This document shows positions 1 to 36,183 of a DNA stretch of 36,183 bases, one piece after another. The stretch is from a virus (lineage: Duplodnaviria > Heunggongvirae > Uroviricota > Caudoviricetes), in the IMG/VR virus record IMGVR_UViG_2737471857_000022; one strand, 5' to 3'. Within the stretch, counting starts at the first letter, position 1. The number at the start of each line of letters is the position of its first letter. The notes under the pieces are model-generated. The model saw nothing but the letters and a program-made list of their open reading frames with translations. It was not told where the DNA came from and did not search any database. The translations under genes were made by a program, and so were the position numbers.

Positions 1-351
1 ATGCGAGGGACAGTCGAAATTATGCGTTATCCCGTCACTCTTACACCCGCGCCGGAAGGCGGTTATATGGTTTCTTTTGTGGATATCCCTGAAGCGTTGA
101 CGCAGGGCGAAACTGTCGCTGAAGCGATGGAAGCGGCAAAAGATGCTTTACTGACCGCATTTGATTTTTATTTTGAAGATAACGAGCTTATCCCTTTACC
201 TTCGCCATTAAATAGTCATGATCACTTTATTGAAGTGCCTTTGAGCGTCGCCTCTAAGGTATTGCTGTTAAATGCTTTTTTACAGTCAGAAATCACTCAG
301 CAAGAGTTAGCCAGGCGAATTGGCAAACCTAAATGTTGTAAACCCCAATAA
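1..351 (+). pseudogene. hicB: hicB-type antitoxin gene, 3'-truncated: HicB-like sequence for ~111 codons, then 5 foreign codons (CCKPQ) and stop
   Basis: ORF 1..351. Residues 8-111 (MRYPVTLTPAPEGGYMVSFVDIPEAL...ELARRIGKPK) match my recollection of enterobacterial HicB (N-terminal domain plus start of the C-terminal HTH). The frame diverges at nt 334 and stops at 349-351. Everything downstream is phage-like. Confidence 0.55.
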
Positions 352-372
352 CTAAAATTTTTGCAATAAAAA

Positions 373-395
373 AGCCCCATCACAAGGACAGGGCT
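373..395 (-). terminator. weak hairpin plus T-run downstream of the minus-strand ORF 415..720
   Basis: AGCCC/GGGCT stem (373-377 with 391-395); A-run 367-373 on + strand is a T-run on the minus strand. Confidence 0.3.
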
Positions 396-414
396 ATAGA
401 ATCAATCACTTACA

Positions 415-720
415 TCACTTAATATCTTTCATTTTACGGATACGCGCGCTTGCTTCCGGTAGTTCATCCAGTGTTACGTGATAAGCAAGCATACAGACAG
501 GAGTCGGATCGAATCCCTCATGAGTATTGATCAGATGGCTATTCCCGCCTTTAAATTCATCCTGTCCATCCCACATAGCGTACACGTCATCTTCTGCTAC
601 ATAGATAATCAATCCAATAGGGGAGTTAGTAAGCTGGAAGATGCAGCCAGTAGAATCAATACGATGTTCCCGAACGTCATCAACAGTTTCAAAGTCAATC
701 TTAATATCTTTAGTCTTCAT
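415..720 (-). CDS. hypothetical protein (101 aa), first gene inside the putative prophage left end
   Basis: Intact ORF; GAGGG Shine-Dalgarno about 6 nt upstream on the minus strand; no family recognised. Confidence 0.55.
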   Translation of the reverse strand: MKTKDIKIDFETVDDVREHRIDSTGCIFQLTNSPIGLIIYVAEDDVYAMWDGQDEFKGGNSHLINTHEGFDPTPVCMLAYHVTLDELPEASARIRKMKDIK

Positions 721-1017
721 GATTTGCCCTCGCGTGAAAATATTTTCGATTATTTATAAAAAAGACTTGACAAAATCAAAAGGTACTGTTCCACGGGTGA
801 AATAAAGGGAGTTTTCGGCACCCCGGTTTTTGATGTGCGTGTGAGATTTCAAAACAGGTGCAGTGCAGCCCACCAGCGCGGTCGCTACGCGACTATTAAC
901 ACCAGCCAATCCCTTTCCATGCCTCGATCTTTCCCTTCGTTATAAAGCGTTTTAGGCGCTCTCCTGAATGCGCAGATCAGATAAATAATTTTACGCAAAT
1001 TTAATGGAGGATAACCA

Positions 1018-1578
1018 ATGAAAGAAGAATTAACCCTTACAGAAATTTCCCGCTTATACGGCTATACAATTAACGCCGCTAAGAAATGGCAAGAACGAGG
1101 AATGCCATTTAACACCAATACACGACGCGTACCGCTCAAGGAAGGGACCGAATGGATAGCAAAAAATATCATCAGTCCACTCAGGGAAACTACTGTCAAA
1201 GAACAAATCGACGTAGAGAAGTTACGCCGCGAGAGAGCATTAGCGGACGCAGCCGAACGAGAGAACCAGGAAGCAATGAATCTCCTGATTCCCGTCGGGT
1301 ATGTGGAGCAGGAGCTAGCGGAATACTGCGGGAAAGTGAAGCAGACTATTTTGCAGATCGCCACAATCGACGCTTTAGAAATTCTCGAATCTGCCACTGA
1401 CCAGAAAACATTGAAGAATAAGCTAAGGGAGATCATCGAGCGTCGTTTAAATGAAGTAGGGGACTTGTTCGAAAATGCAGATTTGGGAGAAGACGAGGAA
1501 GAAGAATTACCATTAATGGATGAACCGGAAGAACAAGAACAAGAACCAGAAGAAGACGATGAATTTGATGTGTCTTAA
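1018..1578 (+). CDS. Nu1-family HTH DNA-binding protein with acidic C-terminal tail; possible small terminase subunit
   Basis: N-terminus LTLTEISRLYGYTINAAKKWQERGMPF plus EKLRRE resembles lambda Nu1 winged HTH (recalled). 186 aa against Nu1 181 aa. GGAGG SD at 1003-1007. Not adjacent to the large terminase gene, so the role is uncertain. Confidence 0.6.
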   Translation: MKEELTLTEISRLYGYTINAAKKWQERGMPFNTNTRRVPLKEGTEWIAKNIISPLRETTVKEQIDVEKLRRERALADAAERENQEAMNLLIPVGYVEQELAEYCGKVKQTILQIATIDALEILESATDQKTLKNKLREIIERRLNEVGDLFENADLGEDEEEELPLMDEPEEQEQEPEEDDEFDVS

Positions 1579-1625
1579 AACGCGTTATAAATAAATGTAT
1601 GAAAGATGTTGATGGTCAACGTCTA

Positions 1626-1655
1626 CGGGGGATGTTCTCCCCCGCTTAACTTTTA
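1626..1655 (+). terminator. hairpin GGGGGA-TGTTC-TCCCCC with weak T tract
   Basis: Inverted repeat at 1627-1643 directly after the stop of CDS 1018..1578. Confidence 0.35.
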
Positions 1656-1670
1656 AGAGGATATAAAACT

Positions 1671-1955
1671 ATGGCTACTTTTATTACCTATGCTGTCATC
1701 ATTACTATTCTGGCAGTTATTTCTGCTTATAAACTCGGAACCGAAAATAGAGAACGTGCTGAATTATTCTTAGGTGCGTTTGTTGCATTTTCTAGTCTCG
1801 CGTTAATTGTCGAAGGAATTTCTTATATTGTTGGCCTAGTTAGTATGACACTTTTTAACTTCCATCCGGCTATTTCTATGCATCTACTGCTTACTGTATG
1901 CTGGGTATATTGCTTAATCGAATTTTTAACGTTTGTTTTCAAACAGACTAAATAA
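1671..1955 (+). CDS. small integral membrane protein (94 aa, about 3 hydrophobic helices)
   Basis: ORF with AAGAGG SD; strongly hydrophobic segments (ITYAVIITILAVISAY, FLGAFVAFSSLALIV, LLLTVCWVYCLIEFLTFVF). Confidence 0.55.
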   Translation: MATFITYAVIITILAVISAYKLGTENRERAELFLGAFVAFSSLALIVEGISYIVGLVSMTLFNFHPAISMHLLLTVCWVYCLIEFLTFVFKQTK

Positions 1956-2112
1956 TATTGTAATCTGCCATTTCTCCTTATGTGGTTTTAACAGGGGGCT
2001 TTCGAAAGAGAGTTCCCGGTTAAAAGCCATAAAACACATTCAGTACAGTGTTTTTCATAGTCAGTGACTATACAACATAAAAACATAACAAGTATAGATT
2101 GAGTATTAATCC

Positions 2113-2138
2113 TCCCGCCCTTCGGGGCGGTTATTTTT
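2113..2138 (+). terminator. rho-independent terminator (CCGCCC-TTCG-GGGCGG plus TTATTTTT)
   Basis: Perfect GC stem with UUCG tetraloop followed by a T tract. Confidence 0.7.
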
Positions 2139-2217
2139 CTGGCTTTACTAGATAATGTAGCATTATGTTCATTATAAATCCTCATCTTTGTTGTGCAAAC
2201 CTAACCTAAACTTACTA

Positions 2218-2243
2218 GGGACTCTTCGGAGTCCCTTTTTTTA
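2218..2243 (+). terminator. rho-independent terminator (GGGACTC-TTCG-GAGTCCC plus TTTTTTT)
   Basis: Perfect 7-bp stem, UUCG loop, 8 T. Second terminator about 80 bp after the first. Confidence 0.75.
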
Positions 2244-3182
2244 TTGGCAGTAAGAAAAGTTAGTACCGTACATTTCATCATGAAGCATTGCAGCATTGCG
2301 TTTCTGTTCTTCTTCCTCATCTTCTACATCACTAGAAAAATGAGATTTGCCCTTAAAAGAACGAAGTAATTGCAGTGCAGCCATCGGATCACGCATCACA
2401 TCGATTTTCACTTCTACTTCATCATTTGCGGCCTCATCAGCCGCGTTTTCAACTACTGCTACCGGAGCAACTTCTTTAGCTTTCAGTTCTTCAATCTCAG
2501 CTTTCTGTGCTTCGATAATCTGGTCTTTTTCTTCCAGTGCAGCTTTCAGTTCTGCGATCTGTGCTTCCAGTGCAGCAAAGCGATCTTCAACAACCGGAGA
2601 AACAGCATTCACCTGTGCTTCCAGTTCCAGAAATGCTTCGCAAGATTCAATACGTTCTTTCTCTTCACCTTCATAAGCAACCAGTTCTACAACTTCTTTT
2701 TCGGTAGCGTGGCTGTTAAAGAAAACAGCAAAGTAAGGATTGCCGGATTTAGTGAAGTTCAGTTTAGCTTTTCCGGTAACTTCTTTACGACGACCGAAGG
2801 TGATCTGGCAATCAGCGGTATCCTGAAAATCCATGTTAGGAGCGGAAACGATAGCAGTATCACCAGCAATAACCAGGTGGAACAGTTCAGAAGAGTTCTT
2901 AACGGTAAAAGTAACGATGTGGTCTACTGCAACGTCTTTAGCAGGTTTAACGCGGTCGATTGCTTTACGAATGCCGTTAGGCAGTTTACCGTCAACACCA
3001 AAGCCAGCCGCGATCAGTGCTTCACGATGTGCTTTAAAGCCAGCGAAGGCGGATTTCTGCTGCGCAAAGGAAACATGAGCAACAACTTTCGGCTGAATCT
3101 TCTTGTTTGCTTCGGTGCCAAATTTGATAACTGCTTTAGCGTTGGTTACTTCGTTAGTGAAAAAGTTAGCGGAAAATAACAT
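2241..3182 (-). CDS. hypothetical protein (313 aa) with central coiled coil and acidic C-terminus
   Basis: ORF with AGGAG SD 8 nt upstream; heptad-like EAQIAELKAALEEKDQIIEAQKAEIEELKAKE; no family recognised. Confidence 0.6.
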   Translation of the reverse strand: MLFSANFFTNEVTNAKAVIKFGTEANKKIQPKVVAHVSFAQQKSAFAGFKAHREALIAAGFGVDGKLPNGIRKAIDRVKPAKDVAVDHIVTFTVKNSSELFHLVIAGDTAIVSAPNMDFQDTADCQITFGRRKEVTGKAKLNFTKSGNPYFAVFFNSHATEKEVVELVAYEGEEKERIESCEAFLELEAQVNAVSPVVEDRFAALEAQIAELKAALEEKDQIIEAQKAEIEELKAKEVAPVAVVENAADEAANDEVEVKIDVMRDPMAALQLLRSFKGKSHFSSDVEDEEEEQKRNAAMLHDEMYGTNFSYCQ

Positions 3183-3295
3183 TATAAATACTCCTGTGGA
3201 AAGTTAGTTTTAATTGTTCATTTCAAGCCTCCTTTGCTGCAACAAGGGAGGCTTTTTCTTTTTTTAAAGCCATCATATAATTCTCAGTCAAAGTA

Positions 3296-3478
3296 TCAGT
3301 AAACCTCTGCGGTTATCTTTACTTTAATGTCATACTTCTTTAAGAGTTTATGAAAGGTTGATTTATCGATACCCTCATTTTTAAACCACTCTTCAATTCT
3401 CACACCCGGCGTTAACTCAAAGTAGCGTTTAGCCATTTCTAAGATGATTTCGCGAGTGAACTTAACAGGTCGTGCCAT
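3296..3478 (-). CDS. small HTH DNA-binding protein (60 aa), Hin/resolvase-type HTH-like
   Basis: AGGAGG SD 5 nt upstream; ARPVKFT...GIDKSTFHKLLKKYDIK resembles a GRPxK-type HTH; paralogous to CDS 6886..7113. Confidence 0.55.
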   Translation of the reverse strand: MARPVKFTREIILEMAKRYFELTPGVRIEEWFKNEGIDKSTFHKLLKKYDIKVKITAEVY

Positions 3479-3994
3479 CTCGAATCCTCCTACAATGTGG
3501 ATTAATGATTTCTTAAAAAAGAGCGTTAACCGCTCACTATTATTTATATGGGGATTGTATTTTATTTTTCAACCCCTCACATTTATCTCTTATATATGTA
3601 TTTACAACAGAGATATGTTAAAATGTTATTCAGATGTTATCAGGCGTGTTAAATGTGTTAAACCACAGCACGAATTGCTAAAGCGAAGAACACGATTTAA
3701 CCAAATTGATGTATATTCAATCAATTTAGAAAAAGGCATAGCACTTTTTGCTAAAGCGGTGAGCATTAATTGAGCTATGAATTGTAAAGATTTGTTACAA
3801 GATTTTCTCTCAGATCCAAATCTTCACAGACATATAACAATTTAACAGAAGGATAACAATAGGAAGGAAAATCGGTAAATTTTCACTTTCAATACAAATA
3901 TTATGACATATTTATCTCTAATTTTCAAGTATACCACTGTTCCTGCACAGTGTCAACAAAGGACTTTCAAACCTACACTAGCCCTACACTATGA

Positions 3995-4237
3995 AAATTG
4001 CCCCCGAATTTTTGCCCCTGAACCAAAATCCCCTAGATTTCACATCCCATTTTTGCCCCTGAAACCCACTATTTTTGCCCCTGAAATTCTGGGAAACAGT
4101 GATTTTGCCCCTTATTTTTGCCCCTGAAATGCCAATAATTGCCCCTGAAAATCTAATTTTTGCCCCTGAATTTTGCCCCTGAAAAGGATTTGTGAGAAAA
4201 ACTCTTTATAAAACATTAACTTAGTGAGGGGCAAAAC
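3995..4237. repeat. iteron array: at least 6 perfect and 3 degenerate direct copies of TTTTGCCCCTGAA plus one inverted copy
   Basis: Perfect copies start at 4010, 4051, 4073, 4116, 4158 and 4171. Degenerate copies near 3997, 4103 and 4139. Inverted copy GAGGGGCAAAA at 4225-4235. Confidence 0.85.
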
Positions 4238-4239
4238 AG

Positions 4240-4860
4240 GGAATCGGGCGTGCATAGATATTATATAACACATTCGCTACGCTCATGTGTAAAACCAAAA
4301 ACAACAAATAACCAAAAAGATATTAGGAGGGCGTAGCCCGACTGCGCGAAGCGCTAACCAATTACTTCTAGTAACACTAATTTAAACTAGATGATACTAG
4401 ATGGTCTTAGAAGGAATTAACTAGTTTGCTCGCTCGCTTCGCTCACTCTCAAACGTCTGCGACGCCACTGCGTGGCATCGAGAATCACTTCTGAAAGGAT
4501 TTTCTTGAAAGGGATTTTAAACTAGTTACTAACTGATTCTAGAAAGATAGTAATAATCACTTTGAAGATAATAGTAGTTAACTGGTTACTAGATGATTCT
4601 AGATCACTTTAATGATCATGAAAGGTATTGGTTATCCCTTCGGGATTGCAACCTTCGGTTGCTAAATTGCTTCCGGATTATTATTTCTCCAAAAGAAAGA
4701 TTCTTATATTCTAAAGATACTTCTTCGTTTTGATGATGATTTAATCAAAATCTATGAAGGAGGCGAAGCCGACTGAATACCAATTCCTTTCAAATTAGAC
4801 AAAAATTTCTCGTTATAAATAATAGTGTACTTTGTTTGATTCACTTTCTTTTAGAGGATT
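4240..4860. other. about 600 bp non-coding region with clustered ACTAG(A/T)T motifs and tandem UUCG-loop hairpins
   Basis: No ORF of 60 aa or more with an RBS. CTAG-containing motifs at 4366, 4387, 4396, 4420, 4521, 4537, 4588 and 4597. Hairpins at about 4458-4480, 4633-4645 and 4648-4663. Confidence 0.4.
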
Positions 4861-4866
4861 TCCACT

Positions 4867-5319
4867 ATGATCAATACTAAAACTCCTTTCATTCTTCTGG
4901 GTCTGAACCATGATGATAATCTGGCTATGATGCATGTTTTCGCTAATCGTGGTTATAACATCATTCGTCATTCCGAAGACTCCAATTTCTCAACTGCTTT
5001 CTATGCTCTTAAACGTAATGGTCGCCCTACGGTGATCGTAGACTGCTTTACTGATGAAGGTCGTGAACAATACAACAACATTCCGGCAATTATTGTTCGT
5101 GATGACCTGCCGTTTGATGTTCGTGAATATGACGTTGATTTAGGCTCTTACTATGGGATCGCCGATCTTGACCAGATTATGGCTGATTATGGTAAACAAC
5201 CCGCTCAGGAAGCCCCAGAACACGATGAACAAGACGAAGATGACGACGACTACGCACCAATCTGCTTCTCTTCTCAGAATGGCTTCTACGGTTACGATGA
5301 AGGCTTAGATATGCTGTAA
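4867..5319 (+). CDS. hypothetical protein (150 aa) with acidic C-terminal tail
   Basis: ORF with GAGGA SD; codon usage consistent with neighbours; no family recognised. Confidence 0.6.
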   Translation: MINTKTPFILLGLNHDDNLAMMHVFANRGYNIIRHSEDSNFSTAFYALKRNGRPTVIVDCFTDEGREQYNNIPAIIVRDDLPFDVREYDVDLGSYYGIADLDQIMADYGKQPAQEAPEHDEQDEDDDDYAPICFSSQNGFYGYDEGLDML

Positions 5320-5341
5320 GTTAGGTCAACCCTTTGGCGTC

Positions 5342-5383
5342 TTGTCAAGGGGTATTGACAAAATTTTCTGACTTTTTTATGAT
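5342..5383 (+). promoter_or_regulatory. sigma70-like promoter (TTGACA-17 nt-TATGAT) overlapped by palindrome TTGTCAA-N6-TTGACAA
   Basis: -35 at 5355-5360, -10 at 5378-5383, inverted repeat at 5342-5361; a further TTGACAA at 5392-5398. Confidence 0.45.
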
Positions 5384-5439
5384 TATCGCACTTGACAATT
5401 TTGAACCTATTTGACCTAGATTTGTAAAGAGGATGTAAC

Positions 5440-5772
5440 ATGAAAGAATTTACCATCACTAAATCCCTGTATGACTGGACTGTTAAAATCTCCGGCAAAA
5501 CCGTTTCTGTAAGCCCTAGCCATGTAGAAAATGATTGGGGCGTATCCCGTGAAACTATCTCCCGTAGTATGCATGTTCCGTTTGATCTGATGTCCTTAAC
5601 TGGTATTCATGCAATGCTGGAAGTTCGCGAACAATTCGAAGCTGGTAATCACAATGCGACTCCAGTTAGCAATCACCTTCTTACTAATGAAGAACGTGAA
5701 ATCATCGAAAACTGGCGTTATGAATATGCGATTCCTTATTATGAAGAAGATCAGGTAGAAATCGATTGGTAA
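5440..5772 (+). CDS. hypothetical protein (110 aa)
   Basis: ORF with AGAGGA SD; no family recognised. Confidence 0.6.
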   Translation: MKEFTITKSLYDWTVKISGKTVSVSPSHVENDWGVSRETISRSMHVPFDLMSLTGIHAMLEVREQFEAGNHNATPVSNHLLTNEEREIIENWRYEYAIPYYEEDQVEIDW

Positions 5773-5861
5773 TAAATTTCTATTATAAATAAAATTGTTC
5801 CGGTGGTGATGCCGGAACTAGGAGGACCAAATCATTAAACCGTTTAAGGGGAATTAATACT

Positions 5862-6737
5862 ATGAATACTGTTACTACTATGAATACTGCTAACGTTTCT
5901 TTTGATGCTTCTCTGACTGCCACAAAGAAAGAATGGCAAATCGATAAAACCGCTTCAATGTCTCTGGTTGTTGATAACACCAAACCGCTGACCATGTCTA
6001 CTTTGCAGATCGCGCAAATGATGGATCGCGTAGACCGCCACCGTGATATTAAGCGAACTGTTGACCGTCTCGTTTCTTCCGGTGTAATTGTCCACACGCC
6101 AACGGCGCGCGAACAACTGGAAGATAAATTTGGTCGTTCTCGTGAAATTGAAGTTTATCTTCTTGATGAACGTTCGTCATATATTGTTGTTGCTCAAATT
6201 TCGCCAGAATTTACCGCTTTTATCGTTGATGAATGGAAGCGACTGAAAGAAGAAAATGAAAAACTTCGCTCTACTCCTGTTAACCCGTATGCAGACTTTG
6301 AAGAAACAGACTGGATCGAACTGGCATTAGATGAAAAACGCAAAAATAAAAAACTGATTGAGCTACACATTCGCAAATCCGTAGATAGCCATTCTATGAC
6401 ACGTCTGTTAGGCGCTAAAAAGGGCGCTACGAAGGTTAAAGAAGCACTAACGGCCTTGCGTACTGCTGGCTACATTGAGCGCGTCTACGATGAAAATAAC
6501 AAGCCGTGTGGGTATGTTGCTAATGACTCTTCTCTGTCTTTCTGCCGCATGAATGCTCACTACCAACTTGAGTTTACTGTTGATGTTCTTCCGGTGCTGG
6601 TTGAATTGGGCGTTTTGGAAGAAGAACAGAAAGCAACTCTTAAACTACCGCAGCCAAATAACACTATTCTGATTCAAAATAAAGCGGCTGAACGTCTCCG
6701 CCAGAATGTTGGATCACTGGAAGTCTTCGGACTGTAA
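5862..6737 (+). CDS. Rha-like phage regulatory protein / antirepressor-type protein (291 aa)
   Basis: Segment LTMSTLQIAQMMDRVDRHRDIKRTVDRL resembles the Rha-family N-terminal motif (recalled); AAGGGG SD. Confidence 0.5.
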   Translation: MNTVTTMNTANVSFDASLTATKKEWQIDKTASMSLVVDNTKPLTMSTLQIAQMMDRVDRHRDIKRTVDRLVSSGVIVHTPTAREQLEDKFGRSREIEVYLLDERSSYIVVAQISPEFTAFIVDEWKRLKEENEKLRSTPVNPYADFEETDWIELALDEKRKNKKLIELHIRKSVDSHSMTRLLGAKKGATKVKEALTALRTAGYIERVYDENNKPCGYVANDSSLSFCRMNAHYQLEFTVDVLPVLVELGVLEEEQKATLKLPQPNNTILIQNKAAERLRQNVGSLEVFGL

Positions 6738-6844
6738 TTAATTTTTAGCCTCGCCTCGTGCGGGGCTTTTTCATACCTACATCACGCGACTTTTCGCGCC
6801 ATCTTCCACCAACCCGCCGATGGCGTTTTGGACACCCTACAGAT

Positions 6845-6870
6845 ACAAAAAAGCCACTCCGAAGAGTGGC
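6845..6870 (-). terminator. rho-independent terminator for the minus-strand operon 7754 to 6886
   Basis: GCCACTC-TTCG-GAGTGGC hairpin; A6 on + strand is T6 downstream on the minus strand. Confidence 0.65.
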
Positions 6871-6885
6871 AAAGAGAATCAAAAC

Positions 6886-7113
6886 TCAAAAACCTGTTGC
6901 TTCTACGATCTGACCATCACCGATCTGAACATAGAATTTAATGTCTAACTTCTTCATATTCTTATAGAATTGGGCGATTGAGATCCCATGTTCACTAAGA
7001 ATCTGTTCTTTCGCTTCCTTACCACGATCCGCTGTATAATAAGCGTAGGCAATATCAGCCATCTGTTCAGCGTTAAAACGGGCAGGGCGACCGCGAGTAG
7101 CTTTAGTAGTCAT
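6886..7113 (-). CDS. small HTH DNA-binding protein (about 75 aa from the second ATG; ORF opens with GTG at 7146)
   Basis: RGRPARF...GISIAQFYKNMKKLDIK HTH, paralogous to CDS 3296..3478; GGAG SD suits the ATG at 7113. Confidence 0.5.
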   Translation of the reverse strand: MTTKATRGRPARFNAEQMADIAYAYYTADRGKEAKEQILSEHGISIAQFYKNMKKLDIKFYVQIGDGQIVEATGF

Positions 7114-7148
7114 AGTCATTTTCTCCAAATTAAAGTGAATGTTCACCT

Positions 7149-7754
7149 TTATTTAGAGGACTTACATTTTATCGGAAAAAGTTCTTCATCGTCAATACTC
7201 ATAAAGAACTCTGCCTTAATCCCGTACTTCTTCAACCGTGAATAGTATGTACCCCGACTTATATCAACCTTGCGAAGCACTTCAAAGAACCCTTTAGGAT
7301 CGTTGTAATAGTGGCTATAACGCACGTTAGCGAGTTCAACGAATAGTTCCCTTGTATCACCATAGCCTTTCTTGAAAGCCTCGTTACGATAGCGTGTAAT
7401 TGCGTGATTCAATCTCTTCTGTTTCAACACTTCCCTGATCGGTGTCCACTGCAACCGATAGATAGGACCGTCATCAATGCGATAATAACGCTTGATATCA
7501 AAATCAAACCAATCTCGGACTCTCCGAAACTCTGTATGTGATGTTCTATGCTTCTTAAAGAAGTTGTGAACGTCTGTATAACCATTATCGCGGTAAAACT
7601 CTATTAAAATCTCTTTCGCTTCCTCACGACTAAAGCCAGATGTTGTGTAGTCGGTTTTTAAATGCTTATGCTTAACTGGCAAACGATATTCATGATCGGT
7701 ACAACAAGACAAGGCTAATTCTACTTCATCTCTTTGTTGCTGATTAATTAGCAT
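7149..7754 (-). CDS. hypothetical protein (201 aa) with C-terminal HTH related to the two small HTH proteins
   Basis: AAGGGGG SD 5 nt upstream; C-terminal [16 protein letters not shown] matches the HTH motif of 3296..3478 and 6886..7113. Confidence 0.6.
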
Positions 7755-7841
7755 ACAACCCCCTTAAATCTTAATACCCGTATTTATCAAAATATCAACA
7801 ATTTAATAAATACCTTCATATTTCGTAATGAGGGTAATTAC

Positions 7842-9749
7842 ATGAAACTGATTTCTAATAAGGCCAAATTAAAAAAGATTCTCAGAAATGCAGCCAAATA
7901 TATTACGCCACCGCCTAAACTCCTCCCTTCTGAATGGTGCGAAGCGAATATGGTGCTGGTAGATGGTCCTCAAGCTGGGGATAAAGTTAAATTGCTGTCA
8001 TTCCAGAAAGGCATGATTGATGCTCCTTTCCTTGAGAACAAGAAAAAGTATGTTCTGATGACCAGTGCGCAGATCGGAAAGACTACCATCCTGAACGGTA
8101 TCCTGTTTAACCAGATGGCTAACGATCCATGCAATATGATTATCGGACAATCAACCGCTAAAGAAATGTCTCAATATCTCGCGGGTAAGATCCGACCGTC
8201 CATCGAAGCATGTGATGCATTAAAAGACGTGGTTACAGACAAGAATGATCGCAATGCGGTTAACAACAATAACCAGCTACAGCTAAAAACGAATCACTTC
8301 CTGTACATGGTATCGCTTACCAGTCCATCAACCCTACGTGGTAAGACCGCAAAGGTTGGATTGCTTGACGAAATCGATGCTGCTACAGCCTCAGAAGAAG
8401 GTGATCCGGTGGCGCTGGCTGCTAACCGTTTAACTACCTTTGGCGATGAAGGTCGATTAGTCGTATCCAGTACCCCGACCAGTAAGCTCGGAAGCATTAA
8501 CCAGCAATGGTTATCAAGTGATATGCGTATGTTTTTTGTTCCGTGTCCTCATTGCGGTAGACACCAGGTGATCGAGTGGGAAAACGTACAGTTTGAATGG
8601 CGTAACATCGATGGTAAGAATTTACCCGATCCTGATACCGCTCGTTATATTTGCCCCCATTGTAAGAACGCATGGACAGAAGGGGAACGAATCAGGGCAG
8701 TAGCGCAAGGCGAGTGGAGAGCAACCCGTGAAAGTGAAGTAGCAGGATTCTGGATTAGCCGTCTGTATTCACCTTTCAGCACGATCCGCGCTTGTGTGGT
8801 TGATTTTAGTCATGCGTGGCAATCCTTTGATTTACAATCATTTTATAACACCGTGTTAGGCAAGGTATACGACGATCAGGACACGGCAGTAGAAGCAAAT
8901 GAACTGGAACAACTCAAAACAGATGTTTCTATCGAGAATATCCCTGATGACGTGATTTTCTTGTGTTCAGGAATCGACCAGCAATTGGACCGCGCAGAAT
9001 CTACCATCTTAGGTGTAGCGAAAGATAAGGTTTACATTCTGGATCACCGCAGCTTTTACGATCATAACTGTGAACGATATGAATCACCTGTTTGGGATCG
9101 TCTGGTTAACTTCAAGAAAACCAAATTCTATAACGTTAATGGTGAACGTGTGCCAATGCTCGCCAGCTTCCTTGATACATCGAACGGTCGATTCACTCAA
9201 GCCGGATACCGTATTTGTGGCAAGTGGAAGAACCTACACGCGATCAAAGGTAGTTCATCCGGTAATGCTCCAGTGATTCCGGTTAAACCTACCCGCACAG
9301 GTGGTCATGAATTGCTTATGTTGGGTGTTAACGTTGGGAAATCTGCTGTTCGTGAAATGCTGGTTAGAAACCTGAAAGACAATCCTCACATCGGCTTAGA
9401 AATATCAGAAACCGTTCCTGATGATTATCTCGATCAGCTTTTGAGTGAATCCATCAAGCGTACTACTACTGGCGTGCGTTGGGTGAAAAATCCAGGTAGT
9501 ACCCGAAACGAGGCTCTCGACTGTCTGGTTTATAGCTATGCTGCTTCTCGCTACGTCCTTTCAAAAATGTCATGGGATAAACTCATTGCAATGAAAGACA
9601 GCTTAAACCGTGTTGTCGAAGAACCCGTAAAAGCTCCTGAAACGCAATCTGACGAGCAAATCGAAGAAACTAAGCCAATCACACGACCACAACGTCAAAA
9701 CATCGCCAGACGTCCAAATAGAGGCCGTAGTTGGGTAACATCGTTCTAA
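7842..9749 (+). CDS. terminase large subunit, lambda GpA-like (635 aa)
   Basis: P-loop TSAQIGKT near residue 75, two Cys-x2-Cys pairs ([16 protein letters not shown]); size and position ahead of portal. Confidence 0.85.
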
Positions 9750-9755
9750 TAACTC

Positions 9756-9773
9756 GCCGTCCTTCGGGGCGGC
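9756..9773 (+). other. stem-loop (GCCGTCC-TTCG-GGGCGGC) after the terminase gene, no clear T tract
   Basis: Inverted repeat with UUCG loop; possible RNA processing or attenuation site. Confidence 0.35.
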
Positions 9774-9821
9774 TTACTCCTAAATATTGTTAATCCAATA
9801 ACAATTAAATAAGGGGTAATT

Positions 9822-10316
9822 ATGAGTTTAGAACTAATTCCCTTAGTAATTCGTAAAGGCGAAAAAGTCACGCTGGCGAATGAAGAGGGTGTAACAATTC
9901 AGGTAGGAAATAGTAAAGGTATCATTTATCAGGTTGATGATTCTCCGGCTAATCACGAGATTAAAACCTTAGATTTTGCCGAAGGTAAATATACCATCGT
10001 AACAACTTTGGAAGATGAACTGGTATCAATGCAGGAATTAACTGTTTTGCCAGTATTCGCCAAACAATCCAAAAAAGAATATCTGCGGGAAACTATCGCC
10101 AAAATCGAGCAAGTTATTTTCGCCCGTTTATCTGGGGACGAAGCCGCATTATCTCAAATGACAGTGAAAGGGAATACTTTCGTTTATGAGTCATTAGGTG
10201 TTCTCCAGACTCTAAAAGTCGATTATGAACGTCAGTTATCAAAATTAATTCAAGCCGAACGACGTAAACAGGGAATTAGCCCGATTAAAAATATTAAAGT
10301 ACGTCTTACGCGATAA
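9822..10316 (+). CDS. hypothetical head-associated protein (164 aa) in the lambda W position
   Basis: ORF with TAAGGGGTAAT SD context between terminase and portal. Confidence 0.6.
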   Translation: MSLELIPLVIRKGEKVTLANEEGVTIQVGNSKGIIYQVDDSPANHEIKTLDFAEGKYTIVTTLEDELVSMQELTVLPVFAKQSKKEYLRETIAKIEQVIFARLSGDEAALSQMTVKGNTFVYESLGVLQTLKVDYERQLSKLIQAERRKQGISPIKNIKVRLTR

Positions 10317-10326
10317 GGGGTAAATC

Positions 10327-11835
10327 ATGTTTAATCTTTTTCGACGCAAAAAGGTGGTAGAAACTCCAGTTAAAACTAATCACCGCCAGCAACAAAAATT
10401 ATTCATCAACAAATCTGTAGAAAAATACCAGAATGACCTGAATAAACGAAGTTTAGGATTGGTGGGTGATCGCATTGATGGATCGCTTCAACAAGATACT
10501 ATCACAGGAACCTTCAATAAGGCTCTTAAATCGAACGCTAAACGCCTTTATGATCAGGGTCGTACTCTGGCCTTAAACACTGCTGTAGGCAGTCGCTACA
10601 CGCAATACATAACCGATATGGTGGTTGGTACTGGCCTAGATCCGAAACCATCTATGGTTAAATCAAACGGGAAACTTGATAGCGCACTGAATAAGCAGAT
10701 CGAGAATGCTTTCTGGAAGTGGGCGCAGAATGCTAAACGCTTCTCTCGTAATGGTCGCTTTAACTTCCGTGAATTGCTGGTAATGGCTGAACGTGAGCGC
10801 GTTATGGGTGGTGAGTGCTTCATCGTTTTAACTAAAGAAAACAATGAGTTAAACGTTTCTATCCTGTCTGCTGATAAGTGCGACTGGACGCTCAACCGTG
10901 AAGTTAGTAAAGACCGCGCGATATATCAAGGTGTGGAGTATGACGTAGAGACAATGCGCCCTGTTGCATACTGGTTTCGTAAAATCAACCTACTGACTCA
11001 GACCTACACTGGTGATAACTATCGCGTAGATGCTTCTCAAGTATGCCATTATTATCAACCACTTGCGGCTGAATCTCTTCGTGGTGTGACTGACTTCCTG
11101 CCAGTGATTAAGGACATTGCTCATCAAGACGCATTCCGCGAAGCAGTTTTAATACAGAAGAGAATCGCAGCTACAGCAATGGGTTTTATCGAGCGCCCGA
11201 AAGATTCCGGTGACGATTTTGATACTGGTGAAGATGAAGACCAATATCAAGCGCCGGACGTTATTCACGATTTCGCGCCCGGTACTATTCAGGAACTGCC
11301 GGAAGGGGCAACGATCAAGAGTATTCAGAGCAACCAAAGCGGCGACGACTTTAACAGCTTTAACAGTGGAATGTTCACGAGTATCGCAATGGGATTGGGC
11401 GTGTTCAATCAGGGCTTAACTGGTGATACTAGCCAGATCAACTACAGCGCTGCACGCTTTGGGGAACTACTTCAACGTAACCGCGTTAAAGCACTGCAAA
11501 ACAAATTAATTGAAACGGTGGTATTGCCAATTTTCGAAGCGTATCTGCGTCATTATTCCGCGCGTGGTGTTGTTCCGATTCGTATTACTGCAATCCCGCA
11601 TGTTATCGATAATACAACTATTATTAGACCACGTTTCGAGTCCGTTGACGTCAATAAAGATGTGAGCGCCGATATTGCTTTAATTGATAAAGGACTTAAA
11701 TCACGTACTGCTGTTATTCTTGAACGTGGTGATGATCCTGAAAAAGTATTCTCAGAGATTCAAGCCGAAAAAAGCGCACTAAATATTATCGTTAATGGCG
11801 AGAGCAAGGATAACCCTTCTCAAGCCGATCCCTAA
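10327..11835 (+). CDS. portal protein, lambda gpB-like (502 aa)
   Basis: Position after terminase, size, acidic Asp/Glu-rich segment; TAAGGGGTAAA SD. Confidence 0.8.
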   Translation: MFNLFRRKKVVETPVKTNHRQQQKLFINKSVEKYQNDLNKRSLGLVGDRIDGSLQQDTITGTFNKALKSNAKRLYDQGRTLALNTAVGSRYTQYITDMVVGTGLDPKPSMVKSNGKLDSALNKQIENAFWKWAQNAKRFSRNGRFNFRELLVMAERERVMGGECFIVLTKENNELNVSILSADKCDWTLNREVSKDRAIYQGVEYDVETMRPVAYWFRKINLLTQTYTGDNYRVDASQVCHYYQPLAAESLRGVTDFLPVIKDIAHQDAFREAVLIQKRIAATAMGFIERPKDSGDDFDTGEDEDQYQAPDVIHDFAPGTIQELPEGATIKSIQSNQSGDDFNSFNSGMFTSIAMGLGVFNQGLTGDTSQINYSAARFGELLQRNRVKALQNKLIETVVLPIFEAYLRHYSARGVVPIRITAIPHVIDNTTIIRPRFESVDVNKDVSADIALIDKGLKSRTAVILERGDDPEKVFSEIQAEKSALNIIVNGESKDNPSQADP

Positions 11836-11843
11836 TAACCAAC

Positions 11844-11860
11844 GGGGGCGCAATGCCCCC
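11844..11860 (+). other. stem-loop GGGGGC-GCAAT-GCCCCC after the portal gene
   Basis: Perfect 6-bp GC stem; no T tract. Confidence 0.35.
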
Positions 11861-11880
11861 AATTAATTAAAGGTGATTAA

Positions 11881-13884
11881 ATGCTTAAATTTCGCCGCGA
11901 TCTTAACGGTTACGGTGGAGTTATTAACGAAGGGCATAACGATCAATACGAATTTGAAATTGCTTTCTCAAGTACACAGCCTTATCAGCGCCAATTTTGG
12001 GATGAGCAAAATCAAGAAATGGTGGTATTAGATGAAATTCTGGTACATACACCGGAAGCGGTTGATCTGTCTCGTCTGAATAATAACGCTCCGTTGCTGT
12101 TCAATCATAATTTCGATAATCACATTGGTGTAGTCTGCGACGCTCGAATCGATGCGGATAACGTAGGCCGTGCTCTGGTTAAATTCTCTAAGCATGGCAC
12201 TTTGGCTAATGATATTCGCAATAAAGTCATTGAAGGTACGATGGAAAAAATTTCTGTCGGTTATGACATTAAAGAATATCACATCGACTACACCAAAGGG
12301 CAATTGATTGTTACTAAGTGGGCGCCTTTTGAAATTTCATTTGTGACGGTTCCCGCAGACGATTCGGTCGGTTTAAATCGCTCTCTAAATACTATCACAG
12401 TTAATTTGGGGGCTAAACGCGATATGACTAAAGAACAAATCGAAGAAATCAAAGAAGAACAAGAACCCGCTCAGGTTGAAGAAACTCCGGTAGAAGAAAA
12501 TAAAGAACCGAAAGTTGAAGAAACTCAAGAGCGCCAAGTTGAAGAGAATAAAGAAGATGAAAATCTCGAAGACGGAAAAGACGCTAAACATCCTGAAAGT
12601 GTTGATGATGATAGTTCAACTGTTCGGGAAACAGAAGAAGTAAAAGAAGAACGTGAAGCCGCTCCGGTTGAAGAAGAAAAAACCGAAGAAGTGGCTGAAC
12701 GTTCCGAAGAAGACGAAGAAGAAATCCGAGCAATCGCGCGGGAACTAAATATTGACGACGAAGAATTGAAACGCGCATTGGCAATTAAAGACATGACGCC
12801 GGAAGCATTCCGCACTAAGGCACTAAATAATCTCGTCAATGCTCAACGTAATAACGAACAAATTAAGGACTCTAAAATGGAAAAAACTTTTGACCTGAAC
12901 AACGTAATTCGCTCTCTGGTAGATGGTGAAGCTCTGGGTGCTAACGAAGCCGAGTTTTCTGCAATGGCTGCTACTGCAACTATGCAGCGTGGTCGTGCTG
13001 CTCGCGGTGGCTCTGTATTCGTTCCGACTGCTGCTATGCGTGCTGCTGCTGATGGTAACACCAAAGCTACTCTGACCGCTGTAACCGACGAAAAACTGCT
13101 GAATGATTCCTATGTAGCGATGCTGTTGCCGGAATCCGTTCTGGGTCGTCTTGGTGTGAAAGTCCTGTCTGGTCTGACTTCGCCGACCGCTATTCCTAAA
13201 ATGACCGCTTCCAGCGTTGAATCTTTCGGCTTCGTTGATGAAAACGGTGCTGCGCCGGAAGGTAAAGCTGAATTTGCAAACGTGAAAATGGCTCCTAAGA
13301 CGTTTGCTGGTGGGAATCCGATCAGCAGAGCTAGCCTCAAGACCGTACCCGGCATCGCTACCCTGATCACTGATCACATTAACCAGGCTGTTCGCATCAA
13401 ACTGGAACAACTGATTCTGTCCGACAAAGAAAATGCTCGTGGTCCGGCTGGTGTGATTAAACAACTGGTAGATGCTGGTCGCGTAGAGAAGAAAGCTGCT
13501 TTCTCTTATAAAGACTTCCTGAAAGAAATTGCTAAACTGACCGACGCTGGCGTTCCTGCTCAGGCGATCAAGTTTGCAATGAGCGGTGCAACTGCTGCTG
13601 AACTGGAATCTACCCTGAAAGATAACGGTGTTTCCGGTTATATCATCGAAAACGGTAAACTGGCTGGTTACGACGTAGTTACTTCTGGTGTTATTCCGGT
13701 AGACCACATCGTTCTGGGATCGTTCGACGCTATTACCATCGGTGAATGGGGTGGTCTGGAACTTGACATTGATGACACTACCTACCGCGCACAGTCTGCT
13801 ATCGTTCCGCGTATCTGGGTAGATCTGGATTACGTTGTAACCCAGCCGGAAGCGCTGAAAGTTCTTCACATCTCCGCTGAATGA
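11881..13884 (+). CDS. single polypeptide fusing prohead protease (HK97 gp4-like), acidic scaffold/delta linker and HK97-fold major capsid protein (667 aa)
   Basis: N-terminal 170 aa carry protease-like motifs (LLFNHNFDNHIG, ISVGYDIKEY, EISFVTVPADD). Residues about 180-300 are Glu/Lys-rich low complexity. The C-terminal 340 aa are capsid-like. Confidence 0.8.
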   Translation: MLKFRRDLNGYGGVINEGHNDQYEFEIAFSSTQPYQRQFWDEQNQEMVVLDEILVHTPEAVDLSRLNNNAPLLFNHNFDNHIGVVCDARIDADNVGRALVKFSKHGTLANDIRNKVIEGTMEKISVGYDIKEYHIDYTKGQLIVTKWAPFEISFVTVPADDSVGLNRSLNTITVNLGAKRDMTKEQIEEIKEEQEPAQVEETPVEENKEPKVEETQERQVEENKEDENLEDGKDAKHPESVDDDSSTVRETEEVKEEREAAPVEEEKTEEVAERSEEDEEEIRAIARELNIDDEELKRALAIKDMTPEAFRTKALNNLVNAQRNNEQIKDSKMEKTFDLNNVIRSLVDGEALGANEAEFSAMAATATMQRGRAARGGSVFVPTAAMRAAADGNTKATLTAVTDEKLLNDSYVAMLLPESVLGRLGVKVLSGLTSPTAIPKMTASSVESFGFVDENGAAPEGKAEFANVKMAPKTFAGGNPISRASLKTVPGIATLITDHINQAVRIKLEQLILSDKENARGPAGVIKQLVDAGRVEKKAAFSYKDFLKEIAKLTDAGVPAQAIKFAMSGATAAELESTLKDNGVSGYIIENGKLAGYDVVTSGVIPVDHIVLGSFDAITIGEWGGLELDIDDTTYRAQSAIVPRIWVDLDYVVTQPEALKVLHISAE

Positions 13885-13905
13885 ACTCCTGTAGAACCAT
13901 CTGAA

Positions 13906-13927
13906 CCTTCCCCCAAATCGGGGGAAG
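13906..13927 (+). other. perfect hairpin CTTCCCCC-AAAT-CGGGGGAAG, 22 nt after the capsid TGA stop
   Basis: 8-bp stem; lies inside an in-frame stop-free stretch following the capsid stop codon. Confidence 0.45.
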
Positions 13928-14018
13928 AAAATCTGATTCCTAAACCGGAAGAAGAATCCCAGACGGTTACGGCGAAAGCCACAGTTAAAAAACAGCGTAA
14001 AACTAAAGAATAATAATT

Positions 14019-14046
14019 AGCCCTGCCTAACGGTGGGGCTTTTTTG
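14019..14046 (+). terminator. terminator-like hairpin plus T6 after the capsid gene
   Basis: AGCCC...GGGGCT followed by TTTTTTG. Confidence 0.5.
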
Positions 14047-14075
14047 TATGTAAATACTCCATAAAGGGGGTAACT

Positions 14076-14366
14076 ATGTTCAAATTATCAGAATCACAAT
14101 TATCAAGAATGTTTAAGAGTGCTCCTGTATTTTCGGTGGAAGGTGGTAAATCAATTCGTGCTTATCATGAAATTACTACTACCGACGAACAAGGGGTAAT
14201 GACAGAAACAGAATTTCTATTTTGTCGTGAGGGAGACTTAAAGCAAGGTGATATTGTCATTGTAGAAAATCAGCGTTTCAAAGTTCAATACGTTAAGCGC
14301 AATGGTGACAATACTTGTGATTGCTTTATCACTTTAGCAGGGGGTACACATGCTCGCTACCGTTAA
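14076..14366 (+). CDS. head-tail joining protein, lambda FII-like (96 aa)
   Basis: C-terminal LKQGDIVIVENQRFKVQYVKRNGDNTCDCFITLAG resembles lambda FII (LRRGDTLTIGEENFWVDRVSPDDGGSCHLWLG, recalled). Confidence 0.55.
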   Translation: MFKLSESQLSRMFKSAPVFSVEGGKSIRAYHEITTTDEQGVMTETEFLFCREGDLKQGDIVIVENQRFKVQYVKRNGDNTCDCFITLAGGTHARYR

Positions 14367-14772
14367 TAATATGCCGAGACTGAAAATCAAACGCGCCTTG
14401 CAAGATATTATCGAACAAGATTTAGGTCTGGCTTTAAACGTAGAACAAACTCAGCAAGGCTTTAGTGATGACGTGGTTTGTTGGATTACTGGCATGAATG
14501 AAACTTATACGCGTGTTCGTGGTGGTAATGCAATGCAAGCTGAATGCGTTATCGAAATGCAGTTATATTCTCAGATTCATGAAACGAAAATTCATGAGGG
14601 TATTTGCCAGATAATCCAGATTCAGCCAGATAACCCACGATTTAAAGATTTGGGCTTCTCTATTTCAGATATCACTCCAGTAGCTTCTAATACCGATTAT
14701 GACGATGATTCTAGTGATGGGGGTATCGTTGGGACACTTAGCCTTAAATTTTCTTATCTAGCGCGTTTTTAA
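14350..14772 (+). CDS. tail terminator, lambda gpU-like (140 aa)
   Basis: GGGGG SD; DVVCWITGMNETYT...QAECVIEMQL and C-terminal DYDDDSSDG resemble gpU (recalled). Confidence 0.5.
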   Translation: MLATVNNMPRLKIKRALQDIIEQDLGLALNVEQTQQGFSDDVVCWITGMNETYTRVRGGNAMQAECVIEMQLYSQIHETKIHEGICQIIQIQPDNPRFKDLGFSISDITPVASNTDYDDDSSDGGIVGTLSLKFSYLARF

Positions 14773-14781
14773 GGGGTAATA

Positions 14782-15615
14782 ATGAATATTACACAAGATA
14801 ACTTAGACATTTTCACGGGGTCGCATGTTGAAGTCTCCGTGTCTACTATGGTGGATAACCAGCCGGACTTTTTCGATCCTGCATTTAGTCCTATCGAGAA
14901 CATCGCAGCATTCCCGACGATAACCGAATCCACAGAGATCCAGACGTTAGAAGAGTATGATCAGGACGCTACTGGTAAACTTGCTGGCTATCGTAAACTT
15001 GAATCAACTACGTTAGTAGTAAACCGTGTTCTGGATGACGAACATCAAGACATGTTGATGAAAGCGGTGAATGATAAAACTCCTTTACGCTTTCGTATGT
15101 TCTATGTTGTGAACTCTGGTTACAGTGCTGCTAACACAGGTTACTACGTCATTTTTGACGCTTATGTCTCGTCACATAAAACAAAATCCGGTGATAACAA
15201 AGTTACTACAATCGAGTTTAAATTAGAACCTGATGGCGGGATTCTAGATCGCGGTATTGCTACCGAAGGCCGGATCTTACGTCAGGGTGATTTTGGTTTG
15301 GGTGCTGGTGTAAATCCATTCACGGGTCCGATTGATAGCGAAGCATTAGCCGGAAACCGTTTCGTAACCTATCAGGGATCGAGCGCATCTAACCCATTTA
15401 GTGCTGATACTTCACTAATTCACGTTCAACCTAATGAAGATGGTGGATGGCAATTAACTTGCACCGCTTCTGGTGCACCACGTTTACGAGTTCGCACAGT
15501 CCAGAAAGACGGTAATTCTGGATGGGTGAAATTGTATTCCACAGAAGAAAAACCGACACCAGCCGAGATTGAAGCCGTTTCTATCCATGACCGGATCGAT
15601 TTCGGGGAATACTGA
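14782..15615 (+). CDS. tail-tube paralogue with about 110 aa C-terminal extension (277 aa); candidate fibre-attachment collar/ring protein
   Basis: N-terminal 165 aa align with CDS 20097..20567 (DIFTGS/DIFSGG, IAAFP/CAAFP, KLAGY.../KLVGR...). C-terminus has KPTPAEIEAVS, also found in the fibre. Confidence 0.6.
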   Translation: MNITQDNLDIFTGSHVEVSVSTMVDNQPDFFDPAFSPIENIAAFPTITESTEIQTLEEYDQDATGKLAGYRKLESTTLVVNRVLDDEHQDMLMKAVNDKTPLRFRMFYVVNSGYSAANTGYYVIFDAYVSSHKTKSGDNKVTTIEFKLEPDGGILDRGIATEGRILRQGDFGLGAGVNPFTGPIDSEALAGNRFVTYQGSSASNPFSADTSLIHVQPNEDGGWQLTCTASGAPRLRVRTVQKDGNSGWVKLYSTEEKPTPAEIEAVSIHDRIDFGEY

Positions 15616-15640
15616 TTGCTTCTCTAAATAAAACATGACG

Positions 15641-15672
15641 GGGAGGTTAACGCCTCCCTTATTCCTGTTTTA
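15641..15672 (+). terminator. rho-independent terminator (GGGAGG-TTAACG-CCTCCC plus T-rich tract)
   Basis: Perfect 6-bp stem followed by TTATTCCTGTTTT. Confidence 0.55.
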
Positions 15673-15686
15673 TGTGAGGTGATTAG

Positions 15687-18600
15687 ATGCAATCAATCCA
15701 ATTTAAACGAACTAATGTTTCTGGCAAAAAACCAACGCCGGAACAATTACAGGTCGGTGAGGTAGCAATCAACCTTAAAGACCATGTTATTTTTACCAAA
15801 GACCGAGATCATGAAGTAGTTCAAATCTCTGTTTCTCCTGAAACTCACGCGGCACTAGAATCTAAAGTTGATGCTAACAAACAAGAACTAGATAGCACAA
15901 TTGCAGTAAATGACCGCAATATTCACGCTAAAGTAGATGAAATTAAACAAACTACTGATGCAACCATCGCAGCAAATCACGCAGAAATTAACAATAAAGT
16001 TGATGTAATTAAACGCGAAACCGACGCGACAATCGAGGCCAATAAAAATAAAGCTGCTTCCGACCTTGCTGGTGTTAAAGCTGAATTGTCGGATACCATC
16101 AACGCTAATAAAAATGCGGCTGCTGTAGCAACTCAGGAACTGGACACCCGCATCAATAAAAAAGTTGATGATATTAAATCCCGCACCGATGCAACCATCG
16201 CAAGCAATGACAAAGCAATCAATGACAAGGTTGATTTGATTAAGGCAGAAACTGACCGCACTATCGCAGCAAATAAAGTCTATGCGGAAAATCAGTTAAC
16301 TGACACCTACAATAACCTTACTGGTGTGATTGCAGCCAATAAGCAAGAGGCAGCGGATAACGTCGCAGCATTAACCCGTGATGTTGAAGCCAAAAATACA
16401 GCAATTCATAGCAAAATTGACAACAACAAGGTTTACACTGATTCTGAATTGGCACGCTTAGAAAGCCGTATTGATGCAGCCGATGGATCTGCTGATGGCA
16501 AGTACATCAAAAAACACGTAAACACTTATACTGATGGTTATTTGCTGTCTAAGACCGCAAACTATTTTGATGATCCAAGTGCGCGTAATCTTGATTACTT
16601 TGGTGCATTCCGTATGAATGACCTAGCGGGTCATATTGCTTTAGCGTTACATGTTCCGCATCCATCCGGCGTTAATCATGCTCGTGGTTTTGAGTTCACT
16701 TATGGGTCTAATCCACATGCTACGGTAAGAACATACGGCTATGATGAATTGGGTCATTTGGCATATTCTCACCGCATGTATCATGAAGGTGATAAACCTA
16801 CTCCGGCTGAAATTGGCGCATATTCGAAAGCAGAAATTGACCGCCTGTTCCAGAAGACGCTTAATTTTGGTATCGAGGGCGGTTGGTTTAAACTAGGCAC
16901 TTTGACAATGCCACAGCAACACGGTCGCACCGCTAAGATCCGTTTGGTTGGTGGTAACGGTTATAACGTCGGGATGAATGGACAAGCCAATATTATCGAA
17001 TTGGTGATTCGATGCGGCAACAATAGCCCGAAAGGTGTTGTATTCAATGCTTATTATAGCATCTGGTATCACGAACAACATTTTTGTGCAATTCCTACCG
17101 ATGGTGATAATTACGATCTTTACGCTTACTATGGTGCACATACAGGATTTGTTTTAGCAGAATATCAAGTTTCTTCCGGTGGTGTTTCTTTAAACCTGTT
17201 GGATACTCCTGAATACCTGGGCGGTGAAAAACCTGTTGCAGATGAAATTTTTGATGCTCTTAACATTTCATCGTTCAATAACTTTAGCAACCGTGGAACG
17301 TTAAATTTTGGCGGAAACCATCAAGGCCAATATGATATTGAGCATTTGAACGAACAACAAACAAATGCTAAAAAGATGTTGCGTCGCTTCCGTAGTTCTG
17401 CTCCTGCCACTATCTGGCATGAAACTGTTGATGATAACGCATATCGTCTTGCTACTGGATACGAAGATACAAATCAGGAATTATTACTGACAGCAACAAC
17501 CGGATTACATATCAAGAAATTAACATTGGATGGCGGTGTTGGTGGAAATTCTGGTATTGATATTCGTCGAGGACCAAATGAAGCAAGCCATTTTAATTTC
17601 ATGGATTATCGCACTGGTCAAGATGTTCGTAATGGCTGGTTTGGTTTTGGTGACGGTCAGACGAAAGATTTTATTTGGTGGAACGATAACGGTCAAAACT
17701 CAATCAACCTGATCGAAAACGGTGAATTGCATATTACTGGTGGTAAAGGCCAGAAAATTGTAATGAATAGCGAAGTTGCATTGTCTGAAAATGCTCGTTT
17801 GGCTGTCAAAGGCGGTAACTATGGTTTGATTTTACGCAATGATGGTTCTGGTTTCCATATTCTTACTACCAATTTAAAAGATTCTTTTGGTAGTTGGAAT
17901 AATCGCAGACCATTCAGTTATGATTTTGCGGACGGTGGATTATATTTAGGTGGTACTGAAACCGCTCGGTGTTTACATCTGGGGATTGATGGTAGCACTC
18001 GTCTTGAAGACAACCTGTTCTTTAAAGCTGGTTCTCGTCAATCTATGGACTATATGGAACTCGTCCATTGGGGGGCAAGCAATACAGGTCGAAATAACGT
18101 TTTAAGTCTTCGTGACTCAAAAGGATTTTTCGCAGAATTTGAAAGATTGGGTGATAATACCATTAAAAACTCCTTCTTTGGTAAACTTAAAATTAATCGC
18201 GGATCTGATGCAATTATCATGAATGCCGAAAGTGGTGATTCTTCTGTATATTTGTTGGGTACGTGTGCTGATAACAATAATTGGTATATCGGTAAAGGCG
18301 GCGCTGATAATGGATTGGCGTTCTATAGTTATGCTACTAATGCTGCTGTAAACATTACAAACGCGGGGGATATCGCTCTAAGTCCAAAAGGCATCGAAAT
18401 GACTCATGTCAATAACGTTCGATTCTATGTTCATGGTGAACGTTGGACTGCTAGCCAATCTGGAGGTTGGAACGACCAGTGGGGATTAGAAGCGCCGATA
18501 TTTGTCGATCATGGTTATGTTTCACCGGACTGTTATTACCCAATTATTAAAGGAAGAAGTTTAATCACCAATCAAGGGTATACAACTGCCGTCGATTTTG

Positions 18601-19097
18601 GTCTGCGTCGTGTTCCTAATGCATGGGGACAAGCAATTATTCGCGTTGGATCTGCGGAGGCATCGCCAGCGGCTGGTCATCCTCAAGCTGTATTCGAGTT
18701 CCATCATGATGGTACTTTTTACTGTCCTGGTAATGGTAACTTTAACGATGTTTATATTCGTTCCGATCGTCGTCTGAAAATTAATGTTGAAGATTACGAA
18801 GAAAATGCGGTGGATAAGGTAAATAAACTCAAAGTTAAAACCTACGATAAAGTTAAATCTCTTAATGACCGAGAAGTTATAGGTCATGAGATTGGTATTA
18901 TCGCACAGGATTTACAAGAGGTATTACCGGAAGCTGTTAAAACCGCAAAAATTGGTGGTTTTGATAACCCAGAAGAAATTTTAACAATTTCAAACTCCGC
19001 AGTGAACGCGCTTTTAATTAAAGCGGTCCAAGAAATGAGCGAAGAAAATAAACTTCTTCGTGAACGTCTTGCTGCAATTGAAGCTAAATTAGGGTAA
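15687..19097 (+). CDS. side (L-shaped-type) tail fibre with C-terminal intramolecular chaperone domain, T5 pb1-like (1136 aa)
   Basis: Four about 22-aa repeats (xIxxKVDxIKxxTDATIxAN) at aa 77-200. C-terminal 110 aa (YIRS/DRRLK...GIIAQDLQEVLPEAVK...NSAVNALLIKAV) resemble the S74-type chaperone of T5 pb1 and endosialidases (recalled). Confidence 0.85.
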   Translation: MQSIQFKRTNVSGKKPTPEQLQVGEVAINLKDHVIFTKDRDHEVVQISVSPETHAALESKVDANKQELDSTIAVNDRNIHAKVDEIKQTTDATIAANHAEINNKVDVIKRETDATIEANKNKAASDLAGVKAELSDTINANKNAAAVATQELDTRINKKVDDIKSRTDATIASNDKAINDKVDLIKAETDRTIAANKVYAENQLTDTYNNLTGVIAANKQEAADNVAALTRDVEAKNTAIHSKIDNNKVYTDSELARLESRIDAADGSADGKYIKKHVNTYTDGYLLSKTANYFDDPSARNLDYFGAFRMNDLAGHIALALHVPHPSGVNHARGFEFTYGSNPHATVRTYGYDELGHLAYSHRMYHEGDKPTPAEIGAYSKAEIDRLFQKTLNFGIEGGWFKLGTLTMPQQHGRTAKIRLVGGNGYNVGMNGQANIIELVIRCGNNSPKGVVFNAYYSIWYHEQHFCAIPTDGDNYDLYAYYGAHTGFVLAEYQVSSGGVSLNLLDTPEYLGGEKPVADEIFDALNISSFNNFSNRGTLNFGGNHQGQYDIEHLNEQQTNAKKMLRRFRSSAPATIWHETVDDNAYRLATGYEDTNQELLLTATTGLHIKKLTLDGGVGGNSGIDIRRGPNEASHFNFMDYRTGQDVRNGWFGFGDGQTKDFIWWNDNGQNSINLIENGELHITGGKGQKIVMNSEVALSENARLAVKGGNYGLILRNDGSGFHILTTNLKDSFGSWNNRRPFSYDFADGGLYLGGTETARCLHLGIDGSTRLEDNLFFKAGSRQSMDYMELVHWGASNTGRNNVLSLRDSKGFFAEFERLGDNTIKNSFFGKLKINRGSDAIIMNAESGDSSVYLLGTCADNNNWYIGKGGADNGLAFYSYATNAAVNITNAGDIALSPKGIEMTHVNNVRFYVHGERWTASQSGGWNDQWGLEAPIFVDHGYVSPDCYYPIIKGRSLITNQGYTTAVDFGLRRVPNAWGQAIIRVGSAEASPAAGHPQAVFEFHHDGTFYCPGNGNFNDVYIRSDRRLKINVEDYEENAVDKVNKLKVKTYDKVKSLNDREVIGHEIGIIAQDLQEVLPEAVKTAKIGGFDNPEEILTISNSAVNALLIKAVQEMSEENKLLRERLAAIEAKLG

Positions 19098-19103
19098 TTG
19101 GAA

Positions 19104-19123
19104 AGCGGGGAGAAATCTCCGCT
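19104..19123 (+). other. stem-loop after the fibre gene
   Basis: AGCGGGGA-GAAA-TCTCCGCT, one mismatch, no T tract. Confidence 0.3.
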
Positions 19124-19135
19124 AAGGATTCTTAT

Positions 19136-19432
19136 ATGGGATATTGGGTAAGTAGTGAAATTAATACTAAAATCGATGCTTTAAAATGGCATGTATTTGA
19201 TATTCCTAACGGCTATGGTACTGCTCGTGCTGGTGTCGCTGTAATGCGTCATAATGCTGGTGGTGGGTGGTCTGATGCACATATTAACGTAGATGGTTTG
19301 ACCGTTGCTCGTCGTCGTGGTGGGACCAATTGGGGATCTACTATAAATTCGTTTGTTCCTGCTGGCTGCACCGTCTCCTTTGGTTTAGGGGGTGAAGGTG
19401 GTGTTGAATATTTTAAATTCATGGAGTTTTAA
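19136..19432 (+). CDS. small fibre-module protein, paralogue A (98 aa)
   Basis: AAGGA SD; shares W..(F/Y)FDIPNG(W/Y), Gly-rich middle and TVSF...YFKF with the next two ORFs. Confidence 0.65.
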   Translation: MGYWVSSEINTKIDALKWHVFDIPNGYGTARAGVAVMRHNAGGGWSDAHINVDGLTVARRRGGTNWGSTINSFVPAGCTVSFGLGGEGGVEYFKFMEF

Positions 19433-19434
19433 TT

Positions 19435-19740
19435 ATGGCTGGATGGATAAATCAAAGAATGTCAAACGCTATTAGTATTTGGGCTAATGGTGGATATTTT
19501 GATATCCCCAACGGCTGGGTTACTGATTCATGCGGAATTGTTTTTGCTCATATGGAAGCCATTAACGGTGCTGGTGATCTTGATTCTGAATTGGCTGTAA
19601 ATGGATTGATTGAATCAGGTCATCATGCTGGTGATGCTGGGAGTTGGGGCGCTAGTTCTTTAGTTGGCGCTGGTGCTACCGTTAGCTTTACATTGGGTAA
19701 AGGTAGTTTGCATTATTTTAAATTCAGGAGAATGCACTAA
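19435..19740 (+). CDS. small fibre-module protein, paralogue B (101 aa)
   Basis: Start 2 nt after the stop of A; same motif set. Confidence 0.65.
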   Translation: MAGWINQRMSNAISIWANGGYFDIPNGWVTDSCGIVFAHMEAINGAGDLDSELAVNGLIESGHHAGDAGSWGASSLVGAGATVSFTLGKGSLHYFKFRRMH

Positions 19741-20042
19741 TGGCATTTTGGGTAGATGGCGCTTTGGGGAATAGGGCGGGTAAAGCAAATCAAGGATGGT
19801 TTGATATTCCTAACGGTTGGACAGCCGACGCTTTCGGGACTATTTCATTCTGTGCTCATTCTTCCGGTGGTGGCGGTGGTGACTCTGAATTGCTTATTCA
19901 TGGTTTGTGTGTTTCTGGAAGCCATAAGGGTCATGATTGGGGACAGATTCATTCTTGTATTGCACCGCAAGGGGCGGTAATTACCGTTAGCACAAATAGG
20001 GGGATCGCTCATCTTCGTTATAGACGTTTGAGCAACCGCTAA
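19740..20042 (+). CDS. small fibre-module protein, paralogue C (100 aa)
   Basis: TAATG stop/start overlap with B; same motif set, more diverged C-terminus. Confidence 0.6.
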   Translation: MAFWVDGALGNRAGKANQGWFDIPNGWTADAFGTISFCAHSSGGGGGDSELLIHGLCVSGSHKGHDWGQIHSCIAPQGAVITVSTNRGIAHLRYRRLSNR

Positions 20043-20096
20043 ATAAATAGAATTACGGGTATGTGCCCTATTGTTTAAAATAGAAGGAAAAGAATA

Positions 20097-20567
20097 ATGA
20101 CTACTAAATTTGATATTTTTTCTGGTGGCCTCGTTGGTCTGTTTCTGCATGAAGAAGTAACTAACACCGATCTTGACAGTGAAAGCTATCTGGAAATTCC
20201 AGAATGTGCGGCTTTCCCGGAAACTGGTGTAGAACGTTCTACTATCGATGTTCCTAACTTCGGTGGTCCGTATAACCGTAAGCTGGTTGGTCGTATGTCT
20301 GTACCGGATATCGAACTTTCGATCAACTACATGCCGGGTAACGAAGTACACGAAAAACTGATTAAAGCAACCGAAGACGGTAAGCGCGTACAGCTTAAAA
20401 TTGCTTACTACATCGACGCTACGAAAAAATCTGGTGTGCACATCGCTTATAACGGCTTCCTGTCTAAAACTACCATGACGGGCGGTGAAGATGCTGTAGT
20501 AGGTCGTTCTTTCACCTTTGTAGTAGATGGTGCTCCGGTTAAACAAGCTGTTTTCCAGAAAGTCTAA
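20097..20567 (+). CDS. major tail tube protein, lambda gpV N-domain-like (156 aa)
   Basis: ELSINYMPGNEVHEKLIKATEDG resembles gpV [23 protein letters not shown] (recalled). Sits directly ahead of the chaperone pair and tape measure; strong terminator downstream. Confidence 0.7.
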   Translation: MTTKFDIFSGGLVGLFLHEEVTNTDLDSESYLEIPECAAFPETGVERSTIDVPNFGGPYNRKLVGRMSVPDIELSINYMPGNEVHEKLIKATEDGKRVQLKIAYYIDATKKSGVHIAYNGFLSKTTMTGGEDAVVGRSFTFVVDGAPVKQAVFQKV

Positions 20568-20575
20568 TATTCTCT

Positions 20576-20603
20576 AGCCATCCTTCGGGGTGGCTTTTTT
20601 GTT
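20576..20603 (+). terminator. rho-independent terminator (AGCCATCC-TTCG-GGGTGGCT plus TTTTTTG)
   Basis: 8-bp stem, UUCG loop, T6. Confidence 0.75.
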
Positions 20604-20649
20604 TCCAATTCTAAATAAACATATCTAATTAACTTAAGAGGAAACAATA

Positions 20650-20958
20650 ATGAATATTAATGAAATGTTAGCCGCACTCTCTCCGAAACGCGAATCTCTG
20701 ACCATCGGTGGATTTACTTTCTATGCTCGCCCTATGTCAGTAAAAGAATTTAATGAACATGTTTTCAATACCGATAAAGAAGACCGTGATGAACGTTCTA
20801 TTCTTCGTTGTATTGAAGATGAAGACGGTAAACCAGTATTTGAATCTATTGAACAAGTTAAGGCACTGTATACTAACGTCCGCAGTGAATTAATCGGTTT
20901 AGTTGCTCAAGCGTCATTGATGCAAGATCCGGCGGTAATTGAAAACGAGGTAAAGTAA
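20650..20958 (+). CDS. tail assembly chaperone, gpG position (102 aa)
   Basis: AGAGGA SD; acidic small protein directly ahead of the tape measure. Confidence 0.55.
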   Translation: MNINEMLAALSPKRESLTIGGFTFYARPMSVKEFNEHVFNTDKEDRDERSILRCIEDEDGKPVFESIEQVKALYTNVRSELIGLVAQASLMQDPAVIENEVK

Positions 20959-20987
20959 ACCCGCTTCTGAATTTCTATTTCCGGCAA

Positions 20988-21329
20988 ATGATGAGATCGG
21001 GGCTTAGTAAAGATGAAATGGATAATATGCCAATCACTCTGTTTTGGAAATTATACATTTTCGACACCTACTTAGAACCACAAAGCCCCGCGTTTCATGA
21101 TATGCAGAATGCGATGTTGCAATATTCCATGTATATGACTTCGCAAGGAATGACACGCGAAACTGCACGCAAACTCAAGCCTAGCCAATTCCAATTAATT
21201 AGAGAAGAAAAACTCTTTAAAACTAAAGAAGAACTGGAAGAAATTTCACGCAAGAAAGAAGAAGAACGTAAAGCGGCAATGCTGAACATGTTTGATCCAT
21301 CTTTGCTTGAGAAACTCAGAAGCGGTTAA
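20988..21329 (+). CDS. tail assembly chaperone, gpT position (113 aa); may be made as a G-T fusion by -1 frameshift
   Basis: The frame of this ORF is open back to 20943 and overlaps the last 5 codons of the G-position ORF in the -1 frame. Confidence 0.5.
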   Translation: MMRSGLSKDEMDNMPITLFWKLYIFDTYLEPQSPAFHDMQNAMLQYSMYMTSQGMTRETARKLKPSQFQLIREEKLFKTKEELEEISRKKEEERKAAMLNMFDPSLLEKLRSG

Positions 21330-21340
21330 AGGGGTAATTT

Positions 21341-23770
21341 ATGACAAGACATATAGTAACAATAGAAGGGGATAATAAAGGTCTAAGGAGAAGTACCAAT
21401 GAAGCCGCCGACCTTCTCGATAGTTTGTCTGAAAAGGCAAGTAATATTGATTTTGGTGGTGGCTTATCTGGTCTGACTGGATCTCTTCGTGGGATCGCTG
21501 GCTCTGCTGGTTTGGCTGCTGGTGGTATCGGCTTAGTTGCGACCGCAGTGGTTGCAGCCGCTAAAGCTGGCGCGGAATACGTTAAACAATATTCAGAAGT
21601 ATCTAAGGCGACCGGACTCTCGATTGAATCCCTTCAAAGACTGGAAAAGGAATTTTCTGGTACTGGCCTAACAGTTGAAAAATTTGGCGATATCAACAAA
21701 GACACCTTAGATAAAATGGGTGATGCGTGGGCTAATGGTGGTGGTATTGCTGATGACTTAGAATCGGTTGGTCTTAAGTTAGAAAACTATGCTCACTTCA
21801 TGACAGATCCGCAAGGTGGTATGAAAGCGGCGATCCAAGTGTTCTATGACATGAAGAAAGCCGGAAAATCAATGGCTGAAATCAAGTTCATGATGGAATC
21901 TTTAGCCAGTGATTCAAGCCATATGACCAGCCAGCTTGAGAAATATAATAGTGCTCAAGAGGCGATGATCGCTATTCAGAATCAATCTGTTAACGTCACC
22001 GAAGAAAACGCTAAAAAATATGATAAATTTTCTCAAAATATCAATAAGCTGGAAAATAACCTGAAAGGTGTCGGCATGACCATTACTGGTCCTTTGGTTG
22101 ATAGCTTAAACTGGCTATTTGACTGGTTTAATATTGATTGGGAAAAGAGTTCTCTATTCAGGGCATTAGATCGACTGAATAAAGAAGGCAAGACCGCAAC
22201 TGGCGGTATTCTTAACGCCAACCATAAAGACGCTCAAAAAATTATTGACAAGTACAATAAAGAAAAGCGTTGGAATAATCTGGCAGATTGGGAAAAGGCC
22301 GCGATACGTGGTGCTGGTGTCGACCCTCGTACTGCTGGCTTTGATGTTGAAGGATTTAAGAAACGTTTTGGTGATTCTTATAAGAAAAATGGCTCTCTGA
22401 TTGTTGTCGATAACGGGGAACATCTAACTCGCAAGGCAGATCCTAACCGTGATTTGACTATACCAAATAAACCAGTAAGACCAGAATCATTGGGTAAGTC
22501 TGGCAATGAGAAGAAAGCCGAAGAAGAAGCACGCAAGAAAGCGGAAGAGGCAGCTAAAAAGGCTAAGGAAGCCGCAGAAAAAGCACAGAAAGAACGTGAG
22601 GATGCAATCAAGCGTCTGAATGCACTTGATGTTAAATTGCAAGGGCAGGTCGCCGCGTCTATTGCTTCTCAGAACAAGCAGTTAGAAGCCAGCTTGAAAG
22701 ATTTGGACACTGCTTTAGATCTGGGCTTAATCTCTCAGCAAGACGCAGCCGCGAAACGCCAATCCTTAATCGATCAGAATACTGAAAACGTATACAAAAT
22801 GGTTTTAGGTGCTGATCCGGTTGATGCTTTGAATGCCTTAACACAATTGCAACAAATAAGGGACAACGAGCTAGAAAGCCATAAACGGTTACTTGATGGT
22901 AAAGCTATCTCCTACGAAGAATATATGCGTCGTGTGAACGATACCGAGCAAAACTATTCTCAGATTGAAAATTCTTTACAGGGAATGGATGGTTATAAAA
23001 CCAATCAATTAACTAGTGGTTATGATTATCAAGACTCAAATAATCCGTTTGCTAAATTTAATGCAATCGATAAAGAGAAATCGGAAGCGGAACAAGATCA
23101 TAAGACCGATAAACTCAAGATTGATGGGATCACCGATCCGGCTAAACGGATGGAAGCATTAGAAAAACTCAATGAAAACCATCAAAAACGAATGGCTGCA
23201 ATTGAGAAGAAATATGCTGATGCTCGTCAGTCAATAGCTGATGATATGTATGGCGGTTTTGCTGCTGCAATGACTCTCTTCGGGCAGGAAAACACTAAAG
23301 CAATGCAGATGGCTTTCACTGCTCATAAAGCATTCTCCATTGGACAAGCGACGGTGAACATGTGGACGGCTGCTACCGATGCATGGAACGATCCAACCAA
23401 CGTAACCACAGGTCAAAAAATCGCTGCTGCTGCATTGGCTGTTTCTCAGAACATGGGGAGCATCGCAAACATCAAGTCTACTAACGTTAGCGGTATGGCT
23501 CATGATGGTATTGATAACATCCCTCGTGAGGGTACATGGCTGCTTGATAAGGGTGAACGAGTAGTTGATCAGCGTACTAACGGTGATTTGAAAGACTTCT
23601 TATCTGCTCAAAAATCAGGCGGTGGTAACTCTCAGCCGATTGAAGTTAACGCACCTTTGAACATTAACGGCAACGTTAATAGCTCAGACAAGATGGTCAT
23701 GGATGCTATCAAACGTCATGCTAAGTTAGTTGCTCAGGCGGTAGAAGACGCACAGCGCCGTAAGATGTAA
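21341..23770 (+). CDS. tail tape measure protein (809 aa)
   Basis: Gly/Ala-rich hydrophobic segment near the N-terminus, long coiled-coil Lys/Glu-rich regions, position after G/T; TAAAGGGGTAAT SD. Confidence 0.85.
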   Translation: MTRHIVTIEGDNKGLRRSTNEAADLLDSLSEKASNIDFGGGLSGLTGSLRGIAGSAGLAAGGIGLVATAVVAAAKAGAEYVKQYSEVSKATGLSIESLQRLEKEFSGTGLTVEKFGDINKDTLDKMGDAWANGGGIADDLESVGLKLENYAHFMTDPQGGMKAAIQVFYDMKKAGKSMAEIKFMMESLASDSSHMTSQLEKYNSAQEAMIAIQNQSVNVTEENAKKYDKFSQNINKLENNLKGVGMTITGPLVDSLNWLFDWFNIDWEKSSLFRALDRLNKEGKTATGGILNANHKDAQKIIDKYNKEKRWNNLADWEKAAIRGAGVDPRTAGFDVEGFKKRFGDSYKKNGSLIVVDNGEHLTRKADPNRDLTIPNKPVRPESLGKSGNEKKAEEEARKKAEEAAKKAKEAAEKAQKEREDAIKRLNALDVKLQGQVAASIASQNKQLEASLKDLDTALDLGLISQQDAAAKRQSLIDQNTENVYKMVLGADPVDALNALTQLQQIRDNELESHKRLLDGKAISYEEYMRRVNDTEQNYSQIENSLQGMDGYKTNQLTSGYDYQDSNNPFAKFNAIDKEKSEAEQDHKTDKLKIDGITDPAKRMEALEKLNENHQKRMAAIEKKYADARQSIADDMYGGFAAAMTLFGQENTKAMQMAFTAHKAFSIGQATVNMWTAATDAWNDPTNVTTGQKIAAAALAVSQNMGSIANIKSTNVSGMAHDGIDNIPREGTWLLDKGERVVDQRTNGDLKDFLSAQKSGGGNSQPIEVNAPLNINGNVNSSDKMVMDAIKRHAKLVAQAVEDAQRRKM

Positions 23771-23821
23771 TTAAAAGCCCTCATAGTGATAAATAATCAT
23801 AAAACTATGGGGGCTTTTTCT

Positions 23822-24382
23822 ATGTTCAAATCCAAAAATATTAAAATCACAGATTTTACTCTTAAATCAAAACAACCTTTCTTCAAGGCGCAATCTATTT
23901 CTGGTAAGTTCCAGCGTCGCTTTACTGGTATTCATTTTTATGAAGCAGAATTTACAGCTAATTTCATGGCTCAGGATATTAACGAAGTAAAAGAATTTGT
24001 AGCACGTCACCTTTTTGGTCGTCCTTTTAGTGTGCCACTGTCTTACTTTTCAAAATATACAGGTGATGTACGCCAGATGGTTACGGCTGCTGCTGGTACT
24101 GCTCGCGGTGGGCGTAAGGTGAGAATCTCCAACTTCACCGGAACACTGAAAGCGGGAACTATCATCCAGTTTGAGAACCACAAGAAAATCTACACGATCA
24201 CCGAAGATGTGAAATCAGGTGGTGAAATGAAACTCTTCCCTAACTTGCGTCAGAACGTCCTAGCGGGTGAGGTGATCAAGTATCAGAACGTAGAAGGTGA
24301 ATTTGTTCTCAAAACTGAAAATATCGATTGGAAGATCGCTCAGATTGGCAAGATGAAATTCGAATTAGTGGAGAATGTATAA
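23822..24382 (+). CDS. minor tail / distal tail protein (gpM or Dit position, about 186 aa from ATG 23822)
   Basis: First gene after the tape measure; GGGGG SD 8 nt upstream of 23822; the ORF is open from 23786. Confidence 0.5.
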   Translation: MFKSKNIKITDFTLKSKQPFFKAQSISGKFQRRFTGIHFYEAEFTANFMAQDINEVKEFVARHLFGRPFSVPLSYFSKYTGDVRQMVTAAAGTARGGRKVRISNFTGTLKAGTIIQFENHKKIYTITEDVKSGGEMKLFPNLRQNVLAGEVIKYQNVEGEFVLKTENIDWKIAQIGKMKFELVENV

Positions 24383-25035
24383 TGGCAACTATTCAAGAAT
24401 CATTCAGCAAACTATGCACTAATCTGGACTTCATCGAGGTCTACAACGACCAGACAGGTCAGAACGTGTCTAGATTGACGCTACCGCAGCTTTTCTCCAC
24501 TGGATCGATGTTTCACATTATCGAAGTGATAACAGCGTCAGGGGACGTTCTACGGCTTACAGATGGGTATTTCGATTTGGACTATAACGGATTTACGTAT
24601 CTCGCAACGGGTGATTTTCTTCAAATCTCATCGAATACCGAAGAGAAGGAGATCAACAACAACGGGATCAACGTAACTGTTTCTAACGTTCGCGAAGAAT
24701 ACATTACCCTGATTCGAAACAAGCAATTCGATAAATCAGATGTGAAAATCGAAATGGTGTTCCTGAACCCTAACACGGGCAAGGTTGAAACCACTTACCC
24801 TGTTTTCCGTGGGGTAGTCGATTCCATCGGGATTAACATCGAACATGAATATGATGAGTGTAAAAACGAATCAGAATTTCAGCTTAATAGTATCTGGGAA
24901 GTTCTAGATAAAAACGCTCGTAGTCATGCCTCCGATGGTATCCACCGTTCCTATGTTGGAAACGAGAACGATCTATTCTTCTCTCGTGCCGGGAAGTGGA
25001 ATAGCGAAAGCCGCTGGCATTCATCGAAGAAATAA
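24382..25035 (+). CDS. minor tail protein, lambda gpL position (about 217 aa)
   Basis: TAATG overlap with the previous gene; size similar to gpL (232 aa). Confidence 0.5.
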   Translation: MATIQESFSKLCTNLDFIEVYNDQTGQNVSRLTLPQLFSTGSMFHIIEVITASGDVLRLTDGYFDLDYNGFTYLATGDFLQISSNTEEKEINNNGINVTVSNVREEYITLIRNKQFDKSDVKIEMVFLNPNTGKVETTYPVFRGVVDSIGINIEHEYDECKNESEFQLNSIWEVLDKNARSHASDGIHRSYVGNENDLFFSRAGKWNSESRWHSSKK

Positions 25036-25081
25036 TCCCTTCTCCCTAAGCCTAGTAAATAACTGCATGGAGGTATTCAAC

Positions 25082-25501
25082 ATGCTAAAAACTAGGCTTA
25101 TCACCGATTATATCAATTCTTTAATAGGTCAGGAGTTCGTTCAAGGCGAGAATGATTGCAATCTCATTGCATGTAAGATCATCGATATTCTCGCTGGTAC
25201 TGACCTATATAATTCTCTTTATAAAAAATATTCAACTAAAGAAGAAGGCTTGAAAATCTGCAAAGAATTAAGCGGGTATTCAAATATCCTTCAACCAATT
25301 AAGAAACATTTCAAATTAGTCACTGATGATTTACAGGACGGCGACTTACTGGTCACAGCCCACAAATTAGGAAACCGCAAATATTATTCCGTAGTTCCTC
25401 ATTATTCCGGTTATGGCCTCGTTGAAGAAGATGGTATCTGGATGACCATTCCTGTTTCAGACATTGACTATGAACAAGTTTATAGATTCGGGGGTGAATA
25501 A
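25082..25501 (+). CDS. tail tip assembly protein, gpK position, NlpC/P60-like (about 139 aa)
   Basis: GGAGG SD; ENDCNLIACK with downstream His is compatible with a Cys-His NlpC/P60-type site; stop overlaps the J start. Confidence 0.45.
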   Translation: MLKTRLITDYINSLIGQEFVQGENDCNLIACKIIDILAGTDLYNSLYKKYSTKEEGLKICKELSGYSNILQPIKKHFKLVTDDLQDGDLLVTAHKLGNRKYYSVVPHYSGYGLVEEDGIWMTIPVSDIDYEQVYRFGGE

Positions 25502-28500
25502 TGGGATTTGAAGTATTGGTAGGCGCGGTTATTGCTGGTGCGTCTGCTGGGATGGCTGCTGCTGCAACATTTTCTGTTATGACCGCAGTCGCTATCGGTA
25601 TGGCTGCTGGTGCAATGACCTTGATTGCTTCCACTGTAGGCGCACCAAAAACACCGAAAGTACAAAGCCCAGATAATGCGGTGACACTAGGAACATCAAA
25701 CGATCCTAAGACAGTATTACCCGTCATTTTCGGTACTACCCGCACGGGTGCAATCTGCGTTTACAAAGCAATTTCACAGCGTGAAAACAACAAACTGGTA
25801 CAAATTTTTGCTATTTCCGAAGGTGAGATCGATCACTTTAAAGCACTGCACATCGATAATAAAAACGTTCTCATTAGTCAGAATATGACAATTCGTGATG
25901 GTATTCTCGATAAAGGAAACATTAAAGACGAATACCGCAAAGTGTTAGAAGTCGAGTTTCGCACTGGTAAAAATCCTAACACTGCATTGGATCTGGCTAA
26001 ACATCATTTGGGCGCTGATTGGGATGATCGGTATCAGGGTAACGGCATTGCGACCATGTGTATTGTTTTACGTCGTGATGACAAATCTCTTGCTGCTGGT
26101 GTTGATATTCTCCAGCCAAATAGCCAGGTAGCAGTAGACGTTTGCGGCCTTAAAATCCGTAACCTTGAAACCAATGCTATTGAGGCTAGCACTAACGGCG
26201 TGGACCAGATTTTCCACTACCTAACAAATGAAAAATATGGCTTATCCGTGCCAATTGAAAACATTAACGTTGATTCATTCCTGAAAGTACGTAAACAAGT
26301 ACGCCAGATGGATCTACATTCAAACGGTGCATGTGATCCGAACGCCAGCTTTAAAGAGAACTTGACTAATCTTATGCAGACTTTCGGCGGGGTGATGTTC
26401 GAATCCTTTGGACGTATTACGCTGAAACTGGATGCTCCTGATATTGTTAAGCATACCTTCAATGAAGACAATATCATGATGGGTAAGGTATCACTGAAAA
26501 CAGGTGGCACTAACGGTTATTTCAATACCATTAACGCGATGTATCAAGAACCATCAATTGACTATTCAGAGCAAATGCTACGTTATCCGGCTGATGCTGA
26601 AAACGATGCTACTATTCGTCAAGATGGTCGAATTATCGCTAAAGATATCGAATATCGTTTTGTTAAGTCTAAAGCCCAGATTGATAAACTAGCGAGTGTA
26701 GAACGAAATAAATCTCGTATCACTCAGGTTATCAGCTTCATGACTACTGACGCATTCACTGCCGAAGTTTGGGACGTTATCAGCGTAACCTATGATGAAT
26801 TAAAACTGAATAATTCACTTTGGCGCATTACTGCAATTGATCGCTCGATTGATTCTGGTATTGCTGGGATGATGACTATCACCGCCACAGAATATAATTC
26901 TCAGGTTTATACTGACCTGAACTATGCGGCGACTCCAGACAATAGACCTACTGGTTTACCGGATTCAATGACAGTACAGAAACCGACTAATTTCAGAATT
27001 AAGGCAACTGGTGAGACAATCCACGGTAAAAACGTAACTTTGACATGGGATGCACCGGAAGATTTCAACCGCTACGGTTTCCAGATTGATTACCGTGTAA
27101 GTGGATCGCCTAACTGGATTAAGCTGGGACAGACTTCACAGCAAATTTTCAATATCAATGCACTGGCAAAAGATCGCTCCTACGATTACCGCGTTTGTGC
27201 TTTCGGTATTATTGCTCGTTCCGAATGGGTGGAACTGGTTAACCAGAATCCAGAAGTTACCTATGAACTGCCTACGCCAGTGATCCGCATCAAAAATCAG
27301 GGTAGCACACCAGGAACTTTTGAAGGCAATGATCTGATTATCGAATGGGAAAATCAGCAAGCCTTAGATGTGGTTATCAACGGTGAAGCTAACAAGTTTA
27401 GTGACCTGTTTGAAGCATACATTATCAAGGTAACTAACAAGGCTGGTAAGTCTATTCAGTACCGTACCCGCGATCCTGAATCATGGACTTATACGCTTGA
27501 TATGAACCAGTTTAACGGCCTTTCGCGTGAATTGACGGTAGAAGTATCAGTCAAGGGCTATAACAACTCAGAGAGCGCCCCAGCGCGTTTAGTGGCTATT
27601 AACCCACAGCATAAGCCAATGAAAGGTTTTAGTGCGCGTGGTGGCTTTAATACTGCGTTTGTTATCTGGGCGGATGACGTAGAACATGACTATGCAGGGT
27701 CAATCATCCAGTATGCAACCGATAATACTTTCTCCGATGCAAGGGCAGTGACTACCAATAGCGTTAGTCATACTTCCTTTGATTTGGCTGACGGTGATTA
27801 TTATATCCGTGGTGCTCACTACGATATTTTCGGTATGGATGATGCTGTTTGGTCTGAACCGTATTTCATGCAAATGAAATCTACCATTAGTTGGGACGAT
27901 CAGGACAAAGAAGCACTGGAAGACCTGATCGGTTTACAAGATCGCTTAGATGAAACCATCGCGGATGCTATTGCTCAAGCTGGCGCTAATGCCGATGCTA
28001 AAATCGATGCAATGCATAAGCAAATCACTACCGAAACAGGGCAGACGGTCCAAGCCTCAGCCAATACCTTAAAGAGTCTGATTGCTACCAGCGAGCAAGC
28101 TAGCTCCACTAAGATTGATCAGGTTAAAGCTGAACTGAAAGGCGATATCACCAATGAAGTTAGCGCATCTGCTACTACCCTGAAACAAGCAATTGCTACC
28201 AGTGAGGCAGCAAGCGCAAGTAAGATTGATCAAGTTCGGGTAGAAATGGATGGCAAGATTGCTGGTGTGAATCAGGAAGCAGATGTAAAAATCGATGCTT
28301 TGAAGGGAACCATTAACAGCAAATATAATCTGGCGGTTAATGCAGATGGTCGCGTGGCTGGTATTCATATGAGCGCAACCAACGATCCGGCGCAACCGAC
28401 GAGAATCATCTTTACGGCTGATAAAATCGCGGTAGCTCCACAGAACGGATCGGAAGTATGCCCGTTTGGTATCGAAGATAACAAAGTTTATCTCGATAAT

Positions 28501-29277
28501 GCGATGATTCGTAATGCTGCAATTGGCACAGCCCAGATTAGTGATGCTAGTATCACCACGGCTAAAATCGGCACAGCCCAGATTAACGGCGCTCACATCC
28601 AACACGCACAGATCGGAACAGGTCATATTATTGATGGCTCTATCGATAATGCTAAAATTGGTAACTATATCCAGTCTTATAACTGGAATGGTAACGATGG
28701 ATGGTATATCGGGAAGGATGGCACTTGTCATTTTAGACACGCTAACATTCGTGGTCATTTGGTGGCTGATTCCGGCGAAATGAACAACGTAACGATTAAT
28801 TCAAGTTGCCGCATTTTGGGTATGCTTGATGCTAATCAGGTGCGTGGTGACTTCGTGAAAGCTATTGGTCGTCGATTCCCACATTGGGACGAAAACCCAT
28901 CATTGGGCTATCCCGGTTATCCGCAAGGTACAATCACTGTTCGAATTGAAGATGATCACCCGTTTGATCGTCAGATTATCGTTCCGGCTATTAGCTTTGG
29001 TGGTCTTAATGCGCGTGAAGGCTCGAATAACAATACTTACTATGATAACTGTCGCTTGATTGTTCGCAAGAACGGTGCTGAATTATATAACCGTGCATAT
29101 GGTAGACAGACTGGATTGTATAGTGCTGTTATTGATATGCCAGCCGGACACGGACCAGTTACGCTAACTTTTGAAGTAAGTTCAAGCGCAATCAACAACT
29201 GGACTCCCAGCACATGGATCAGCGATCTTTCTGTAATTGTTACTAAGAAAGCCGCGACTGGTATTTCTGTTTCTTAA
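25501..29277 (+). CDS. central tail fibre / host specificity protein, lambda gpJ-like (1258 aa), with hydrophobic N-terminal 45 aa
   Basis: N-terminal block LVQIFAISEGEIDHF matches the J motif. C-terminus (DDHPFDRQIIVP...DMPAGHGPVTLTFE...VIVTKKAATGISVS) resembles the lambda J receptor-binding end (recalled). Confidence 0.85.
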   Translation: MGFEVLVGAVIAGASAGMAAAATFSVMTAVAIGMAAGAMTLIASTVGAPKTPKVQSPDNAVTLGTSNDPKTVLPVIFGTTRTGAICVYKAISQRENNKLVQIFAISEGEIDHFKALHIDNKNVLISQNMTIRDGILDKGNIKDEYRKVLEVEFRTGKNPNTALDLAKHHLGADWDDRYQGNGIATMCIVLRRDDKSLAAGVDILQPNSQVAVDVCGLKIRNLETNAIEASTNGVDQIFHYLTNEKYGLSVPIENINVDSFLKVRKQVRQMDLHSNGACDPNASFKENLTNLMQTFGGVMFESFGRITLKLDAPDIVKHTFNEDNIMMGKVSLKTGGTNGYFNTINAMYQEPSIDYSEQMLRYPADAENDATIRQDGRIIAKDIEYRFVKSKAQIDKLASVERNKSRITQVISFMTTDAFTAEVWDVISVTYDELKLNNSLWRITAIDRSIDSGIAGMMTITATEYNSQVYTDLNYAATPDNRPTGLPDSMTVQKPTNFRIKATGETIHGKNVTLTWDAPEDFNRYGFQIDYRVSGSPNWIKLGQTSQQIFNINALAKDRSYDYRVCAFGIIARSEWVELVNQNPEVTYELPTPVIRIKNQGSTPGTFEGNDLIIEWENQQALDVVINGEANKFSDLFEAYIIKVTNKAGKSIQYRTRDPESWTYTLDMNQFNGLSRELTVEVSVKGYNNSESAPARLVAINPQHKPMKGFSARGGFNTAFVIWADDVEHDYAGSIIQYATDNTFSDARAVTTNSVSHTSFDLADGDYYIRGAHYDIFGMDDAVWSEPYFMQMKSTISWDDQDKEALEDLIGLQDRLDETIADAIAQAGANADAKIDAMHKQITTETGQTVQASANTLKSLIATSEQASSTKIDQVKAELKGDITNEVSASATTLKQAIATSEAASASKIDQVRVEMDGKIAGVNQEADVKIDALKGTINSKYNLAVNADGRVAGIHMSATNDPAQPTRIIFTADKIAVAPQNGSEVCPFGIEDNKVYLDNAMIRNAAIGTAQISDASITTAKIGTAQINGAHIQHAQIGTGHIIDGSIDNAKIGNYIQSYNWNGNDGWYIGKDGTCHFRHANIRGHLVADSGEMNNVTINSSCRILGMLDANQVRGDFVKAIGRRFPHWDENPSLGYPGYPQGTITVRIEDDHPFDRQIIVPAISFGGLNAREGSNNNTYYDNCRLIVRKNGAELYNRAYGRQTGLYSAVIDMPAGHGPVTLTFEVSSSAINNWTPSTWISDLSVIVTKKAATGISVS

Positions 29278-29295
29278 AATTTAATTCTAATAATT

Positions 29296-29337
29296 AATCC
29301 CGCTTAATTCTTTTGAGTTAGGCGGGATTATTTTTAT
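29296..29337 (+). terminator. terminator after the J-like gene
   Basis: AATCCCGC...GCGGGATT 8-bp stem, 18-nt loop, then ATTTTTAT. Confidence 0.55.
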
Positions 29338-29379
29338 CTAAATAATTCTGCCATTAAATTATAAAATATCGGGGGCGTA

Positions 29380-29658
29380 ATGACTGAAATTATATATGGC
29401 GGTATCGGTGTTATCGCCTTAATTTGTGGTGGTCTTTGGAGACTTCACCGAAATCAATTAGCAACAGAAAATAGATTGTCGAAATTAGAGTCCAATGATG
29501 CATTGTTTAATCAGAAGTTTGAAACAATGCAAAGTAACCACGACCAGATCGCCGAGAGAGTTTATCGCATGGAACAAACACTACACGGTATAGAGAAGAA
29601 AGTGGTTGCGATGGACGCTAAGTTTGACCAAGTTCTCGACATACTCAAACAAAAATAA
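29380..29658 (+). CDS. membrane-anchored coiled-coil protein (92 aa); possible holin or spanin-like lysis component
   Basis: N-terminal TM segment IYGGIGVIALICGGLW followed by a charged helical region; GGGGG SD. Confidence 0.45.
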   Translation: MTEIIYGGIGVIALICGGLWRLHRNQLATENRLSKLESNDALFNQKFETMQSNHDQIAERVYRMEQTLHGIEKKVVAMDAKFDQVLDILKQK

Positions 29659-29676
29659 TAATAAAGGGGTGAATAT

Positions 29677-29847
29677 ATGAAGAATAAACTTAAGAAATAT
29701 TTTGGTTATCTCTTGATTATCGCCCTCACTTATAACGTAGCAATTAGACCTCTGCTAACGTCCTTTGGGCTTGAACTCCCGGCTATGACCGTGGATGAAC
29801 AATTGCTAAGGACACTGGCGGGGGTCTTTTCGTTATTAGGGGGCTAA
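29677..29847 (+). CDS. small membrane protein (56 aa, two hydrophobic segments); holin/antiholin candidate
   Basis: ORF below the 60-aa track cut-off, found by reading; AAAGGGG SD; stop abuts the next ATG. Confidence 0.4.
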   Translation: MKNKLKKYFGYLLIIALTYNVAIRPLLTSFGLELPAMTVDEQLLRTLAGVFSLLGG

Positions 29848-29848
29848 C

Positions 29849-30532
29849 ATGGCAACCAGTACCAATAAACGAAACGCTCTAAGGACTAAGAAAGCGTTAC
29901 GGCAATGGTCTGATAAAGCAACCGATACATTCGAAAGGGCGATAGGGGAAGGGGCGATCTTTGCTGCTCGTGCACTCCAGAAGAAGATTAACAAGAATGT
30001 TGATAGACCTACTCGATGGACTCAGCAAGCTGTAGGTAATACCAACTACAAGAACCGATCAGGGACGAGACACCAAATCTTCATCAAGGGCGCAAGGGAT
30101 AAGGACAAGAAGATCGGCAGTCAGGATGACTATCTGAAACACTATTTCGATGGTGGCAAAATCAATAAGCTAGTGCCAATCGCCAACGGTCAGGTCTTAG
30201 ACTCCCACGGGAACATTAAGGCCATCAAAGGCGGTAAGATGATGCGTAACATCGAAAACGGCAACTTCATCAAGGTAGAGAACAAGGAAGGGACTTTTAT
30301 CATGAAGAAGTACAAGCCTAAGAAATCCCGAACCAAACGCGCTAGGAATGGATCGGCGGTGGCAAAACGTCGCTTAGAGAAACGCATACAGAAACAGAGC
30401 AAGCGAATTGTTGCCGTTAAGTCAGATAAAATTTCTACTCGTTATTCGACGCTAGGATCGTGGGAAAGCAACGAGGAAATGATGCTTAAGAACATTAATA
30501 AGCACATTAAATCGCGCATGAGATACGTTTAA
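29849..30532 (+). CDS. highly basic Lys/Arg-rich protein (227 aa), function unknown
   Basis: ORF translationally coupled to the upstream small ORF; about one quarter of residues are K or R. Confidence 0.6.
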   Translation: MATSTNKRNALRTKKALRQWSDKATDTFERAIGEGAIFAARALQKKINKNVDRPTRWTQQAVGNTNYKNRSGTRHQIFIKGARDKDKKIGSQDDYLKHYFDGGKINKLVPIANGQVLDSHGNIKAIKGGKMMRNIENGNFIKVENKEGTFIMKKYKPKKSRTKRARNGSAVAKRRLEKRIQKQSKRIVAVKSDKISTRYSTLGSWESNEEMMLKNINKHIKSRMRYV

Positions 30533-30570
30533 TCCATAAATACCCTCATAGAATCTTATGGGGGTATAAC

Positions 30571-30918
30571 ATGGCTAAAAATATTTTCACTGAATTTCCT
30601 ACTTATCCGGTCGATCAGCTTTCCGGTATTTTTATTAATGGCATTAGCCCAGAATCTATGACACATGATTTTGAGGCGAAGAGAGTTAAACATAAACAAT
30701 ATAAAGAATGTATCCGCGATCATGAAAAAGGGACCGTGTTTTGTGTCGCTACATTGGCTAAACGTCCTAAATATCGTTTTCGTGTAGGGCAAGAAGTTGA
30801 TGTAGTTAATCCTTATAGCTTTAACTGTCTGGGTGATGCACGCGCGGTGTGTGTAGGCACTGCTCCTTATTATATCAAGGGTATGCGCTTTATTGGTTAT
30901 ATCTTCGAAATGATCTAA
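30571..30918 (+). CDS. hypothetical protein (115 aa)
   Basis: GGGGGT SD lying inside hairpin 30542-30565. Confidence 0.55.
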   Translation: MAKNIFTEFPTYPVDQLSGIFINGISPESMTHDFEAKRVKHKQYKECIRDHEKGTVFCVATLAKRPKYRFRVGQEVDVVNPYSFNCLGDARAVCVGTAPYYIKGMRFIGYIFEMI

Positions 30919-30927
30919 GGGGGTAAT

Positions 30928-31281
30928 ATGTTAAGTAAGCATTTTTCTCGCAAGGAATTTAAATGTAAATGCGGAAAATGTGATTATGATACAATCGACG
31001 CTGAATTACTGGTAATTCTTGAGGATGTACGAGAACACTTCGGTAAACCAGTGATTATTAACAGTGGCAACCGTTGCCCGGCTCATAACAAGAATGTAGG
31101 CGGGGCAACCAACAGCTATCACGTTCGAGGCCGTGCGGCTGACATTGTGGTCAAGGGTGTCTCCCCTGATATTGTCCATGCTTATCTTGATGGGAAATAT
31201 CCTACTCAATACGGCTTAGGAAAATATAAAACCTTTACGCATATTGATTCCAGATCAAAAAAATCACGGTGGAATGGATAA
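30928..31281 (+). CDS. endolysin, zinc peptidase M15 family (117 aa)
   Basis: SGNRCPAHNKNVGGATNSYHVRGRAADIVV ... FTHID gives a His/Asp/His metal-ligand pattern typical of M15 peptidases; TAAGGGGGTAAT SD. Confidence 0.75.
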   Translation: MLSKHFSRKEFKCKCGKCDYDTIDAELLVILEDVREHFGKPVIINSGNRCPAHNKNVGGATNSYHVRGRAADIVVKGVSPDIVHAYLDGKYPTQYGLGKYKTFTHIDSRSKKSRWNG

Positions 31282-31287
31282 AATTAA

Positions 31288-31311
31288 AGCGCCTCTAGTG
31301 GGCGCTTTTTT
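31288..31311. terminator. bidirectional terminator between convergent genes
   Basis: AGCGCC-TCTAGTG-GGCGCT with T6 on + strand and an A/T tract on the other side. Confidence 0.65.
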
Positions 31312-31312
31312 G

Positions 31313-31894
31313 TTAGAATATGCTGGCGACGTTAGCTATATTTCTGACCATTTTTTCATTATAAACAAACGTTTCTGTAGCACCTTCTTTAATATCAAAA
31401 TCACCTTTTACTAGGTTTTTCTTGATAAACAATTCTGCCGCGTATGCGTCTTTTTCGTCTTGAAATTCGAAAGTCTCGATGATATCAAATTTCATCTTAT
31501 TCTGGCATCTTAGCTTATGTTTTCTCGTCAACACATTGTGACTTACTCCAACCTTACCCACATCACCACACCGCATAACATATAATACTGGTTGCCCATT
31601 TTTATATTTGTTGTCATATTTGCTACGATTACACGGGCACACAGTAGGATTATGTAAGAATTGTTTTGCTGTTATATCTCTGATTCTTGCGCAGCTTTCA
31701 CACTCTAGCACAATACGGCTATTGATTGATTTATACTCACCTTTGAATCCGTGATAAATCAAGGGTAAACCCTCGTTTTCAATACGGGTCACGATCCTTG
31801 CTTCCATATCAATTGGATGTGATGGCGCTTTGCCATTTTTGGTGCGGATAAAATTGAACGGGATATCACATGCTTTGCGCACATCATTCATCAT
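31313..31894 (-). CDS. zinc-ribbon plus GIY-YIG-like (T5orf172-type) domain protein (about 193 aa from ATG 31894; ORF opens at GTG 31906)
   Basis: CESCARIRDITAKQFLHNPTVCPC then PVLYVMRCGDVGKVGVSHN..R..H; paralogous to CDS 32423..33421; GAGG SD. Confidence 0.55.
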   Translation of the reverse strand: MMNDVRKACDIPFNFIRTKNGKAPSHPIDMEARIVTRIENEGLPLIYHGFKGEYKSINSRIVLECESCARIRDITAKQFLHNPTVCPCNRSKYDNKYKNGQPVLYVMRCGDVGKVGVSHNVLTRKHKLRCQNKMKFDIIETFEFQDEKDAYAAELFIKKNLVKGDFDIKEGATETFVYNEKMVRNIANVASIF

Positions 31895-31934
31895 AAAAAA
31901 CCTCACTTAATTTATCTTATAGGCATTACCTTTA

Positions 31935-32387
31935 ATGTTGATGATCGAGTTCGTAGAAACCGAATTAACTAAACTGGCTTCCGAAATGGAAGAAGAAACT
32001 CCGGCAGAAGGAACCAGTATTAACGATCTTATTCTGGCAGCAGACACCGCAGATGATAAAGTGATATTCGACGAAGTTGATCCGTCTCTGGTTGAAGCAA
32101 TGAAAGAACCTGAGATCGCCATTGAAGAAACAAAAGAAGAATCTCCAGCAGTTGAACCAGTGGTCGAAGAAGTTAAGTCAGATGTTGAAGAAGCACCGGA
32201 AGTTAAAGTGGAATCTCCGGTAGCCAACATTTTCTCTAACGAAGCAGAACATCGTTCCCCAGCACATGACACTGATTCATTTTGCGATCTTACTGGCTTC
32301 CGTCCGACCATTTGCTTGATCGGTGGCGGTCGTGGTTACTACTCCTGCCCGTGGTCTTCAACCATTACAACAAATTTTTCTCAATAA
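31935..32387 (+). CDS. acidic low-complexity protein (150 aa); existence uncertain
   Basis: Glu/Pro/Val/Ala-rich ORF with host-like codon usage but no clear SD; the antisense ORF 31907..32311 is an alternative reading. Confidence 0.35.
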   Translation: MLMIEFVETELTKLASEMEEETPAEGTSINDLILAADTADDKVIFDEVDPSLVEAMKEPEIAIEETKEESPAVEPVVEEVKSDVEEAPEVKVESPVANIFSNEAEHRSPAHDTDSFCDLTGFRPTICLIGGGRGYYSCPWSSTITTNFSQ

Positions 32388-32422
32388 ATAGTAGTGAACT
32401 TATTATTTTCGAGGACACTAAT

Positions 32423-33421
32423 ATGAATACTACTTTAGCAAAGGATATCGAATTTACCGCAAAAAGCAAACGTGCGACCCCTCCGGTCGAATATGAAACC
32501 AGAATCATTAAAGTTTGTCAAGCGCATGGATGGTTATACAGTGGTTTTGTGCTTCCTGTAAAGAAACCATTCCAGAACACCAAAGTTTGCATAGAAGTTA
32601 ACGGAAAGGTTAAAACGCCATGTATTAGTCATGTTCTAACTGGTCAGTTTACTGGCAAAGATAGAGTATCACCGCCTAAGAAGAAGTTTAGATTTACCGA
32701 AGAAGAACACTTAGAAAACGCTCGCAAGTTCTACAAGCCGATAGGGTGGGATGTGTTAGGTCTGGCTGAACCTTATCAGGGTGTTGACACTAAACTAATT
32801 CTTCGTTGTAAGTGCCACGGAAAGATTCACAAGAAAGGTGATTTACACAATAACCGCAGACAAGGCGGGTTAACATGCCCTTTGGTTAGGGGTGTACTTA
32901 AATCAATTCAGAATGGTAGAAAACAGGTTATCAGAAACAAGTTTGCACAGCGCCCTATGCACTTTTATCTAATTCGTGTTGGCGAGAAGTTTTTCAAATA
33001 TGGAATTACCACTCGCAAAGATCCGATGCAACGGGTAAGAGAACACCAGAAGCACACCAGCGAGAAAATCACCTTTGAATGCTCACATTTGTTTAACATT
33101 GGATGGAAAGCTGGTGATTTAGAAATGGGGATTAAAAAGAATATTCAGGGCAAGAAAATCCCACGTAAGGTAATGAATAGCGGATTCACAGAAACGCTAC
33201 CGATTAGCAAGCTGAAAGATGTTAAATCATTCATCAATGAATACATCCACACCAACCCATCTAAGCCAATGTATTTTGATGATACCAACGCAATCAATCT
33301 GAACAACTACATTAGTGATGAAGACATAGAACGAGATTTATCGCAGTGGATGAATGCACCGTTAGCTGATTTAACACCGGAAAACTTAGAACTCGATTTA
33401 AGCCCTTTAGAGGCTCTCTAA
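32423..33421 (+). CDS. zinc-ribbon plus GIY-YIG-like (T5orf172-type) domain protein (333 aa from ATG 32423)
   Basis: GAGGA SD 7 nt upstream; LRCKCHGKIHKKGDLHNN...LTCP then MHFYLIRVGEKFFKYGITTR...R.REH; paralogue of 31313..31894. Confidence 0.6.
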   Translation: MNTTLAKDIEFTAKSKRATPPVEYETRIIKVCQAHGWLYSGFVLPVKKPFQNTKVCIEVNGKVKTPCISHVLTGQFTGKDRVSPPKKKFRFTEEEHLENARKFYKPIGWDVLGLAEPYQGVDTKLILRCKCHGKIHKKGDLHNNRRQGGLTCPLVRGVLKSIQNGRKQVIRNKFAQRPMHFYLIRVGEKFFKYGITTRKDPMQRVREHQKHTSEKITFECSHLFNIGWKAGDLEMGIKKNIQGKKIPRKVMNSGFTETLPISKLKDVKSFINEYIHTNPSKPMYFDDTNAINLNNYISDEDIERDLSQWMNAPLADLTPENLELDLSPLEAL

Positions 33422-33494
33422 CGCAATTAAATTCAAAAGGGGTACGAATGTACCCCTTAACTGTTTTAGCTCGTTATACGTCGATTTAGGCCGC

Positions 33495-35174
33495 TTAAAT
33501 TCCAAATTCCTGTAATGGACCTGATATTTCCTCTTCTGGTTTCCAGTTCTTATCTGTCAGCATGTCTAAACATGGATGCAAAACAAGCCCGTTACTTTCC
33601 AGAATCTGTCTATCATTGATAGTTTTCAAATCAACGAAGATCCGGCCTTTCCTCGGTCCTCTTGAATTTTCTATTACAACTCTCTGGGTCTTGCCATCGA
33701 TGTATTCCAGTACAAACAAGTTTTTGTACTTGTCAATCCTGCTACACCCGATCCGTTTTAGAGCTTGCTTAATCTTAAACCGGACCTTAATGCGATCCTC
33801 GTTGTAAACATCTTCTAAATCAAATTCTGCGAGCTTCTCCCAGCCTTGAGAGTCAACAGAATACATTTCCTCTTCTGCCATCTTGATCTGATTGTAGAGT
33901 GTTTCACGCTCGCTATTGAGGGTAGTAATCTGATCGGCTAGTTCCTTCGTTGCTCCTGTCATAGCAGAAAGGGCAATCAGGTTATCAATCTTGCGTGATA
34001 TCTCATCAACCTGTACTTTCAACGCCGGAACCGGATTAGCCTTATCCTCAGCAATCCAGATTTTATCAGCCAGCAATTGCAATACAGCTTTCTCTAATTG
34101 ATCACCTCGAAAACTCCAGTTTGTATGCACACATGCAATACGACTAGAGCGCATTGCATCGCATGAATAACGATATTGGTTAGGACGTTTGTTAGTTCCT
34201 TTCACCTTAACCATAGCGGAACCGCAATGTTCACATTTCAATAGACCAACACCACTAAGCAAGGGAATAGGTTTAACTTCTTCCTTGTCTCCATAGTTAC
34301 ATGCTCTAACACCAATGCTTTTCTTAAGGTGATAAAACTCAGCGTCATCTAGCACACGAGGATAATAATCCTTTAACTCATACTTAACGCCATCTACAGA
34401 GATTTCCTTGATACCAATCAAAGCGCGGGTATGGAACAACCTTTCAATCATTGCCCGTGACCAGTTTGAATGCCTCTTGTGACTTGCGGCTGGTGGTGGT
34501 GTGTATGTCGCGTTAAGGTGATCCAGTATCTCGGCGGTTGACCGTCCATTCCTGCGTAATTCCACAACTTCCTGAACAATAGGGAAGAAGACCGGATGAG
34601 GAAGCACATAACCAGATGTGGTATCAGTCCACCACATATTCTTTCCAATTTCCTCGATTGCAACAGCCGGATTTTGTGGATTTTCTTGATGAGCTTTAAT
34701 CTTAATCAATGCGCTTGAGTTAGTACGATTGCGCTTAGTCTGACTTTCCTCGTTAGCTCTCGCAAACAACATGACACTCAACAGCAAATCAATAGGATTG
34801 GCATTAACCGATTCCTTGCTATAGACCTTACCATCCATGCCAGTTACGATAGTTATTCCCCTACGGATAATCGAGAGAAATAGCTCTTGTGCTTCAATGA
34901 TGGATTGGCGAGAGATACGGTCTAAGTTTTCCACAACCAGCCAGCTACCAACCGGAACGGATCGACCAATCTCATCCAGAAAGCGAGATAGTGCACCTGT
35001 TCTACTGTTAGCCCCTTTGAATGCAGATACACCAAAATCCTGATAGCTTGTAACTAGCTCAAGATCATATTTTGCGGCTATCTCTGCGGCTGTTCTCTTC
35101 TGGCGTTCATAAGAACTACCATCCGCTTGCTTCATAGACGAGAAGCGAATATACGAATACAGTTTAGTTTTCAT
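33495..35174 (-). CDS. large serine recombinase (phage integrase), about 559 aa from ATG 35174
   Basis: N-terminal resolvase motifs YIRFSSMKQ, SYERQ, LVVENLDRISRQ; zinc ribbon CEHCGSAMV...YSCDAMRSSRIAC; C-terminal coiled coil. Confidence 0.85.
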   Translation of the reverse strand: MKTKLYSYIRFSSMKQADGSSYERQKRTAAEIAAKYDLELVTSYQDFGVSAFKGANSRTGALSRFLDEIGRSVPVGSWLVVENLDRISRQSIIEAQELFLSIIRRGITIVTGMDGKVYSKESVNANPIDLLLSVMLFARANEESQTKRNRTNSSALIKIKAHQENPQNPAVAIEEIGKNMWWTDTTSGYVLPHPVFFPIVQEVVELRRNGRSTAEILDHLNATYTPPPAASHKRHSNWSRAMIERLFHTRALIGIKEISVDGVKYELKDYYPRVLDDAEFYHLKKSIGVRACNYGDKEEVKPIPLLSGVGLLKCEHCGSAMVKVKGTNKRPNQYRYSCDAMRSSRIACVHTNWSFRGDQLEKAVLQLLADKIWIAEDKANPVPALKVQVDEISRKIDNLIALSAMTGATKELADQITTLNSERETLYNQIKMAEEEMYSVDSQGWEKLAEFDLEDVYNEDRIKVRFKIKQALKRIGCSRIDKYKNLFVLEYIDGKTQRVVIENSRGPRKGRIFVDLKTINDRQILESNGLVLHPCLDMLTDKNWKPEEEISGPLQEFGI

Positions 35175-35193
35175 ACCATTTCCAAACAAAAAC

Positions 35194-35223
35194 GCCCCTA
35201 CCGCGTATTATAACGATAGGGGC
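35194..35223 (-). promoter_or_regulatory. inverted repeat GCCCCTA-N16-TAGGGGC directly upstream of the integrase start
   Basis: 7-bp arms with a TATTATAA-containing loop; followed on the minus strand by GTTTTTGTTT, so it may also terminate the upstream small gene. Confidence 0.4.
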
Positions 35224-35239
35224 ATTGGTTAGTAAGTCA

Positions 35240-35485
35240 TTAATATTTCTTTCCAGTTAGTTTTGCATCACGTTTATTAATATCCTCGATATGACTCCAT
35301 ACACACGCAGTAATAAAGTCGTCATCGTCACCAACTCCGGCAACCTGTGCTAATTCAGTACACAGTTGATTTAAAGAAGGTGCAACGGCAGCACGTTTGA
35401 CACTATCACCCTGTACATATTGTTCGGCATTCGCAGCACCAACCAAACCCAGAGCAAGAACGATACCAGCGATAATCTTTTTCAT
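35240..35485 (-). CDS. small secreted protein (81 aa) with cleavable signal peptide
   Basis: MKKIIAGIVLALGLVGAANA/EQ is a typical Sec signal with AxA site; AAGAGGA SD; two Cys in the mature part. Confidence 0.6.
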   Translation of the reverse strand: MKKIIAGIVLALGLVGAANAEQYVQGDSVKRAAVAPSLNQLCTELAQVAGVGDDDDFITACVWSHIEDINKRDAKLTGKKY

Positions 35486-35530
35486 AGTAGAATTTCCTCT
35501 TGTTATTTGAATTACGATATATTTATATCG

Positions 35531-35656
35531 TTAAAAATTGATGCTAATTACCAGACCAAACACAACCGCACCAATCAAATCAATCCAGTTAATACACAAT
35601 CCGCTATATTCTTTCTTGAATGTCTTGGATGAAATGCCATCATGAAATTGTTTCAT
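35531..35656 (-). CDS. possible 41-aa membrane peptide (MKQFHDGISSKTFKKEYSGLCINWIDLIGAVVFGLVISINF)
   Basis: Found by reading (below the ORF-track cut-off); GGGGTGAG upstream; single C-terminal hydrophobic helix. Confidence 0.3.
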   Translation of the reverse strand: MKQFHDGISSKTFKKEYSGLCINWIDLIGAVVFGLVISINF

Positions 35657-35756
35657 TGCTCACCCCATACTAACGACAATATAAGAAAGACTAATCATGG
35701 TTGTGAGACTACCTCCCACGAATGAGATAAAAGCTAACATGTTTGATTCTCCATTT

Positions 35757-35782
35757 AAAAAGCGGTGGGAATTGCACCCACC
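35757..35782 (-). terminator. terminator for the minus-strand gene 36183 to 35797
   Basis: GGTGGG-AATTGCA-CCCACC hairpin with A5 on + strand (T5 on minus). Confidence 0.5.
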
Positions 35783-35796
35783 AAATTAGAAATTAA

Positions 35797-36183
35797 TTAA
35801 GCGCGAACGATGGTCAGAGTATCCAGCAAACCTTTTTCGTATAATTCGAAACACGTTTTATATTGCTCAATCTGGAAACCATAGCGGGTGATCTTATTCA
35901 GTAGAATAATCACGGTATTCTCATCTAGGTATTGTCCTTGCTTACCAATTACATATGACTCGCGGGATAGTCTCAGCTTACGGAAACCTTTAACACCTAA
36001 TTCCTTAGCCACCGCTTTAATCTCTTTAATCTCACCCTCAGCAGCTACATATTCAGCGTCGATAATCTCAGGTGATGATCTCAGTGCTACCAGAACTAAG
36101 GCCATTGCTTCTTCTTCGGTACGAGCAACACCAGCTTTCTCGAAAGTCATCTCGCCAAATTTACGAATCATGATATTGAACAT
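35797..36183 (-). CDS. hypothetical protein, at least 128 aa; start at or beyond the window edge
   Basis: ORF runs to the last base of the window; no family recognised. Confidence 0.5.
   Translation of the reverse strand: MFNIMIRKFGEMTFEKAGVARTEEEAMALVLVALRSSPEIIDAEYVAAEGEIKEIKAVAKELGVKGFRKLRLSRESYVIGKQGQYLDENTVIILLNKITRYGFQIEQYKTCFELYEKGLLDTLTIVRA

Follow-up and report, generated by a model that had tools for sequence, protein, structure and literature searches.

The 277-residue protein encoded at 14782..15615 of the window (the whole 36,183-nucleotide stretch of viral DNA analysed here, IMG/VR record IMGVR_UViG_2737471857_000022) is, most likely, what holds a receptor-binding fibre of the T4 type on the lambda-like tail of an E. 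coli prophage. The block of genes to which it belongs, located between a 140-residue gene and the tail tube gene, probably serves a clade of small temperate siphophages as their native side-fibre module, combining an anchor that is a paralogue of the tube protein with an exchangeable T-even distal half-fibre. We found no description in the literature of a tube-paralogue anchor with a gp36-type fibre joint.

Gene content of the block

The gene order proposed by an earlier sequence-only reading was confirmed: the gene for the 277-residue protein is followed by those for a 1136-residue fibre and three paralogues of ~100 residues and then by the tube gene, with each ORF found at the coordinates given by that reading. 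The features discussed here are as follows.

14076..14366, + strand: FII-like head-tail joining protein, 96 residues (weak; Pfam Phage_attach, phrog_161)
14350..14772, + strand: 140-residue protein in the tail-terminator/tail-completion position (position, size, weak gpU match)
14782..15615, + strand: putative fibre anchor, 277 residues, with a tube-fold domain and, after a flexible linker, a small beta domain and a gp36-like C-terminal tail
14803..15267, + strand: predicted tail-tube (gpV-like) fold, anchor residues 8–162 (tube profile, AlphaFold2, Foldseek)
15349..15546, + strand: predicted second small beta domain, anchor residues ~190–255 (AlphaFold2 pLDDT; conserved in fused fibres)
15514..15612, + strand: gp36-type C-terminal joint, anchor residues 245–277 (…KPTPAEIEAVSIHDRIDFGEY-COOH)
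15640..15659, + strand: stem-loop between the anchor and fibre genes, weakly terminator-like (8-bp stem, 5 GC pairs, poor T tract)
15687..19097, + strand: gp37-type side fibre, 1136 residues (Gp34_trimer, Peptidase_S74, phrog_1699)
15687..15839, + strand: fibre residues 1–51, gp37-type N-terminal joint motif IQFKRT..GKKP....L..GE.AINL.DH.I.TKD
16550..20058, + strand: segment exchanged with T4-like Krischvirus phages, distal fibre and three small genes (blastn, megablast)
18762..18941, + strand: S74 intramolecular chaperone domain, fibre residues 1026–1085 (Pfam PF13884, E-value 5.6e-15)
19136..19432, + strand: small paralogue 1, 98 residues, C1q/TNF-like jelly-roll
19435..19740, + strand: small paralogue 2, 101 residues, 33–37% identical to paralogue 1
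19740..20042, + strand: small paralogue 3, 100 residues, 22–25% identical to paralogue 1
20097..20567, + strand: major tail tube protein, 156 residues (phrog_158, Phage_TTP_12, tube profile)
20576..20595, + strand: terminator-like hairpin after the tube gene (8-bp stem, then TTTTTTG)
20650–20958 and 20988–21329, + strand: G-like and T-like tail assembly chaperone genes (Phage_TAC_13, phrog_344, Phage_tail_T)

The genes of the block are real and chance ORFs are excluded, because the set recurs in 55 of 5426 complete E. coli genomes, where NCBI's PGAP pipeline calls its members as CDSs, and in 38 IMG/VR contigs. Upstream of the block, the 96-residue protein matched Pfam Phage_attach/FII (1.9e-4) at 22.4 bits, short of the curated cut-off of 26 bits for this family, and phrog_161 "head closure Hc1" with an E-value of 0.023; its gene is kept upstream of the module in relatives. 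Sequence searches of Pfam, PHROG, NCBIfam and the PDB with the 140-residue protein returned no match, and an hhalign comparison of its family with lambda gpU gave a weak one (0.049, 31% over 75 collinear columns). An equivalent gene of 131–140 residues lies upstream of the anchor in the related loci DCP80, L008 and L128, and the "U-like" label, drawn from position, size and the gpU match, is unproven.

Downstream of the 156-residue tube gene lie the G-like and T-like genes (Phage_TAC_13, 1.9e-4; phrog_344, 1.3e-7; Phage_tail_T, 2.3e-4) and then the tape-measure genes. The T-like gene lies in the -1 frame of G, which is open from 20943; a search for a canonical slippery heptamer found none. The earlier description of the tail operon as lambda-ordered proved loose at the tail tip, where the genes are of the DTP-pb9, Gp84_N/DUF2163 and DUF6950 kinds (gene-transfer-agent/phiJL001/T5-like) together with a lambda J C-terminal domain. 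A pb9-like Dit candidate is encoded separately after the tape-measure gene (23786–24382), and the window contains no fibre gene downstream of the J-like gene. The capsid gene likewise has a hairpin resembling the tube gene's after its end (14019–14040).

Relationship of the anchor to the tube protein

Both the 277-residue and the 156-residue proteins matched phrog_158 "major tail protein" (1.9e-10 over residues 11–154, and 1.1e-19, respectively), and the latter also matched Phage_TTP_12 (1.2e-4), its gene immediately preceding those for the chaperones and the tape measure. Compared directly by BlastP the two proteins matched each other with an E-value of 3e-4. An hmmsearch with a profile built from ten tube proteins of 149–167 residues, the window's own 156-residue protein being left out, aligned anchor residues 8–162 to profile positions 3–153 with an E-value of 4.4e-34, and matched the 156-residue protein with one of 2.6e-53. 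In the AlphaFold2 model of the anchor (pLDDT 78.8) the confident tube-fold part spans residues 15–163, and Foldseek matched this model to the tube proteins of lambda (gpV), 80alpha, YDC107 and monocin (1.3e-7, probability 1.00, 148–156 columns, with TM scores of 0.64–0.68 normalised to the target). Model confidence is low in the Gly-rich linker (pLDDT 53–68, residues 164–190) and in the final residues, and high in between (86–91, residues 190–255), in a small beta domain that is kept in the fused fibres described below, whose alignments reach anchor residue ~260. By these profile and model comparisons the 277-residue protein is a paralogue of the tube protein that this phage itself encodes, with a single tube domain and a C-terminal extension, as the sequence-only reading had supposed.

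A probable T-even-type joint between anchor and fibre

Over the terminal 28 residues of gp36 of the Krischvirus phage KFS-EC the anchor's end showed 50% identity, both proteins being aligned to their final residue, and hhalign of the anchor family profile against gp36 gave a probability of 89% (2.3e-6) over the last 33 columns. The anchor also matched phrog_16472, the Krischvirus gp36 family, across its last 100 positions, and the homologue P0082 matched the same stretch with an E-value of 7e-20. The anchor homologues all end in IDFGE[FY] or IDLGTF, and T4 gp36 ends in QDFGYY. Among the matches listed from 50,697 phage records, those reaching the last residue were all to connector/fibre genes of T4-like genomes, several of them annotated as gp36. 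As a short peptide the anchor's C-terminus gave weak database-wide E-values (0.1–0.3), and the gp36 similarity is confined to the last ~33–100 residues, which include the common fibre motif KPTxAExGA; we found no solved structure of gp36 or of the gp36 joint for comparison. The trimeric gp36 of T4 attaches to gp37 at the latter's N-terminal region (PMC3004832). The N-terminus of the window's fibre was 41% identical to that of KFS-EC gp37 (7e-10), and its joint motif is common to the gp37 proteins of T4 and G37-3 and to the fibres of DCP80, VTB96775v, EC24 and L128. In all 38 related loci holding that part of the fibre gene the motif is 68–100% conserved, whatever the remaining fibre is.

Exchange of the distal fibre with T4-like phages

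The matches of the fibre to protein families were to Gp34_trimer (9e-13), Peptidase_S74 (5.6e-15) and phrog_1699 "long tail fiber distal subunit" (5e-126), and its residues 1019–1128 matched a gp37 fragment of phage S16 (6f45_A). Residues 283–1136 were 85% identical to residues 69–920 of gp37 of the T4-like phage KFS-EC. At the nucleotide level, blastn matched 16550–19403 to KFS-EC (86.4% identity) and 18717–20058 to vB_EcoM_G37-3 (94.8% identity), in which the segment comprises gp37 with the ORFs at the gp38 position and lies upstream of the holin gene t. G37-3 carries the same three small genes in unchanged order, and KFS-EC a collapsed version of them. The three proteins share 22–37% mutual identity, with the motifs W4 and FDIPNG common to paralogues 1 and 2, and all have a C1q/TNF fold in predicted models; their genes occupy the gp38 position, and the family was found only in prophages of E. 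coli, Shigella and Salmonella and in Krischvirus phages. Some relatives carry a true T2-type gp38. Among the E. coli prophage variants the first ~55–65 fibre codons are similar (to about window positions 15850–15881) and the genes diverge beyond. By these alignments only the fibre's distal two thirds and the three small genes were exchanged with T4-like phages.

Conservation of the layout and fused relatives

Every one of 38 close loci that reaches the tube gene has the order anchor, fibre, 0–4 small ORFs, tube. The anchor was matched by 128 cluster representatives, most of which are fibres of 446–1351 residues whose N-terminus aligns to the whole anchor (residues ~9–260). Among 79 more distant viral contigs, 69 encode upstream of the tube gene a single protein in which the tube domain is fused to a fibre; in 55 of these it lies within 300 nt of the tube gene. 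The fused fibres of 446–1351 residues carry S74, Phage_tail_C_2 or gp36 domains; the 837-residue fused protein of L008, e.g., was 28% identical to the anchor over 254 residues (2e-23). A separate anchor and fibre sharing this joint are found again in DCP80 (34% identity) and L128 (38%); DCP80 is the only "isolated phage" with the module, and its record contains it among scrambled T4-like genes. Nearly every locus that extends far enough has a separate short tube gene at the canonical position; in L128 the tube protein carries a C-terminal extension of its own. The recurrence of the order anchor–fibre–tube argues that it is the ancestral layout of the whole clade. The suggestion that the 277-residue protein is a dedicated attachment piece is strengthened by its gp36-like end, by the gp37-like N-terminus of the fibre and by the fusions of tube domain and fibre in relatives.

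Proposed assembly and alternative readings

We propose that the tube-fold domain of the anchor would be built into the tail as a ring continuing the tube, for which the tube-domain rings with peripheral domains formed by Milano gp25 and the R-pyocin Ripcord protein offer a precedent (PMC10811340). The C-terminal tails would exit the ring and assemble as trimers that receive the fibre N-terminus in a gp36/gp37-type joint, giving two fibres per hexameric ring. The fibre would fold using its own S74 chaperone, the three C1q/TNF-fold proteins in the gp38 position may act at its tip, and the parts distal to the joint would be exchangeable, allowing the prophage to swap receptor-binding ends with T4-like myophages. 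The step from a hexameric ring to trimeric fibres needs a 6-to-2x3 arrangement that has been shown for no tube protein, which counts against a ring. By analogy with lambda and T5 fibres, which attach near the tail tip, we favour the distal end of the tail as the position of the anchor; a head-proximal position is pointed to by gene order only (after the putative terminator, before the tube gene).

It is rather unlikely that the 277-residue protein is instead a peripheral adaptor outside the tube, bound to the tube exterior, the distal tail protein or the hub and holding the fibre there, in the manner of the collars built as 12-mers from Ur-lambda gpStf N-domains or T5 p132. While all solved side-fibre attachments of coliphage siphoviruses are collars around the tube/Dit junction (PMC12617516), a trimeric fibre (S74 domain) suits a 12-mer or 3-mer better than a 6-mer, and a separate pb9-like distal tail protein is encoded, the anchor domain matches true tube proteins over their full length (4.4e-34), its top structural matches are tube subunits and not collar or Ig-like proteins, it is paralogous to this phage's tube protein, and tube-fold domains of other tails form in-line rings (PMC10811340).

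We think it improbable that the protein is a second tube subunit co-polymerised along the tail as a decorated variant, in which case the adjacent fibre gene would be uninformative on attachment. C-terminal decorations are common in tube proteins, as in that of L128, and phrog_158, a 376-position profile under the label "major tail protein", is matched by both window proteins; however, the anchor's tail is gp36-like and the next gene begins with the gp37 joint motif, most relatives fuse the tube domain to a complete fibre (up to 1351 residues, with S74) that could hardly decorate every ring, and nearly every sufficiently long locus has its separate short tube gene. There is very little likelihood that a defective prophage retains the module as an unused relic, conserved in sequence with no assembled structure. 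In favour of a relic, no report describes an induced virion, IS elements occur in the region in some E. coli copies, and KFS-EC has the small genes in collapsed form; against it, the ORFs are intact in 38 loci at 54–100% protein identity and also in Salmonella, Providencia, Edwardsiella and Proteus homologues, the prophage has its complete structural operon together with a lysis gene and an integrase, and the fibre tips have been replaced repeatedly, which implies selection on function.

The sequence-only reading of the block as a T5-type side-fibre module inserted into, or grafted onto, a lambda-type tail operon can practically be set aside: although the side fibres and tube-fold protein recall T5 pb1 with p140 and p132, and the block is partly of foreign origin, tblastn against T5 records found no match to the anchor, the matched fibre families are all of the T4 long-tail-fibre type, T5 attaches its fibres by a separate 12-mer collar, p132, and not by a single-domain tube paralogue (PMC12617516), and the layout is clade-wide, covalent fusions included, with exchange limited to 16550–20058 and to T4-like Krischvirus partners.

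Comparison with known systems

The module resembles the distal half of the T-even long tail fibre, with its gp36–gp37 joint and gp38 tip (T4, RB49/Krischvirus): its anchor ends like gp36, its fibre begins like gp37 and shares 85% identity with the Krischvirus gp37 in shaft, tip and S74 chaperone, and its accessory genes take the position of gp38. Unlike gp36, however, the 277-residue protein is without the N-terminal gp36 domain (Pfam PF03903), the module is without gp35 or gp34, and the joint would sit on a tube-fold domain in a non-contractile tail, whereas that of T4 sits on a proximal half-fibre bound to the baseplate.

To our knowledge, none of the R-pyocin Ripcord, Milano gp25, T4 gp48/gp54 and T5 p140 proteins carries a fibre directly, and p140 has a duplicated tube domain where the anchor has a single one. 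They connect to baseplate wedges or a collar, unlike the anchor, and are encoded with baseplate genes, whereas the anchor gene is upstream of the tube gene. What the anchor would share with these proteins, among them the Milano baseplate centerpiece, is an N-terminal tube domain that continues the tube and a linker leading to a C-terminal part that reaches peripheral structures (PMC10811340).

Lambda gpV (Ig domain), whose full-length structure Foldseek aligns with the anchor model, and SPP1 gp17.1* likewise add to their tube fold a C-terminal appendage on the tail exterior. What they carry on many or all rings are small Ig/FN3 domains, whereas the appendage of the anchor would be a fibre joint or whole fibre from a separate paralogous gene. 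The Dit proteins of siphophages are similar to the anchor in having a tube-like N-terminal ring domain and C-terminal parts that hold receptor-binding proteins; unlike Dit, the anchor resembles tube proteins by sequence and precedes the tube gene, and the pb9-like Dit candidate is separate. In lambda the fibre genes stf and tfa are located after J. With the Ur-lambda gpStf, T5 p132 and DT57C LtfC systems the module shares exchangeable accessory side fibres on a non-contractile tail with a J-type central fibre, and the side-fibre tips of those siphophages are, as here, related to T4 gp37 (PMC12617516). Their attachments are 12-mer collars, and the lambda collar domain is a six-stranded beta sheet with a helix, not a tube fold (PMC12617516); the lambda and T5 collars wrap the gpV/gpM junction, whereas the anchor is a tube paralogue encoded before the tube gene.

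Genomic context of the fibre block

The window is a complete small temperate phage genome of 36 kb with a GC content of 41.7%. Its main genes, including those of the block under study (14782-20567), are as follows:

7842-9749, +, gpA-type large terminase
between the large terminase and the portal, +, 164-aa protein
10327-11835, +, lambda-family portal
11881-13884, +, 667-aa single ORF comprising an S78 prohead protease, a very acidic linker of ~150 residues and an HK97-type capsid
between the protease-capsid ORF and the block, +, two small head-tail genes
14782-15615, 277-aa protein, here called the anchor
15687-19097, 1136-aa fibre
19136-19432, 19435-19740 and 19740-20042, three small proteins of 98, 101 and 100 aa (paralogues 1 to 3)
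20097-20567, +, 156-aa tube protein, followed on the same strand by G-like and T-like chaperones and the tape measure (21341-23770)
tail tip genes, +, comprising a 198-aa pb9-like Dit candidate and genes of the DUF2163/Gp84_N and DUF6950 kinds
25501-29277, +, 1258-aa J-like protein with the lambda J C-terminal receptor-binding domain (Ig_GpJ_C, E 2e-35)
downstream of the structural genes, M15 endolysin and large serine recombinase

As the J-like protein ends in the lambda J receptor-binding domain, the phage pairs a lambda-type central fibre with T-even-type side fibres; the N-terminus of the same protein is a hydrophobic Ala/Gly-rich stretch. The sequence-only reading had named the two genes upstream of the block FII-like and U-like. 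A match for the former was present and was weak, and the latter label, given to a 140-aa protein (14350-14772), agrees with the tail-terminator position of its gene, with its size and with a weak hhalign match to lambda gpU (E 0.049, probability 1%), and with nothing further; this protein had close homologues only, and no match to it was identified in PDB, Pfam, PHROG or NCBIfam.

In E. coli UTAK-14 (NZ_CP168998), ycdX is interrupted by a near-identical prophage at about 3,153,500-3,190,000, and the prophage family was present in 55 of 5426 complete E. coli genomes. Homologues to the 277-aa protein were also identified in Shigella, Salmonella, Providencia, Edwardsiella and Proteus, and two scans of species-representative genome contigs identified no relative.

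Several other features of the genome were recorded. There is a strong terminator-like hairpin (14019-14040) 3' of the protease-capsid ORF, and the first ORF of the window (1-351) has a HicB-like antitoxin domain (5.7e-8). At 20943-20990, the T-like gene is in the -1 frame relative to the G-like gene, and this frame stays open through the last 16 nt of G, as a G-T frameshift would need; no canonical XXXYYYZ slippery heptamer was found, and the T-like ORF has its own ATG at 20988. The stretch from the endolysin to the serine recombinase (31313-33421; 32337-33827 in the compared locus L002) is variable cargo, which consists here of a CapR-domain ORF (31313-31906, - strand), a 134-aa ORF and a 379-aa ORF, and in UTAK-14 of a DEAD/DEAH helicase; it may be a defence or accessory hotspot.

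The 277-aa protein is a paralogue of the tube protein

The ORFs and coordinates of the block in the sequence-only reading were correct, and its suggestion that the 277-aa protein has a tube fold was borne out by both profile and Foldseek searches. The 277-aa and 156-aa proteins each matched phrog_158 'major tail protein' (1.9e-10 and 1.1e-19, respectively) and aligned to one another with an E-value of 3e-4. A profile of ten short tube proteins (149-167 residues, that of the window left out) matched anchor residues 8-162 over positions 3-153, which is the whole profile, with an E-value of 4.4e-34, a figure to be read in light of the fact that eight of the ten members were first found as matches of the anchor itself, the other two having been taken from relatives, where they occupy the canonical tube position. 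An AlphaFold2 model of the anchor built with 30 homologues (mean pLDDT 78.8) has four parts. The N-terminal tube domain is confident (pLDDT about 90) and is joined by a Gly-rich linker of low confidence (residues 164-190) to another small beta domain (residues ~190-255, pLDDT 86-91), after which comes a less confident tail. Foldseek matched the first domain to the tube proteins of lambda (gpV), 80alpha, YDC107 and monocin and to Hcp (targets 8k36_A, 7t2e_A, 9mfe_A and 6v8i; best E-value 1.3e-7, range 1e-7 to 1e-6; target-normalised TM 0.62-0.68). As the slot directly upstream of the G/T chaperone and tape-measure genes is taken by the 156-aa gene, with the 277-aa gene lying 4.5 kb upstream, the 277-aa protein is a paralogue and not the major tube protein.

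Other searches with the anchor gave no match in Pfam or NCBIfam, a single insignificant match among solved structures searched by sequence (7kjk collar spike, 0.27), and no significant match between its second domain and T4 gp34 (0.097). Existing annotations call the anchors 'hypothetical protein', 'phage tail protein' or 'major tail protein'.

The block had also been described as T5-type, a label we could not uphold: no T5 record matched the anchor, and the PHROG matches of the fibre were to T4-type or generic tail-fibre families. A tblastn search of 50,697 phage records with the anchor and with the N-domain of relatives in which the tube domain and fibre form one protein identified only the Escherichia phage DCP80. 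The T5 side-fibre system (pb1 fibre, p132 collar and p140 tube-like ring) was rejected as a counterpart, the anchor having given no match to a T5 record in this search. Among the ORFs examined, there was also no collar-like gene of the kind that would encode a separate 12-mer anchoring three fibres.

A probable gp36/gp37-type joint between anchor and fibre

The last 28 residues of the anchor, KLYSTEEKPTPAEIEAVSIHDRIDFGEY, are 50% identical to the final 28 residues of gp36 of KFS-EC, a T4-like Krischvirus phage, both alignments reaching the last residue. This similarity is short. The last 33 columns of a nine-member anchor family profile also aligned to the end of KFS-EC gp36 (probability 89%, E-value 2.3e-6). 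In addition, anchor residues 180-276 matched the last 100 positions of phrog_16472 (3e-3), the Krischvirus gp36 family which KFS-EC gp36 matches end to end, and a longer homologue, P0082, matched the same stretch at 7e-20. The C-terminal pattern of gp36, KPT.AE.GA…(I/Q)DFG..-COOH, is present in the anchor; every homologue inspected ended in IDFGE[FY] or IDLGTF, and T4 gp36 (NC_000866) ends in QDFGYY. When the 31-residue C-terminal peptide of the anchor was searched against 50,697 phage records, the listed matches reaching the last residue were all in T4-like genomes, where the genes are labelled tail connector, tail fibre or 'hinge connector of long tail fiber distal connector', at weak database-wide E-values (0.1-0.3).

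T4 and KFS-EC gp36 match phrog_1425 and phrog_16472 from residue 1, whereas the anchor matches only the final part of these two families, and no match to the gp36 N-terminal domain (Pfam PF03903; phrog_1425 positions 1-224) was identified in the 277-aa protein. Based on the absence of this domain, we regard the anchor as a protein with a gp36-type end and not as a gp36 orthologue.

The 1136-aa gene starts 71 nt after that of the anchor, and a gp37-type gene is likewise next in 38 related loci that include a fibre start. Fibre residues 1-51 are 41% identical to the N-terminus of KFS-EC gp37 (7e-10), and the motif IQFKR…G.KP…GE.AINL.D…TKD is common to the fibre N-terminus and to gp37 of T4 and of vB_EcoM_G37-3 (G37-3), a second Krischvirus phage. 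In T4, gp36 forms a trimer to which gp37 binds through its N-terminal region (PMC3004832); no T4 gp36 was found among solved structures. With a gp36-type end on the anchor and a gp37 motif on the fibre, the two neighbouring genes carry the two halves of a known fibre joint.

Fibre exchange with T4-like phages

The 1136-aa protein has the N-terminal joint motif, shaft domains and C-terminal S74 chaperone that characterize gp37. Searches identified a Gp34_trimer domain, a C-terminal Peptidase_S74 intramolecular chaperone and a match to phrog_1699 (5e-126), and residues 283-1136 are 85% identical to KFS-EC gp37. At the DNA level, 16550-19403 is 86.4% identical to KFS-EC and 18717-20058 is 94.8% identical to G37-3, the exchanged segment in Krischvirus phages consisting of gp37 and the ORFs between it and the holin gene, which is the gp38 position. 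E. coli prophage variants are alike through the anchor and the first ~55-65 fibre codons and carry different fibres past that point, so everything beyond the joint is exchangeable. For example, VTB96775v has a fibre together with a T2-type gp38 located 3' of the tube gene, EC24 has two fibres, one of them a 'head spike fibre' protein, and locus L047 has a fibre and a T2-type gp38 of 256 aa. Lambdoid and T-even phages have long been known to swap fibre tips (see also PMC12617516), and what is new here is the socket.

In E. coli VTB96775v (L003, 7412-7918), which represents a common prophage subgroup, PGAP annotates a 'receptor recognizing protein Gp38' between the tube gene and the G-like chaperone; with this gene 3' of the tube gene, fibre-related genes flank the tube gene on both sides.

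Three small paralogues at the gp38 position

The three ~100-aa proteins are true paralogues and had no family match in Pfam, PHROG or NCBIfam; their relatives were limited to E. coli, Shigella and Salmonella prophages and Krischvirus phages. Modelling predicts a compact jelly-roll of the C1q/TNF-like kind. A T2-type gp38 adhesin, with its polyglycine sandwich, shares only gene position with these proteins and was rejected on the C1q/TNF-like model and the missing family match. C1q/TNF domains work in threes, and in the C1q head the three chains are different paralogues. As a hypothesis only, the tandem arrangement of three paralogues, with its fixed order and its location where gp38 is otherwise encoded, would suit a cap in which one copy of each forms a heterotrimer on the tip of the trimeric fibre; homotrimers of each of the three, or a role like that of a lectin, would be just as plausible.

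In place of the three ORFs of the window (19136-20042) and of G37-3, KFS-EC has one ORF of 107 aa (L006, 5926-6249). Its sequence looks like paralogue 1 joined at a GG.GGD repeat to the middle of paralogue 3. The DNA homology to KFS-EC skips 19403-19866, a gap that points to a recombinational deletion within the three-gene set. GC skew reaches its maximum (+0.30) across the three small genes (19001-20000), far exceeding the rest of the window, which probably reflects their glycine-rich coding and foreign (Krischvirus-like) origin.

The layout is conserved across the clade

The sequence-only reading had taken the block for an insertion into a lambda-ordered tail operon, and comparison with relatives contradicts a one-off insertion. 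A full-library HMMER search with the 277-aa protein identified 128 cluster representatives, most of 446-1351 aa. The N-termini of the long representatives aligned to the whole query (residues ~9-260), and those scanned had an S74 chaperone or Phage_tail_C_2 at the end or a gp36 domain inside; these are complete fibres, in which the tube domain and second domain make up the first 250 residues. One such fused locus, L008 from IMG/VR, has the order terminase, 180 aa, portal, protease-capsid, 100 aa, 131 aa, 837-aa fused fibre, 153-aa tube protein, chaperones and tape measure. Among 79 further viral contigs recovered using an alignment of fused members, 69 had both genes, with the fused fibre upstream of the tube gene, and the gap was 300 nt or less in 55 of these.

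The same held for loci with separate anchor and fibre genes. The 38 close IMG/VR loci have the anchor, the fibre, zero to four small ORFs and the tube gene, which was true of every locus that reached the tube gene, and the first 60 fibre residues are 68-100% conserved across them. Split forms at greater distance have the same joint. That of the DCP80 record is 34% identical, and its anchor, of 698 aa, ends in …VIDFGLE; that of two metagenomic contigs, L128 and L129, is 38% identical, its 482-aa anchor ending in IDLGTF and its fibre starting MAKIKFKRSSVTGRKP…GEIGIN. As close, fused and distant split loci share one layout, we conclude that it is ancestral to the clade and did not arise by insertion into this genome.

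L128 (ENA ERZ27245307 k141_634) and L129 (JGI 3300012833) are 246 and 174 kb, respectively; each has an endonuclease VII gene just upstream of the terminase and a 251-aa tube protein with a C-terminal extension. On this evidence, a large-genome relative may carry the module. DCP80 (PQ671644.1; L001/L127) is the only GenBank phage record with the module and is filed under Straboviridae/Gaprivervirus. Its scrambled T4-like structural and replication genes (gp23 capsid, sheath, gp37, rIIA and a 164-aa terminase fragment) adjoin a full structural operon of siphovirus type; the record has the look of a chimera or a mixed assembly, and is doubtful as an isolated representative.

Proposed assembly and comparison with known systems

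Known tube-fold domains whose C-terminal parts point outwards, such as those of Milano gp25 and the R-pyocin Ripcord protein, assemble into rings in line with the tube (PMC10811340), and from this precedent we infer an anchor ring and fibre docking, all of the assembly proposed here being drawn from sequence, a monomer model and synteny. The anchor tube domain would form one ring of the tail, and the flexible 27-residue linker would let three adjacent chains join their second domains and gp36-type tails. Each anchor trimer would then hold one fibre, covalently or via the joint, giving two fibres per hexamer. The anchor gene lies between those of the putative terminator and the tube protein, an order that suggests a ring at the head-proximal end; by analogy, the distal end is suggested by function and by every coliphage case solved so far. 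The Ur-lambda collar is located where gpV meets gpM, and T5 carries a p132 collar of its own (PMC12617516).

Combining these points, we put forward one tentative and, as a whole, rather unlikely reading: a whole clade of small temperate siphophages would build side fibres on one in-line ring of a tube paralogue, the six C-terminal arms carrying two trimeric fibres by a link that would be covalent in most members and, in enterobacterial ones, a borrowed T4 gp36/gp37 joint that makes the prophage a plug-in socket for tips of T-even fibres, with a C1q-like heterotrimeric cap replacing gp38 as tip adhesin in the prophages and some Krischvirus phages.

How fast a phage adsorbs and which hosts it infects are set by its side fibres. 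The gp36/gp37-type joint accounts for the way in which a temperate siphophage found in ~1% of complete E. coli genomes and lytic T4-like phages have receptor-binding ends in common, at up to 86-95% DNA identity, which bears on host-range evolution and suggests that prophages are reservoirs of fibre tips for therapeutic phages to pick up. It also offers an engineering route in which the ~50-residue joint is retained and the remainder swapped. The anchor family could be renamed, and the three C1q-like genes are an uncharacterised alternative to gp38.

The coliphage siphovirus side-fibre attachments solved so far are of the collar type only, in lambda and T5 (PMC12617516). If true, anchoring by a tube paralogue would be a third solution and would re-use the tube fold as a structural socket in a non-contractile tail; we found no prior description of a fibre anchored in this way in the literature searched, which covered few subscription-journal papers. 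The fibre and joint of the module are shared with the distal half-fibre of T-even phages, the principle of its socket with baseplate proteins that have a tube domain, and its role in biology with the side fibres of lambda and T5. It is not a member of the T5 system, and its anchor is neither a gp36 orthologue nor the major tube protein.

Follow-up and report, generated by a model that had tools for sequence, protein, structure and literature searches.

The closest described system is the distal long tail fibre of T-even phages (gp36-gp37-gp38; RB49-like Krischvirus, T2 and Salmonella phage S16). The N-terminal end of gp37 is bound by the C-terminal end of gp36 (PMC9603124). Parts of the locus described here also resemble Peptidase S74 chaperones (K1F endosialidase, T5 pb1, S16 gp37 and the MYRF ICA), the lambda side fibre Stf, the tube proteins lambda gpV and SPP1 gp17.1*, and gp38 of T2 and S16. 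Classical tail-fibre mosaicism was reportedly described by Haggard-Ljungquist and Sandmeier, with lambda Stf and prophage side fibres sharing segments with T4 gp37.

The window (the whole stretch of DNA that was analysed) contained 36,183 nucleotides. The fibre gene and the genes that frame its region are as follows.

15687..19097, + strand, side-fibre gene, 1136 aa (ORF call, Pfam, PHROG and tblastn)
20097..20567, + strand, canonical tail tube protein, 156 aa (PHROG 158, E = 1e-19; Pfam lambda TTP)
20576-20595, 3' of the canonical tail tube gene, strong terminator (terminator scan)

ORF 15687-19097 probably encodes a long side (accessory) tail fibre, mosaic in its make-up, of a siphovirus-like, low-GC E. 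coli prophage. This confidence applies jointly to the whole explanation, from connector and docking through rod, distal fibre and chaperone to tip cap. The protein is of a familiar kind, joining a coiled-coil spacer to a distal fibre of the T4 family, which removes its own folding chaperone. Each part is known when taken singly. What is new is how the fibre seems to plug onto the tail, together with a set of three small tip-type genes that accompany it. A good ribosome-binding site (AGGTGA) lies 6 nt 5' of the start at 15687, and the protein begins with MQSIQFKR, a start common to all relatives. The initial annotation had reported the ORF, the 22-residue repeats, two copies of KPTPAEI and a C-terminal chaperone; all are real and had been placed correctly. 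The prophage was carried by 58 of 5426 complete E. coli genomes and was not found in the phage collection searched.

The fibre is homologous to that of T-even phages in its connector, its beads ending in …YHEGxKPTPAE…, its Gp34_trimer-like domain, its DVYIR tip end and its S74 chaperone. Likeness peaks at 85% amino acid identity and at 100% nucleotide identity over 600 nt. As with T-even gp36, the upstream partner ends in the gp36 C-terminal sequence. Unlike the T-even phages, the virion here is that of a non-contractile-tail prophage without gp34, gp35 or gp36, and it is a tail-tube paralogue that bears the gp36-type tail. A predicted 220-aa hendecad coiled coil also separates the connector from the first bead; gp38 is lacking, and three ~100-aa genes of predicted C1q/TNF-like type sit in the slot next to the fibre gene. 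Like lambda Stf, the protein is an accessory side fibre of a temperate siphovirus with a distal part exchanged with T-even phages. In contrast to Stf, the exchanged part here extends to the connector logic of the gp37 N-terminus and brings an intramolecular chaperone in place of a separate Tfa/gp38-type one. The position of the gene differs as well: it has the head-tail joining genes on one side and the tube gene on the other, and is not 3' of gpJ.

Distal fibre and self-cleaving chaperone

16830..18179, + strand, gp37-type shaft, aa 382-831, with a Gp34_trimer-like domain at aa 644-745 (Pfam PF21446, E = 9e-13)
18180..18761, + strand, exchangeable distal tip, aa 832-1025, ending NGNFNDVYIR (comparison with relatives)
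18759..18764, + strand, predicted scissile bond Arg1025/Ser1026 (homology with S16, fPS-2 and T5 pb1)
18762..19094, + strand, Peptidase_S74 intramolecular chaperone, aa 1026-1136, 111 aa (Pfam PF13884, E = 5.6e-15)

Residues 273-1025 are a distal fibre of the T-even gp37 type, made up of bead domains, a shaft and an exchangeable tip. The gp37 of KFS-EC, a T4-like Krischvirus, was 85% identical to aa 283-1136 (tblastn), and the shaft matched PDB entries 5yvq and 4uxe. Nucleotide identity to KFS-EC gp37 was 60-76% before nt 17270. Over 17270-19403 it was 84-100%, except for one 90-nt window at 72% near 17810. The shaft region from nt 17270 on was 84-97% identical outside one such window, and 18800-19340 was 100% identical in every 90-nt window except one (98%). 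The distal fibre is shared with virulent Krischvirus phages at 84-100% nucleotide identity and was therefore exchanged recently by recombination. The tip was 93-95% identical to those of KFS-EC and ETEC4085 and 79% identical to that of fPS-2. In PK8568 it is swapped for unrelated sequence.

The last ~110 aa had been read as an intramolecular chaperone, and a full Peptidase_S74 match establishes this for aa 1026-1136 at the level of sequence. The match covers aa 1026-1085 and model positions 1-58 of 58, with 55.8 bits against a cut-off of 22. The domain is a typical member with no substantive difference from other Peptidase S74 chaperones. It has their Ser-x4-Lys dyad (SDRRLK), their C-terminal position behind a beta-rich trimeric tip and their helical C-terminal half. 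The Ser1026 codon is at nt 18762, and Lys1031 follows five residues on. PDB sequence matches were S16 gp37 (6f45, E = 1.5e-5), the MYRF ICA (7dc3) and a tail fibre (8jov). The KFS-EC chaperone is 98% identical.

The initial annotation had put the cut at Ser1026/Asp1027, which is off by one. The sequence around the predicted cut is DVYIR-SDRRLK. Cleavage occurs at DLNVS^SDRRIKK in S16 and at DVYIR^SDGRLKI in fPS phages (PMC7917993). The mature end of T5 pb1 is residue 1263, and its catalytic residues are Ser1264 and Lys1269 (PMC4690869). By homology with these proteins, the scissile bond is most likely Arg1025/Ser1026 (nt 18759-18764). The chaperone should drive trimer folding and then, like its homologues, remove itself using Ser1026/Lys1031. 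A cut after Arg1025 would leave …NDVYIR as the new C-terminus of the fibre.

Small genes behind the fibre and capping of the tip

19136..19432, + strand, small paralogue s1, 98 aa (same-length gene in Krischvirus G37-3 and G2248)
19435..19740, + strand, small paralogue s2, 101 aa, predicted C1q/TNF-like jelly roll (AF2 mean pLDDT 83)
19740..20042, + strand, small paralogue s3, 100 aa (sequence comparison with relatives)

In S16, fPS-2 and the ETEC4085 prophage, the gp38 adhesin would dock on this exposed tip, and DVYIR has been described as the gp38 docking strand (PMC7917993). No gp38 was found within the window. The best candidates for tip capping and receptor binding here may be s1-s3, which is the weakest step of the proposed mechanism. 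Like gp38 of T2 and S16, they lie directly 3' of a gp37 with a self-cleaving chaperone, and they are swapped for gp38 in a sister prophage. Unlike gp38, which is one 260-aa monomer, they are paralogues, three in number and ~100 aa long, that are predicted to fold as C1q/TNF-like jelly rolls and lack a glycine-rich PGII domain. They had no detectable sequence similarity to gp38. In BFVD, s2 matched C1q-domain and tail-fibre proteins. Its family is rare, with 19 representatives among 1.84 billion proteins.

In ETEC4085, a fibre of 92% identity shares this tip, but its chaperone is of fPS-2 type and gp38 is present. The left breakpoint of this exchange falls on the codons for the cleavage site; downstream of gp38, a piece of the s3 3' end survives. 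G37-3, the one phage genome that was fully scanned, contains the small-gene trio and no gp38 across its whole 167.8 kb. The usual gp38 slot is empty in G2248. The three genes travel with the chaperone and occur where gp38 is absent, a side lead, with KFS-EC keeping a degenerate trio beside its gp38. This remnant counts against capping by s1-s3.

It is possible, though we favour it less, that the mature tip (…NDVYIR) binds the receptor directly after chaperone release, and that s1-s3 are not virion adhesins. They could then be assembly factors, superinfection-exclusion proteins or linked unrelated morons. T5 pb1 sets the precedent, binding O-antigen with its own tip once its chaperone is removed (PMC4690869). 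The dissimilarity of s1-s3 to gp38, their modest C1q/TNF fold match and the small-gene remnant next to gp38 in KFS-EC also fit direct binding. Nearly the same tip is nevertheless paired with gp38 in KFS-EC, ETEC4085 and fPS-2, and the fPS-type tip is described as a docking platform (PMC7917993). Within the prophage family, the trio and gp38 replace each other cassette for cassette, and G37-3 is without any gp38. In a prophage and in two phage lineages, s1-s3 all keep their lengths and evolve under purifying selection (pN/pS of s1, 0.04-0.32). C1q/TNF-like heads are also typical fibre tips. These points argue for tip capping by s1-s3.

Connector, tail-tube paralogue and docking

14782..15615, + strand, tail-tube paralogue, 277 aa (PHROG 158 major tail protein, E = 1.9e-10)
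15550..15612, + strand, gp36-like C-terminal tail of the tube paralogue (KPTPAEIEAVSIHDRIDFGEY), putative docking site for the fibre N-terminus
15640..15659, + strand, GC-rich stem-loop between the tube-paralogue and fibre genes (consensus scan only)
15687..15842, + strand, N-terminal connector, aa 1-52, homologous to the gp37 N-terminus

The connector was 41-42% identical to aa 4-54 of gp37 from KFS-EC, G37-3, JSE and fPS-2 (E about 1e-15). It is kept at 69-76% in prophage fibres with differing rods and tips, and it was also found in the distant relatives L009 and DCP80. The stem-loop upstream of it is possibly a leaky terminator or an RNA-stability element.

The tube paralogue has an N-domain with a lambda gpV-like tube fold and a fibre-type bead as its C-domain (~aa 160-277). 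In its AF2 model, read in blocks of 10 residues, pLDDT was 74-94 over most of aa 11-160 and fell to ~50 at aa 51-70 and aa 111-120; confidence in the C-domain was low (pLDDT 30-75). Foldseek matches in the PDB included 9mfe and 8k36 (E about 1e-7) and full-length lambda gpV. It was 20% identical to the true tube protein (E = 3e-4), and its C-domain matched tail-fibre genes of Vibrio and Shewanella phages (E about 1e-3). Like lambda gpV, with its Ig-like domain, and SPP1 gp17.1*, it has a tube fold followed by an exposed C-terminal domain. Unlike them, it is separate from and additional to a normal 156-aa tube protein, and its extension consists of fibre bead domain(s) ending in a gp36-type terminal peptide. 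There is one bead domain here, three in P0096/P0097 and ~430 aa of them in DCP80.

The fibre connector would most likely dock on this gp36-like tail (…KPTPAEIEAVSIHDRIDFGEY), which is encoded directly upstream. Such docking is plausible because the last 27 aa of the tube paralogue match the C-terminal end of Krischvirus gp36, with which the gp37 N-terminus pairs. The extreme end of that gp36 (LYHEGHKPTPAEVGAVPLNAVIDFGTF) was 50% identical to the last 28 aa (E = 5e-6). D273 and G275 are invariant among 20 homologues, and F274 is conserved in at least 90%. The T4-type gp36 of fPS-2 ends in DFGYY. A fibre docked at this site would sit on a ring in the non-contractile tail. A hexameric tube-fold ring would then have to take up trimeric fibres, and this unexplained stoichiometry counts against the joint.

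The fibre might instead be anchored at the baseplate/Dit, at a gpJ-like tip protein or at the neck, leaving the bead and tail of the tube paralogue as mere decoration of the tube surface. We consider this rather unlikely. Decorative C-terminal domains are common on tube proteins, the lambda gpV Ig domain and the SPP1 gp17.1* extension being the models, and the tube protein of L009 has an Ig-like extension. The Foldseek match to full-length gpV and the symmetry mismatch, which disfavours a simple joint, point the same way, and a neck position is conceivable for a gene that adjoins the head-tail joining genes. Against this reading, the last 27 aa match gp36 right at its C-terminal end, and gp36 is what a gp37-type N-terminus naturally binds. 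The …IDFG(E/T)(Y/F) tail also stays nearly invariant even where the preceding domain is expanded to 465-698 aa. In every relative examined, including a 38%-identical metagenomic relative and DCP80, the tube paralogue lies next to a fibre with this N-terminus, an adjacency kept across deep divergence. Docking on the tube paralogue remains the preferred reading.

Bead motif and repeat rod

15843..16502, + strand, repeat rod, aa 53-272 (22 = 2 x 11 residue periodicity)
16503..16829, + strand, first bead domain, aa 273-381, ending in MYHEGDKPTPAEIGAYS (PHROG 8378 and 20472)

KPTPAEI occurs at aa 370-376 of the fibre (nt 16794-16814) and at aa 257-263 of the tube paralogue (nt 15550-15570). A third KPTP is at aa 15 of the fibre. 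By our estimate, an exact 7-residue match between a 277-aa and a 1136-aa protein has a chance expectation of ~1e-3 to 1e-4. The likeness of the two proteins extends past the motif (BLASTP, 33% identity over 83 aa, E = 1e-5; hhalign, probability 80%, E = 1.5e-5). MYHEGDKP.P.E is invariant across 8 fibres and gp37s. The bead-domain profile matched the phage Mu S fibre 8ju3 at aa 317-436 (E = 0.0035), and the domain was present in 140 phage records, including Krischvirus gp37, Felixounavirus fibres and Aeromonas phage gp36. KPTPAEI is the conserved final strand or linker of a recurring bead domain, present in gp36, gp37, Mu S and the tube paralogue. The initial annotation had suggested a shared docking or recombination motif. 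For the tube-paralogue copy, docking is a plausible role; the copy inside the fibre is the conserved end of a bead domain, and the case for recombination is weak.

A role for KPTPAEI as a site of DNA recombination between the two genes was rejected; the copies disagree at 5 of 7 third codon positions, and no mosaic breakpoint falls there. It is improbable that the motif is primarily a recombination linker, that is, a conserved DNA island for fibre-module shuffling. A 65-nt island (16776-16840) is 80% identical between the window and H2 fibres that are otherwise diverged (35% amino acid identity), and modular exchange is evident throughout the fibre gene. The breakpoints against KFS-EC, G37-3, PK8568, ETEC4085 and fPS-2 nevertheless lie near 17270, 18180, 18730-18760 and 19845. 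No run of identical nucleotides common to both window copies is longer than 5-6, and conservation across gp36, gp37, Mu S and tube paralogues is at the protein level.

The rod contains four canonical copies of the 22-aa unit (IxxKVDxIKxxTDATIxAN), starting at aa 79, 101, 156 and 178, and two degenerate copies at aa 57 and 123, in keeping with the four to six that had been counted. Residues 145-155 are an 11-aa spacer, and degenerate hendecads run on to ~aa 265. The periodicity is 22 = 2 x 11 residues. Autocorrelation of aa 53-272 (BLOSUM62; 300 shuffles as reference) gave z = 9.5 at lag 22, 5.4 at lag 44, 5.1 at lag 55 and 4.1 at lag 33. Spectral power was 74 at period 3.67 and 8.5 at period 3.5; the former is just ~2 SD over the shuffle maximum, and the strong signal is the 11/5 harmonic. 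TRF found no 66-nt tandem array in the rod DNA. The copies have ~70% internal DNA similarity and are old at the DNA level.

The proposed coiled coil is supported, on a hendecad and not a heptad basis. The rod has hydrophobic residues at positions 1/5/8 of the 11-residue frame, with Ile and Asn alternating at position 8. Residues 53-272 would form a trimeric hendecad alpha-helical coiled coil, acting as a spacer ~30 nm long. A beta-structured or disordered repeat shaft is very improbable: the rod is rich in Thr, Asn and Asp, and one distant relative has a beta-type rod at the equivalent place instead of helical-type repeats, but here there is no Pro in 220 aa, only 4 Gly (three within the last ten residues), 18% Ala, a strict a/e/h hydrophobic pattern and a resemblance to 11/22-mer apolipoprotein helices (Pfam match sub-threshold). 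Rod length had been expected to vary with repeat number. No such variation was seen among 27 related E. coli genomes with this rod, which are no more than 4 nt apart over an aligned stretch of 1769 nt. The rods of distant relatives are ~115, 197 and 225 aa long and have other repeat architectures (lags 11, 18, 29 and 51).

Gene content and neighborhood of the fiber

The side fiber and its neighbors lie together on the plus strand.

14782-15615 (+): 277-aa protein, tube paralogue
15687-19097 (+): 1,136-aa side fiber
19136-19432 (+): small paralogue s1, 98 aa
19435-19740 (+): small paralogue s2, 101 aa
19740-20042 (+): small paralogue s3, 100 aa

The fiber ORF is intact and has a good ribosome-binding site. 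Its N-terminus, MQSIQFKR, is the same in all of the relatives compared. The gene order is lambda-type terminase and portal, protease-capsid fusion, two small head-tail proteins, the 277-aa protein, the fiber, the three ~100-aa genes, a 156-aa tube protein, two chaperone-like genes, the tape measure, and a gpJ-like tip protein. The terminase and portal, tube protein, tape measure, and gpJ-like tip make this a siphovirus-like neighborhood, and the genes are arranged as in a phage with a noncontractile tail. No sheath gene and no gp34, gp35, or gp36 gene was found in the fiber neighborhood. The fiber is therefore a homologue of gp37, the distal subunit of the T-even long tail fiber, but does not form part of such a fiber. 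Whereas T-even gp37 is part of a gp34-gp35-gp36-gp37 fiber on a contractile-tail baseplate, the fiber of the window is part of a siphovirus-like setting.

The prophage region is present in 58 of 5,426 complete Escherichia coli genomes at 80 to 99% identity. The phage collection held no close relative of the region except for the fiber. Neither the fiber nor the tube paralogue nor any of the small genes matched a family in NCBIfam. In several other E. coli strains, the fiber region of the prophage is broken by insertion sequences (IS903B, IS421, ISVsa5, and IS1B) or by a GIY-YIG nuclease gene (hits H103, H105, H67, and H70).

The capsid gene and the tube gene are each followed by a strong hairpin of terminator type (14019-14040 and 20576-20595, respectively). 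A GC-rich hairpin with a poor T-tract lies between the tube-paralogue and fiber genes (15640-15659). From the hairpin positions, the genes from 14076 to 20567 look like a single transcription unit. A promoter scan found fewer sites than in shuffled sequence and is therefore uninformative. The capsid gene (11881-13884, 667 aa) is a fusion of a protease-like N-terminal part, a linker, and a major capsid domain. The linker (about aa 180 to 300) is very acidic and rich in Glu and Lys. ARAGORN called a 91-nt tRNA-Glu(ttc) on the minus strand (14537-14627), inside a 140-aa ORF on the opposite strand (14350-14772). This call is probably a false positive.

Modules of the fiber and their exchange

The fiber belongs to well-known classes. 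It is a textbook-style mosaic in which a gp37 homologue and an S74 chaperone are combined with a coiled-coil spacer. The features that the initial annotation described are confirmed, and its reading of them holds in part. The unusual parts are its mounting and the candidate adhesin set.

(a) Shaft and tip. Residues 283 to 1136 are 85% identical to gp37 of KFS-EC, a virulent T4-like Krischvirus. The fiber matches PHROG 1699 (E = 5e-126), and the homology to gp37 extends along both shaft and tip. It contains a Gp34_trimer-type domain (aa 644 to 745), relatives of which have been solved structurally in phage Mu S and T4 gp34. Nucleotide identity with KFS-EC is 60 to 76% up to nt 17270. From nt 17270 to 19403 it is 84 to 100%, except in one 90-nt window of 72% near nt 17810. 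Between 18800 and 19340, every 90-nt window is 100% identical, with one exception at 98%. Identity at the nucleotide level reaches 100% over 600 nt, so that the fiber is a clean, datable case in which a temperate siphovirus prophage and virulent T4-like phages have exchanged sequence recently. The tip (aa 832 to 1025) is an exchangeable cassette. It is swapped in the E. coli prophage PK8568, whose fiber is otherwise 92 to 100% identical. The tip of the window is shared with KFS-EC and the E. coli prophage ETEC4085 (93 to 95%) and with Yersinia phage fPS-2 (79%).

(b) Repeat rod. The 22-residue repeats reported in the initial annotation are real and far beyond chance (BLOSUM62 autocorrelation over aa 53 to 272, z = 9.5 at lag 22, 5.4 at lag 44, and 4 to 5 at lags 33 and 55). 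The rod contains four canonical 22-aa copies, starting at aa 79, 101, 156, and 178, plus two degenerate copies and one 11-residue spacer. The repeats are visible at the protein level only and are ancient at the DNA level, where internal similarity is ~70%. Tandem Repeats Finder, run on 15600-19200, returned only a 29-nt match of 15-nt period and no 66-nt array.

The periodicity is, by its residue pattern, the signature of a hendecad (11/3) coiled coil and not of a heptad one. Positions 1, 5, and 8 of the 11-residue frame (a, e, and h) are 75%, 75%, and 47% hydrophobic, with Ile and Asn alternating at position 8. The rod contains no proline. Spectral power is 74 at period 3.67 versus 8.5 at period 3.5, and the 11/5 harmonic is above that of all 500 shuffles. 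A sub-threshold Pfam match to the 11/22-mer helices of apolipoproteins agrees with the hendecad reading. The rod would be helical, and it would also be trimeric, since the gp37 and chaperone parts are trimeric.

The rod had been expected to vary in length by repeat number. Among 27 genomes that share it, there was no change in copy number, and the aligned stretch differs by 4 nt or less. The rods of sister lineages are ~115, 197, and 225 aa long and are made of other patterns of 11, 18, 29, and 51 residues. In one distant relative, the shaft is of beta type and the S74 domain is missing. Given the constant 22-mers and the other patterns of the sister rods, length varies in the family by module replacement, with no sign of 22-mer gain or loss.

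(c) Chaperone. The C-terminal intramolecular chaperone was confirmed. Pfam PF13884 (Peptidase_S74) matches aa 1026 to 1085 over positions 1 to 58 of 58 (E = 5.6e-15; 55.8 bits against a cutoff of 22). PDB sequence matches are 6f45 (gp37 of Salmonella phage S16, E = 1.5e-5), 7dc3 (MYRF ICA), and 8jov (tail fiber). Ser1026 and, five residues on, Lys1031 lie at the start of the domain in DVYIR-SDRRLK, with SDRRLK starting at nt 18762. SDRRLK aligns with SDRRIK of S16 and with Ser1264/Lys1269 of T5. The S16 cut is DLNVS^SDRRIKK, and that of the fPS phages was placed at DVYIR^SDGRLKI (PMC7917993). The mature end of T5 pb1 is residue 1263, and its catalytic pair is Ser1264 and Lys1269 (PMC4690869). 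Because DVYIR-SDRRLK lines up with the S16, fPS, and T5 sites, the cut is expected between Arg1025 and Ser1026 (nt 18759-18764), which would free a 111-residue chaperone. Judged from the same three sites, the initial annotation, which had the cut between Ser1026 and Asp1027, was one residue off, and the annotated cleavage site should be corrected to Arg1025-Ser1026. By analogy with these fibers, the chaperone is predicted to be released by self-cleavage after trimerization.

Attachment of the fiber and the tube paralogue

Residues 1 to 52 of the fiber form a connector. Residues 1 to 51 are 41 to 42% identical to aa 4 to 54 of gp37 (E about 1e-15), so that at the sequence level the fiber has the gp36-binding N-terminal domain of gp37. 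In T-even fibers, gp36 attaches through its C-terminal end to the N-terminal end of gp37 (PMC9603124).

The 277-aa protein is a distant paralogue of the actual tube protein. Its N-terminal 160 residues have a lambda gpV-like tube fold (Foldseek E about 1e-7). The AF2 pLDDT of this domain is 74 to 94 in most 10-residue blocks, with dips to about 50 at aa 51 to 70 and 111 to 120. Its last 27 residues, LYSTEEKPTPAEIEAVSIHDRIDFGEY, match the C-terminal end of Krischvirus gp36, LYHEGHKPTPAEVGAVPLNAVIDFGTF, in an end-to-end alignment. They contain the gp36-type terminal sequence …Y(H/S)xxxKPTPAE(V/I)xAVxxxxIDFG(T/E)(F/Y)-COOH, aligned with gp36 of the Krischvirus phages KFS-EC, G37-3, and JSE. T4-type gp36 ends in DFGYY. 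The gp36-type C-terminal connector is kept in 20 tube paralogues, and the …IDFG tail is kept even where the tube paralogue reaches 465 to 698 aa. Tube paralogue and fiber adjoin in E. coli variants with differing rods and tips, and also in a 38%-identical metagenomic relative and in the record of Escherichia phage DCP80.

DCP80 (PQ671644.1, 141 kb) is labeled Straboviridae/Gaprivervirus. Its positions 3252-15560 are syntenic with the prophage and include the terminase, portal, capsid, a 698-aa tube paralogue, the fiber, and the tube protein. Either its taxonomic label or its assembly may be in error.

Both copies of KPTPAEI are where the initial annotation placed them, at aa 370 of the fiber (nt 16794) and aa 257 of the 277-aa protein (nt 15550). 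It had proposed a shared docking or recombination motif. The sharing holds and reaches further, as the two copies are part of a more extended match (33% identity over 83 aa, E = 1e-5; hhalign probability, 80%). The motif is not a DNA recombination site, since 5 of its 7 third codon positions differ and there is no breakpoint at the motif. A megablast match to G37-3 that starts at 16773 suggested one; sliding-window identity shows none there, and the start is a word-seeding artifact. A 65-nt conserved island lies at the motif between the otherwise diverged fibers of the window and of the E. coli prophage H2.

KPTPAEI closes a domain and is not an isolated motif. MYHEGDKP.P.E is invariant in eight fibers and gp37s. 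Krischvirus gp36 contains four such endings, and in the longer tube paralogues there are three, with GDTMTGxL after each. The profile of this bead domain matches the solved phage Mu S fiber (…IYTTTRKPSAGDVGAYTQAE, 8ju3, E = 0.0035), and the domain was found in 140 phage records. The C-domain of the tube paralogue independently matches tail-fiber genes of Vibrio, Shewanella, and Aeromonas phages. A profile of this C-domain (A1) gave only noise against PDB sequences, and its AF2 pLDDT of 30 to 75 is too low to place KPTPAEI in the structure.

Given the gp36-like tail and the gp37-type fiber N-terminus, the tube paralogue is most simply read as the putative fiber socket, with its tail as the site that would receive the fiber N-terminus. 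The mismatch of symmetry between a hexamer and a trimer counts against this docking, as does the poor model of the C-domain. The peptide pair, a …KPTPAE…IDFG(T/E)(F/Y) C-terminus and a gp37-type IQFKR…GELAINL N-terminus, appears to be a portable plug and socket across tail types. It could matter for host-range engineering and annotation.

A mini-fiber of 198 aa (P0014) was found on a 1.4-kb contig. It contains a gp37-type N-terminus 69% identical to that of the window fiber, a short coiled coil, and a gp36-type C-terminus, …MDFGTF. It carries both plug and socket and so could be an extension piece.

Small genes downstream of the fiber

The three small paralogues form a tandem trio (19136-20042) and share an FDIPNG motif and, at the N-terminus, a conserved M-x-x-W. 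Three genes of identical lengths follow gp37 in the Krischvirus phages G37-3 (95 to 98% nucleotide identity) and G2248. They are under purifying selection (pN/pS, 0.04 to 0.32). The family is very rare, and a set of 1.84 billion proteins contains 19 representatives of it. For s2, AF2 predicts a jelly roll (mean pLDDT, 83), which is putatively of the C1q/TNF type. Heads of that type are compact, trimer-forming jelly rolls of 8 to 10 strands.

DVYIR is described in the literature as the docking surface for the gp38 adhesin once the chaperone has been released (PMC7917993), and RB49-like phages use the same mode of gp38 docking (PMC9569957). No gp38 was found in the window by BLASTP and tblastn with three gp38 variants. 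The small genes were considered as gp38 and rejected. They have no similarity to it and only one conserved Trp (Trp4). The N-terminal attachment domain with Trp prongs and the glycine-rich PGII receptor domain that define gp38 were not found in them.

The small genes move with the fiber chaperone between the prophage and Krischvirus phages and are found where gp38 is missing. The usual Krischvirus gp38 slot is ~55 kb from gp37 (bioRxiv 10.64898/2026.04.02.716166). It is empty in G37-3 and G2248, and G37-3 contains no gp38 anywhere in its genome. KFS-EC has gp38 in the usual slot, ~55 kb away, and only one chimeric small gene downstream of gp37 (L002, 7598-7921). The 5' part of this gene is from s1 and the 3' part from s3, which looks like a deletion between paralogues. 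The ETEC4085 fiber is 92% identical and has the same tip, but it continues with an fPS-2-type chaperone and then a T2-type gp38. Its left breakpoint falls on the codons of the cleavage site, and a 3' remnant of s3 persists.

From synteny and predicted fold, the small proteins may be alternative tip adhesins, a reading that we hold tentatively, short of an even chance. Rather doubtful is the fuller proposal, in which the tube paralogue would be a dedicated gp36-type adaptor that plugs a T-even distal half-fiber onto a noncontractile tail, and the three small proteins would be a new class of detachable tip adhesin that caps …DVYIR in the place of gp38 after chaperone release. They would perhaps do so as a 1:1:1 heterotrimer, an idea that comes from all three genes always being kept together. 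If this were true, the class would be used by the prophage family and by Krischvirus phages that lack gp38, such as G37-3. These rare, putatively C1q/TNF-like proteins are now annotated as hypothetical and may be an unrecognized adhesin class. If they are adhesins, receptor-prediction pipelines that seek gp38 would miss them.

G2248 contains a 715-aa hypothetical gene inserted near its empty gp38 slot (L021, 8894-11038, minus strand), and G37-3 has no such gene there. A 168-aa protein follows the tube gene of the H2 prophage (L003, 11141-11647). Its N-terminal attachment domain resembles that of gp38 (46% identity over 52 aa) and its C-terminal part is unrelated, and it may be a third adhesin type in the prophage family. 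The interval 19001-20000 has the highest GC skew of the window (+0.30) and overlaps the Gly- and Trp-rich small genes shared with Krischvirus.

Follow-up and report, generated by a model that had tools for sequence, protein, structure and literature searches.

Three short paralogous genes, here called A, B, and C, follow the side tail-fibre gene of an E. coli prophage; the same ordered triplet stands behind chaperone-bearing fibre genes of distant phage lineages, and in nature it and the fibre-tip adhesin gp38 replace one another. The triplet probably encodes a detachable fibre-tip module that occupies the gp38 slot with an unrelated fold and with three chains, and it looks like an undescribed host-range module. 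In the reading that we favour with moderate confidence, the three gene products would form a heterotrimeric A·B·C cap or adhesin that docks on the cleaved end of the fibre.

The window, i.e. the whole stretch of 36,183 nucleotides that was analysed, is a siphovirus-type prophage of E. coli. Its gene order is terminase, portal, protease-capsid fusion, connectors, a 277-aa tube-like protein, the 1136-aa side fibre, and A, B, and C, followed by a 156-aa tube protein, tail chaperones, tape measure, distal tail proteins, a 1258-aa central fibre, and a large serine recombinase. The three tandem open reading frames reported in the initial annotation were found at their positions, all on the plus strand (Table 1), and Pfam and PHROG matches confirmed that the gene preceding them encodes a tail fibre. 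Their stops and starts indeed abut or overlap, with a spacer of 2 nt between A and B and a TAATG overlap of the B stop and the C start. Shine-Dalgarno-like sites (AAGGA, GGAG, and AGGAG) are located 7–9 nt upstream of the starts of A, B, and C, respectively. The gap of approximately 38 nt between the fibre stop and gene A harbours a hairpin (RNA fold −13 to −15 kcal/mol, z −2.66) that is also kept in phages G37-3 and KFS-EC and carries a putative-terminator annotation in phage G2248; it is possibly an attenuator that reduces expression of the triplet versus that of the fibre. Strong terminator-like sites were identified only upstream of the fibre gene and downstream of the tube gene. Speculatively, translational coupling, the hairpin between fibre and A, and the terminator-like sites would fit a stoichiometry in which three fibre chains are matched by a single copy each of A, B, and C. 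A foreign base composition of the cassette was ruled out, as the GC content is 0.39–0.44 over the entire tail region.

Table 1. Coordinates of the side-fibre gene, its chaperone part, and the downstream triplet in the window.
Feature	Position	Strand	Description
Side tail-fibre gene	15687..19097	+	1136 aa; gp37-like shaft, Ox2/T2-type distal tip ending ...FYCPGNGNFNDVYIRS
Peptidase_S74 intramolecular chaperone	18765..19097	+	Fibre aa 1027-1136; aligns to the chaperone part of S16 gp37 (PDB 6F45)
Hairpin	19104..19123	+	GC-rich, 8 bp, no T-run; between fibre stop and gene A
Gene A	19136..19432	+	98 aa; predicted W4-headed N-terminal helix and C1q/TNF-like jelly roll
Gene B	19435..19740	+	101 aa; architecture as gene A
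Gene C	19740..20042	+	100 aa; same family as A and B; GGGGG loop

An alignment of A, B, and C with MAFFT contained 19 invariant columns, among them W4 and FDIPNG. Pairwise BLASTP comparisons gave amino acid identities of 43% over 79 aa for A and B (E 5e-12), 36% for B and C (E 2e-15), and 24% for A and C (E 2e-8 to 4e-11). Judged by these sequence comparisons, the three proteins are true and significant paralogues, and the figure of about 30% identity given previously was a fair one. The shared motif W...(F/Y)FDIPNG(W/Y) proposed at that time was retained for the tryptophan and FDIPNG; the residue preceding FDIPNG is V, Y, or W. Likewise, a TVSF...YFKF end applies to A and B but not to C, which ends with VITV...LRYRRLSNR. 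The C-termini are class-specific: A ends with an invariant ...F(M/I/Q)E(F/M/L), B with F.F(R/K)RM., or more broadly over the lineages ...R(M/F/G)., and C with ...RYRRL... At one aligned position of the tail, Glu is invariant in A and Arg is invariant in B. In Salmonella and metagenomic relatives, B has an N-terminal extension of 15–30 aa. W4 is invariant in 27 enterobacterial members, where it heads a predicted helix in each of A, B, and C; some distant members have L, Y, M, or Q instead. The glycine content is 16–17%, without repeated glycine-rich motifs, and reading of the A, B, and C sequences revealed no signal peptide and no hydrophobic or membrane segment. Between two E. coli allele sets, dN/dS values of 0.08–0.24 were obtained, indicating that the genes are under purifying selection. 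Gene C is the most conserved of the three (0.08), with values around 0.1 for both B and C. Gene A is the most variable member; its two allele sets are 75–78% identical, and its variation is found in loops at one end of the predicted sandwich.

The upstream fibre protein matched the Pfam families Peptidase_S74 (E 5.6e-15, aa 1026–1085), Gp34_trimer, and gp37_trimer as well as PHROG 1699 (long tail fibre distal subunit, E 5e-126), and its C-terminal 250 aa are homologous to gp37 of phage Ox2. From the known behaviour of the S74 family, the cut that releases the chaperone is predicted to fall behind Ser1026 (...YIRS↓DRRLKIN). The S↓D junction, ...YIRS↓D(R/G)RLK, is kept in all fibres linked to a triplet.

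Searches of Pfam, PHROG, NCBIfam, PADLOC, and PDB sequences with A, B, and C gave no match, and no C1q or TNF match appeared in Pfam at E values up to 0.1. The initial annotation was thus justified in not recognising the family, as no curated family or solved structure matches by sequence. A word-indexed search of 5.8 billion proteins retrieved 35 clusters, all from E. coli, Shigella, or Salmonella, and an exhaustive HMMER scan of 1.84 billion representatives gave 19 hits, approximately 15 of which are relatives of about 100 aa. Four large HMMER hits (P0043, P0050, P0052, and P0054) look spurious and were rejected; P0050 and P0054 were read and are unrelated repeat proteins. A scan of genome contigs gave no match, as the species representatives there lack the prophage. 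The genomic context was fetched for the window, nine IMG/VR prophages of E. coli, one Salmonella siphovirus prophage, the lytic T-even Krischvirus phages G37-3, G2248, and UPWr_E1, and six metagenomic lineages; one metagenomic locus has a T7-type fibre (Phage_T7_tail and Peptidase_S74). All these loci contain exactly three tandem copies in the order A-B-C directly downstream of a fibre gene that ends in an S74 domain. The ordered triplet was found in at least 10 independent lineages, and upon clustering the first-position proteins from all lineages formed one group. HMMER relatives for which no locus was fetched resemble A, B, or C members by sequence. A fused form was not found among the HMMER relatives and fetched loci, and none of the fetched loci represented a lineage with one, two, or four intact copies. 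The old triplication, the fixed order, and the lack of fetched lineages with another copy number speak for non-redundant parts of a single assembly and against alternatives.

These results bear on the two functions considered in the initial annotation. The proposal of three subunits of one asymmetric adaptor was supported in part, by the fixed order, the class-specific features, the lack of single or double copies, translational coupling, the C1q/TNF-like fold, and the exchange with gp38 described below. The proposal of alternative receptor-binding proteins is disfavoured by these same findings. In that scenario, each paralogue would form its own homotrimeric cap, giving three alternative tips of differing specificity per population or per virion. 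C1q/TNF-like domains commonly homotrimerise, and a Trp-helix as well as variable loops are present in every one of the three proteins. We nevertheless regard this scenario as rather improbable: the A-B-C order and the class-specific termini are conserved over very distant lineages, no lineage was seen with one, two, or four intact copies, and decay removed copies together in KFS-EC and in E. coli TO6. Moreover, A varies and B and C barely do, coupled translation would give a fixed 1:1:1 output, and the tail Glu of A against the Arg of B hints at contacts between complementary chains and not of a chain with itself.

The gp37 of most T-even phages has a self-cleaving chaperone at its end; once this is removed, each fibre is capped by one gp38 adhesin (PMC9569957). 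In T2-type phages, gp38 is the receptor binder (PMC9569957; PMC12892980), and T2 without gene 38 forms no plaques (PMC12892980). In G37-3, G2248, and UPWr_E1, the triplet is located between gp37 and the holin gene, i.e. in the canonical slot of gene 38. No gp38 was found in the complete G37-3 genome by tblastn, and the early-region site at which RB49-like phages have a displaced gp38 is empty in all three phages; for G2248 and UPWr_E1, the absence of gp38 was assigned from this site and the gene-38 slot. Vice versa, gp38-bearing Krischvirus phages have no triplet. Gene A was present in only four of 50,697 phage records, and the fourth A-positive phage, KFS-EC, contains gp38 and a triplet reduced to an A::C deletion-fusion with a frameshift. 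The resulting 107-aa open reading frame of KFS-EC was ruled out as a natural single-copy form, as it derives from fusion via a GGTGGTG microhomology plus the frameshift, with gp38 located elsewhere.

The converse replacement was observed in E. coli TO6 and apparently in ETEC4085, where the fibre gene is followed by an Ox2-type gp38, a remnant of C, and the tube gene. The TO6 gp38 is 87% identical to the Ox2 type over the attachment domain, and in the 70-aa remnant the first nine codons of a T-even open reading frame are fused to the final 60 residues of C; A and B, together with part of C, have been overwritten by the gp38 cassette. In four other prophage loci (L007, L009, L012, and L015), a fibre with the tip type of TO6 precedes an intact triplet. 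Together, the Krischvirus and TO6 patterns indicate that either gp38 or A-B-C can take one and the same slot on the fibre end, and that this holds for two phage backbones unrelated to each other. Homology of the triplet to gp38 was rejected: hhalign of the 27-member profile against Ox2 gp38 gave a probability of 0.3%, and no gp38 match was obtained in Pfam or PHROG. In the literature on gp38 of Krischvirus, S16 gp38, and heterotrimeric tail-fibre receptor binders, no description of the triplet was found.

AlphaFold2 modelling with the family alignment gave confident models, with pLDDT values of 85.3 for B (pTM 0.72) and 81.6 for A. Both models comprise an N-terminal helix followed by a seven-strand β sandwich; the low confidence of the helix is expected if it packs against a partner. 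In structural comparisons, model A scored 8.7 with C1QL1, 8.3 with collagen VIII NC1, 8.2 with the C1q domain of caprin-2, 8.0 with adiponectin and C1q C, and 7.9 with C1q A; scores of 8.9 and 8.2 were obtained with a pectate-lyase carbohydrate-binding module and PBSX XepA, respectively. The jelly-roll sandwich was superimposable on gC1q/TNF domains, and Foldseek against viral models gave weak matches to tail-fibre proteins, viral C1q-domain proteins, and collagen-repeat proteins. The C1q/TNF-type structural neighbours are distal, trimer-forming head domains; as the scores are moderate, the likeness is taken as a fold resemblance and not as proven ancestry. Variable positions fall into alternate loops (approximately residues 27–31, 38–52, 62–67, and 80–88); the topology places these at one end of the sandwich. 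The FDIPNG loop, the remaining alternate loops, and the C-terminus are conserved. In gene A, nonsynonymous change was enriched about five-fold in the variable loops, which shows concentration only and not positive selection, because the loop set was picked from the variability profile.

The cassette is optional: a sister prophage with an otherwise equivalent fibre lacks it, and it behaves as an indel with sharp borders. This behaviour and the absence of a functional annotation would also fit a fibre-unrelated cargo, with roles in host interaction, exclusion, or anti-defence, inserted at a recombination-prone spot. Such a cargo is very improbable, given that the triplet occurs in strictly lytic T-even phages and in T7-like contexts, always adjoins the fibre stop codon with the short gap and in coupled form, encodes neither signal peptides nor membrane segments nor a PADLOC match, has fibre heads as structural neighbours, and is mutually exclusive with gp38.

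The distal fibre plus triplet is 87–95% identical to Krischvirus phages at the nucleotide level; positions 18717–20058 of the window are approximately 95% identical to G37-3 despite different tips, and the part common to G2248 and the window comprises only the last ~18 chaperone codons and the triplet. Triplets with 97–99% identity are found behind at least three tip types, represented by the window, L008, L011, and L014 (Ox2 tip), by G37-3 and L010 (second type), and by L007, L009, L012, and L015 (third type). This finding ruled out a tip-specific docking, in which the Ox2-type tip would be what the triplet recognises. The three types have in common only the residues just ahead of the cleavage site, ...D(V/I)YIRS; this fits docking on the extreme end of the fibre, a situation that is tolerated by gp38 in TO6. 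Within the prophage family, mosaicism is greater in the tips than in the triplet, opposite to what is seen for gp37/gp38, where the adhesin is the hypervariable partner; hence, the tip may be the main receptor binder, and the triplet may be accessory.

The tightest linkage of the triplet is to the chaperone-coding end of the fibre gene and not to the tip type, so that a role in fibre maturation is conceivable. The proteins would then be non-virion factors that act on the cleaved chaperone, by holding, capping, or releasing it, or that shield the nascent fibre end, and are discarded afterwards like T4 gp38, a pure chaperone under the same name (PMC6851490). The lower variability of the triplet compared with the tips and the optional nature of the cassette agree with such a role. 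Several findings render it unlikely: the predicted fold is that of a fibre-head or lectin jelly roll and not a known tail-fibre-assembly fold, no chaperone match was obtained in Pfam or PHROG, the chaperone tail is not kept in distant triplet loci, and nonsynonymous change is patterned in the A loops. To our knowledge, S74 chaperones act without helpers in characterised systems. In addition, the replacement in TO6 is a gp38 of the T2/Ox2 adhesin type rather than of the T4 chaperone type, and it is this adhesin type that is absent from triplet phages.

The mosaic tips, the high conservation of B and C, and the optional cassette are also compatible with a purely structural virion cap that seals, stabilises, or spaces the cleaved end and leaves receptor recognition to the tip. 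The exchange partner of the triplet is, however, a receptor binder in T2-type phages (PMC9569957; PMC12892980), and A has two divergent allele sets with amino acid changes concentrated in loops. We therefore consider a cap without any role in recognition to be quite improbable.

In the favoured mechanism, a single coupled message just downstream of the fibre gene would yield A, B, and C at roughly equal levels, and the three proteins would assemble into one A·B·C heterotrimeric knob with a pseudo-threefold jelly-roll head. The fibre trimer would fold, and its C-terminal Peptidase_S74 chaperone would cut itself off. The knob would then dock on the newly exposed conserved end, ...[N/R]D[V/I]YIRS, at which T2/S16-type phages carry monomeric gp38. 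In S16, three conserved Trp residues, which sit at helix apices, hold gp38 on the gp37 trimer by occupying three equivalent pockets of the gp37 base (PMC6851490). The three N-terminal Trp-helices of the triplet, one per subunit, would fill the three symmetry-equivalent pockets used by those of gp38; in other words, three chains with one amphipathic Trp-helix each would do in trans what a single gp38 chain does with three. The variable jelly-roll loops at the far end, chiefly those of A, would point towards the host surface and take part in binding a receptor or glycan. The Trp-helices start with W-V-S-S, W-I-N-Q, and W-V-D-G in the triplet and with W-I-G-S, W-M-S-Q, and W-M-S-Q in Ox2 gp38 (assigned by inspection); this local likeness in sequence is a lead only. 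Counting against the favoured mechanism are the strong conservation of B and C, which is atypical of adhesins, the replacement of W4 in some distant members, and the lack of detectable gp38 homology.

A more far-reaching proposal is put forward tentatively. Three paralogous chains may here make up an obligate heterotrimer that serves as a receptor-binding tip, the first of this kind in phages and a viral counterpart to the head of complement C1q. Such a tip would insert non-covalently into the conserved end that self-cleavage of the chaperone leaves on sipho-, myo-, and podovirus fibres, offer three different binding faces per fibre, and represent a second plug-in host-range cassette, independently evolved and exchangeable with gp38.

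Like gp38 of T2/S16-type phages, the triplet is encoded immediately downstream of a chaperone-bearing gp37-type fibre, has a similar overall size (299 aa combined versus approximately 260 aa), and is naturally interchangeable and mutually exclusive with gp38 in Krischvirus and in the prophage family of the window. Unlike gp38, it comprises three chains, each predicted to contribute one of the Trp-headed helices, has no sequence homology to gp38, and is predicted to adopt a β jelly roll instead of a β-helix plus polyglycine-II sandwich. It also lacks the repeats of glycine-rich motifs and hypervariable segments and is far less hypervariable. The globular head of complement C1q is a heterotrimer of A, B, and C chains encoded by three tandem paralogous genes. 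In comparison with C1q/TNF heads, the triplet domain is smaller (approximately 80 aa with 7–8 predicted strands versus 10), shows no Pfam C1q/TNF signature, and has an N-terminal helix in place of a collagen stalk; common ancestry is not established, with carbohydrate-binding modules scoring similarly. In C1q-like or knob domains of phage and giant-virus fibres and of Bacillus BclA, the head is homotrimeric and lies within the fibre polypeptide, whereas the triplet is encoded separately, in three versions, and would require non-covalent attachment after proteolytic maturation. Small genes just downstream of a fibre gene are also known from lambda Tfa, P2 G, Mu U, and T4 gp38/gp57A, and some tail-fibre assembly chaperones stay bound to the tip. 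The triplet differs from these by the lack of a family match in Pfam, PHROG, and NCBIfam, by its predicted fold, and by the intramolecular chaperone already present in its fibre.

To predict or re-programme which hosts a T-even phage infects, the main point of access is a detachable tip adhesin such as gp38. If correct, the favoured reading would explain how the gp38-less Krischvirus phages G37-3, G2248, and UPWr_E1 and the E. coli/Salmonella prophage family recognise their hosts. The triplet would then have to enter receptor-prediction models and would offer engineers a small exchangeable module of 0.9 kb. It would be an unusual structure for a homotrimeric fibre to bear a heterotrimeric cap, which would have three non-equivalent binding surfaces, and docking of this cap would have converged with that of gp38 on the same fibre end. 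As cassette-bearing lytic phages are held in culture collections, the reading is directly testable. Among 5426 complete E. coli genomes, the cassette was present in 24, where it is always annotated as 'hypothetical protein (x3)'.

A block derived from T-even phages had recombined into the temperate siphovirus prophage of E. coli TO6 (locus L033). It comprised a chaperone tail of the Ox2 type, the gp38 gene and the opening nine codons of a T-even ORF (MVYNIVIGA...); a 70-aa chimeric remnant of C was left by the recombination. This arrangement shows that genes have passed directly between lytic T-even phages and prophages at the triplet/gp38 locus. The positions of the features described are compiled in the table.

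Positions of features in the window and at related loci
Feature	Sequence	Position	Remarks
Capsid gene	window	11881-13884	667-aa protease-major-capsid fusion
Tube-like genes	window	14782-15615 and 20097-20567	bracket the fibre cassette
Fibre N-terminal third	window	15687-16500	fibre aa ~54-260; long, repetitive, helix-rich
YFKF string in A and B	window	19409-19423 and 19711-19725	
Prophage integrase	window	33495-35189 (- strand)	563-aa large serine recombinase
Single ORF after gp37	KFS-EC (L002)	4637-5066	107 aa; A(1-89)::C(47-...) deletion-fusion
T-even-derived block	E. coli TO6 (L033)	5001-6056	also NZ_CP122634.1 near 2751878

In G2248 and UPWr_E1, the gp37 proteins (L005 and L006) have an S16-like chaperone and, behind the FEFHANG motif of the Ox2 type, an extra domain of ~100 aa. 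Both phages match the window type in the triplet and in the final ~18 residues of the chaperone (EENKLLRDRLAAIEAKL), which implies a recombination joint within the terminal helix of the chaperone. In G2248, a 714-aa hypothetical ORF (G2248_00084; L030, 3894-6038) is inserted near the empty site of the displaced gp38; G37-3 has no such ORF at the homologous place. The Ox2-type chaperone ends with ...KISKYFKF, as seen in Ox2 gp37 (L004) and in the TO6 fibre, and the YFKF string also stands at the end of the final strand in both A (EYFKFMEF) and B (HYFKFRRMH). Its presence in the chaperone end, A and B may be either a coincidence or a recombination scar.

In KFS-EC, the A::C fusion is joined at a GGTGGTG microhomology, and an extra G causes a frameshift in the fused ORF; gp38 is located at 153141-153917. 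The N-terminus of KFS-EC gp37 is resembled by the first 40 aa of the window fibre (IQFKR...GE.AINL.D motif), which would be the junction to the next fibre segment. The N-terminal third of the window fibre contains recurring units of the type ...D(A/R)TI(A/E)ANK...KVD.IK... and gave a weak match to the Apolipoprotein Pfam family.

Over its N-terminal ~145 aa, the 277-aa tube-like protein is distantly paralogous to the tail tube protein of 156 aa (E 3e-4 at 20% identity), and both proteins matched PHROG 158. The 277-aa protein additionally has a C-terminal extension of ~130 aa, and the pair is kept in the Salmonella prophage (L003) and in E. coli sister prophages. The 277-aa protein might form the tube-like ring to which the side fibre is anchored.

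One metagenomic lineage (L021, 2497-3177; L023, 1375-4083) has no tube gene behind the triplet but encodes there another large fibre-like protein, of 902 aa. The B gene of one IMG/VR prophage copy (L014, 6001-6304) is frameshifted and the locus 1 nt longer, which may reflect a sequencing error or decay.

Follow-up and report, generated by a model that had tools for sequence, protein, structure and literature searches.

The open reading frame at 25501..29277 (+) of the window, the 36,183-nt stretch of viral DNA analysed here, probably specifies, as a single chain of four modules, the trimeric tail-tip protein of a temperate siphophage that resides in E. coli as a prophage. The first (aa 1 to ~100) would be the equivalent of the C-terminal half of lambda gpI, running from two hydrophobic helices through a plug to hub-binding strands, and the second (aa ~100-800) to a baseplate hub (HDII-HDIV) with three fibronectin type III (FNIII) domains of the T5-pb3 or 'megatron' type. 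The third (aa ~800-1114) would comprise a helical region and a straight fibre of the lambda/T1 type, and the fourth (aa 1115-1258) a lambda-J-type receptor-binding domain.

The ORF list and translation confirmed the coordinates of this ORF, which starts with ATG and has Pfam and PHROG tail-fibre matches. In an E. coli chromosome of 97.8% identity, NCBI's PGAP selected this start too, naming the product 'phage tail tip protein', and a ribosome-binding site, GGGGGTGA, lies 4-11 nt 5' of the ATG. The features of the gene and its neighbours, with the evidence for each, are as follows:

21341..23770, +: tape-measure protein, context (PHROG tape-measure families, E=6e-64)
23822..24382, +: distal tail protein (Dit), context (phrog_1302, E=3e-16; PGAP start)
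24382..25035, +: small hub protein, DUF2163 / phiJL001 gp84_N attachment domain (PF09931, PGAP names)
25082..25501, +: DUF6950 protein (PF22262, E=3e-12)
25490..25503, +: ribosome-binding site and ATG, the latter overlapping the TAA of the DUF6950 gene as TAATG (direct sequence reading)
25501..29277, +: whole gene, tail-tip hub, central fibre and receptor-binding protein, 1258 aa, stop codon 29275-29277 (ORF list, translation)
25501..25641, +: aa 1-47, Gly/Ala-rich hydrophobic segment (hydropathy, composition, conservation, gpI profile match)
25642..25800, +: aa 48-100, equivalent of the plug and beta-strands of gpI, APKTPKVQSPD...LPVIFGTTRTG... (BLASTP, profile)
25801..26940, +: aa 101-480, predicted baseplate-hub domains of HDII/HDIII/HDIV type (AF2, Foldseek, profile)
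26968..27888, +: aa 490-796, three predicted FNIII domains (AF2, Foldseek, profile)
27889..28335, +: aa 797-945, Ala/Thr/Gln-rich stretch with two ~33-aa repeats (sequence reading)
28336..28842, +: aa 946-1114, lambda-J-type tail-tip fibre, Pfam Phage_Tail_Tip (PF09327, structure-database matches)
28717..29274, +: aa 1073-1258, directly alignable to lambda J 952-1131 (BLASTP, Pfam, PDB match)

The order Dit, DUF2163 hub, DUF6950, large protein equals that of RcGTA g12-g15 and of roseophage CRP-406, which has a DUF6950 protein in the equal position. The small hub protein, called 'DUF2163' or 'baseplate hub domain-containing protein' by PGAP and scoring 26.0-26.2 bits for PF09931 (cut-off 26), is the counterpart of lambda gpL and RcGTA g13; with only 2 Cys it lacks the 4Fe-4S site of its RcGTA counterpart. 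The DUF6950 protein found no relative among solved structures and occupies the slot of lambda gpK and RcGTA g14, an equivalence by position only.

Hub, FNIII domains and fibre

The AF2 monomer model (mean pLDDT 77) reached a pLDDT of about 80 over the hub domains and of 80-92 over three beta-sandwich blocks (496-582, 595-700 and 711-792), and both Foldseek and profile searches returned FN3 matches for aa 490-796. Foldseek ranked T5-like pb3 structures best (8hqz_A, E=7e-35; 7zhj_b, E=5e-33), followed by JBD30, Chi, lambda gpJ (8iyk_F, E=2e-22) and T1, and the hub profile matched pb3 with E=4e-26; Pfam Phage-tail_3 scored 19.5-21.5 bits in the hub, under its cut-off of 23. The predicted fold of aa 70-800 is a T5-pb3-type hub with three FNIII domains, T5/DT57C pb3 (PDB 7ZHJ, 7ZQP, 8HQZ) being its best structural match (4.3 A rmsd over 478 columns against the open form). 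The motif (V/F)(L/I)PV(V/I)(Y/F)G..(R/K)...(V/I)(F/Y)A..EGEID.F (pb3 aa 263-304) is contiguous in both proteins, and both would carry a tube-closing plug. They differ in that pb3 holds HDI within its own chain, a domain presumably supplied here by the small DUF2163 protein encoded upstream, and terminates after two FNIII domains, while its plug, a domain within the chain, refolds into a beta-hairpin and is not an N-terminal hydrophobic helical hairpin. The fibre (pb4) and receptor-binding protein (pb5) of T5 are, moreover, separate proteins.

Beyond the FNIII domains, the Ala/Thr/Gln-rich stretch is probably alpha-helical and is conserved in DCP80 and in family representatives. The fibre that follows matched PF09327 (E=1.3e-18, aa 932-1028), the T1 tail fibre (9l9p_S) and the F2-pyocin fibre, and contains a pentapeptide-like repeat run at aa ~1000-1060.

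With lambda gpJ (central tail fibre, tip attachment protein J; PDB 8IYK, 8XCJ) and the 'A8' gpJ chimera (9WCA) the protein has in common the layout hub, FNIII domains, fibre, receptor-binding domain, as well as the Phage_Tail_Tip and Ig_GpJ_C domains, the GDxVK junction and a last ~186 aa that align end to end. By contrast, BLASTP aligned no part of aa 1-1070 with lambda J, Pfam did not detect lambda J's FNIII-A_GpJ, Ig_J and Ig_J_second domains, and Foldseek placed the hub nearer T5 pb3 (E~1e-33) than gpJ (E~1e-22).

The receptor-binding domain and its candidate receptor

The first-pass annotation had described a lambda-J-type C-terminus, and this description held. Pfam Ig_GpJ_C (PF12421) covered aa 1123-1258 (E=2.1e-35, 122 bits against a cut-off of 26), and BLASTP aligned aa 1073-1257 to lambda J 952-1131 with 77/186 identities (41%, E=3e-34), including all three conserved blocks that had been quoted (DDHPFDRQI.V, DMPAG.G.V.LTF and V.V.KK.A.GISV). 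Judged by alignment, the similarity is far beyond chance. PDB 9wca_J, 'A8 gpJ', matched the C-terminal region with E=9e-51.

The receptor-binding domain proper begins at the GDFVKA junction (aa 1116, nt 28846). DCP80 (38% identity) and P0013 (75%) have the backbone in common up to aa ~1083-1119 and diverge beyond, and none of the 78 proteins of at least 600 aa that matched in the N-terminal-module comparison has this receptor-binding domain. The domain was therefore likely acquired through module exchange at the conserved GDxVK junction.

As had been cautioned, identity is moderate and the specific receptor cannot be called: the domain is 44% identical to the LamB-binding domain of lambda and 53% identical to that of A8, a level from which receptor specificity is not readable. 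We take an OmpC-like porin as the best guess, a lead rather than a call. Quite possibly, the receptor is instead LamB, as in lambda, or another porin or a TonB-dependent transporter, since this is a genuine Ig_GpJ_C domain with 44% identity to that of lambda, and few substitutions suffice to shift J specificity, as in lambda host-range mutants. What favours the OmpC-like candidate is the grouping of the domain with A8 and with the J proteins of O157 prophages (VT1-Sakai/640R1 type, 55-57% identity), which are 61% identical to A8, whereas the lambda domain is 42-44% identical to all the others. In addition, A8 DNA delivery into lamB ompC double-deletion cells needs supplied OmpC (PMC11338833).

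The gpI-like N-terminal module

The Gly/Ala-rich hydrophobic N-terminus of about 45 aa noted at first pass was borne out by composition and hydropathy. Residues 1-47 comprise 14 Ala, 7 Gly, 6 Val and 5 Met with a single charged residue (E4), the first basic residue of the protein being K50, and contain 13 small-xxx-small motifs. Their Kyte-Doolittle 19-residue means (1.82 at aa 5-23 and 1.88 at aa 24-42) are the protein's maximum and match the 1.78 reached at aa 105 and 138 in the pair of hydrophobic helices of lambda gpI; the length suffices for two membrane-spanning helices. AF2 placed short helices at 5-11, 21-31 and 36-44, each with a pLDDT below 45, and the pLDDT of the monomer model was 22-43 across aa 1-70, so the N-terminal module is without structural support. 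The segment is conserved from residue 1 in homologues of 44-49% identity, and the alignment of the module starts at residue 1 in about 140 diverse representative hub clusters, whose members are mostly 700-2300 aa long and have Phage-tail_3 hubs; in some family members it is internal, behind ubiquitin-like or NlpC/P60 domains.

Against 177,635 PDB sequences, a profile of the first 115 aa (6 sequences) matched lambda gpI aa 119-219 best (E=5e-6), with T5 pb3 next. Once the hydrophobic part was removed, gpI (E=1.2e-4) and T5 pb3 aa 263-304 (E=5e-4) still led, the third-ranked match reaching only E=0.6, and BLASTP aligned the non-hydrophobic part to gpI 156-223 (E=2e-6). When lambda gpI was searched with phmmer against all 326 six-frame ORFs of at least 40 aa in the window, the sole match was this ORF (gpI 118-213 against aa 7-98, E=8e-4), while a tblastn search of the window with lambda M, L, K and I gave no match for I. 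These searches agree with the earlier observation that the 36,183-nt window holds no separate gpI gene. The E-values are modest, single-sequence phmmer of the N-terminus against gpI giving only E=0.43 and tblastn missing the gpI-like N-terminus, yet together the sequence comparisons indicate homology between the first ~100 aa and the C-terminal half of gpI. Residues 119-219 of gpI (tail tip assembly or 'insertion' protein I; PDB 8IYK chain I) correspond to aa ~7-104, with two hydrophobic helices, of which aa 1-47 are the counterpart (H1/H2), an APK..TP..D motif and then LPV(I/L)(F/Y)G..R.G strands. Cryo-EM of gpI places in this half two predicted transmembrane helices and a lumen plug (PMC11101478, PMC10721106). 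In the closed lambda tip gpI is resolved from residue 101 on, as H1/H2, the plug (159-175) and beta-strands that pass through the hub of gpJ, and H1/H2 disappear when the tip opens (PMC11101478). gpI has also been equated with the T5 pb3 plug, L-(K)-I-J being colinear with pb3 (PMC10721106).

RcGTA g15 ('megatron') and the megatron of roseophage R4C offer a further parallel. In these proteins a hydrophobic helical N-terminal domain of 45-46 aa, the iris/penetration domain, seals the channel and has been proposed to pierce the outer membrane; a small DUF2163/gp84_N protein and a large one likewise make up the hub, and the gene order (Dit, hub, small protein, large protein) is alike. By architecture, aa 1-47 are the counterpart of this domain. 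The RcGTA megatron was neither recovered by sequence searches against solved structures nor among Foldseek's best 50 matches, and the link is therefore architectural. The tail-tip protein runs on into a lambda-type fibre and receptor-binding domain of its own; the megatron instead finishes with a domain to which separate fibres bind.

The first-pass suggestion of an I-J-type fusion or membrane-active leader thus stands in both its halves, with qualifications. Both the gpI homology and the J-type C-terminus lie in one chain, whereas in lambda gpI is a separate 223-aa protein and gpJ carries no such module. However, the N-terminal domain of gpI (Pfam Lambda_tail_I, gpI aa 14-97) is absent, and aa ~100 to ~930 hold no lambda-J-like sequence, being nearer to T5 pb3 and megatron-type hubs.

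Proposed role at the tail tip

By homology with lambda, T5 and RcGTA, we infer that in the virion the three N-terminal segments would be folded back into the tip lumen, closing the channel and holding the C-terminus of the tape-measure protein. Binding of the receptor-binding domain to an outer-membrane porin, perhaps OmpC-like, would send a signal up the fibre and FNIII domains and swing the hub domains open; the N-terminal hydrophobic hairpins, thus freed, would insert into the outer membrane and open a path for the tape-measure protein and DNA.

Outer-membrane insertion of gpI or megatron helices stands in the literature as a hypothesis only, and the module might serve solely as a lumen plug and tape-measure docking element that is expelled or displaced on triggering, its hydrophobicity serving packing within the tip. 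The gpI structures directly show just a plug and tripod role, insertion having been deduced from TMHMM predictions and vanishing density; the T5 authors hold that outer-membrane insertion by an N-terminal helix lining the pore cannot be a rule for all siphophages, and the periplasmic conduit of lambda is attributed to gpH*. We nevertheless regard a plug without insertion as rather unlikely, given that two uncharged stretches of ~20 residues follow one another, with hydropathy above 1.8 and many small-xxx-small motifs, and are conserved across very distant hubs beyond a plug's needs, and given that the gpI helices are directed at the membrane after opening (PMC11101478). Far less probable still is that the segment directs the protein to the inner membrane in the course of assembly, as a signal peptide or signal-anchor, or that the start is mis-called and the leader untranslated, ideas prompted by the long N-terminal hydrophobic stretch and by internal Met codons at aa 18, 27, 34 and 39. 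The N-terminus (MGFE...) has neither a positively charged n-region nor a cleavage motif, and 46 residues are too long for a Sec signal; where family members carry the segment internally, it cannot be a signal peptide. The strong Shine-Dalgarno sequence, the coupling of the ATG to the upstream stop, the PGAP start and the protein-level conservation from residue 1 all speak against a mis-call.

The tail-tip protein is an instructive but ordinary mosaic of known parts rather than a new kind of machine. Since the joined arrangement of gpI module and hub is widespread, lambda may be the split form, rather than the tail-tip protein a derived fusion.

Tip gene and its prophage setting

The ORF at 25501-29277 (+ strand), taken from the ORF list and translated, encodes a protein of 1258 aa, hereafter the tip protein. 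Its ATG shares bases with the TAA that ends the gene before it (TAATG), with GGGGGTGA located 4-11 nt 5' of the ATG, and the same start is used in the PGAP annotation of a 97.8%-identical E. coli chromosome, under the product name "phage tail tip protein".

Tail and integration genes around the tip gene
15687-19097, side tail fibre, 1136 aa, with a T4 gp34 trimerisation domain and a C-terminal Peptidase_S74 intramolecular chaperone
20097-20567, tail-tube gene
21341-23770, tape-measure gene, 5' of the tip gene
23822-24382, distal tail protein (Dit), 5' of the tip gene
24382-25035, DUF2163 / phiJL001-gp84_N hub protein, 5' of the tip gene
25082-25501, DUF6950 protein, directly 5' of the tip gene
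25501-29277, + strand, tip protein
3' of the tip gene, Peptidase_M15 endolysin
33495-35189, - strand, large serine recombinase (Resolvase, Recombinase and Zn_ribbon_recom domains)

The window is a prophage, and the large serine recombinase is likely its integrase. A 6-kb tip region was recovered from 57 of 5426 complete E. coli genomes (about 1%) at 80-98% identity, being chromosomal in every case, with pig isolates frequent and many porcine ETEC represented. A megablast search of 12 kb (window 21000-33000) against the phage genome collection returned no nucleotide-level phage relative except one 415-bp T-even match. This match (31941-32355) shares 99.5% identity with inh, the 'inhibitor of prohead protease' gene of E. 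coli phages belonging to Krischvirus (RB49-like T-even). It sits within an ORF at 31935-32387 whose neighbours are a CapR-homology-domain ORF (31313-31906, - strand) and a 379-aa ORF without annotation. The fragment was apparently transferred recently between a temperate siphophage and a virulent myophage.

The side-fibre gene is positioned 5' of the tail-tube and tape-measure genes, not 3' of the tip gene, and its presence in addition to the tip protein makes it probable that the phage carries two receptor-binding devices. Directly 3' of it and 5' of the tail-tube gene, three tandem paralogous ORFs (19136-20042; 98, 101 and 100 aa) encode Gly-rich products that have the motif 'FDIPNGW' in common and no Pfam match; these could be fibre-assembly or fibre-accessory proteins.

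The N-terminal module and the hub

Among residues 1-47 of the tip protein, 14 are Ala, 7 Gly, 6 Val and 5 Met, and E4 is the sole charge. Kyte-Doolittle means reached 1.82 and 1.88 in two 19-residue windows, which matches the 1.78 of each of the two hydrophobic helices of lambda gpI. The hydrophobic, Gly/Ala-rich N-terminus reported in the first-pass annotation is thus borne out. This segment is kept from residue 1 in homologues of only 44-49% identity and is nearly invariant among close copies (93-94% identical overall), showing that it is translated and under selection. Charge, length, translational coupling and conservation ruled out both a signal peptide and a mis-called start.

Past the hydrophobic stretch, aa 48-107 aligned by BLASTP to gpI 156-223 (34% identity, E=2e-6). 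When a profile built from six N-termini (aa 1-115) was run against 177,635 distinct PDB sequences, gpI aa 119-219 came out at the top (E=5e-6), followed by aa 263-304 of pb3, the T5 hub protein (E=0.006). With the hydrophobic residues removed, the profile still detected gpI (1.2e-4) and T5/DT57C pb3 (5e-4), with no other match below 0.6, and composition is therefore not the cause. Conversely, gpI used as the query against the six-frame ORFs of the window matched the tip ORF alone (gpI 118-213 to aa 7-98, E=8e-4), and no other gpI-, gpL-, gpK- or gpM-like ORF was found by sequence among these ORFs or by tblastn of M, L, K and I. The earlier reading that no separate gpI-like gene is present accordingly held, as did the suggested I-J-type fusion, which is supported for the C-terminal half of gpI by the profile matches with and without the hydrophobic part. 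Detection required profiles, since tblastn with lambda M, L, K and I as queries showed no gpI signal in the window and single-sequence phmmer against PDB gave gpI only at E=0.43. Pfam is likewise blind to this relationship because Lambda_tail_I (PF06805) models gpI aa 14-97 only; it scored lambda gpI at E=1e-28 and was not found in aa 1-130 or 1-480 of the tip protein at E up to 10. The N-terminal Lambda_tail_I domain of gpI is therefore missing from the tip protein, whereas the gpI C-terminal half, comprising two hydrophobic helices, plug and hub-binding strands, is matched in sequence and hydropathy. Structures of the lambda tip in its closed state show gpI starting at residue 101, with hydrophobic, predicted transmembrane H1/H2 followed by a plug (residues 159-175), which blocks the lumen below the C-terminus of the tape measure; its strands pass through gaps of the gpJ hub (PMC11101478; PMC12617516). 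gpI has been equated with the T5 pb3 plug, and L-(K)-I-J described as colinear with pb3 (PMC10721106).

BLASTP found no similarity between the middle of the tip protein and lambda J, with the alignment confined to aa 1073-1257. Phage-tail_3 scored 19.5-21.5 bits, below its cut-off of 23, and FNIII-A_GpJ, Ig_J and Ig_J_second were not matched by Pfam, in contrast to lambda J, where all four domains were matched (E=1e-39 to 1e-43). We modelled aa 1-800 with AlphaFold2 from a 16-sequence alignment (mean pLDDT 77). The model was confident over aa 71-476 and three beta-sandwich domains at aa 496-792 (pLDDT about 80 for aa 71-800), while aa 1-70 formed short helices without confidence (pLDDT 22-43). 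Foldseek against PDB retrieved DT57C pb3 (8hqz_A, 7e-35), T5 pb3 (7zhj_b, 5e-33), the JBD30 tip protein (8rk3_b, 7e-25), the Chi tip protein (8vjh_A, 2e-22), lambda gpJ (8iyk_F, 2e-22) and the T1 tip protein (9l9p_S, 3e-22), and the open form of T5 pb3 superposed on the model at 4.3 A rmsd over 478 columns. The 16-sequence profile also matched pb3 (E=4e-26), and tblastn of aa 1-480 led to the hub genes of T5-like phages. AlphaFold2, Foldseek and the profile recovered the hub domains HDII, HDIII and HDIV followed by FNIII domains. By the Foldseek, profile and tblastn matches to pb3, the modelled middle is a genuine pb3-type baseplate-hub fold without HDI.

T5 pb3 carries HDI in the same chain, whereas in the tip protein aa 73-114 correspond to pb3 aa 263-304 and only ~70 low-confidence residues lie N-terminal to them. 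Two genes 5' of the tip gene, before DUF6950, a gp84_N/DUF2163 'attachment domain' protein is encoded separately, and HDI is presumably supplied by this protein, by analogy with RcGTA (g13 + g15) and lambda (gpL), in which HDI resides on a separate protein. The DUF2163 hub protein has only two Cys (positions 12 and 160) and so lacks the four-Cys 4Fe-4S site of lambda gpL and the RcGTA/R4C hub proteins. The DUF6950 protein had no match among PDB sequences, so that its equivalence to gpK/g14 stays positional.

In architecture, the tip protein also resembles the "megatron", the large hub protein of RcGTA (g15) and roseophage R4C, whose N-terminal "iris/penetration domain" (residues 1-46 and 1-45) has been assigned to channel closure (PMC7296036, PMC10276861). 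Both have a hydrophobic N-terminal domain of ~45 aa on a large hub protein, and the gene order Dit, gp84_N/DUF2163 hub, small protein, large protein is the same in the window. Roseophage CRP-406 shares this order, including DUF6950, and its large protein has a similar hydrophobic leader followed by IIYGTQRVGG. At the C-terminus they differ, the megatron ending in a fibre-binding domain and the tip protein in a lambda-type fibre. No megatron chain was retrieved by phmmer or profile searches of PDB sequences or within the Foldseek top 50, the chains being perhaps too incomplete or diverged, and among the papers searched we found none equating the gpI C-terminal half with the megatron iris domain.

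Spread of the module and the lambda I/J boundary

A five-sequence profile of the N-terminal module (aa 1-115) matched 140 of 1.84 billion representative proteins at E up to 1e-3, almost all at their own residues ~1-120, with full-length members being Phage-tail_3 hubs of 700-2300 aa. The joined state is therefore common, and the split arrangement may be that of lambda. In a minority, the module sits behind another domain (representatives P0083, P0072, P0073, P0124 and P0128). P0083 runs from a ThiS/ubiquitin-like domain through the module to FNIII-A_GpJ and Phage-tail_3 and looks like a complete gpI-gpJ fusion, whilst P0124 and P0128 begin with NlpC/P60, a gpK-like domain, before module and hub; these NlpC/P60-headed hubs look like gpK-gpI-gpJ fusions. 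Such arrangements show that the K, I and J functions have been shuffled in cassette form.

The gpI match covers the profile as far as position 50, while positions 49-64 are matched by lambda J aa 21-36 (TQLLSVIDAISEGPIE); across these, the motif is continuous in T5 pb3. The colinear 'AISEGxIE' match in J aa 21-36 scores -3 bits, which is not significant alone and suggestive only, and lambda J 1-100 could not be aligned to aa 88-150 by BLASTP. It is conceivable, if somewhat doubtful, that the lambda I|J boundary cuts an LPVxYGxxRVG | AISEGxIxG motif contiguous in pb3 and the tip protein, and that the module is one mobile 'plug/penetration' cassette, as its occurrence behind ubiquitin-like or NlpC/P60 domains would suggest. 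Were this so, the gpI C-terminal half and gpJ would be a split hub of which the tip protein is the natural unsplit form, the cassette would be common to lambda-like, T5-like and GTA-like tips, and a single-polypeptide E. coli system would be at hand for testing the helices as an outer-membrane DNA channel.

Receptor-binding end, mosaicism and proposed mechanism

The lambda-J-type C-terminus named in the first-pass annotation was confirmed as a full-length domain at the extreme end of the protein, Ig_GpJ_C (PF12421) matching aa 1123-1258 over model positions 2-135 of 135 (122.2 bits, cut-off 26.2, E=2.1e-35), with Phage_Tail_Tip at aa 932-1028 (E=1.3e-18). By BLASTP, aa 1073-1257 align to lambda J 952-1131 (77/186 identical, 41%), a significant similarity (E=3e-34) that encloses all three conserved blocks previously picked out. 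[quoted passage not shown] Counted from the GDxVK junction onward, the window domain is 43.8% identical to lambda, 53.3% to A8, 55.5% to VT1-Sakai J and 56.9% to phage 640R1 J; A8 and VT1-Sakai share 61%, and lambda shares 42-44% with each other domain compared. These identities place the domain, at the sequence level, in a non-lambda subgroup that includes an OmpC user, so that OmpC is the best guess for the receptor. Trimeric outer-membrane porins serve lambda (LamB) and A8 (OmpC), and the window domain is a predicted binder of the same kind. The identities to lambda and A8 provide a lead only, upholding the earlier caution that the specific receptor cannot be called, and our literature search found no receptor typing for the closest J receptor-binding domains.

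The nearest phage homologue, from Escherichia phage DCP80, is 38% identical over aa 29-1119 and then has an unrelated C-terminus, and a 75% identical representative (P0013) diverges past aa ~1083-1119. An Ig_GpJ_C-type end was found in none of the 78 proteins of at least 600 aa that matched in the module-family comparison, whereas lambdoid J proteins match only aa ~845/898-1258. By this pattern, a lambdoid receptor-binding end has been taken up by a pb3/megatron-type backbone at the usual junction. The event is old, as the highest amino-acid identity is about 55% and nothing matches at the nucleotide level. The DCP80 record itself (PQ671644, 141 kb, filed under Straboviridae/Gaprivervirus) has motA and endonuclease VII genes as well as, at 8763-31256, a siphophage-type tip module homologous to that of the window (tape measure, gp84_N hub and 1252-aa tip protein), and may be misclassified or a chimeric assembly.

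We propose that the tail would be closed by a tip-protein trimer together with a hexamer of Dit and three copies of the DUF2163 hub protein, the three N-terminal modules forming a plug in the lumen beneath the C-terminal end of the tape measure. Once the receptor-binding domain has bound a porin, which is probably OmpC-like, a signal would pass via the fibre and FNIII domains, upon which the hub would open and the freed hydrophobic hairpins would insert into the outer membrane. In the main rival reading, the module acts as a plug only, without membrane insertion. Outer-membrane insertion of the gpI or megatron N-terminal helices is an unproven idea, and the T5 authors argue that an outer-membrane pore made by such a domain cannot be general. 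In the lambda structures, the plug separates upon LamB binding and H1/H2 are lost from density, with entry into the outer membrane proposed (PMC11101478; PMC12617516); an outer-membrane pore has been proposed for the iris/penetration domain (PMC7296036, PMC10276861). For testing insertion, the single-chain form that occurs naturally in this inducible E. coli prophage would be convenient.

Overall, the tip protein is no new kind of system; the protein type is known, and what is new is its mosaic combination. Joined to the hub, the gpI C-terminal half, which is the functionally important one, is invisible to routine annotation, as Pfam Lambda_tail_I covers the gpI N-terminal domain only, and pipelines wrongly return 'no gpI'. 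The presence of a lambdoid receptor-binding domain on a T5/GTA-like tip backbone shows that host-range modules are exchanged across very different lineages of E. coli siphophages.

Follow-up and report, generated by a model that had tools for sequence, protein, structure and literature searches.

The question raised by this locus is what a strongly basic protein of 227 residues, here called p227, does between genes for small membrane proteins and the gene of an endolysin. The window, that is, the whole 36,183-nt stretch of DNA that was analysed, is an essentially complete E. coli siphovirus prophage (~36 kb, with hicB as insertion site), which is found in 55 of 5,426 complete genomes and which combines lambda-type terminase, portal, FII and J genes with a distal tail of the GTA/T5 type. 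The J-like gene is the final gene of the tail module, and directly 3' of it follow five tightly packed ORFs on the + strand, encoding proteins of 92, 56, 227, 115 and 117 aa (p92, p56, p227, p115 and p117; Table 1). A terminator-like hairpin separates J from these five genes, and no sigma-70-like promoter is found when the + strand from this hairpin to position 29380 is scanned.

The first-pass annotation had listed these ORFs as a lysis cassette with an embedded basic protein, and all five are confirmed at their coordinates and on the + strand. From their sequences they are genuine genes, since a GGGGG Shine-Dalgarno-like run is present 5' of all five start codons, internal stops are absent from 25 closely related loci (9-24 distinct alleles for each ORF), and the pN/pS values in these loci are low (~0.04-0.13 across the five ORFs, with 0.09 for p92, 0.13 for p56 and 0.04 for p115), indicating purifying selection. 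The composition of p227 is as basic as had been described, with 56 Lys and Arg residues (25%) versus 19 Asp and Glu residues and a pI of 10.76; its hydropathy profile has no hydrophobic segment, and a signal segment is absent. The reading of p92 and p56 as small membrane proteins also stands, with one hydrophobic segment in each. The coupling of the basic protein to a putative holin ORF is real, because the stop codon of p56 precedes the start codon of p227 by one base; the ribosome-binding site of p227 lies inside the last codons of p56.

Table 1. Positions, in the window, of the features discussed in the text
Feature	Position	Strand	Basis
TerS-like gene	1018-1578		after the integration module, downstream of the cassette once the prophage is circularised
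94-aa protein with three hydrophobic segments, early region	1671..1955	+	hydropathy, RBS
Canonical neck position: FII-like head-closure gene and 140-aa ORF	14076..14772	+	Pfam Phage_attach 1.9e-4 for 14076-14366
Lambda J-like tail tip / central fibre protein, 1258 aa	25501..29277	+	Pfam Ig_GpJ_C 2.1e-35, Phage_Tail_Tip 1.3e-18; PHROG tail fibre families
Terminator-like hairpin (16 pairs, then T run) between J and the cassette	29295..29330	+	sequence scan
p92, Gly-rich N-terminal TMD (IIYGGIGVIALICGGLW), then charged coiled-coil-like tail; holin or holin-accessory candidate	29380..29658	+	hydropathy
p56, basic N-terminus, one TMD, amphipathic C-terminal part; holin candidate	29677..29847	+	hydropathy
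p227, putative member of the tail completion protein class (gpZ / HK97 gp10 / Ne1), strongly basic	29849..30532	+	profiles, fold model, charge
p115, conserved	30571..30918	+	between tail completion gene and endolysin in every enterobacterial relative
p117, Peptidase_M15_3 endolysin	30928..31281	+	Pfam PF08291 2.1e-28 over the full profile; PHROG 894 'endolysin' 2.3e-46
Bidirectional terminator-like hairpin at the 3' end of the cassette	31286..31308		sequence scan

Family and predicted fold of p227

When p227 itself is compared with curated models, nothing is found at E <= 0.1 in Pfam, neither PF06763 (Minor_tail_Z) nor the HK97 gp10 family, and no match is found in NCBIfam; genes of this type are left 'hypothetical' by PGAP. 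Its own match is to PHROG 1924 'minor tail protein', and this match is weak (E 1.4e-3). PHROG 1924 is also matched by 9 of 15 relatives, and one of the relatives (P0017) matches it over its full length at 2.4e-33, together with a faint match to PHROG 27 'tail completion or Neck1'. The widened family comprises 225 proteins, from which 74 relatives were taken for the Pfam, charge and AF2 work. PF06763 is matched by 20 of these 74, full-length and above the gathering cut-off for the three relatives that were tested against it, and each other Pfam family is matched by at most one member. A profile built from 60 members of <28% identity recovers p227 with an E-value of 1.8e-16 and no further ORF of the window. 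A transitive profile link, via these intermediates, thus connects p227 with the Minor_tail_Z / PHROG 1924 family. For the 'minor tail protein' label, as used for PHROG 1924 and for gp44 of the Rhodobacter phage RcCronus, no experimental basis was found.

The direct similarity with lambda gpZ, the prototype tail completion protein (PF06763), is marginal: hhalign of the p227 family against gpZ alone gives an E-value of 0.0018 at a probability of 15%, covering the N-terminal 70 columns only, and the HMM score of 11.4 bits ranks 1/2001 against shuffled sequences with one profile and 10/2001 with the other. In size and composition the two proteins are nonetheless comparable (192 aa for gpZ versus 227 aa, pI 12.0 versus 10.8, and 24% versus 25% Lys and Arg), and all 74 relatives are basic as well, with pI values of 10.2-12.0. 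The search of PDB sequences with the family profile returned adenovirus pre-protein VI at E 0.13, which is dismissed as a chance match.

The AF2 model of p227, calculated with the input widened to the 74 sequences, has a pLDDT of 83.3 and a pTM of 0.73; the seven close homologues alone gave a pLDDT of 45. [quoted passage not shown] The named matches of the model in BFVD are mostly HK97-gp10, type I neck or tail component proteins; a Foldseek search against the PDB gave nothing significant. Compared with p227, 80alpha gp51 (PDB entry 9MU2, chain P; HK97 gp10 family) is half the size (109 aa), shares 10% identity, and has neither the beta domain nor the Lys/Arg-rich insertion. Its gene is at the canonical neck position, in a phage that packages by headful and not from cos ends.

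At the level of profiles and of a predicted model, the family assignment and the fold of p227 are established by these data, and its location in the virion and its function may be deduced by analogy. p227 is most likely a tail completion protein of the lambda gpZ / HK97 gp10 class, with a probability of roughly 0.8 for this explanation of the five-gene unit as a whole, and thus most likely a divergent representative of an established family of virion proteins rather than a new lysis factor. It would be the single tail completion protein of this phage, in the class of gpZ, HK97 gp10, SPP1 gp16.1 and 80alpha gp51, and, by analogy with these proteins, it would join the finished tail in very low copy number. 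The tail completion protein of 80alpha is located inside the tail lumen at the neck, where it contacts the DNA end and the tape measure protein (PMC11661146), and the Lys/Arg richness of p227 may similarly serve contacts with DNA and the tail lumen, not an attack on membranes. A place at the distal end of the late unit, behind a terminator, would suit such a protein, because only one to few copies are needed per virion. The proposal of an internal virion protein or nucleic-acid binder had therefore come close to the best-supported reading and is refined here to the tail completion class. With p227 read in this way, the cassette is a mixed unit and not a pure lysis unit: the endolysin and the two small membrane proteins are real, and they are accompanied by a displaced tail gene and by p115, which is of no assigned function.

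Gene position in the prophage and its relatives

The gene of p227 is outside the position that usually defines its class, an observation that counts against the tail reading. The gpZ gene lies in the neck/tail module, between FII and U. The p227 gene, in contrast, does not have the head-closure gene on one side and the tail terminator or major tail genes on the other; it comes after J, with a membrane-protein gene upstream of it and the endolysin gene downstream. The neck module of the prophage has W-like and FII-like genes and no tail completion gene that is detectable with the family profile, as was checked for the neck regions 14076-15615 and 19136-20042. In all relatives examined the tail completion gene is likewise outside the neck module, either in the cassette or just 5' of the small terminase gene and cos, and the extra-neck placement is a trait of this lineage.

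The order membrane protein, tail completion protein, ~110-aa protein and endolysin is kept in seven loci (L001, L034, L035, L036, L038, L040 and DCP80), in which the endolysin can be of the M15_3, M15_4 or GH24 type. The presence of the p227 gene beside membrane-protein and endolysin genes across three endolysin types might point to a connection with lysis. The position and architecture of p92 are kept in seven divergent loci, and p115 is 29-81% identical across seven loci. p115 has zero matches in Pfam, PHROGs, NCBIfam and PDB sequences and is without similarity to lambda gpU; L007 and L008 have 130-aa genes 3' of the tail completion gene, to which homology of p115 is not demonstrated (E 0.052). 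For p56, comparison with the PHROG 2024-like membrane proteins of DCP80, L007 and L008 by hhalign gives an E-value of 4.2e-5, the PHROG 2024 matches having E-values of 1.2e-6 and 4e-4, and, as judged from these alignments, p56 is probably homologous to these proteins, which are encoded just 5' of the tail completion gene. The phage collection, queried at both nucleotide and protein level with the cassette and p227, yielded no matches, tblastn searches against phages with p92, p115 and the L007 membrane protein gave nothing useful, locus searches with single proteins returned near-identical loci only or none, and the scan of species-representative genomes found no related locus.

RcCronus gp44 (PHROG 1924) is of the same sequence family as p227, at ~18% identity, and comes from a phage of a like type, with a GpA terminase, a protease-capsid fusion and a GTA-like distal tail. 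Its gene is also outside the neck module. Unlike for p227, no other gene separates it from cos and TerS, no membrane-protein gene lies upstream, and the endolysin is encoded elsewhere. T5 p143 (tail completion protein / Neck1) belongs to the same class as p227 by class membership, and a domain of the T5 pb9-type distal tail protein is present in relatives of the prophage. The T5 protein has its gene in the canonical position, yet it sits, in monomeric form, at one side of the tail tip and not at the neck (PMC11784142).

It is conceivable, if unlikely, that more than inherited gene order lies behind the strictly conserved and translationally coupled pair of p56 (PHROG 2024-like) and the tail completion protein, taken with p92 and p115. 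In one version, the genes would form a new spanin-independent lysis module, in which p56 and p92 would be a new holin/accessory pair and p115 or another product would breach the outer membrane. In the other version, the tail completion protein would be functionally tied to the membrane protein, for example by being co-delivered to the host envelope at infection, and the gene position near the tail-tip gene would echo the unexpected tip-side location of T5 p143.

It is less probable, and rather doubtful, that p227 is a cytoplasmic packaging accessory that binds the DNA end or cos, or a late-gene regulator, which would share the gpZ-like fold and not be part of the tail. This would be in agreement with the very basic character of p227, with the position of its homologue just before TerS or the genome end in RcCronus (which has cos ends), L007, L008 and L045, with the TerS-like gene that follows the cassette and the integration module in the circularised prophage, and with the endonuclease VII gene beside the homologue in DCP80, L007, L008 and L046. 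However, lambda-type phages also hold late and lysis genes before the terminase genes, such that position alone is uninformative, and p227 and its relatives match no DNA-binding or terminase-related family in the databases searched, Pfam and NCBIfam among them; the consistent family and fold matches are only to tail completion proteins. Contact with DNA cannot separate the tail and packaging readings either, since gpZ is proposed to act on the DNA end from inside the tail (PMC11661146).

Lysis functions and the spanin search

The LAS-type metal ligands of p117, read from the translation, are H65, D72 and H105 (H-x6-D ... H), and with the profile matches of Table 1 they bear out its earlier assignment as an M15 endolysin. 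There is no signal or SAR segment and no hydrophobic window in p117. By its sequence p117 is a cytoplasmic endolysin, and as such it would need a hole-forming holin. In p92 the hydrophobic segment covers approximately residues 4-22 and is followed by a heptad-like charged region, for which Pfam gives weak coiled-coil matches only. In 8/8 homologues the TMD is preceded by an acidic residue and followed by clustered Arg, Lys and His residues, and from this charge distribution and the positive-inside rule an N-out/C-in topology with a cytoplasmic coiled coil is predicted. The outline of p92 resembles that of Lcc6 of the Shewanella prophage LambdaSo: a TMD at the N-terminus, then a cytoplasmic tail, in a protein whose gene lies close to the integrase end of a lambda-like prophage. 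The releasin gp25 of phage Mu is also a small lysis accessory protein with a single TMD; p92 has no DUF2730 match, and its identification as a Mu-type releasin was dropped. In p56 there is one clear hydrophobic segment at approximately residues 9-30, and the net charge is ~+3.

When p92 and p56 are compared with holin families, no match is significant, the best being PHROG 1296 at E 0.05 for a homologue. Their size, hydrophobic segments and position suggest that p56 and/or p92 may act as holin or holin-accessory protein, as does the p56-like protein of L007 and L008, which is the only membrane protein adjoining the lysozyme there. The product of 1671..1955, alone among the remaining small membrane proteins of the prophage in having a ribosome-binding site, is an alternative holin candidate or else a candidate superinfection-exclusion protein.

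Strict and relaxed lipobox scans, using every start codon in the six frames of 29280-31300, find no lipoprotein-type ORF on the coding strand, as had been stated for the outer spanin. A spanin pair encoded elsewhere was also sought, and the strict scan of the whole window gives one poor candidate of 51 aa, at 909-754 on the - strand. This ORF has a TTG start, a very short signal and an acidic soluble neighbour, is not RefSeq-annotated, and is far from the lysis genes, with neither a lysis gene nor an i-spanin-like gene beside it; as an o-spanin it was rejected. With no recognisable spanin encoded, disruption of the outer membrane would be spanin-independent or would be achieved by an unrecognised product. 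LambdaSo differs in this respect, having a pinholin, a SAR endolysin and nested spanins, whereas the E. coli prophage encodes a cytoplasmic M15 endolysin but no spanin.

About 15% of the phages of Gram-negative hosts are without a spanin, and at least one of them uses a cationic peptide instead (bioRxiv 10.1101/515445). Since p227 is extremely cationic, and its gene is coupled to a membrane-protein gene and adjoins endolysins of three families in divergent relatives, it might be a cationic lysis factor that takes the place of the missing spanin and destabilises the outer membrane after endolysin action, in the manner of an enlarged phiKT disruptin, or that acts with p56 at the inner membrane. 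The disruptin, phiKT gp28, is likewise the cationic product of a spanin-less phage, but it is an amphipathic peptide of 56 aa, whereas p227 is a protein of 227 aa with a confident globular model, belongs to a virion protein family and lacks a hydrophobic or signal segment; p56 matches gp28 in length but is hydrophobic, a membrane protein of low net charge. The profiles and the predicted fold place p227 in the tail completion class, and the homologues of RcCronus, L006 and L045 adjoin neither an endolysin nor a membrane protein. The earlier suggestion of a non-canonical lysis factor is also weakened by the fact that the basicity that had prompted it is a family trait, common to gpZ and all relatives, even those away from lysis genes. 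A lysis role for p227 is therefore very improbable.

The least likely proposal is that all five ORFs form a pure lysis cassette in which p92 is i-spanin-like and p115 or p227 is its non-lipoprotein partner at the outer membrane: the outline of p92 (N-terminal TMD, then coiled coil) and the match of its DCP80 counterpart to PHROG 739 'Rz-like spanin' (E 0.001) would agree with it, but this match is weak and typical of coiled-coil cross-matches, the conserved charges of p92 predict the opposite topology from that of an i-spanin, and neither p115 nor p227 has a signal peptide, a lipobox or a TMD.

Implications for tail completion and lysis

Almost all long-tailed phages have a tail completion protein, and these proteins are still poorly understood. 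Their place in the virion was first seen in 2024, and the reports disagree, with the protein inside the neck in 80alpha (PMC11661146) and at the tail tip in T5 (PMC11784142). With p227, a divergent tail completion subfamily is recognised, whose gene is always outside the neck module, and this displaced subfamily accounts for apparent gaps in automated neck classification. The assignment is also a caution that ORFs in the neighbourhood of an endolysin are not all lysis genes. The prophage, being common in E. coli and inducible, is a tractable system for studying a tail completion protein. It is also a clean case of a spanin-less coliphage with a cytoplasmic endolysin, in which p92, p56 and p115, encoded beside the endolysin, are reasonable candidates for new holin types or spanin substitutes.

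The cassette and the assignment of p227

The five ORFs of the cassette have exactly the coordinates given by the first-pass annotation, and all five are real, constrained genes, because 25 closely related loci carry 9 to 24 distinct alleles per ORF, none with an internal stop, at pN/pS values of about 0.04–0.13. A GGGGG run precedes each of the five starts, and the spacers are 18, 1, 38 and 9 nt. Terminator-like hairpins are found 3' of J, the lambda J-like tail-tip gene (29295-29330, 16 pairs), and 3' of the endolysin gene (31286-31308, bidirectional). In total the terminator scan gave eight such sites, with 2.1 expected; the promoter scan detected no sigma-70-like promoter on the plus strand before 29380. 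The region 29300-31300 is present in 55 of 5,426 complete E. coli genomes (megablast), and four of the five ORFs are 'hypothetical protein' in the PGAP annotation.

It is likely (probability about 0.8) that the basic protein p227 is a divergent member of the tail completion class of lambda gpZ, HK97 gp10, SPP1 gp16.1 and 80alpha gp51, as suggested by transitive profiles, the predicted fold, the charge and the lack of another candidate. A transitive profile, the fold, the charge and single copy agree with membership, and a direct match to a curated model and the canonical gene position are not found.

Close homologues are rare, with six clusters in a search of 5.8 billion sequences and 12 matches at E <= 0.001 among 1.8 billion cluster representatives. 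P0017, a distant relative, belongs over its full length to PHROG 1924 'minor tail protein' (2.4e-33) and faintly matches PHROG 27 'tail completion or Neck1 protein', and PHROG 1924 is matched by 9 of 15 relatives and by p227 itself (1.4e-3). No experimental basis was found for the 'minor tail' label of gp44 of Rhodobacter phage RcCronus, which was added to the profile together with the homologue of Escherichia phage DCP80 (PQ671644.1), so that the family grew to 225 proteins. Pfam PF06763 (Minor_tail_Z, lambda gpZ) is matched by 20 of the 74 aligned members, no other Pfam family being matched by more than one; three members tested singly are above the gathering threshold and cover the whole model. 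There is no direct Pfam match for p227. Among all 130 window ORFs, a profile of 60 members less than 28% identical to p227 retrieves p227 at 1.8e-16 and no second family member (next best E 0.33). The comparison with the lambda gpZ sequence alone is marginal (hhalign E 0.0018, 15% probability); the HMM score is 11.4 bits, which against 2001 shuffles takes first place with one profile but only tenth with the other.

The AlphaFold model (74-sequence alignment, pLDDT 83.3, pTM 0.73) opens with a 49-residue helix at the N-terminus and closes with one of 20 residues at the C-terminus; between them are a beta hairpin, a short helix, a small beta domain and a helical insertion rich in Lys and Arg. 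This predicted fold agrees with the published descriptions of gp51, which has a long, bent N-terminal helix, a loop that carries a hairpin and a short helix, and a C-terminal helix, and of lambda gpZ, whose apex bears an additional beta domain (PMC11661146). In BFVD, two unnamed matches are found (E 1.7e-6 and 1.2e-4, TM 0.53–0.59), and among the weaker, named ones HK97-gp10, type I neck or tail component proteins predominate; Foldseek against the PDB gave nothing significant. The Lys/Arg-rich character noted previously is confirmed (56 Lys+Arg, pI 10.76, no hydrophobic segment). It is a class trait, with pI 12.0 and 24% Lys+Arg in lambda gpZ and pI 10.2–12.0 in all 74 relatives.

Gene order in related phages

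The position of the p227 gene is unusual for the class and typical of the lineage, the gene being outside the neck module in every relative inspected. In seven divergent loci the order is J, a TM and coiled-coil protein (90–153 aa), a small TM protein (54–59 aa), the tail completion protein (29–60% identical to p227), a protein of about 100–117 aa and the endolysin, which is of type M15_3 (L001, L034, L035, L040), M15_4 (L036, L038) or GH24 (DCP80). In the prophages among them a serine recombinase gene usually follows. The metagenomic phages L007 and L008 have a divergent lysozyme gene, endonuclease VII, a TM protein, the tail completion protein, a 130-aa protein, TerS and TerL, and in RcCronus (cos ends) and locus L045 no further gene separates the tail completion gene from TerS or the contig end. 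Once the present phage is circular, its TerS-like gene likewise comes after the cassette and integration module. From these orders, the subfamily is placed at the distal or pre-terminase end of the late region. This is the place of S, R and Rz in lambda. Dosage may be the reason: 80alpha has one tail completion protein monomer per virion (PMC11661146), and expression would be low for a gene that closes the late unit and lies beyond a terminator.

An endonuclease VII-type gene, absent from the window, adjoins the membrane protein and tail completion pair in DCP80 (6301-6768), L007 (3153-3611), L008 (872-1315) and L046 (9347-9844). The DCP80 record does not annotate two conserved membrane-protein ORFs (5814-6275 and 6753-6926; 153 and 57 aa). 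Although this 141-kb record bears the label of a T4-like Gaprivervirus and has motA, it contains a siphovirus J-like gene and the cassette, and may be a chimeric assembly. L046 (Kluyvera intermedia CP162029.1), in which tail assembly chaperone and tape measure genes come directly after the tail completion and p115-like genes and host genes come after these, is a scrambled or remnant relative.

The prophage and its late genes

The window is an essentially complete E. coli prophage of about 36 kb, inserted in hicB, the antitoxin gene of the hicAB toxin-antitoxin locus, so that this gene is split into 5' and 3' fragments (window 1-351 and 35797-36183; also L003 and L042, related loci). The left end holds the 5' part of hicB, and the right end lies just before the 3' fragment of strain ETEC1717. 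At the head end the late genes resemble those of lambda, and a T5/GTA-type distal part of the tail follows before the lambda J-like tip.

Features of the prophage with their window coordinates
Feature	Coordinates	Strand	Remarks
TerS-like protein	1018-1578	+	N-terminal HTH, acidic tail
94-aa protein	1671-1955	+	early region; three hydrophobic segments, good ribosome-binding site
GpA-type large terminase	7842-9749		lambda-like head end
W-position 'head-tail joining' gene, portal, protease-capsid fusion			lambda-like head end
FII-like gene	14076-14366		lambda-like head end
PHROG 158 'major tail protein', first	14782-15615	+	277 aa, 1.9e-10
Tail fibre	15687-19097	+	1136 aa; within neck/tail region
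PHROG 158 'major tail protein', second	20097-20567	+	156 aa, 1.1e-19
Lambda J-like tip protein	25501-29277		tail end
p92, membrane protein	29380-29658	+	cassette
p56, membrane protein	29677-29847	+	cassette
p227	29849-30532	+	cassette
p115	30571-30918	+	cassette
p117, endolysin	30928-31281	+	cassette
CapR/T5orf172-type genes	31313-31906; 32282-33421	-; +	PHROG 681 'endonuclease', 2.2e-22; 5.2e-20
Ser/Thr-rich 134-aa ORF	31907-32311	-	antisense to next; either of the two may be the real gene
Very acidic 150-aa ORF	31935-32387	+	PHROG 1051 'minor head protein inhibitor of protease', 1e-20
Large serine recombinase gene (minus strand)	33495-35189		

Some 6 kb separate the TerS-like gene from the large terminase gene downstream of it, and the intervening genes are unrelated, a part of them being on the opposite strand; the TerS-like product is 35% identical (E 8e-22) to that of the DCP80 gene downstream of the endolysin. 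In its distal part, the fibre gene reaches 92.7% DNA identity with the gene for gp37, the distal subunit of the long tail fibre, in T4-like phages (KFS-EC and MIZ4 among them); a temperate siphovirus and virulent T-even phages seem to have recently exchanged a receptor-binding module. Between the two PHROG 158 ORFs lie the fibre gene and three small ORFs, each about 100 aa long; the first PHROG 158 ORF is possibly a decorated tube protein or fibre anchor. The two CapR/T5orf172-type genes sit between endolysin and recombinase, where relatives have a UvsW-like helicase.

Lysis genes and the outer membrane

The M15 endolysin and two small membrane proteins proposed previously are recovered. p117 is a Peptidase_M15_3 endolysin (Pfam 2.1e-28; PHROG 894 2.3e-46) with the ligands H65, D72 and H105 and no signal or SAR segment, and p92 and p56 have one clear hydrophobic segment each. 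p56 is probably a homologue, as judged from profile comparison (hhalign E 4.2e-5; PHROG 2024 E 1.2e-6 and 4e-4), of the PHROG 2024-like membrane proteins whose genes immediately precede the tail completion gene in DCP80, L007 and L008. The p56 type is the best holin candidate, because L007 and L008 have no other membrane protein next to the lysozyme. The coupling of the basic ORF to this putative holin ORF holds in all loci, with a stop-start spacing of 0–8 nt (1 nt here). Apart from p92 and p56, the 94-aa protein of the early region is the one small membrane protein of the prophage whose gene has a ribosome-binding site. It could be either a superinfection-exclusion protein or the true holin, which would then be class I-like and encoded at a distance from the endolysin.

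In every homologue of p92 the TMD is preceded by an acidic residue and followed by a cluster of Arg, Lys and His, from which an N-out/C-in topology is predicted, with the coiled coil in the cytoplasm. This is unlike an i-spanin and similar in outline to the lysis accessory Lcc6 of LambdaSo; p92 has no DUF2730 (releasin) match. For p115, no relative is detectable outside these cassettes, nor any similarity to gpU.

Scanning every start codon in six frames detects no lipobox ORF in the cassette and, in the whole prophage, a single unconvincing 51-aa TTG ORF (909-754, minus strand), so the absence of an outer spanin extends to the entire element. p227 is rejected as a spanin, disruptin or other recognisable lysis protein in favour of the tail completion class. 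The first-pass interpretation is partly supported: the M15 endolysin and the missing spanin stand, and the reading of p227 as a lysis factor is not supported. The lack of a spanin in this coliphage, whose endolysin is cytoplasmic, is not exceptional in itself, since about 15% of phages of Gram-negative hosts have none (bioRxiv 10.1101/515445).

Follow-up and report, generated by a model that had tools for sequence, protein, structure and literature searches.

Between the endolysin gene and the integrase gene of a temperate phage of Escherichia coli lie three open reading frames. Two of them, A and B, resemble nucleases and stand on opposite strands, and the one between them is strongly acidic. 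The question that this locus raises is whether the trio is a defence or counter-defence cassette, a mobile nuclease element or something else. We examined it in a window of 36,183 nucleotides, that is, the whole stretch of viral DNA analysed. The answer that we prefer, with a probability of about 0.6, is a homing-endonuclease island of the T-even type with a passenger fragment of the gene inh, hosted by a temperate phage and still swapping DNA with Krischvirus.

Two nuclease-like genes in an accessory slot

All three frames of the region 31313-33421 were confirmed at their coordinates, and their features go far beyond chance, the middle one being identical to a known phage gene at 413 of 415 nt. 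The trio occupies the accessory slot that separates the endolysin from the serine integrase in a temperate phage of E. coli whose prophage is integrated in hicB (Table 1). By tblastn, neither further paralogues of A or B nor further T4-like fragments were found elsewhere in the window. Some additional frames were set aside: an antisense one (31907-32311, minus strand) was judged a by-product of the inh reading frame, and those called by PGAP in the alleles L003-L005, which start inside the endolysin stop and cross the terminator, are doubtful as genes.

Table 1. Features of the slot and its borders, in window coordinates
Feature	Position	Strand	Basis
M15 endolysin, left backbone gene of the cargo slot	30928..31281	+	Pfam Peptidase_M15_3 2e-28; phrog_894 endolysin 2e-46
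Terminator-like hairpin, bidirectional, common to endolysin and A	31286..31308		terminator scan, both strands
Gene A, 193 aa: CapR zinc finger (CxxC...CPC) and T5orf172/GIY-YIG nuclease domain, homing-endonuclease-like	31313..31894	-	
Conserved promoter-like box GCCTATAAGATAAAT upstream of A, then SD GTGAGG	31910..31924	-	comparison of A alleles
Internal fragment of Krischvirus inh, nt 145-559 (codons 49-186 of 241), in frame within ORF 31935-32387	31941..32355	+	megablast
T4-late-promoter-like box AATAAATA (consensus TATAAATA) upstream of B	32383..32390	+	upstream-region comparison
Hairpin: 5' arm ATAGTAGTG over the promoter box, 3' arm CACTAATAT over AU of the B start codon	32388..32424	+	RNA folding
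Gene B, 332 aa: degenerate CapR-like repeat, CapR-like zinc finger (CxCH...CP), T5orf172/GIY-YIG nuclease domain	32423..33421	+	
Terminator-like hairpin, bidirectional, common to B and integrase	33437..33458		terminator scan, both strands
Large serine recombinase (integrase), right backbone gene of the slot	33495..35189	-	Pfam Resolvase, Recombinase, Zn_ribbon_recom

Both nuclease-like genes are shorter than the frames first listed for them. A was listed as 31313-31906, with a likely start at the ATG 31894, as PGAP calls in identical E. coli prophages; B was listed as a TTG frame from 32282, and its real start is the ATG 32423, preceded 8 nt upstream by GAGGA, in agreement with the E. coli annotation of 332 aa. 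The earlier note had read both proteins as zinc ribbons followed by a GIY-YIG-like core, and profile and fold searches bear this out as a CapR plus T5orf172 architecture. The ribbon of the form Cys-x2-Cys...Cys-Pro that had been assigned to both is present in A (C65-x2-C68...C86-P-C88, invariant among homologues), while that of B is slightly different (C129-x-C131-H...C152-P).

Against CapR (PF21817) A scored 26.0 bits, above the cut-off of 24.2, and B a borderline 15.5 bits, below the cut-off and with the variant motif CxCH...CP; precomputed PF21817 matches exist for the B-family members P0014-P0018. Against the Pfam nuclease models A gave 16.8 bits for T5orf172 (PF10544; gathering cut-off 20), 16.4 for MUG113 (cut-off 22.3) and 12.9 for GIY-YIG (cut-off 22.6), and the sole match of B was MUG113 with 13.1 bits, T5orf172 giving none. 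These sub-cut-off scores are offset by the matches of A and B to phrog_681 'endonuclease' (2e-22 and 5e-20) and by the precomputed PF10544 matches of two homologues of A (P0141 and P0142). B also matches T5 orf172 and Krischvirus JK32 gene 173. Searches of the B family profile against PDB sequences, and of A, B and the middle protein against NCBIfam, gave no matches.

The residues Y105, K114-V-G116, R124 and E154 of A are invariant in six homologues, and Y182, K192-Y-G194, R204 and E234 of B in 18; in both proteins the catalytic-type Y, K/Y-x-G, R and E are joined by a G-x-T-E motif, all of them invariant. The conserved residues fit the predicted strands and helices, with the beta-beta-alpha-beta-alpha core fold of the GIY-YIG superfamily in A and B alike, and by analogy the conserved Tyr, the Arg of helix 1 and the Glu of helix 2 would be catalytic. 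The two frames and these residues stay intact across saturated synonymous divergence, and B, whose acidic C-terminal tail is also conserved, has a dN/dS of 0.09-0.23, that is, it is under purifying selection. A and B are therefore best described, from sequence and predicted fold, as putative free-standing homing-endonuclease-like genes with a CapR DNA-binding module, a T5orf172 nuclease and catalytic-type residues intact. CapR plus T5orf172 is the commonest architecture among T5orf172 homing endonucleases (PMC10448857), and ICP1 gp165 and gp174 and T5 orf172 are likewise built of one or more CapR-type zinc fingers followed by the nuclease. Of the options in the earlier note, the mobile nuclease cassette thus fits well, this architecture being typical of free-standing phage homing endonucleases.

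The option of a defence cassette fared less well. A, B and the middle frame gave only marginal matches in PADLOC-DB v2 (PD-Lambda-1 at E 0.005-0.007 for B, HamB at 0.003 for the acidic frame), so that no known system was recognised. The structural neighbours include a defence nuclease with the GIY-YIG fold, PD-T4-3; unlike it and other GIY-YIG defence nucleases, A and B match no PADLOC model at the sequence level and carry other DNA-binding domains.

Origin of the acidic frame

The existence of the acidic frame, described in the earlier note as having no Shine-Dalgarno sequence, had been considered uncertain. We found neither a Shine-Dalgarno sequence nor a promoter of its own, but as an open reading frame (31935-32387) it is genuine, coding for 150 aa with 35 D+E against 9 K+R. 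On sequence grounds it is passenger DNA and comes from within inh ("inhibitor of prohead protease") of an RB49-like Krischvirus. By megablast, the piece is 99.5% identical to the inh of the RB49-like Krischvirus phages Sf20 and KFS-EC, the only two mismatches being at 32064 and 32249, where the prophage has A, and the homology stops abruptly at either end; 59 Krischvirus records match precisely this 415-nt stretch. The frame is confirmed at the protein level, with 97% identity to aa 44-186 of Sf20 Inh and a match to phrog_1051 at 1e-20.

The product, hereafter Inh', is without the first 48 residues of Inh, hence without the Phage_Inh_N domain, and without the last 55, where we would place the second Inh domain; its own end consists of 10 unrelated residues. 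In the precomputed Pfam assignments the 241-aa phage Inh has PF26098 and PF26097 (Phage_Inh_N), and the 150-aa prophage forms have neither. Since the window frame spans just aa 49-186, it is a fragment and not a full-length member of the Inh family. Its acidic composition is explained by this origin from the acidic middle of Krischvirus Inh, and it has no Pfam match whatever, so none to an anti-restriction family. The suggestion that it is a DNA-mimic anti-restriction protein is thus not supported.

It should be noted, however, that Inh-derived peptides may be more than passengers. As in the gp21 prohead protease inhibitor and minor head protein Inh of Krischvirus and T4, the motif INDLIxAADxxDxKxxFDE is kept in Inh', while Phage_Inh_N, an own Shine-Dalgarno sequence and the late promoter of the full gene are absent. 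The same motif is the sole stretch of distant Straboviridae Inh matched by a separate 52-aa 'mini-Inh' gene, which in some relatives has its own promoter, Shine-Dalgarno sequence and terminator, and of which two alleles show 79% identity and do not differ in length. In the inh pieces the reading frame stays open, with dN/dS of 0.15-0.31 over dS up to about 2-3, and every indel in them and in B is in frame. The low dN/dS and the mini-Inh gene are a hint that passenger status may not be the whole account.

Exchange, decay and control at the locus

The same slot holds other T4-like DNA in related prophages: uvsW.1, uvsW, longer or diverged inh pieces and a hoc fragment. Full uvsW is carried by L021 and L027 and, with uvsW.1, by L024; L018 has uvsW aa 1-223 and L020 a hoc fragment of aa 180-328. 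In L029 and the complete genome UTME-9 (L032) inh nt 38-559 is joined to a 3' remnant of uvsW.1, a longer piece without A that fits a later arrival of A. A recent transfer of the uvsW pieces of L018 and L024 was considered and rejected, as they are 71-79% identical to any Krischvirus, and for the divergent inh piece of L005 no closer phage donor was found than one at 81.6%.

Among phages, the closest relative of B is a gene of Krischvirus JK32 (JK32_00173), 26-35% identical and lying at another junction, between uvsW and uvsW.1. In no sampled Krischvirus is inh interrupted by B, or A lodged between it and uvsW, and megablast and tblastn searches of 50,697 phage records, together with IMG/VR scans, recovered no T4-like phage with A or B beside inh; they returned only the same prophage family and distant relatives (such as JK32_00173, T5 orf172 and Klebsiella phage genes).

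The locus is taken as a hot spot of recombination between a temperate phage and a lytic one. L004 and L005 have both junctions in common, and the inh piece between these differs by about 20%. The window and L016 form a mosaic in which the integrase is 95-100% identical, A about 45%, an island at 31900-31990 96-100%, the inh middle 46-60% and B 65-88%, with breakpoints at gene edges. The 415-bp tract between the nuclease genes, the L004/L005 swap of inh and the edge breakpoints are together the pattern expected of co-conversion. The presence of Krischvirus-like tail-fibre DNA in the same prophage suggests that both phages probably meet in the same hosts.

Decay is also evident. Traces of the cassette occur in 37 complete E. 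coli genomes, and in seven of these it is intact; A is missing in 11, only 57 bp of A remain in 17 and only 46 bp of B in two. Both A and B are present or absent among prophages whose backbones are 95-99% identical, and all absent alleles examined are deletion scars rather than clean empty sites: the 'empty' sites carry scars of inh and B, and in L026 one deletion junction is the left arm of the hairpin at 31286-31308. In strain 39EVA an IS1 is inserted within the searched stretch around the cassette. That the cassette is deleted or eroded in 30/37 genomes argues against a strongly selected defence island.

The region upstream of B was compared among alleles and folded. TAAATA is invariant in 12 upstream regions (11 of B and one of mini-Inh); the exact TATAAATA precedes B in L005, L020 and L023 and mini-Inh in L029, and the window has the variant AATAAATA. 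In Sf20, AATAAATA precedes inh and uvsW.1, and TATAAATA precedes uvsW. The Shine-Dalgarno sequence GAGGA of B (32411-32415) sits between the arms of a hairpin for which RNAalifold gives an 8-bp consensus with two compensatory pairs. In five alleles its minimum free energy is -11 to -15 kcal/mol (z -3.9 to -5.3); that of the window is weakened to -6.6 (z -1.6) by an A at 32421, where the others have C. Box and hairpin are kept upstream of B and mini-Inh across alleles whose proteins are 36-75% identical. By sequence and folding, therefore, B has the T-even arrangement of a late promoter within a start-covering hairpin, the layout that controls I-TevI, I-TevII, I-TevIII, segB and mobE (PMC2988022).

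No late promoter or hairpin of this type was found for A. Its own box, GCCTATAAGATAAAT, is the same in four A alleles and nearly so in two more, the A proteins being just 37-51% identical; in the comparison with L016 it lies inside the 31900-31990 island. A search for operator similarity in the style of I-TevI, between the phage inh junctions and the regions upstream of A and B, gave nothing beyond 6-8 nt.

Explanations and their implications

From the comparison of loci, it is possible to propose the following history for the island that we prefer. The slot would formerly have been occupied by uvsW.1-uvsW-inh (to nt 559) as one unbroken T4-like block, which ended on the right with B; A would have arrived afterwards between uvsW and inh, and lineages would later have lost parts through microhomology deletions. 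Recombination whose breakpoints fall at the borders of the nuclease genes may have swapped alleles, and the inh piece may have been exchanged with an infecting Krischvirus, which would account for its 99.5% identity. Transcripts from the T4-late-type promoter of B would start inside the 5' arm of the hairpin that otherwise hides the start codon, so that B would be translated mainly when a T4-like phage supplies the late machinery. B might then cut the incoming phage near the end of the prophage inh copy (codon 186/187), or elsewhere in uvsW-inh-hoc, and recombination with the homologous DNA of the prophage could mend the break and so spread the nuclease gene or its flanking markers, in the manner of T-even marker exclusion. 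Such an element would be mainly selfish, with the usual cycle of invasion, decay and loss. The target and the timing of B are throughout what we infer from sequence, and as B has T4-like homology on its upstream side only, it is not obvious that this donor could home into a phage by the simple two-armed route.

The known systems closest to such an island differ from it in instructive points. As in the HEG islands (Barth, Dunham & Seed 2023, PMC10448857), free-standing genes bound DNA that is near-identical between otherwise unrelated genomes, DNA-binding modules are repeated or degenerate (two in B) and alleles are swapped at gene edges. Here, however, the island resides in a temperate phage or prophage; the DNA in common derives from a T4-like lytic phage belonging to another family and is a 415-bp internal gene fragment rather than an essential operon, and nuclease activity is predicted. 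With the T-even seg (GIY-YIG) and mob (HNH) endonucleases (Edgell, Gibb & Belfort 2010, PMC2988022) the locus shares a fold of the GIY-YIG superfamily, insertion into T4-like gene neighbourhoods either between genes or splitting them, signs of flank co-conversion and a late-promoter box so placed that late transcripts would omit the 5' arm of the start-covering hairpin. It differs from them in using the T5orf172 subfamily with CapR fingers instead of Seg-type DNA-binding domains and in residing in a prophage, the window box being AATAAATA and the transcript start predicted.

Another explanation, which we consider rather unlikely, is a domesticated module for interference with Krischvirus, whose T4-derived genes would be weapons triggered by late transcription of the invader: B, with A, would cut the invading genome, Inh' and mini-Inh would jam the gp21 prohead protease, and in other alleles a mistimed UvsW would unwind the R-loops of phage replication. 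The lysis-integrase accessory slot is a suitable location, and several observations given above agree with this proposal: the promoter and hairpin conserved upstream of B and mini-Inh, the purifying selection on B and the inh pieces with indels in frame, the motif kept in Inh' and the two mini-Inh alleles of equal length, the intact full-length UvsW and UvsW.1 of several prophages, PD-T4-3 among the structural neighbours and the Krischvirus-like tail-fibre DNA. However, A, or A with inh' and B, has been deleted in 30 of the 37 traced genomes, the Inh' of the window has no Shine-Dalgarno sequence, promoter or Inh Pfam domains, no PADLOC model is matched and no plausible inhibitory role can be seen for the hoc Ig-domain fragment of L020. 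Moreover, selection on the inh pieces may predate gene conversion, having acted in phages, and the co-occurrence of inh, uvsW and hoc is more simply explained by their adjacency in T4-like genomes. We regard as unlikely also an infection-triggered trap, in which hairpin-hidden T4-derived genes behind T4-late promoters are made only upon T4-like late transcription and sabotage that phage by the means just listed; the close match of inh to the Krischvirus now in circulation would in that case result from gene conversion that keeps re-matching it to the current enemy.

It is quite improbable that the locus is an inert relic, a decaying fossil from a single ancient illegitimate recombination event involving a T4-like phage, with A and B inactive and the signals left over. 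The widespread deletion derivatives and scars, the IS1 in 39EVA, the weakened window hairpin and the missing expression signals of Inh' could be read in this way. Yet the frames and catalytic-type residues of A and B have survived saturated synonymous divergence, the box and hairpin of B are conserved with compensatory changes, and both the identity to living Krischvirus and the L004/L005 conversion indicate recent activity of the locus.

Very improbable, in our opinion, is that A or B, or both, are domesticated to bind DNA only, in the way that PLE CapR acts on the capsid operon of ICP1, and repress head genes (the inh, hoc region), either those of the prophage or those of a T4-like phage that infects the cell. 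The CapR-domain matches, the origin of the captured fragments from head genes and the precedent of CapR as a domesticated T5orf172 relative (PMC8096241; PMC10448857) speak for it; against it, the GIY-YIG-type domain is complete in both A and B and retains the conserved Tyr, Arg and Glu, and a search for an operator identified none. The PLE CapR and ICP1 Odn pair is similar in that nuclease-derived proteins have moved between a lytic phage and an integrated element, with recent DNA exchange, and different in that CapR is a repressor, Odn is phage-encoded and targets the satellite origin, and A and B keep nuclease motifs. Finally, the earlier idea of an Ocr/ArdA-like mimic blocking type I restriction alongside two defence or counter-defence nucleases can hardly be credited: it appeals to the acidic composition alone (35 D+E in 150 aa) of a frame that is a near-identical in-frame fragment of a phage head-protein gene, has no Pfam or NCBIfam match and no Shine-Dalgarno sequence, and is partly deleted in many prophages.

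Literature searches turned up no previous account of the cassette, nor of prophages that carry Inh fragments. The locus offers a concrete example, accessible to experiment, of a temperate phage and a virulent T4-like one having recently exchanged DNA, with homing-endonuclease-like genes at the borders. The lysogens (e.g. E. coli ETEC1717, NZ_CP122876.1, whose cassette is intact) and the phages RB49, Sf20 and KFS-EC are sequenced and in public records. It also gives a warning for annotation, since acidic 'DNA-mimic-like' frames can be captured fragments of phage structural genes. The idea that nucleases mark the borders of genetic exchange is extended here across phage families and lifestyles, and prophages are suggested as possible reservoirs of T-even homing endonucleases. 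If it is true that late transcription of the invader drives B, this would be a prophage gene that senses T4-like infection through promoter specificity, useful both as a paradigm of defence and as a genetic tool.

Two putative nuclease genes around a fragment of inh

Three ORFs were found between the M15 endolysin and the integrase at the right end of a prophage of about 33 kb, confirming the observation of the earlier note that two paralogous genes, here called A and B, flank an acidic ORF at this site. A near-identical prophage copy is integrated in hicB of E. coli ETEC1717, where terminase, portal, capsid and tail genes are followed by the M15 endolysin and the large serine recombinase. Positions 1 to about 2900 of the window hold the host genes rlhA, yncJ, hicA and the 5' part of hicB; the prophage splits this antitoxin gene, and the 3' part follows after the integrase end (about 36183). 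In E. coli 39EVA (NZ_CP138416.1 1246296-1249673) an IS1A lies inside the matched stretch of an otherwise complete copy.

Features of the window and of the related loci (L numbers)
Locus	Feature	Position	Strand	Remarks
window	M15 endolysin	30928-31281		left flank of the three ORFs
window	terminator-like hairpin	31286-31308	both	closes the unit on the left
window	A	31313-31906	minus	ORF as listed; likely start ATG at 31894 (193 aa), GTGAGG before start
window	acidic ORF	31935-32387	plus	between A and B
window	B	start ATG at 32423	plus	332 aa; GAGGA before start; agrees with PGAP calls in E. coli
window	terminator-like hairpin	33437-33458	both	closes the unit on the right
window	integrase (large serine recombinase)	33495-35189	minus	right flank
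window	81-aa ORF	35240-35485	minus	adjoins integrase
window, L016, L017	slot content			A, inh piece
L018	slot content			uvsW aa 1-223; also a third CapR-like gene before endolysin
L018	third CapR-like gene	2836-3873		345 aa
L019 (JK32)	B-like gene	3669-4754		MK962753.1 116168-117253; 361 aa
L020	slot content			A, hoc fragment (aa 180-328)
L020	hoc fragment	4488-4943		between A and B homologues
L021	slot content			full-length uvsW, A
L021	uvsW	2772-4277
L023	mini-Inh gene	4172-4330
L023	150-aa ORF	4505-4957		between mini-Inh gene and B relative
L024	slot content			uvsW.1, uvsW, A; B relative 34% identical over full length to JK32_00173
L024	uvsW	2480-4276
L027	uvsW	2914-4404
L029, L032 (complete genome UTME-9)	slot content			52-aa mini-Inh gene, 58 bp of uvsW.1 3' end, inh nt 38-559, B
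L029	mini-Inh gene	1093-1251
L032	mini-Inh gene	1119-1277

The similarity between A and B is weak (BLASTP E=0.013), and both match phrog_681 'endonuclease' (2e-22 and 5e-20). A exceeds the curated Pfam cut-off for CapR and falls below it for T5orf172, MUG113 and GIY-YIG; B gives weak matches to CapR and MUG113, and Pfam T5orf172 scores are under the gathering cut-off. A tblastn search with B found phage T5 orf172, the founding member of the T5orf172 family. With catalytic residues assigned by motif position, not superposition, Y182, K192, G194, R204, E234, G254 and E257 are invariant among the 18 aligned members of B, as are C129, C131, C152 and P153, and the alignment of A keeps C65, C68, C86, P87, C88, Y105, K114, G116, R124, E154, G171 and E174. 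AlphaFold models (mean pLDDT 79 and 76) have the beta-beta-alpha-beta-alpha order expected of GIY-YIG domains. T5orf172 is a GIY-YIG subfamily, and a CapR zinc finger with the CxxC...CxC motif occurs in 41.5% of T5orf172 homing endonuclease genes (Barth, Dunham and Seed, PMC10448857). Since A has exactly this motif and B a CxCH...CP variant, the zinc ribbon plus GIY-YIG-like core proposed earlier for both proteins was correct, as the CapR/T5orf172 profile matches and the invariant cysteines and nuclease residues also indicate. Judging from sequence, we regard A and B as one family despite their weak mutual similarity, with the architecture of a free-standing phage homing endonuclease, and count them as new representatives of the CapR/T5orf172 type of homing endonuclease. 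The acidic C-terminal tail of B (window 33350-33421, ...NAPLADLTPENLELDLSPLEAL) is far better conserved than the remainder: it is nearly identical in the P0014 group, which is 36% identical to B, and persists as a scar in the 'empty' sites L026 and L028. The tail may mark a recombination boundary or serve as a protein-binding peptide.

Concerning the acidic ORF, the only part matched in 50,697 phage records (megablast) was window 31941-32355, which matches 59 Krischvirus genomes (RB49-like, Straboviridae) at up to 99.5% identity and always under inh, the gene annotated as inhibitor of prohead protease. In the 726-nt inh of Shigella phage Sf20 the match spans nt 145-559 in frame (residues 49-186 of 241) with 2 mismatches in 415 nt, and identity breaks off sharply at both ends. 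PF26098 and PF26097 are both recorded on full-length phage Inh proteins and neither on the 150-aa prophage forms; a 186-aa form, longer toward the N-terminus, has Phage_Inh_N, so that the window ORF lacks the N-terminal domain, and the second Inh domain is probably located in the absent last 55 residues. The acidity (35 D+E in 150 aa) is inherited from Inh, and neither a Shine-Dalgarno sequence nor a promoter-like element was found upstream. The ORF is thus a fragment of Inh, and the earlier idea of a DNA mimic is unsupported.

T4-like genes in the same slot of related prophages

B homologues, from 99% down to 36% identical and including one annotated from Proteus, adjoin the integrase of related E. 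coli and Salmonella prophages in all eight cases looked up, and the content between endolysin and B varies. In Krischvirus, uvsW.1 and uvsW lie on one strand, and then come, on the opposite strand, inh, a small ORF and hoc; by this order, all captured pieces come from one contiguous T4-like neighbourhood. Intact T4-type UvsW helicases of 496-501 aa, 71-73% identical to Krischvirus UvsW, occupy the slot in three loci, and UvsW.1 (95% identical) is also present in L024. A abuts or overlaps the uvsW start codon in L021 and L024. In L020, part of the head decoration gene hoc (aa 180-328 of 408, with 55% identity to Sf20 Hoc; phrog_1149) takes the place of the inh piece. In L023, the 150-aa ORF next to a 419-aa B relative has a weak Ig V-set match (E=0.036) and may be another captured Ig-like head-decoration fragment.

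The third CapR-like gene of L018 lies between a 115-aa gene and the endolysin, so that the lysis genes have more than one neighbouring site open to invasion; its protein has two CapR-like matches, and the nuclease region is where it resembles A, B and JK32_00173. JK32_00173 is a CapR-like gene of the Krischvirus JK32, a Shigella phage; it lies between uvsW and uvsW.1, and its product is similar to B through the nuclease region (26-35% identity across aligned segments). Sf20 lacks this gene and has uvsW and uvsW.1 44 bp apart. Megablast and tblastn searches of the 50,697 phage records and IMG/VR scans found no donor phage with A or B at inh.

Predicted control of B and history of the slot

The 50 nt upstream of B are better conserved than B. 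An invariant TAAATA within an xATAAATA box is present in 11 of 11 B-upstream regions and before the mini-Inh gene; the box is exactly TATAAATA, the T4 late-promoter consensus, upstream of B in L005, L020 and L023 and of mini-Inh in L029, and AATAAATA in the window (32383-32390). In Sf20, TATAAATA precedes uvsW and AATAAATA precedes inh and uvsW.1. An inverted repeat extends from within the box to the AU of the B start codon and encloses the SD between its arms; RNAalifold gives an 8-bp consensus hairpin, two pairs of which are preserved by changes on both sides, and single-sequence folds reach -11 to -15 kcal/mol (z -3.9 to -5.3). At 32421, in the 3' arm, the C of the other B alleles is replaced by A in the window, and the predicted energy goes from -12.8 to -6.6 kcal/mol (z -1.6), a change that may loosen translational control of B. 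The predicted scheme is the same late-promoter and start-hairpin control as that of I-TevI, I-TevII, I-TevIII, segB and mobE in T-even phages (Edgell, Gibb and Belfort, PMC2988022). B would then be translated mainly from transcripts that a T4-like phage makes with its late transcription machinery, although we infer this control from the upstream sequence and no other step of the proposed mechanism is as weak. Upstream of A, the conserved box is a different one, GCCTATAAGATAAAT. An exact TATAAATA box also lies at window 35520-35527 (minus strand), 35 nt before the start of the 81-aa ORF, which has a signal-peptide-like N-terminal sequence and no PHROG match; the AGAGGA SD and ...CTACTATG before its start are reminiscent of the B upstream region.

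In the simplest history, a T4-like block running from uvsW.1 through uvsW to inh nt 559, with B at its end, would have entered a temperate phage; A would then have come to sit between uvsW and inh, and different parts would have been lost in different lineages. The stretch corresponding to window 31370-32045 is missing in L003, L004, L005 and L028, leaving 57 bp of the A 3' end, and in the apparently empty L026, 31 bp of inh are joined to the final 46 bp of B. L004 and L005 share left and right junctions around an inh piece of about 240 nt that differs between them by 20%: L004 has the RB49-type version, and no sampled phage is closer than 81.6% to that of L005. Compared with L016, the window is a mosaic: identity is 95-100% in the integrase, 83-98% in the endolysin, about 45% in A (effectively a different allele, 37% protein identity), 96-100% in an island over the A upstream region and the first 50 or so nt of the inh piece, 46-60% in the inh middle and 65-88% in B. 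This pattern places breakpoints at the edges of the nuclease genes, as described for 'HEG islands' (Barth et al., PMC10448857). The 99.5% match to a living Krischvirus shows that DNA was exchanged with a phage of this kind very recently, at least once.

Krischvirus-like DNA occurs in this siphovirus-like prophage a second time, as an independent block: the tail-fibre region (window 16550-20058) matches the gene for the distal subunit of the Krischvirus long tail fibre, and the genes downstream of it, at 83-93% DNA identity (KFS-EC, 92.7% over 17208-19403; G37-3, 86.7% over 16773-20058). The two phages are therefore likely to encounter each other in the same cells. Unmodified cytosine and the sparing of host DNA, both traits of RB49-type phages, would make recombination between prophage and phage easier.

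Homing or interference

Traces of the cassette occur in 37 of 5,426 complete E. coli genomes: intact in 7, as B with a partial or longer inh piece and without A in 11, as a 57-bp remnant of A in 17 and as a 46-bp remnant of B in 2. According to Goddard and Burt in 1999, homing endonuclease genes reportedly cycle through invasion, degeneration and loss, and this decay fits such a cycle, not a strongly selected immunity gene. An interference role for the cassette, an unlikely but live rival, finds support in the purifying selection on B (dN/dS 0.09-0.23) and on the inh pieces, whose frames are open, with in-frame indels only and dN/dS of 0.15-0.31 at dS 0.46 to about 3. The small share of intact copies argues against it, however, as does the fact that the cassette proteins match no PADLOC model; moreover, the inh pieces may have been under selection in phages and not in the prophage, since the piece has been replaced from outside. 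We keep this rival because mini-Inh is harder to dismiss: this 52-aa protein consists solely of the conserved Inh motif (GFNINDLITAADSLDGKFTFDE), its gene has its own TATAAATA box, hairpin, SD and terminator, and two equal-length alleles, 79% identical, are found on about 70 E. coli contigs. The only matches to mini-Inh are Inh proteins from T4-like phages of Providencia, Morganella, Acinetobacter and Proteus (distant Straboviridae).

We assign a probability of roughly 0.6 to A, the inh piece and B being a homing-endonuclease island; B has T4-like homology on one side only, so that homing with two homologous arms would not be straightforward. Among the earlier proposals, the mobile nuclease cassette stands, the DNA mimic is replaced by an inh fragment, and defence is unproven. 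No earlier description of the cassette was found in the literature. In this new form of 'nuclease-bounded exchange', a temperate phage is linked with a virulent T4-like phage, an internal piece of a gene is what has been exchanged, and a nuclease gene resident in a prophage retains predicted T-even late control.

Follow-up and report, generated by a model that had tools for sequence, protein, structure and literature searches.

The window, i.e. the whole stretch of 36,183 nt analysed here, is an E. coli prophage of about 35.9 kb inside the antitoxin gene hicB. We consider it very probable that a functional-looking large serine recombinase (LSR) of the prophage put it there by exchange at an AA dinucleotide, that residues 196-370 of this enzyme choose the site, and that a terminator shields the integrase gene (int). 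The features discussed below are collected in Table 1.

Table 1. Features of the prophage window, with nucleotide positions counted from the first base of the window.
Feature	Position	Strand	Basis or detail
Hybrid hicB ORF	1..351	+	Pfam HicB_lk_antitox (5.7e-08); alignment to K-12 hicB
attL	299..352	+	B arm 299-324; putative crossover AA 325-326; P' arm 327-352
-35 hexamer TTTACA of promoter-like site spanning attP	337..342	-	Reconstructed attP
Terminator-like hairpin and T-run after gene 415-720	366..395	-	GCCCTGTCCTTGTGATGGGGC then TTTTTTATT, read from sequence
101-aa ORF	415..720	-	ORF list; next to attP (P' side) in the circular genome
Bidirectional terminator-like hairpin	33437..33458	.	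9-pair stem on both strands
Large serine recombinase (integrase), 559 aa	33495..35174	-	Pfam, PHROG, homologue alignment, AF2 model, fold search
Integrase domains, approximate			Catalytic 1-140 (Ser12); alpha-E 141-195; recombinase domain 196-290; zinc ribbon 306-370
Integrase domains, approximate, C-terminal half			Coiled coil 371-470; extra beta-rich region 471-559
Predicted intrinsic terminator of gene 35240-35485	35181..35226	-	14-pair stem 35226-35191, 8-nt loop, then GTTTTTGTTT
TATAAT in terminator loop, possible -10 of weak int promoter	35207..35212	-	Read from sequence
81-aa ORF	35240..35485	-	ORF list
Terminator-like hairpin after 128-aa gene	35763..35783	-	7-pair stem then CTTTTTAAAT
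128-aa protein, first gene downstream of attP	35797..36183	-	PHROG 14908 (unknown function)

Bases 1-333 of the window are the 5' sequence of host hicB, the last 9 of them common to the phage; identity with K-12 hicB runs through base 333 and is lost after it. Bases 334-351 are phage-derived codons, ending ..GKPK-CCKPQ*. The native HicB is cut within its C-terminal HTH by the insertion, and the equivalent hicB in sister lysogens is labelled 'missing C-terminus' by PGAP. The prophage splits hicB, and the target is intragenic, as the preliminary description had supposed. Lysogeny removes the DNA-binding and dimerisation part of HicB and leaves hicA intact, which may alter the regulation of the HicA-HicB pair (domain roles of HicB taken from PMC11594946). 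The window stretch was found in 58 of 5426 complete E. coli genomes, in the chromosome in every case, and had no match among plasmids. The hicB attL junction itself is present in 37 complete E. coli genomes, and about 5286 match the query only in its host (hicB) half.

The sequences of the other border and of the P arm come from sister genomes and not from the genome that holds the window. attR had been expected outside the window, with phage-like minus-strand genes continuing to its end. The minus-strand ORFs do reach 36183, the last one with its ATG exactly at this base, and the crossover lies 43-44 nt past the corresponding base in the ETEC1717 copy, which is 99.2% identical. In this copy a 3' fragment of hicB follows from 37 nt past the window-end equivalent, and then ydcR. 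The sequence beyond 36183 is predicted to be CATTGTTGTACCCCCTCGTGTTATTGTGGGGGCATTATATTAGGG-AA-ACCTAAACAGGAG, then the hicB 3' end, then ydcR. Because the 43 nt to attR are too short for it, a second integrase in this stretch is effectively excluded.

The presence of a large serine recombinase, proposed earlier from the sequence, was borne out by Pfam domains, PHROG, invariant residues and fold matches alike. The open reading frame extends from 33495 to 35189 on the minus strand if its first possible start (TTG) is used. The ATG at 35174 is almost certainly the real start, since all homologues open with MKTKLYSY or MTKLYSY and RefSeq calls the same gene, of 1680 nt, in sister prophages. The preliminary description was right about the recombinase but had run its span to 35232, an upper limit that takes in 58 nt of leader and hairpin; it had also placed the gene more than 1 kb from the window edge, in agreement with a start codon 1009 nt from the window end. 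Resolvase (PF00239, 7.6e-15), Recombinase (PF07508, 1.4e-07) and Zn_ribbon_recom (PF13408, 6.8e-10) were all found in the protein above their gathering scores, and PHROG 95 'integrase' matched at 1.2e-55. All 22 homologues aligned, the most distant at 34% identity, keep residues R10, S12, Q16, D85, R86 and R89 as well as C314, C317, C338 and C348. A resolvase-type catalytic domain with its nucleophilic serine and conserved arginines is present, and so is a four-cysteine zinc ribbon, to which both PF13408 and the four invariant cysteines point.

By sequence, the only PDB match was the resolvase N-domain 3GUV, in which YTRVST aligns with the YIRFS12S motif of the integrase, and the family could be confirmed only by a fold search. 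The best 17 PDB fold matches of the AlphaFold (AF2) model (pLDDT 77) were all serine integrases, with E values from 5e-14 to 2e-3, and the full-length fold alignments to the integrase chains 9dxf and 9rah covered about 586-639 columns. In the model, a helix at 127-164 precedes a domain of mixed alpha/beta structure at 196-291, which matches 4BQQ and 4KIS as an RD would, and long antiparallel helices at 382-406 and 410-438 form a predicted coiled coil. Judged by sequence and predicted structure, the int product is an intact, ordinary member of the known LSR class, and it is probably catalytically active. Two observations would have told against its role in the preliminary description, a catalytically dead enzyme and a tyrosine integrase at the other prophage end. 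The catalytic residues are intact in the homologue alignment, and no tyrosine integrase was found either in the Pfam scans of the window ORFs or in the PGAP annotation of four sister prophages. The Pfam scans, which took in plausible genes of at least 150 aa and, in 415-7754 and 30928-36183, smaller ORFs, likewise found no excisionase or other recombinase.

This enterobacterial clade of integrases is without a curated family model in NCBIfam, where no equivalog was found and the XisF match reached 50.8 bits, far under the 375-bit cutoff. No megablast match to the int region was found among 50,697 phage nucleotide records. The best terminase match among sequenced phages was 43%, and there is no close sequenced phage.

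The core common to attL and attR is AAACCTAAA at 325-333. When junctions on the same hicB attB were compared, class A shared AAACCTAAA and class B shared GGCAA, and these overlap in AA only; the ycdX-type junctions also confine the exchange to AA. These junctions, like the attP symmetry given below, place the crossover at AA, the putative position of cleavage. The shared core is 9 nt in class A, 5 nt in class B, 2 nt in class C and 4 nt in the codB type. The dyad symmetry of the reconstructed attP peaks on AA with 14, 18 and 18 of 26 positions, class A having only 14. Short shared cores, an imperfect attP dyad and a central dinucleotide are what is seen in the short att sites of LSRs. Not every type centres on AA: in the codB type, attL shares GGCA and the dyad peaks on CA (17/26), so the att geometry is not uniform across the family. 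A dyad scan of attB was dropped as a guide to the crossover, as it pointed to other centres and the attB symmetry was weak (7-11 of 24). The integrase would thus recombine an imperfectly dyad-symmetric attP of about 54 bp with the site in hicB, exchanging strands at AA 325-326, and would yield attL at 299-352 and attR about 43 nt past the end of the window.

Among the 5426 genomes, sister prophages occupy hicB (37 complete genomes), ycdX (27) or codB, three recurrent prophage sites of E. coli, and a comparison of the integrases suggests which part of the enzyme selects the target. Class A and class B, both in hicB, have an identical RD (100%), a ZD that is 97% identical and an NTD that is only 78% identical. 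Class B (hicB) and class C (ycdX), on the other hand, share 98.6% of the NTD, 82% of the RD and 80% of the ZD. In FDAARGOS_1267 the prophage lies in ycdX, and its integrase joins an A-like NTD (98%) to an RD that is C-like (88%). The ycdX junction was found in 24 of 24 class C genomes and the hicB junction in 9 of 9 of class A. Integrases that are 92% identical choose hicB or ycdX, and 33 of their 43 differences fall in residues 196-351; a third domain cassette goes with codB. The catalytic-domain allele assorts independently of the target. As a correlation across these sequences, the target follows the recombinase and zinc-ribbon domains (residues 196-370), not the catalytic domain, and these two domains would make the site choice.

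A promoter-like sequence spans the reconstructed attP. Its -10 partner TATAAT is a P-arm sequence some 30-35 nt past the end of the window, and the resulting TTTACA-18-TATAAT scores 11/12, which was matched or beaten by 8 of 2000 shuffles. The four attP versions score 11/12 and 10/12 against the sigma-70 consensus and are oriented toward the adjacent gene. In the attR of classes A and C, the best site keeping the attP -10 has 2-3/6 at the -35; in classes B and D, no listed site keeps the attP -10, and the best overall has 8/12. A near-consensus sigma-70 promoter would seem to span the attP crossover in all four attP versions, and integration would split it. Of the genes lying between attP and int, the adjacent 128-aa gene alone is conserved throughout the variants, Salmonella included (53%). 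We tentatively propose that, with the promoter split by integration, the 128-aa gene, and perhaps int by read-through, may be transcribed only from the circular genome, the 128-aa protein being a candidate establishment or directionality factor. If so, the integrase would also cover the promoter when bound at attP, and the promoter would have been kept through four attP versions with differing cores.

There is a considerable chance, if a somewhat less than even one, that this sequence does not act as a promoter and arose as a by-product of AT-rich motifs that bind the integrase. The -10-like element shares bases with the conserved P-arm motif ATATTAGG, which is probably read by the integrase, and the shuffle frequencies for types B, C and D individually are only about 0.04-0.06. 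However, the site is the best-scoring one on either strand in each of the four attP versions, its strand always faces the adjacent gene, and a legal spacer of 16, 17 or 18 nt is kept despite the differing core. Moreover, the -35 is without a mirror-image counterpart in the other arm, and in attR the -35 half falls to the low score given above in the two classes in which it is traceable, A and C.

As to the proposed role of the 128-aa protein, its position makes it a candidate accessory or directionality factor. Its AF2 model has a pLDDT of 83, and it could not be recognised as an RDF or a DNA-binding fold, with no family match and PDB fold matches of E 0.24 at best. The 101-aa ORF on the other side of attP is 98% identical in the ycdX-type prophage, and neither this ORF nor the 81-aa ORF upstream of int matched Pfam, PHROG or NCBIfam. 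The statement that no directionality factor is identifiable still stands after Pfam, PHROGs, NCBIfam and the fold search. This is expected, since RDFs show neither conserved sequence nor synteny (PMC12286644). Excision would presumably need such a factor. On the P' side, the terminator-like hairpin after the 101-aa gene would stop minus-strand transcripts before attP, and at the other end of int the bidirectional hairpin separates the 3' ends of int (minus strand) and of the ORF at 32282-33421 (plus strand).

It is unlikely that the recombinase is a passenger or decayed gene and this copy of the prophage a fixed remnant, no longer excising or integrating. An intact attP was found neither by exact class A and class B/C patterns in IMG/VR nor by a degenerate pattern in JGI metagenomes, and the absence of an attP-containing contig from the viromes and metagenomes scanned fits a remnant, as do several visibly defective sister prophages and the lack of recognised repressor, replication or excision genes in the window. 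Many of the sister copies have suffered from IS elements or deletions, so the lineage may often be immobile. In the window, however, int is full-length with all invariant residues, and the terminase, portal and capsid genes are intact, while three insertion sites with precise LSR-type junctions, together with double lysogens, show repeated integration by the lineage.

The inverted repeat reported upstream of int was found, with 7-bp arms GCCCCTA (35223-35217) and TAGGGGC (35200-35194). A terminator scan showed that these arms are the core of a longer stem of 14 pairs (7 of them G-C), whose hairpin folds as RNA with -23.7 kcal/mol (z -3.87) and begins 14 nt after the stop of the upstream gene at 35240. 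A GC-rich stem-loop with a T-run after a stop codon has the makings of a Rho-independent terminator. Types A-D have the same hairpin behind different upstream genes: this slot, here filled by the 81-aa ORF, whose N-terminal hydrophobic segment reads as a signal peptide, is variable and moron-like, and some sisters carry in it a 137-aa protein with the same N-terminus. At the same position before int, FDAARGOS_1267 has an unrelated GC-rich hairpin and T-run, and the Salmonella relative has a shortened hairpin followed by TTTTTTATTT. The terminator is thus seen in three unrelated sequence versions, two of them with TATAAT in the loop, and what is conserved before int appears to be the structure and the T-tract, not the sequence. 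That the repeat at 35194-35223 is a protein-binding operator controlling int, not a terminator, is improbable: it is perfect, lies just before int, is invariant in types A-D and contains TATAAT, so that a bound protein could occlude a promoter, but the full hairpin, with 14 pairs, an 8-nt loop and GTTTTTGTTT behind it, begins 14 nt past the upstream stop, and the other relatives keep hairpin and T-tract without the sequence.

The repeat is best explained, from these sequences, as the Rho-independent terminator of the preceding gene, insulating int; ending 17 nt before the int ATG, it would shield int from upstream transcription. A candidate -35 (TTACTA, 35235-35230) lies 17 nt from the TATAAT in the loop, and in Salmonella TTCACC lies 17 nt upstream of the loop TATAAT, suggesting that a weak int promoter may be nested in the terminator loop. 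In the promoter scan, the loop site was under threshold, and no scan-level promoter was found after the terminator and before int. A strong terminator directly before int and no scan-level promoter after it are hard to reconcile with int expression; transcription of int is probably weak, arising from read-through or from a promoter of low strength with its -10 in the loop. The earlier suggestion that the repeat may regulate int is thus improbable in the sense of an operator, for which a terminator is the better account, and survives in spirit in the possible loop promoter.

Serine integrases are valued tools of genome engineering, and ways to change their site preference are still being worked out. 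Near-isogenic enzymes with three natural targets and a clean correlation of domain and target could guide swap or mutation experiments, and this natural retargeting series could pinpoint specificity residues. In the literature searched there was no paper on the clade and nothing relevant on hicB or ycdX as an LSR attachment site; in the searchable part of the supplements of Durrant et al. 2022, neither the protein N-terminus nor the att strings matched. The findings do not overturn current understanding.

The top PDB fold matches of the integrase fall in the group of PhiC31, Bxb1-type, Listeria A118/LI (4KIS) and TP901-1 integrases, although the identity in structural alignment is only 13-18%. 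The present enzyme has in common with them the domain order, the catalytic Ser and Arg residues, the four-Cys zinc ribbon and the coiled coil, and likewise short att sites with a 2-nt crossover and little identity of attB and attP. Unlike the characterised LSRs, it carries an additional region of about 90 aa at its C-terminus (471-559), most of it beta.

In the same host species, the LSR-like YbcK of DLP12 and lambdoid phages is about 30% identical over 80% of the protein. Lambdoid phages integrate by a tyrosine Int, and ybcK is presumably not their end-of-prophage integrase. In contrast, the present protein is the only recombinase of the window, and the prophage borders have LSR-type sites.

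The best matches in sequenced phages are gp1 of Burkholderia phage JC1 and the Bcep22-like serine recombinases (28-31% identity over 85% of the protein). JC1 lysogenises stably, integrating inside a gene at the 5' end of rimO (PMC9144972), and is like the present prophage in this intragenic integration. It differs in its Burkholderia host, in being a podovirus and in a reported overlap of 18 bp, and its int lies 133 bp from attP, whereas about 1 kb with three small ORFs lies between them here. At such an identity, which is far too low, the same site rules cannot be deduced.

Promoters that are formed or placed only when the ends of an element join, and are lost on integration, occur in ICEclc (Pcirc) and at the junctions of IS911 and IS30. 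Unlike in these, each arm of an LSR attP would carry one of the candidate hexamers, -35 or -10, directly where the integrase binds, and the gene they face encodes the 128-aa protein and is not demonstrably int.

The Listeria comK prophage and the Anabaena XisF/fdxN element are gene-interrupting elements with serine integrases. In SPbeta, the serine integrase SprA places the element in spsM (PMC5499854). Like these, the present element interrupts a coding sequence that its precise excision would make whole again; unlike these, nothing here suggests developmentally regulated excision. The genes interrupted here (hicB, ycdX and codB) are non-essential, and the 5' part of hicB still encodes the toxin-neutralising domain.

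The integrase gene (int) was found within one minus-strand ORF. Its start is likely the ATG at 35174, since homologues all begin at that methionine and RefSeq calls the same 1680-nt gene in sister prophages, giving a product of 559 aa. This product matched the Pfam families Resolvase (7.6e-15), Recombinase (1.4e-07) and Zn_ribbon_recom (6.8e-10), each exceeding its gathering score, and PHROG 95 'integrase' (1.2e-55). In an alignment of 22 homologues, to 34% identity, R10, S12, Q16, D46, G48, S50, D85, R86, R89, R139 and E143 were invariant, as were the zinc-ribbon cysteines C314, C317, C338 and C348, and Ser12 aligned to the motif around the catalytic serine in a resolvase-family domain of solved structure. 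Besides the catalytic domain and a long αE helix, the AlphaFold2 model (pLDDT 77) contained a mixed domain and a zinc ribbon. Residues 382-438 formed two long antiparallel helices, and an additional, largely beta region lay at the C-terminus. The best 17 PDB fold matches of the model were large serine integrases only (E 5e-14 to 2e-3), including PhiC31, the Listeria LI integrase, TP901-1 and a serine integrase in complex with its directionality factor. These domains, invariant residues and fold matches mark the protein as an intact large serine recombinase (LSR), as the preliminary description had proposed, and its proviso of a catalytically dead enzyme fell away with the catalytic residues intact in the alignment. 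Neither the window ORFs judged plausible genes nor the PGAP annotation of four sister prophages yielded a tyrosine integrase or an excisionase.

The expectations of an intragenic target and of an attR beyond the window were both borne out. The window opens with the 5' part of hicB, and in the 99.2%-identical copy of ETEC1717 the hicB 3' fragment begins 37 nt past the equivalent of window 36183, followed by ydcR; attR, as read in this copy, is located 43-44 nt past the window end. The two hicB parts are contiguous in K-12. Host identity extends through window 333 in attL and restarts at AAACCTAAA in attR, and therefore a 9-nt core is common to both, with a prophage length of ~35.9 kb. The 2.9 kb around int matched 58 of 5426 complete E. 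coli genomes, chromosomal every time, and had no match in plasmids or sequenced phages. The hicB attL junction was present in 37 of these 5426 genomes, while ~5286 matched only the host half of the query, consistent with an unoccupied site. Many sister prophages carried damage, for example an IS1 or IS3 insertion, truncation of the terminase gene or a deletion joining truncated int to ynfF, and a sizeable share of the lineage is probably defective.

Coordinates of the features discussed; those with an L-handle are local to loci in sister or relative genomes
Feature	Position	Strand
hicB remnant	1-351	
attL	299-352	
Class A core	325-333	
AA shared by class A and B cores	325-326	
-35 of attP promoter-like site	342-337	-
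101-aa ORF beside attP	415-720	-
Terminase-small-subunit-like ORF	1018-1578	
ORFs with common C-terminal motif	3296-3478, 6886-7146, 7149-7754	
Ant-like ORF	5862-6737	
Tail-fibre gene	15687-19097	+
Paralogous ORFs adjoining int	31313-31906; 32282-33421	-; +
ORF containing int	33495-35189	-
int	33495-35174	-
Hairpin before int	35226-35191	-
Gene upstream of int	35240-35485	
Second hairpin between attP and int	35783-35763	-
128-aa gene	35797-36183	-
Extra 90-91-aa gene	L003 3098-3370; L006 2311-2583; L007 4713-4988	
Counterpart of gene upstream of int	L006 3329-3742	
hicA intact, HicB truncated, in a lysogen	L005 4488-5021	
Damage examples	L003 20319-21016; L015 44336-45483; L005 9986-10618; L014 5040-6798	

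Sister prophages were classed by identity over the first 1080 nt of int: class A, the window type (97-100%, 9 genomes), class B (87-89%, 21 genomes) and class C (81-82%, 24 genomes). Class B is also in hicB, with different phage arms, and its attL, attR and host have only GGCAA in common; on this same site the class A and B cores overlap in AA only. Class C lies inside ycdX, with GGA-AA-TCCC on the host side and GGG-AA-CCCT on the phage side, and therefore exchange is limited to AA. The reconstructed attP sites are imperfect palindromes, GTTATTG...TTAGGG-AA-CCCTAA...AATAAC, and their symmetry scores are maximal on this AA (14, 18 and 18 of 26, neighbouring centres 3-12). A more distant relative (77% identity) inside codB has GGCA in common and is symmetric about CA (17/26), and therefore the central dinucleotide is not uniform across the family. 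A Salmonella relative (73%), in ycdX beside ycdY/csgG, has the junction TTAGGG-AA-TCC as in class C. This combination of brief shared sequence, a dyad-symmetric attP and exchange at 2 nt is the hallmark of serine integrases.

The known division of labour among LSR domains predicts that the target should track aa 196-370. Classes A and B, both in hicB, are 78% identical in the catalytic domain (NTD), 100% in the recombinase domain (RD) and 97% in the zinc-ribbon domain (ZD); for B versus C (hicB versus ycdX) the values are 98.6%, 82% and 80%, with 33 of the 43 differing positions in 196-351. FDAARGOS_1267, a ycdX allele, is 98%, 80% and 78.5% identical to A, and 79%, 88% and 81.5% identical to C in the same domains. 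The ycdX junction was present in 24/24 class C genomes and the hicB junction in 9/9 class A genomes. These comparisons indicate that target tracks aa 196-370 whichever catalytic-domain allele is present. Recombination among sister prophages has evidently shuffled three blocks: attP with NTD, RD-ZD, and coiled coil with C-terminus. Two genomes, NZ_CP063332.1 (BS74R-D) and NZ_CP157110.1 (UTME-9), each carry one copy in hicB and one in ycdX, and therefore different target cassettes permit double lysogeny.

Insertion swaps the last 40 residues of HicB for 5 (..GKPK-CCKPQ*), cutting the HTH, and leaves hicA intact; PGAP annotates the remnant as a pseudogene. In E. coli HicB, the N-terminal domain neutralises HicA and the C-terminal HTH region binds DNA and dimerises (PMC11594946). 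Lysogeny would likely abolish HicB autoregulation and keep HicA neutralisation.

A regulatory role had been suggested for an inverted repeat before int. The repeat is present, its 7-bp arms forming the centre of a 14-pair stem (loop 8 nt, fold energy -23.7 kcal/mol, z -3.87). This stem begins 14 nt past the stop codon of the upstream gene and has GTTTTTGTTT directly after it. Hairpin and first int codons are identical across types A-D, even with the upstream gene replaced; the Salmonella relative has a shortened hairpin with TTTTTTATTT in the same place, and FDAARGOS_1267 an unrelated GC hairpin with a T-run. Since structure and T-tract are kept and sequence is not, this argues for a terminator insulating int, not an operator. 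The loop contains TATAAT in the A-D and Salmonella versions, with weak -35 candidates TTACTA and TTCACC 17 nt upstream, and this site was under the promoter scan threshold. A transcript from it would be without the 5' arm and so would escape termination. The upstream gene keeps an N-terminal segment, MKKIIAG.VLALGLVGAANA, read as a signal peptide, and its mature part is exchanged between sister prophages (81 aa vs 137 aa), typical moron behaviour.

On the minus strand of the reconstructed class A attP, TTTACA-18 nt-TATAAT (11/12, a score reached in 8/2000 shuffles) is directed toward the 128-aa gene, with the -10 in the P arm outside the window. The corresponding sequence is TTGACT-17-TATCAT in classes B and C and TTGACC-16-TATCAT in the codB type, each the best site on either strand of its attP. 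After integration, host sequence replaces the -35 (2-3 of 6 in classes A and C), and no promoter site listed for attR of classes B and D retains the -10. A sigma-70-like promoter may thus span attP. If so, the attP-adjacent gene(s) would be transcribed from unintegrated DNA only, and integrase on attP would cover the promoter. Because two hairpins stand between it and int, we make no claim that it drives int.

As the preliminary description had stated, no directionality factor was recognisable in family scans and fold searches. Such factors are without conserved sequence or synteny (PMC12286644). The 128-aa gene is the sole gene between attP and int kept in every variant, Salmonella included. 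Its protein had no family match assigning function in Pfam, PHROG and NCBIfam scans, and its model (pLDDT 83) no informative fold match; the names 'type I 3-dehydroquinate dehydratase' and 'beta/alpha barrel domain-containing protein' on some 128-145-aa homologues were unsupported by family scans or predicted fold. An extra gene of 90-91 aa, absent from the window type, lies between attP and the 128-aa gene in class B, class C and the Salmonella relative. The 101-aa ORF, in its C-type version, showed faint similarity (25% identity, E 0.009) to the Salmonella 91-aa protein. In classes A-C the ribosome-binding region GAGGGGGTACAACA-ATG precedes the first gene past attP, whichever it is; the codB-type leader differs.

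Elsewhere, the tail-fibre gene has 80-93% nucleotide identity with genes that encode the distal subunit of the long tail fibre in T-even E. coli phages. The remaining prophage, with a terminase of the lambda gpA type, a portal of the lambda family and a protease-capsid fusion, is without a close phage relative, and so the fibre looks like a recently transferred receptor-binding module. Both paralogous ORFs adjoining int match PHROG 681 'endonuclease', one also a CapR domain; their slot is variable, with UvsW- and UvsY-like genes in Salmonella and codB-type relatives, and may carry homing-endonuclease-like or defence cargo. No repressor, replication or excision gene was recognisable in window 415-7754, where the Ant-like ORF and the terminase-small-subunit-like ORF, ~6 kb from the large terminase gene, were the only recognisable ones. 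A C-terminal '..Y..LKKY.IK' motif is common to three ORFs there, which possibly encode small DNA-binding proteins that are paralogues of one another.

Members of the int clade are common among Escherichia, Shigella and Salmonella, and more distant ones occur in Edwardsiella, Enterobacter, Klebsiella and Citrobacter. All are annotated simply as 'recombinase family protein', and the NCBIfam scan gave no equivalog. The closest studied phage enzyme is JC1 gp1 (~30% identity), from a phage that integrates in rimO (PMC9144972). Closely related LSRs with divergent targets were already noted in large-scale mining (PMC10083194). Retargeting of close LSRs is thus a known phenomenon of which this clade is a tidy example, to which it adds defined att sites, a domain-to-target correlation and a candidate split promoter.
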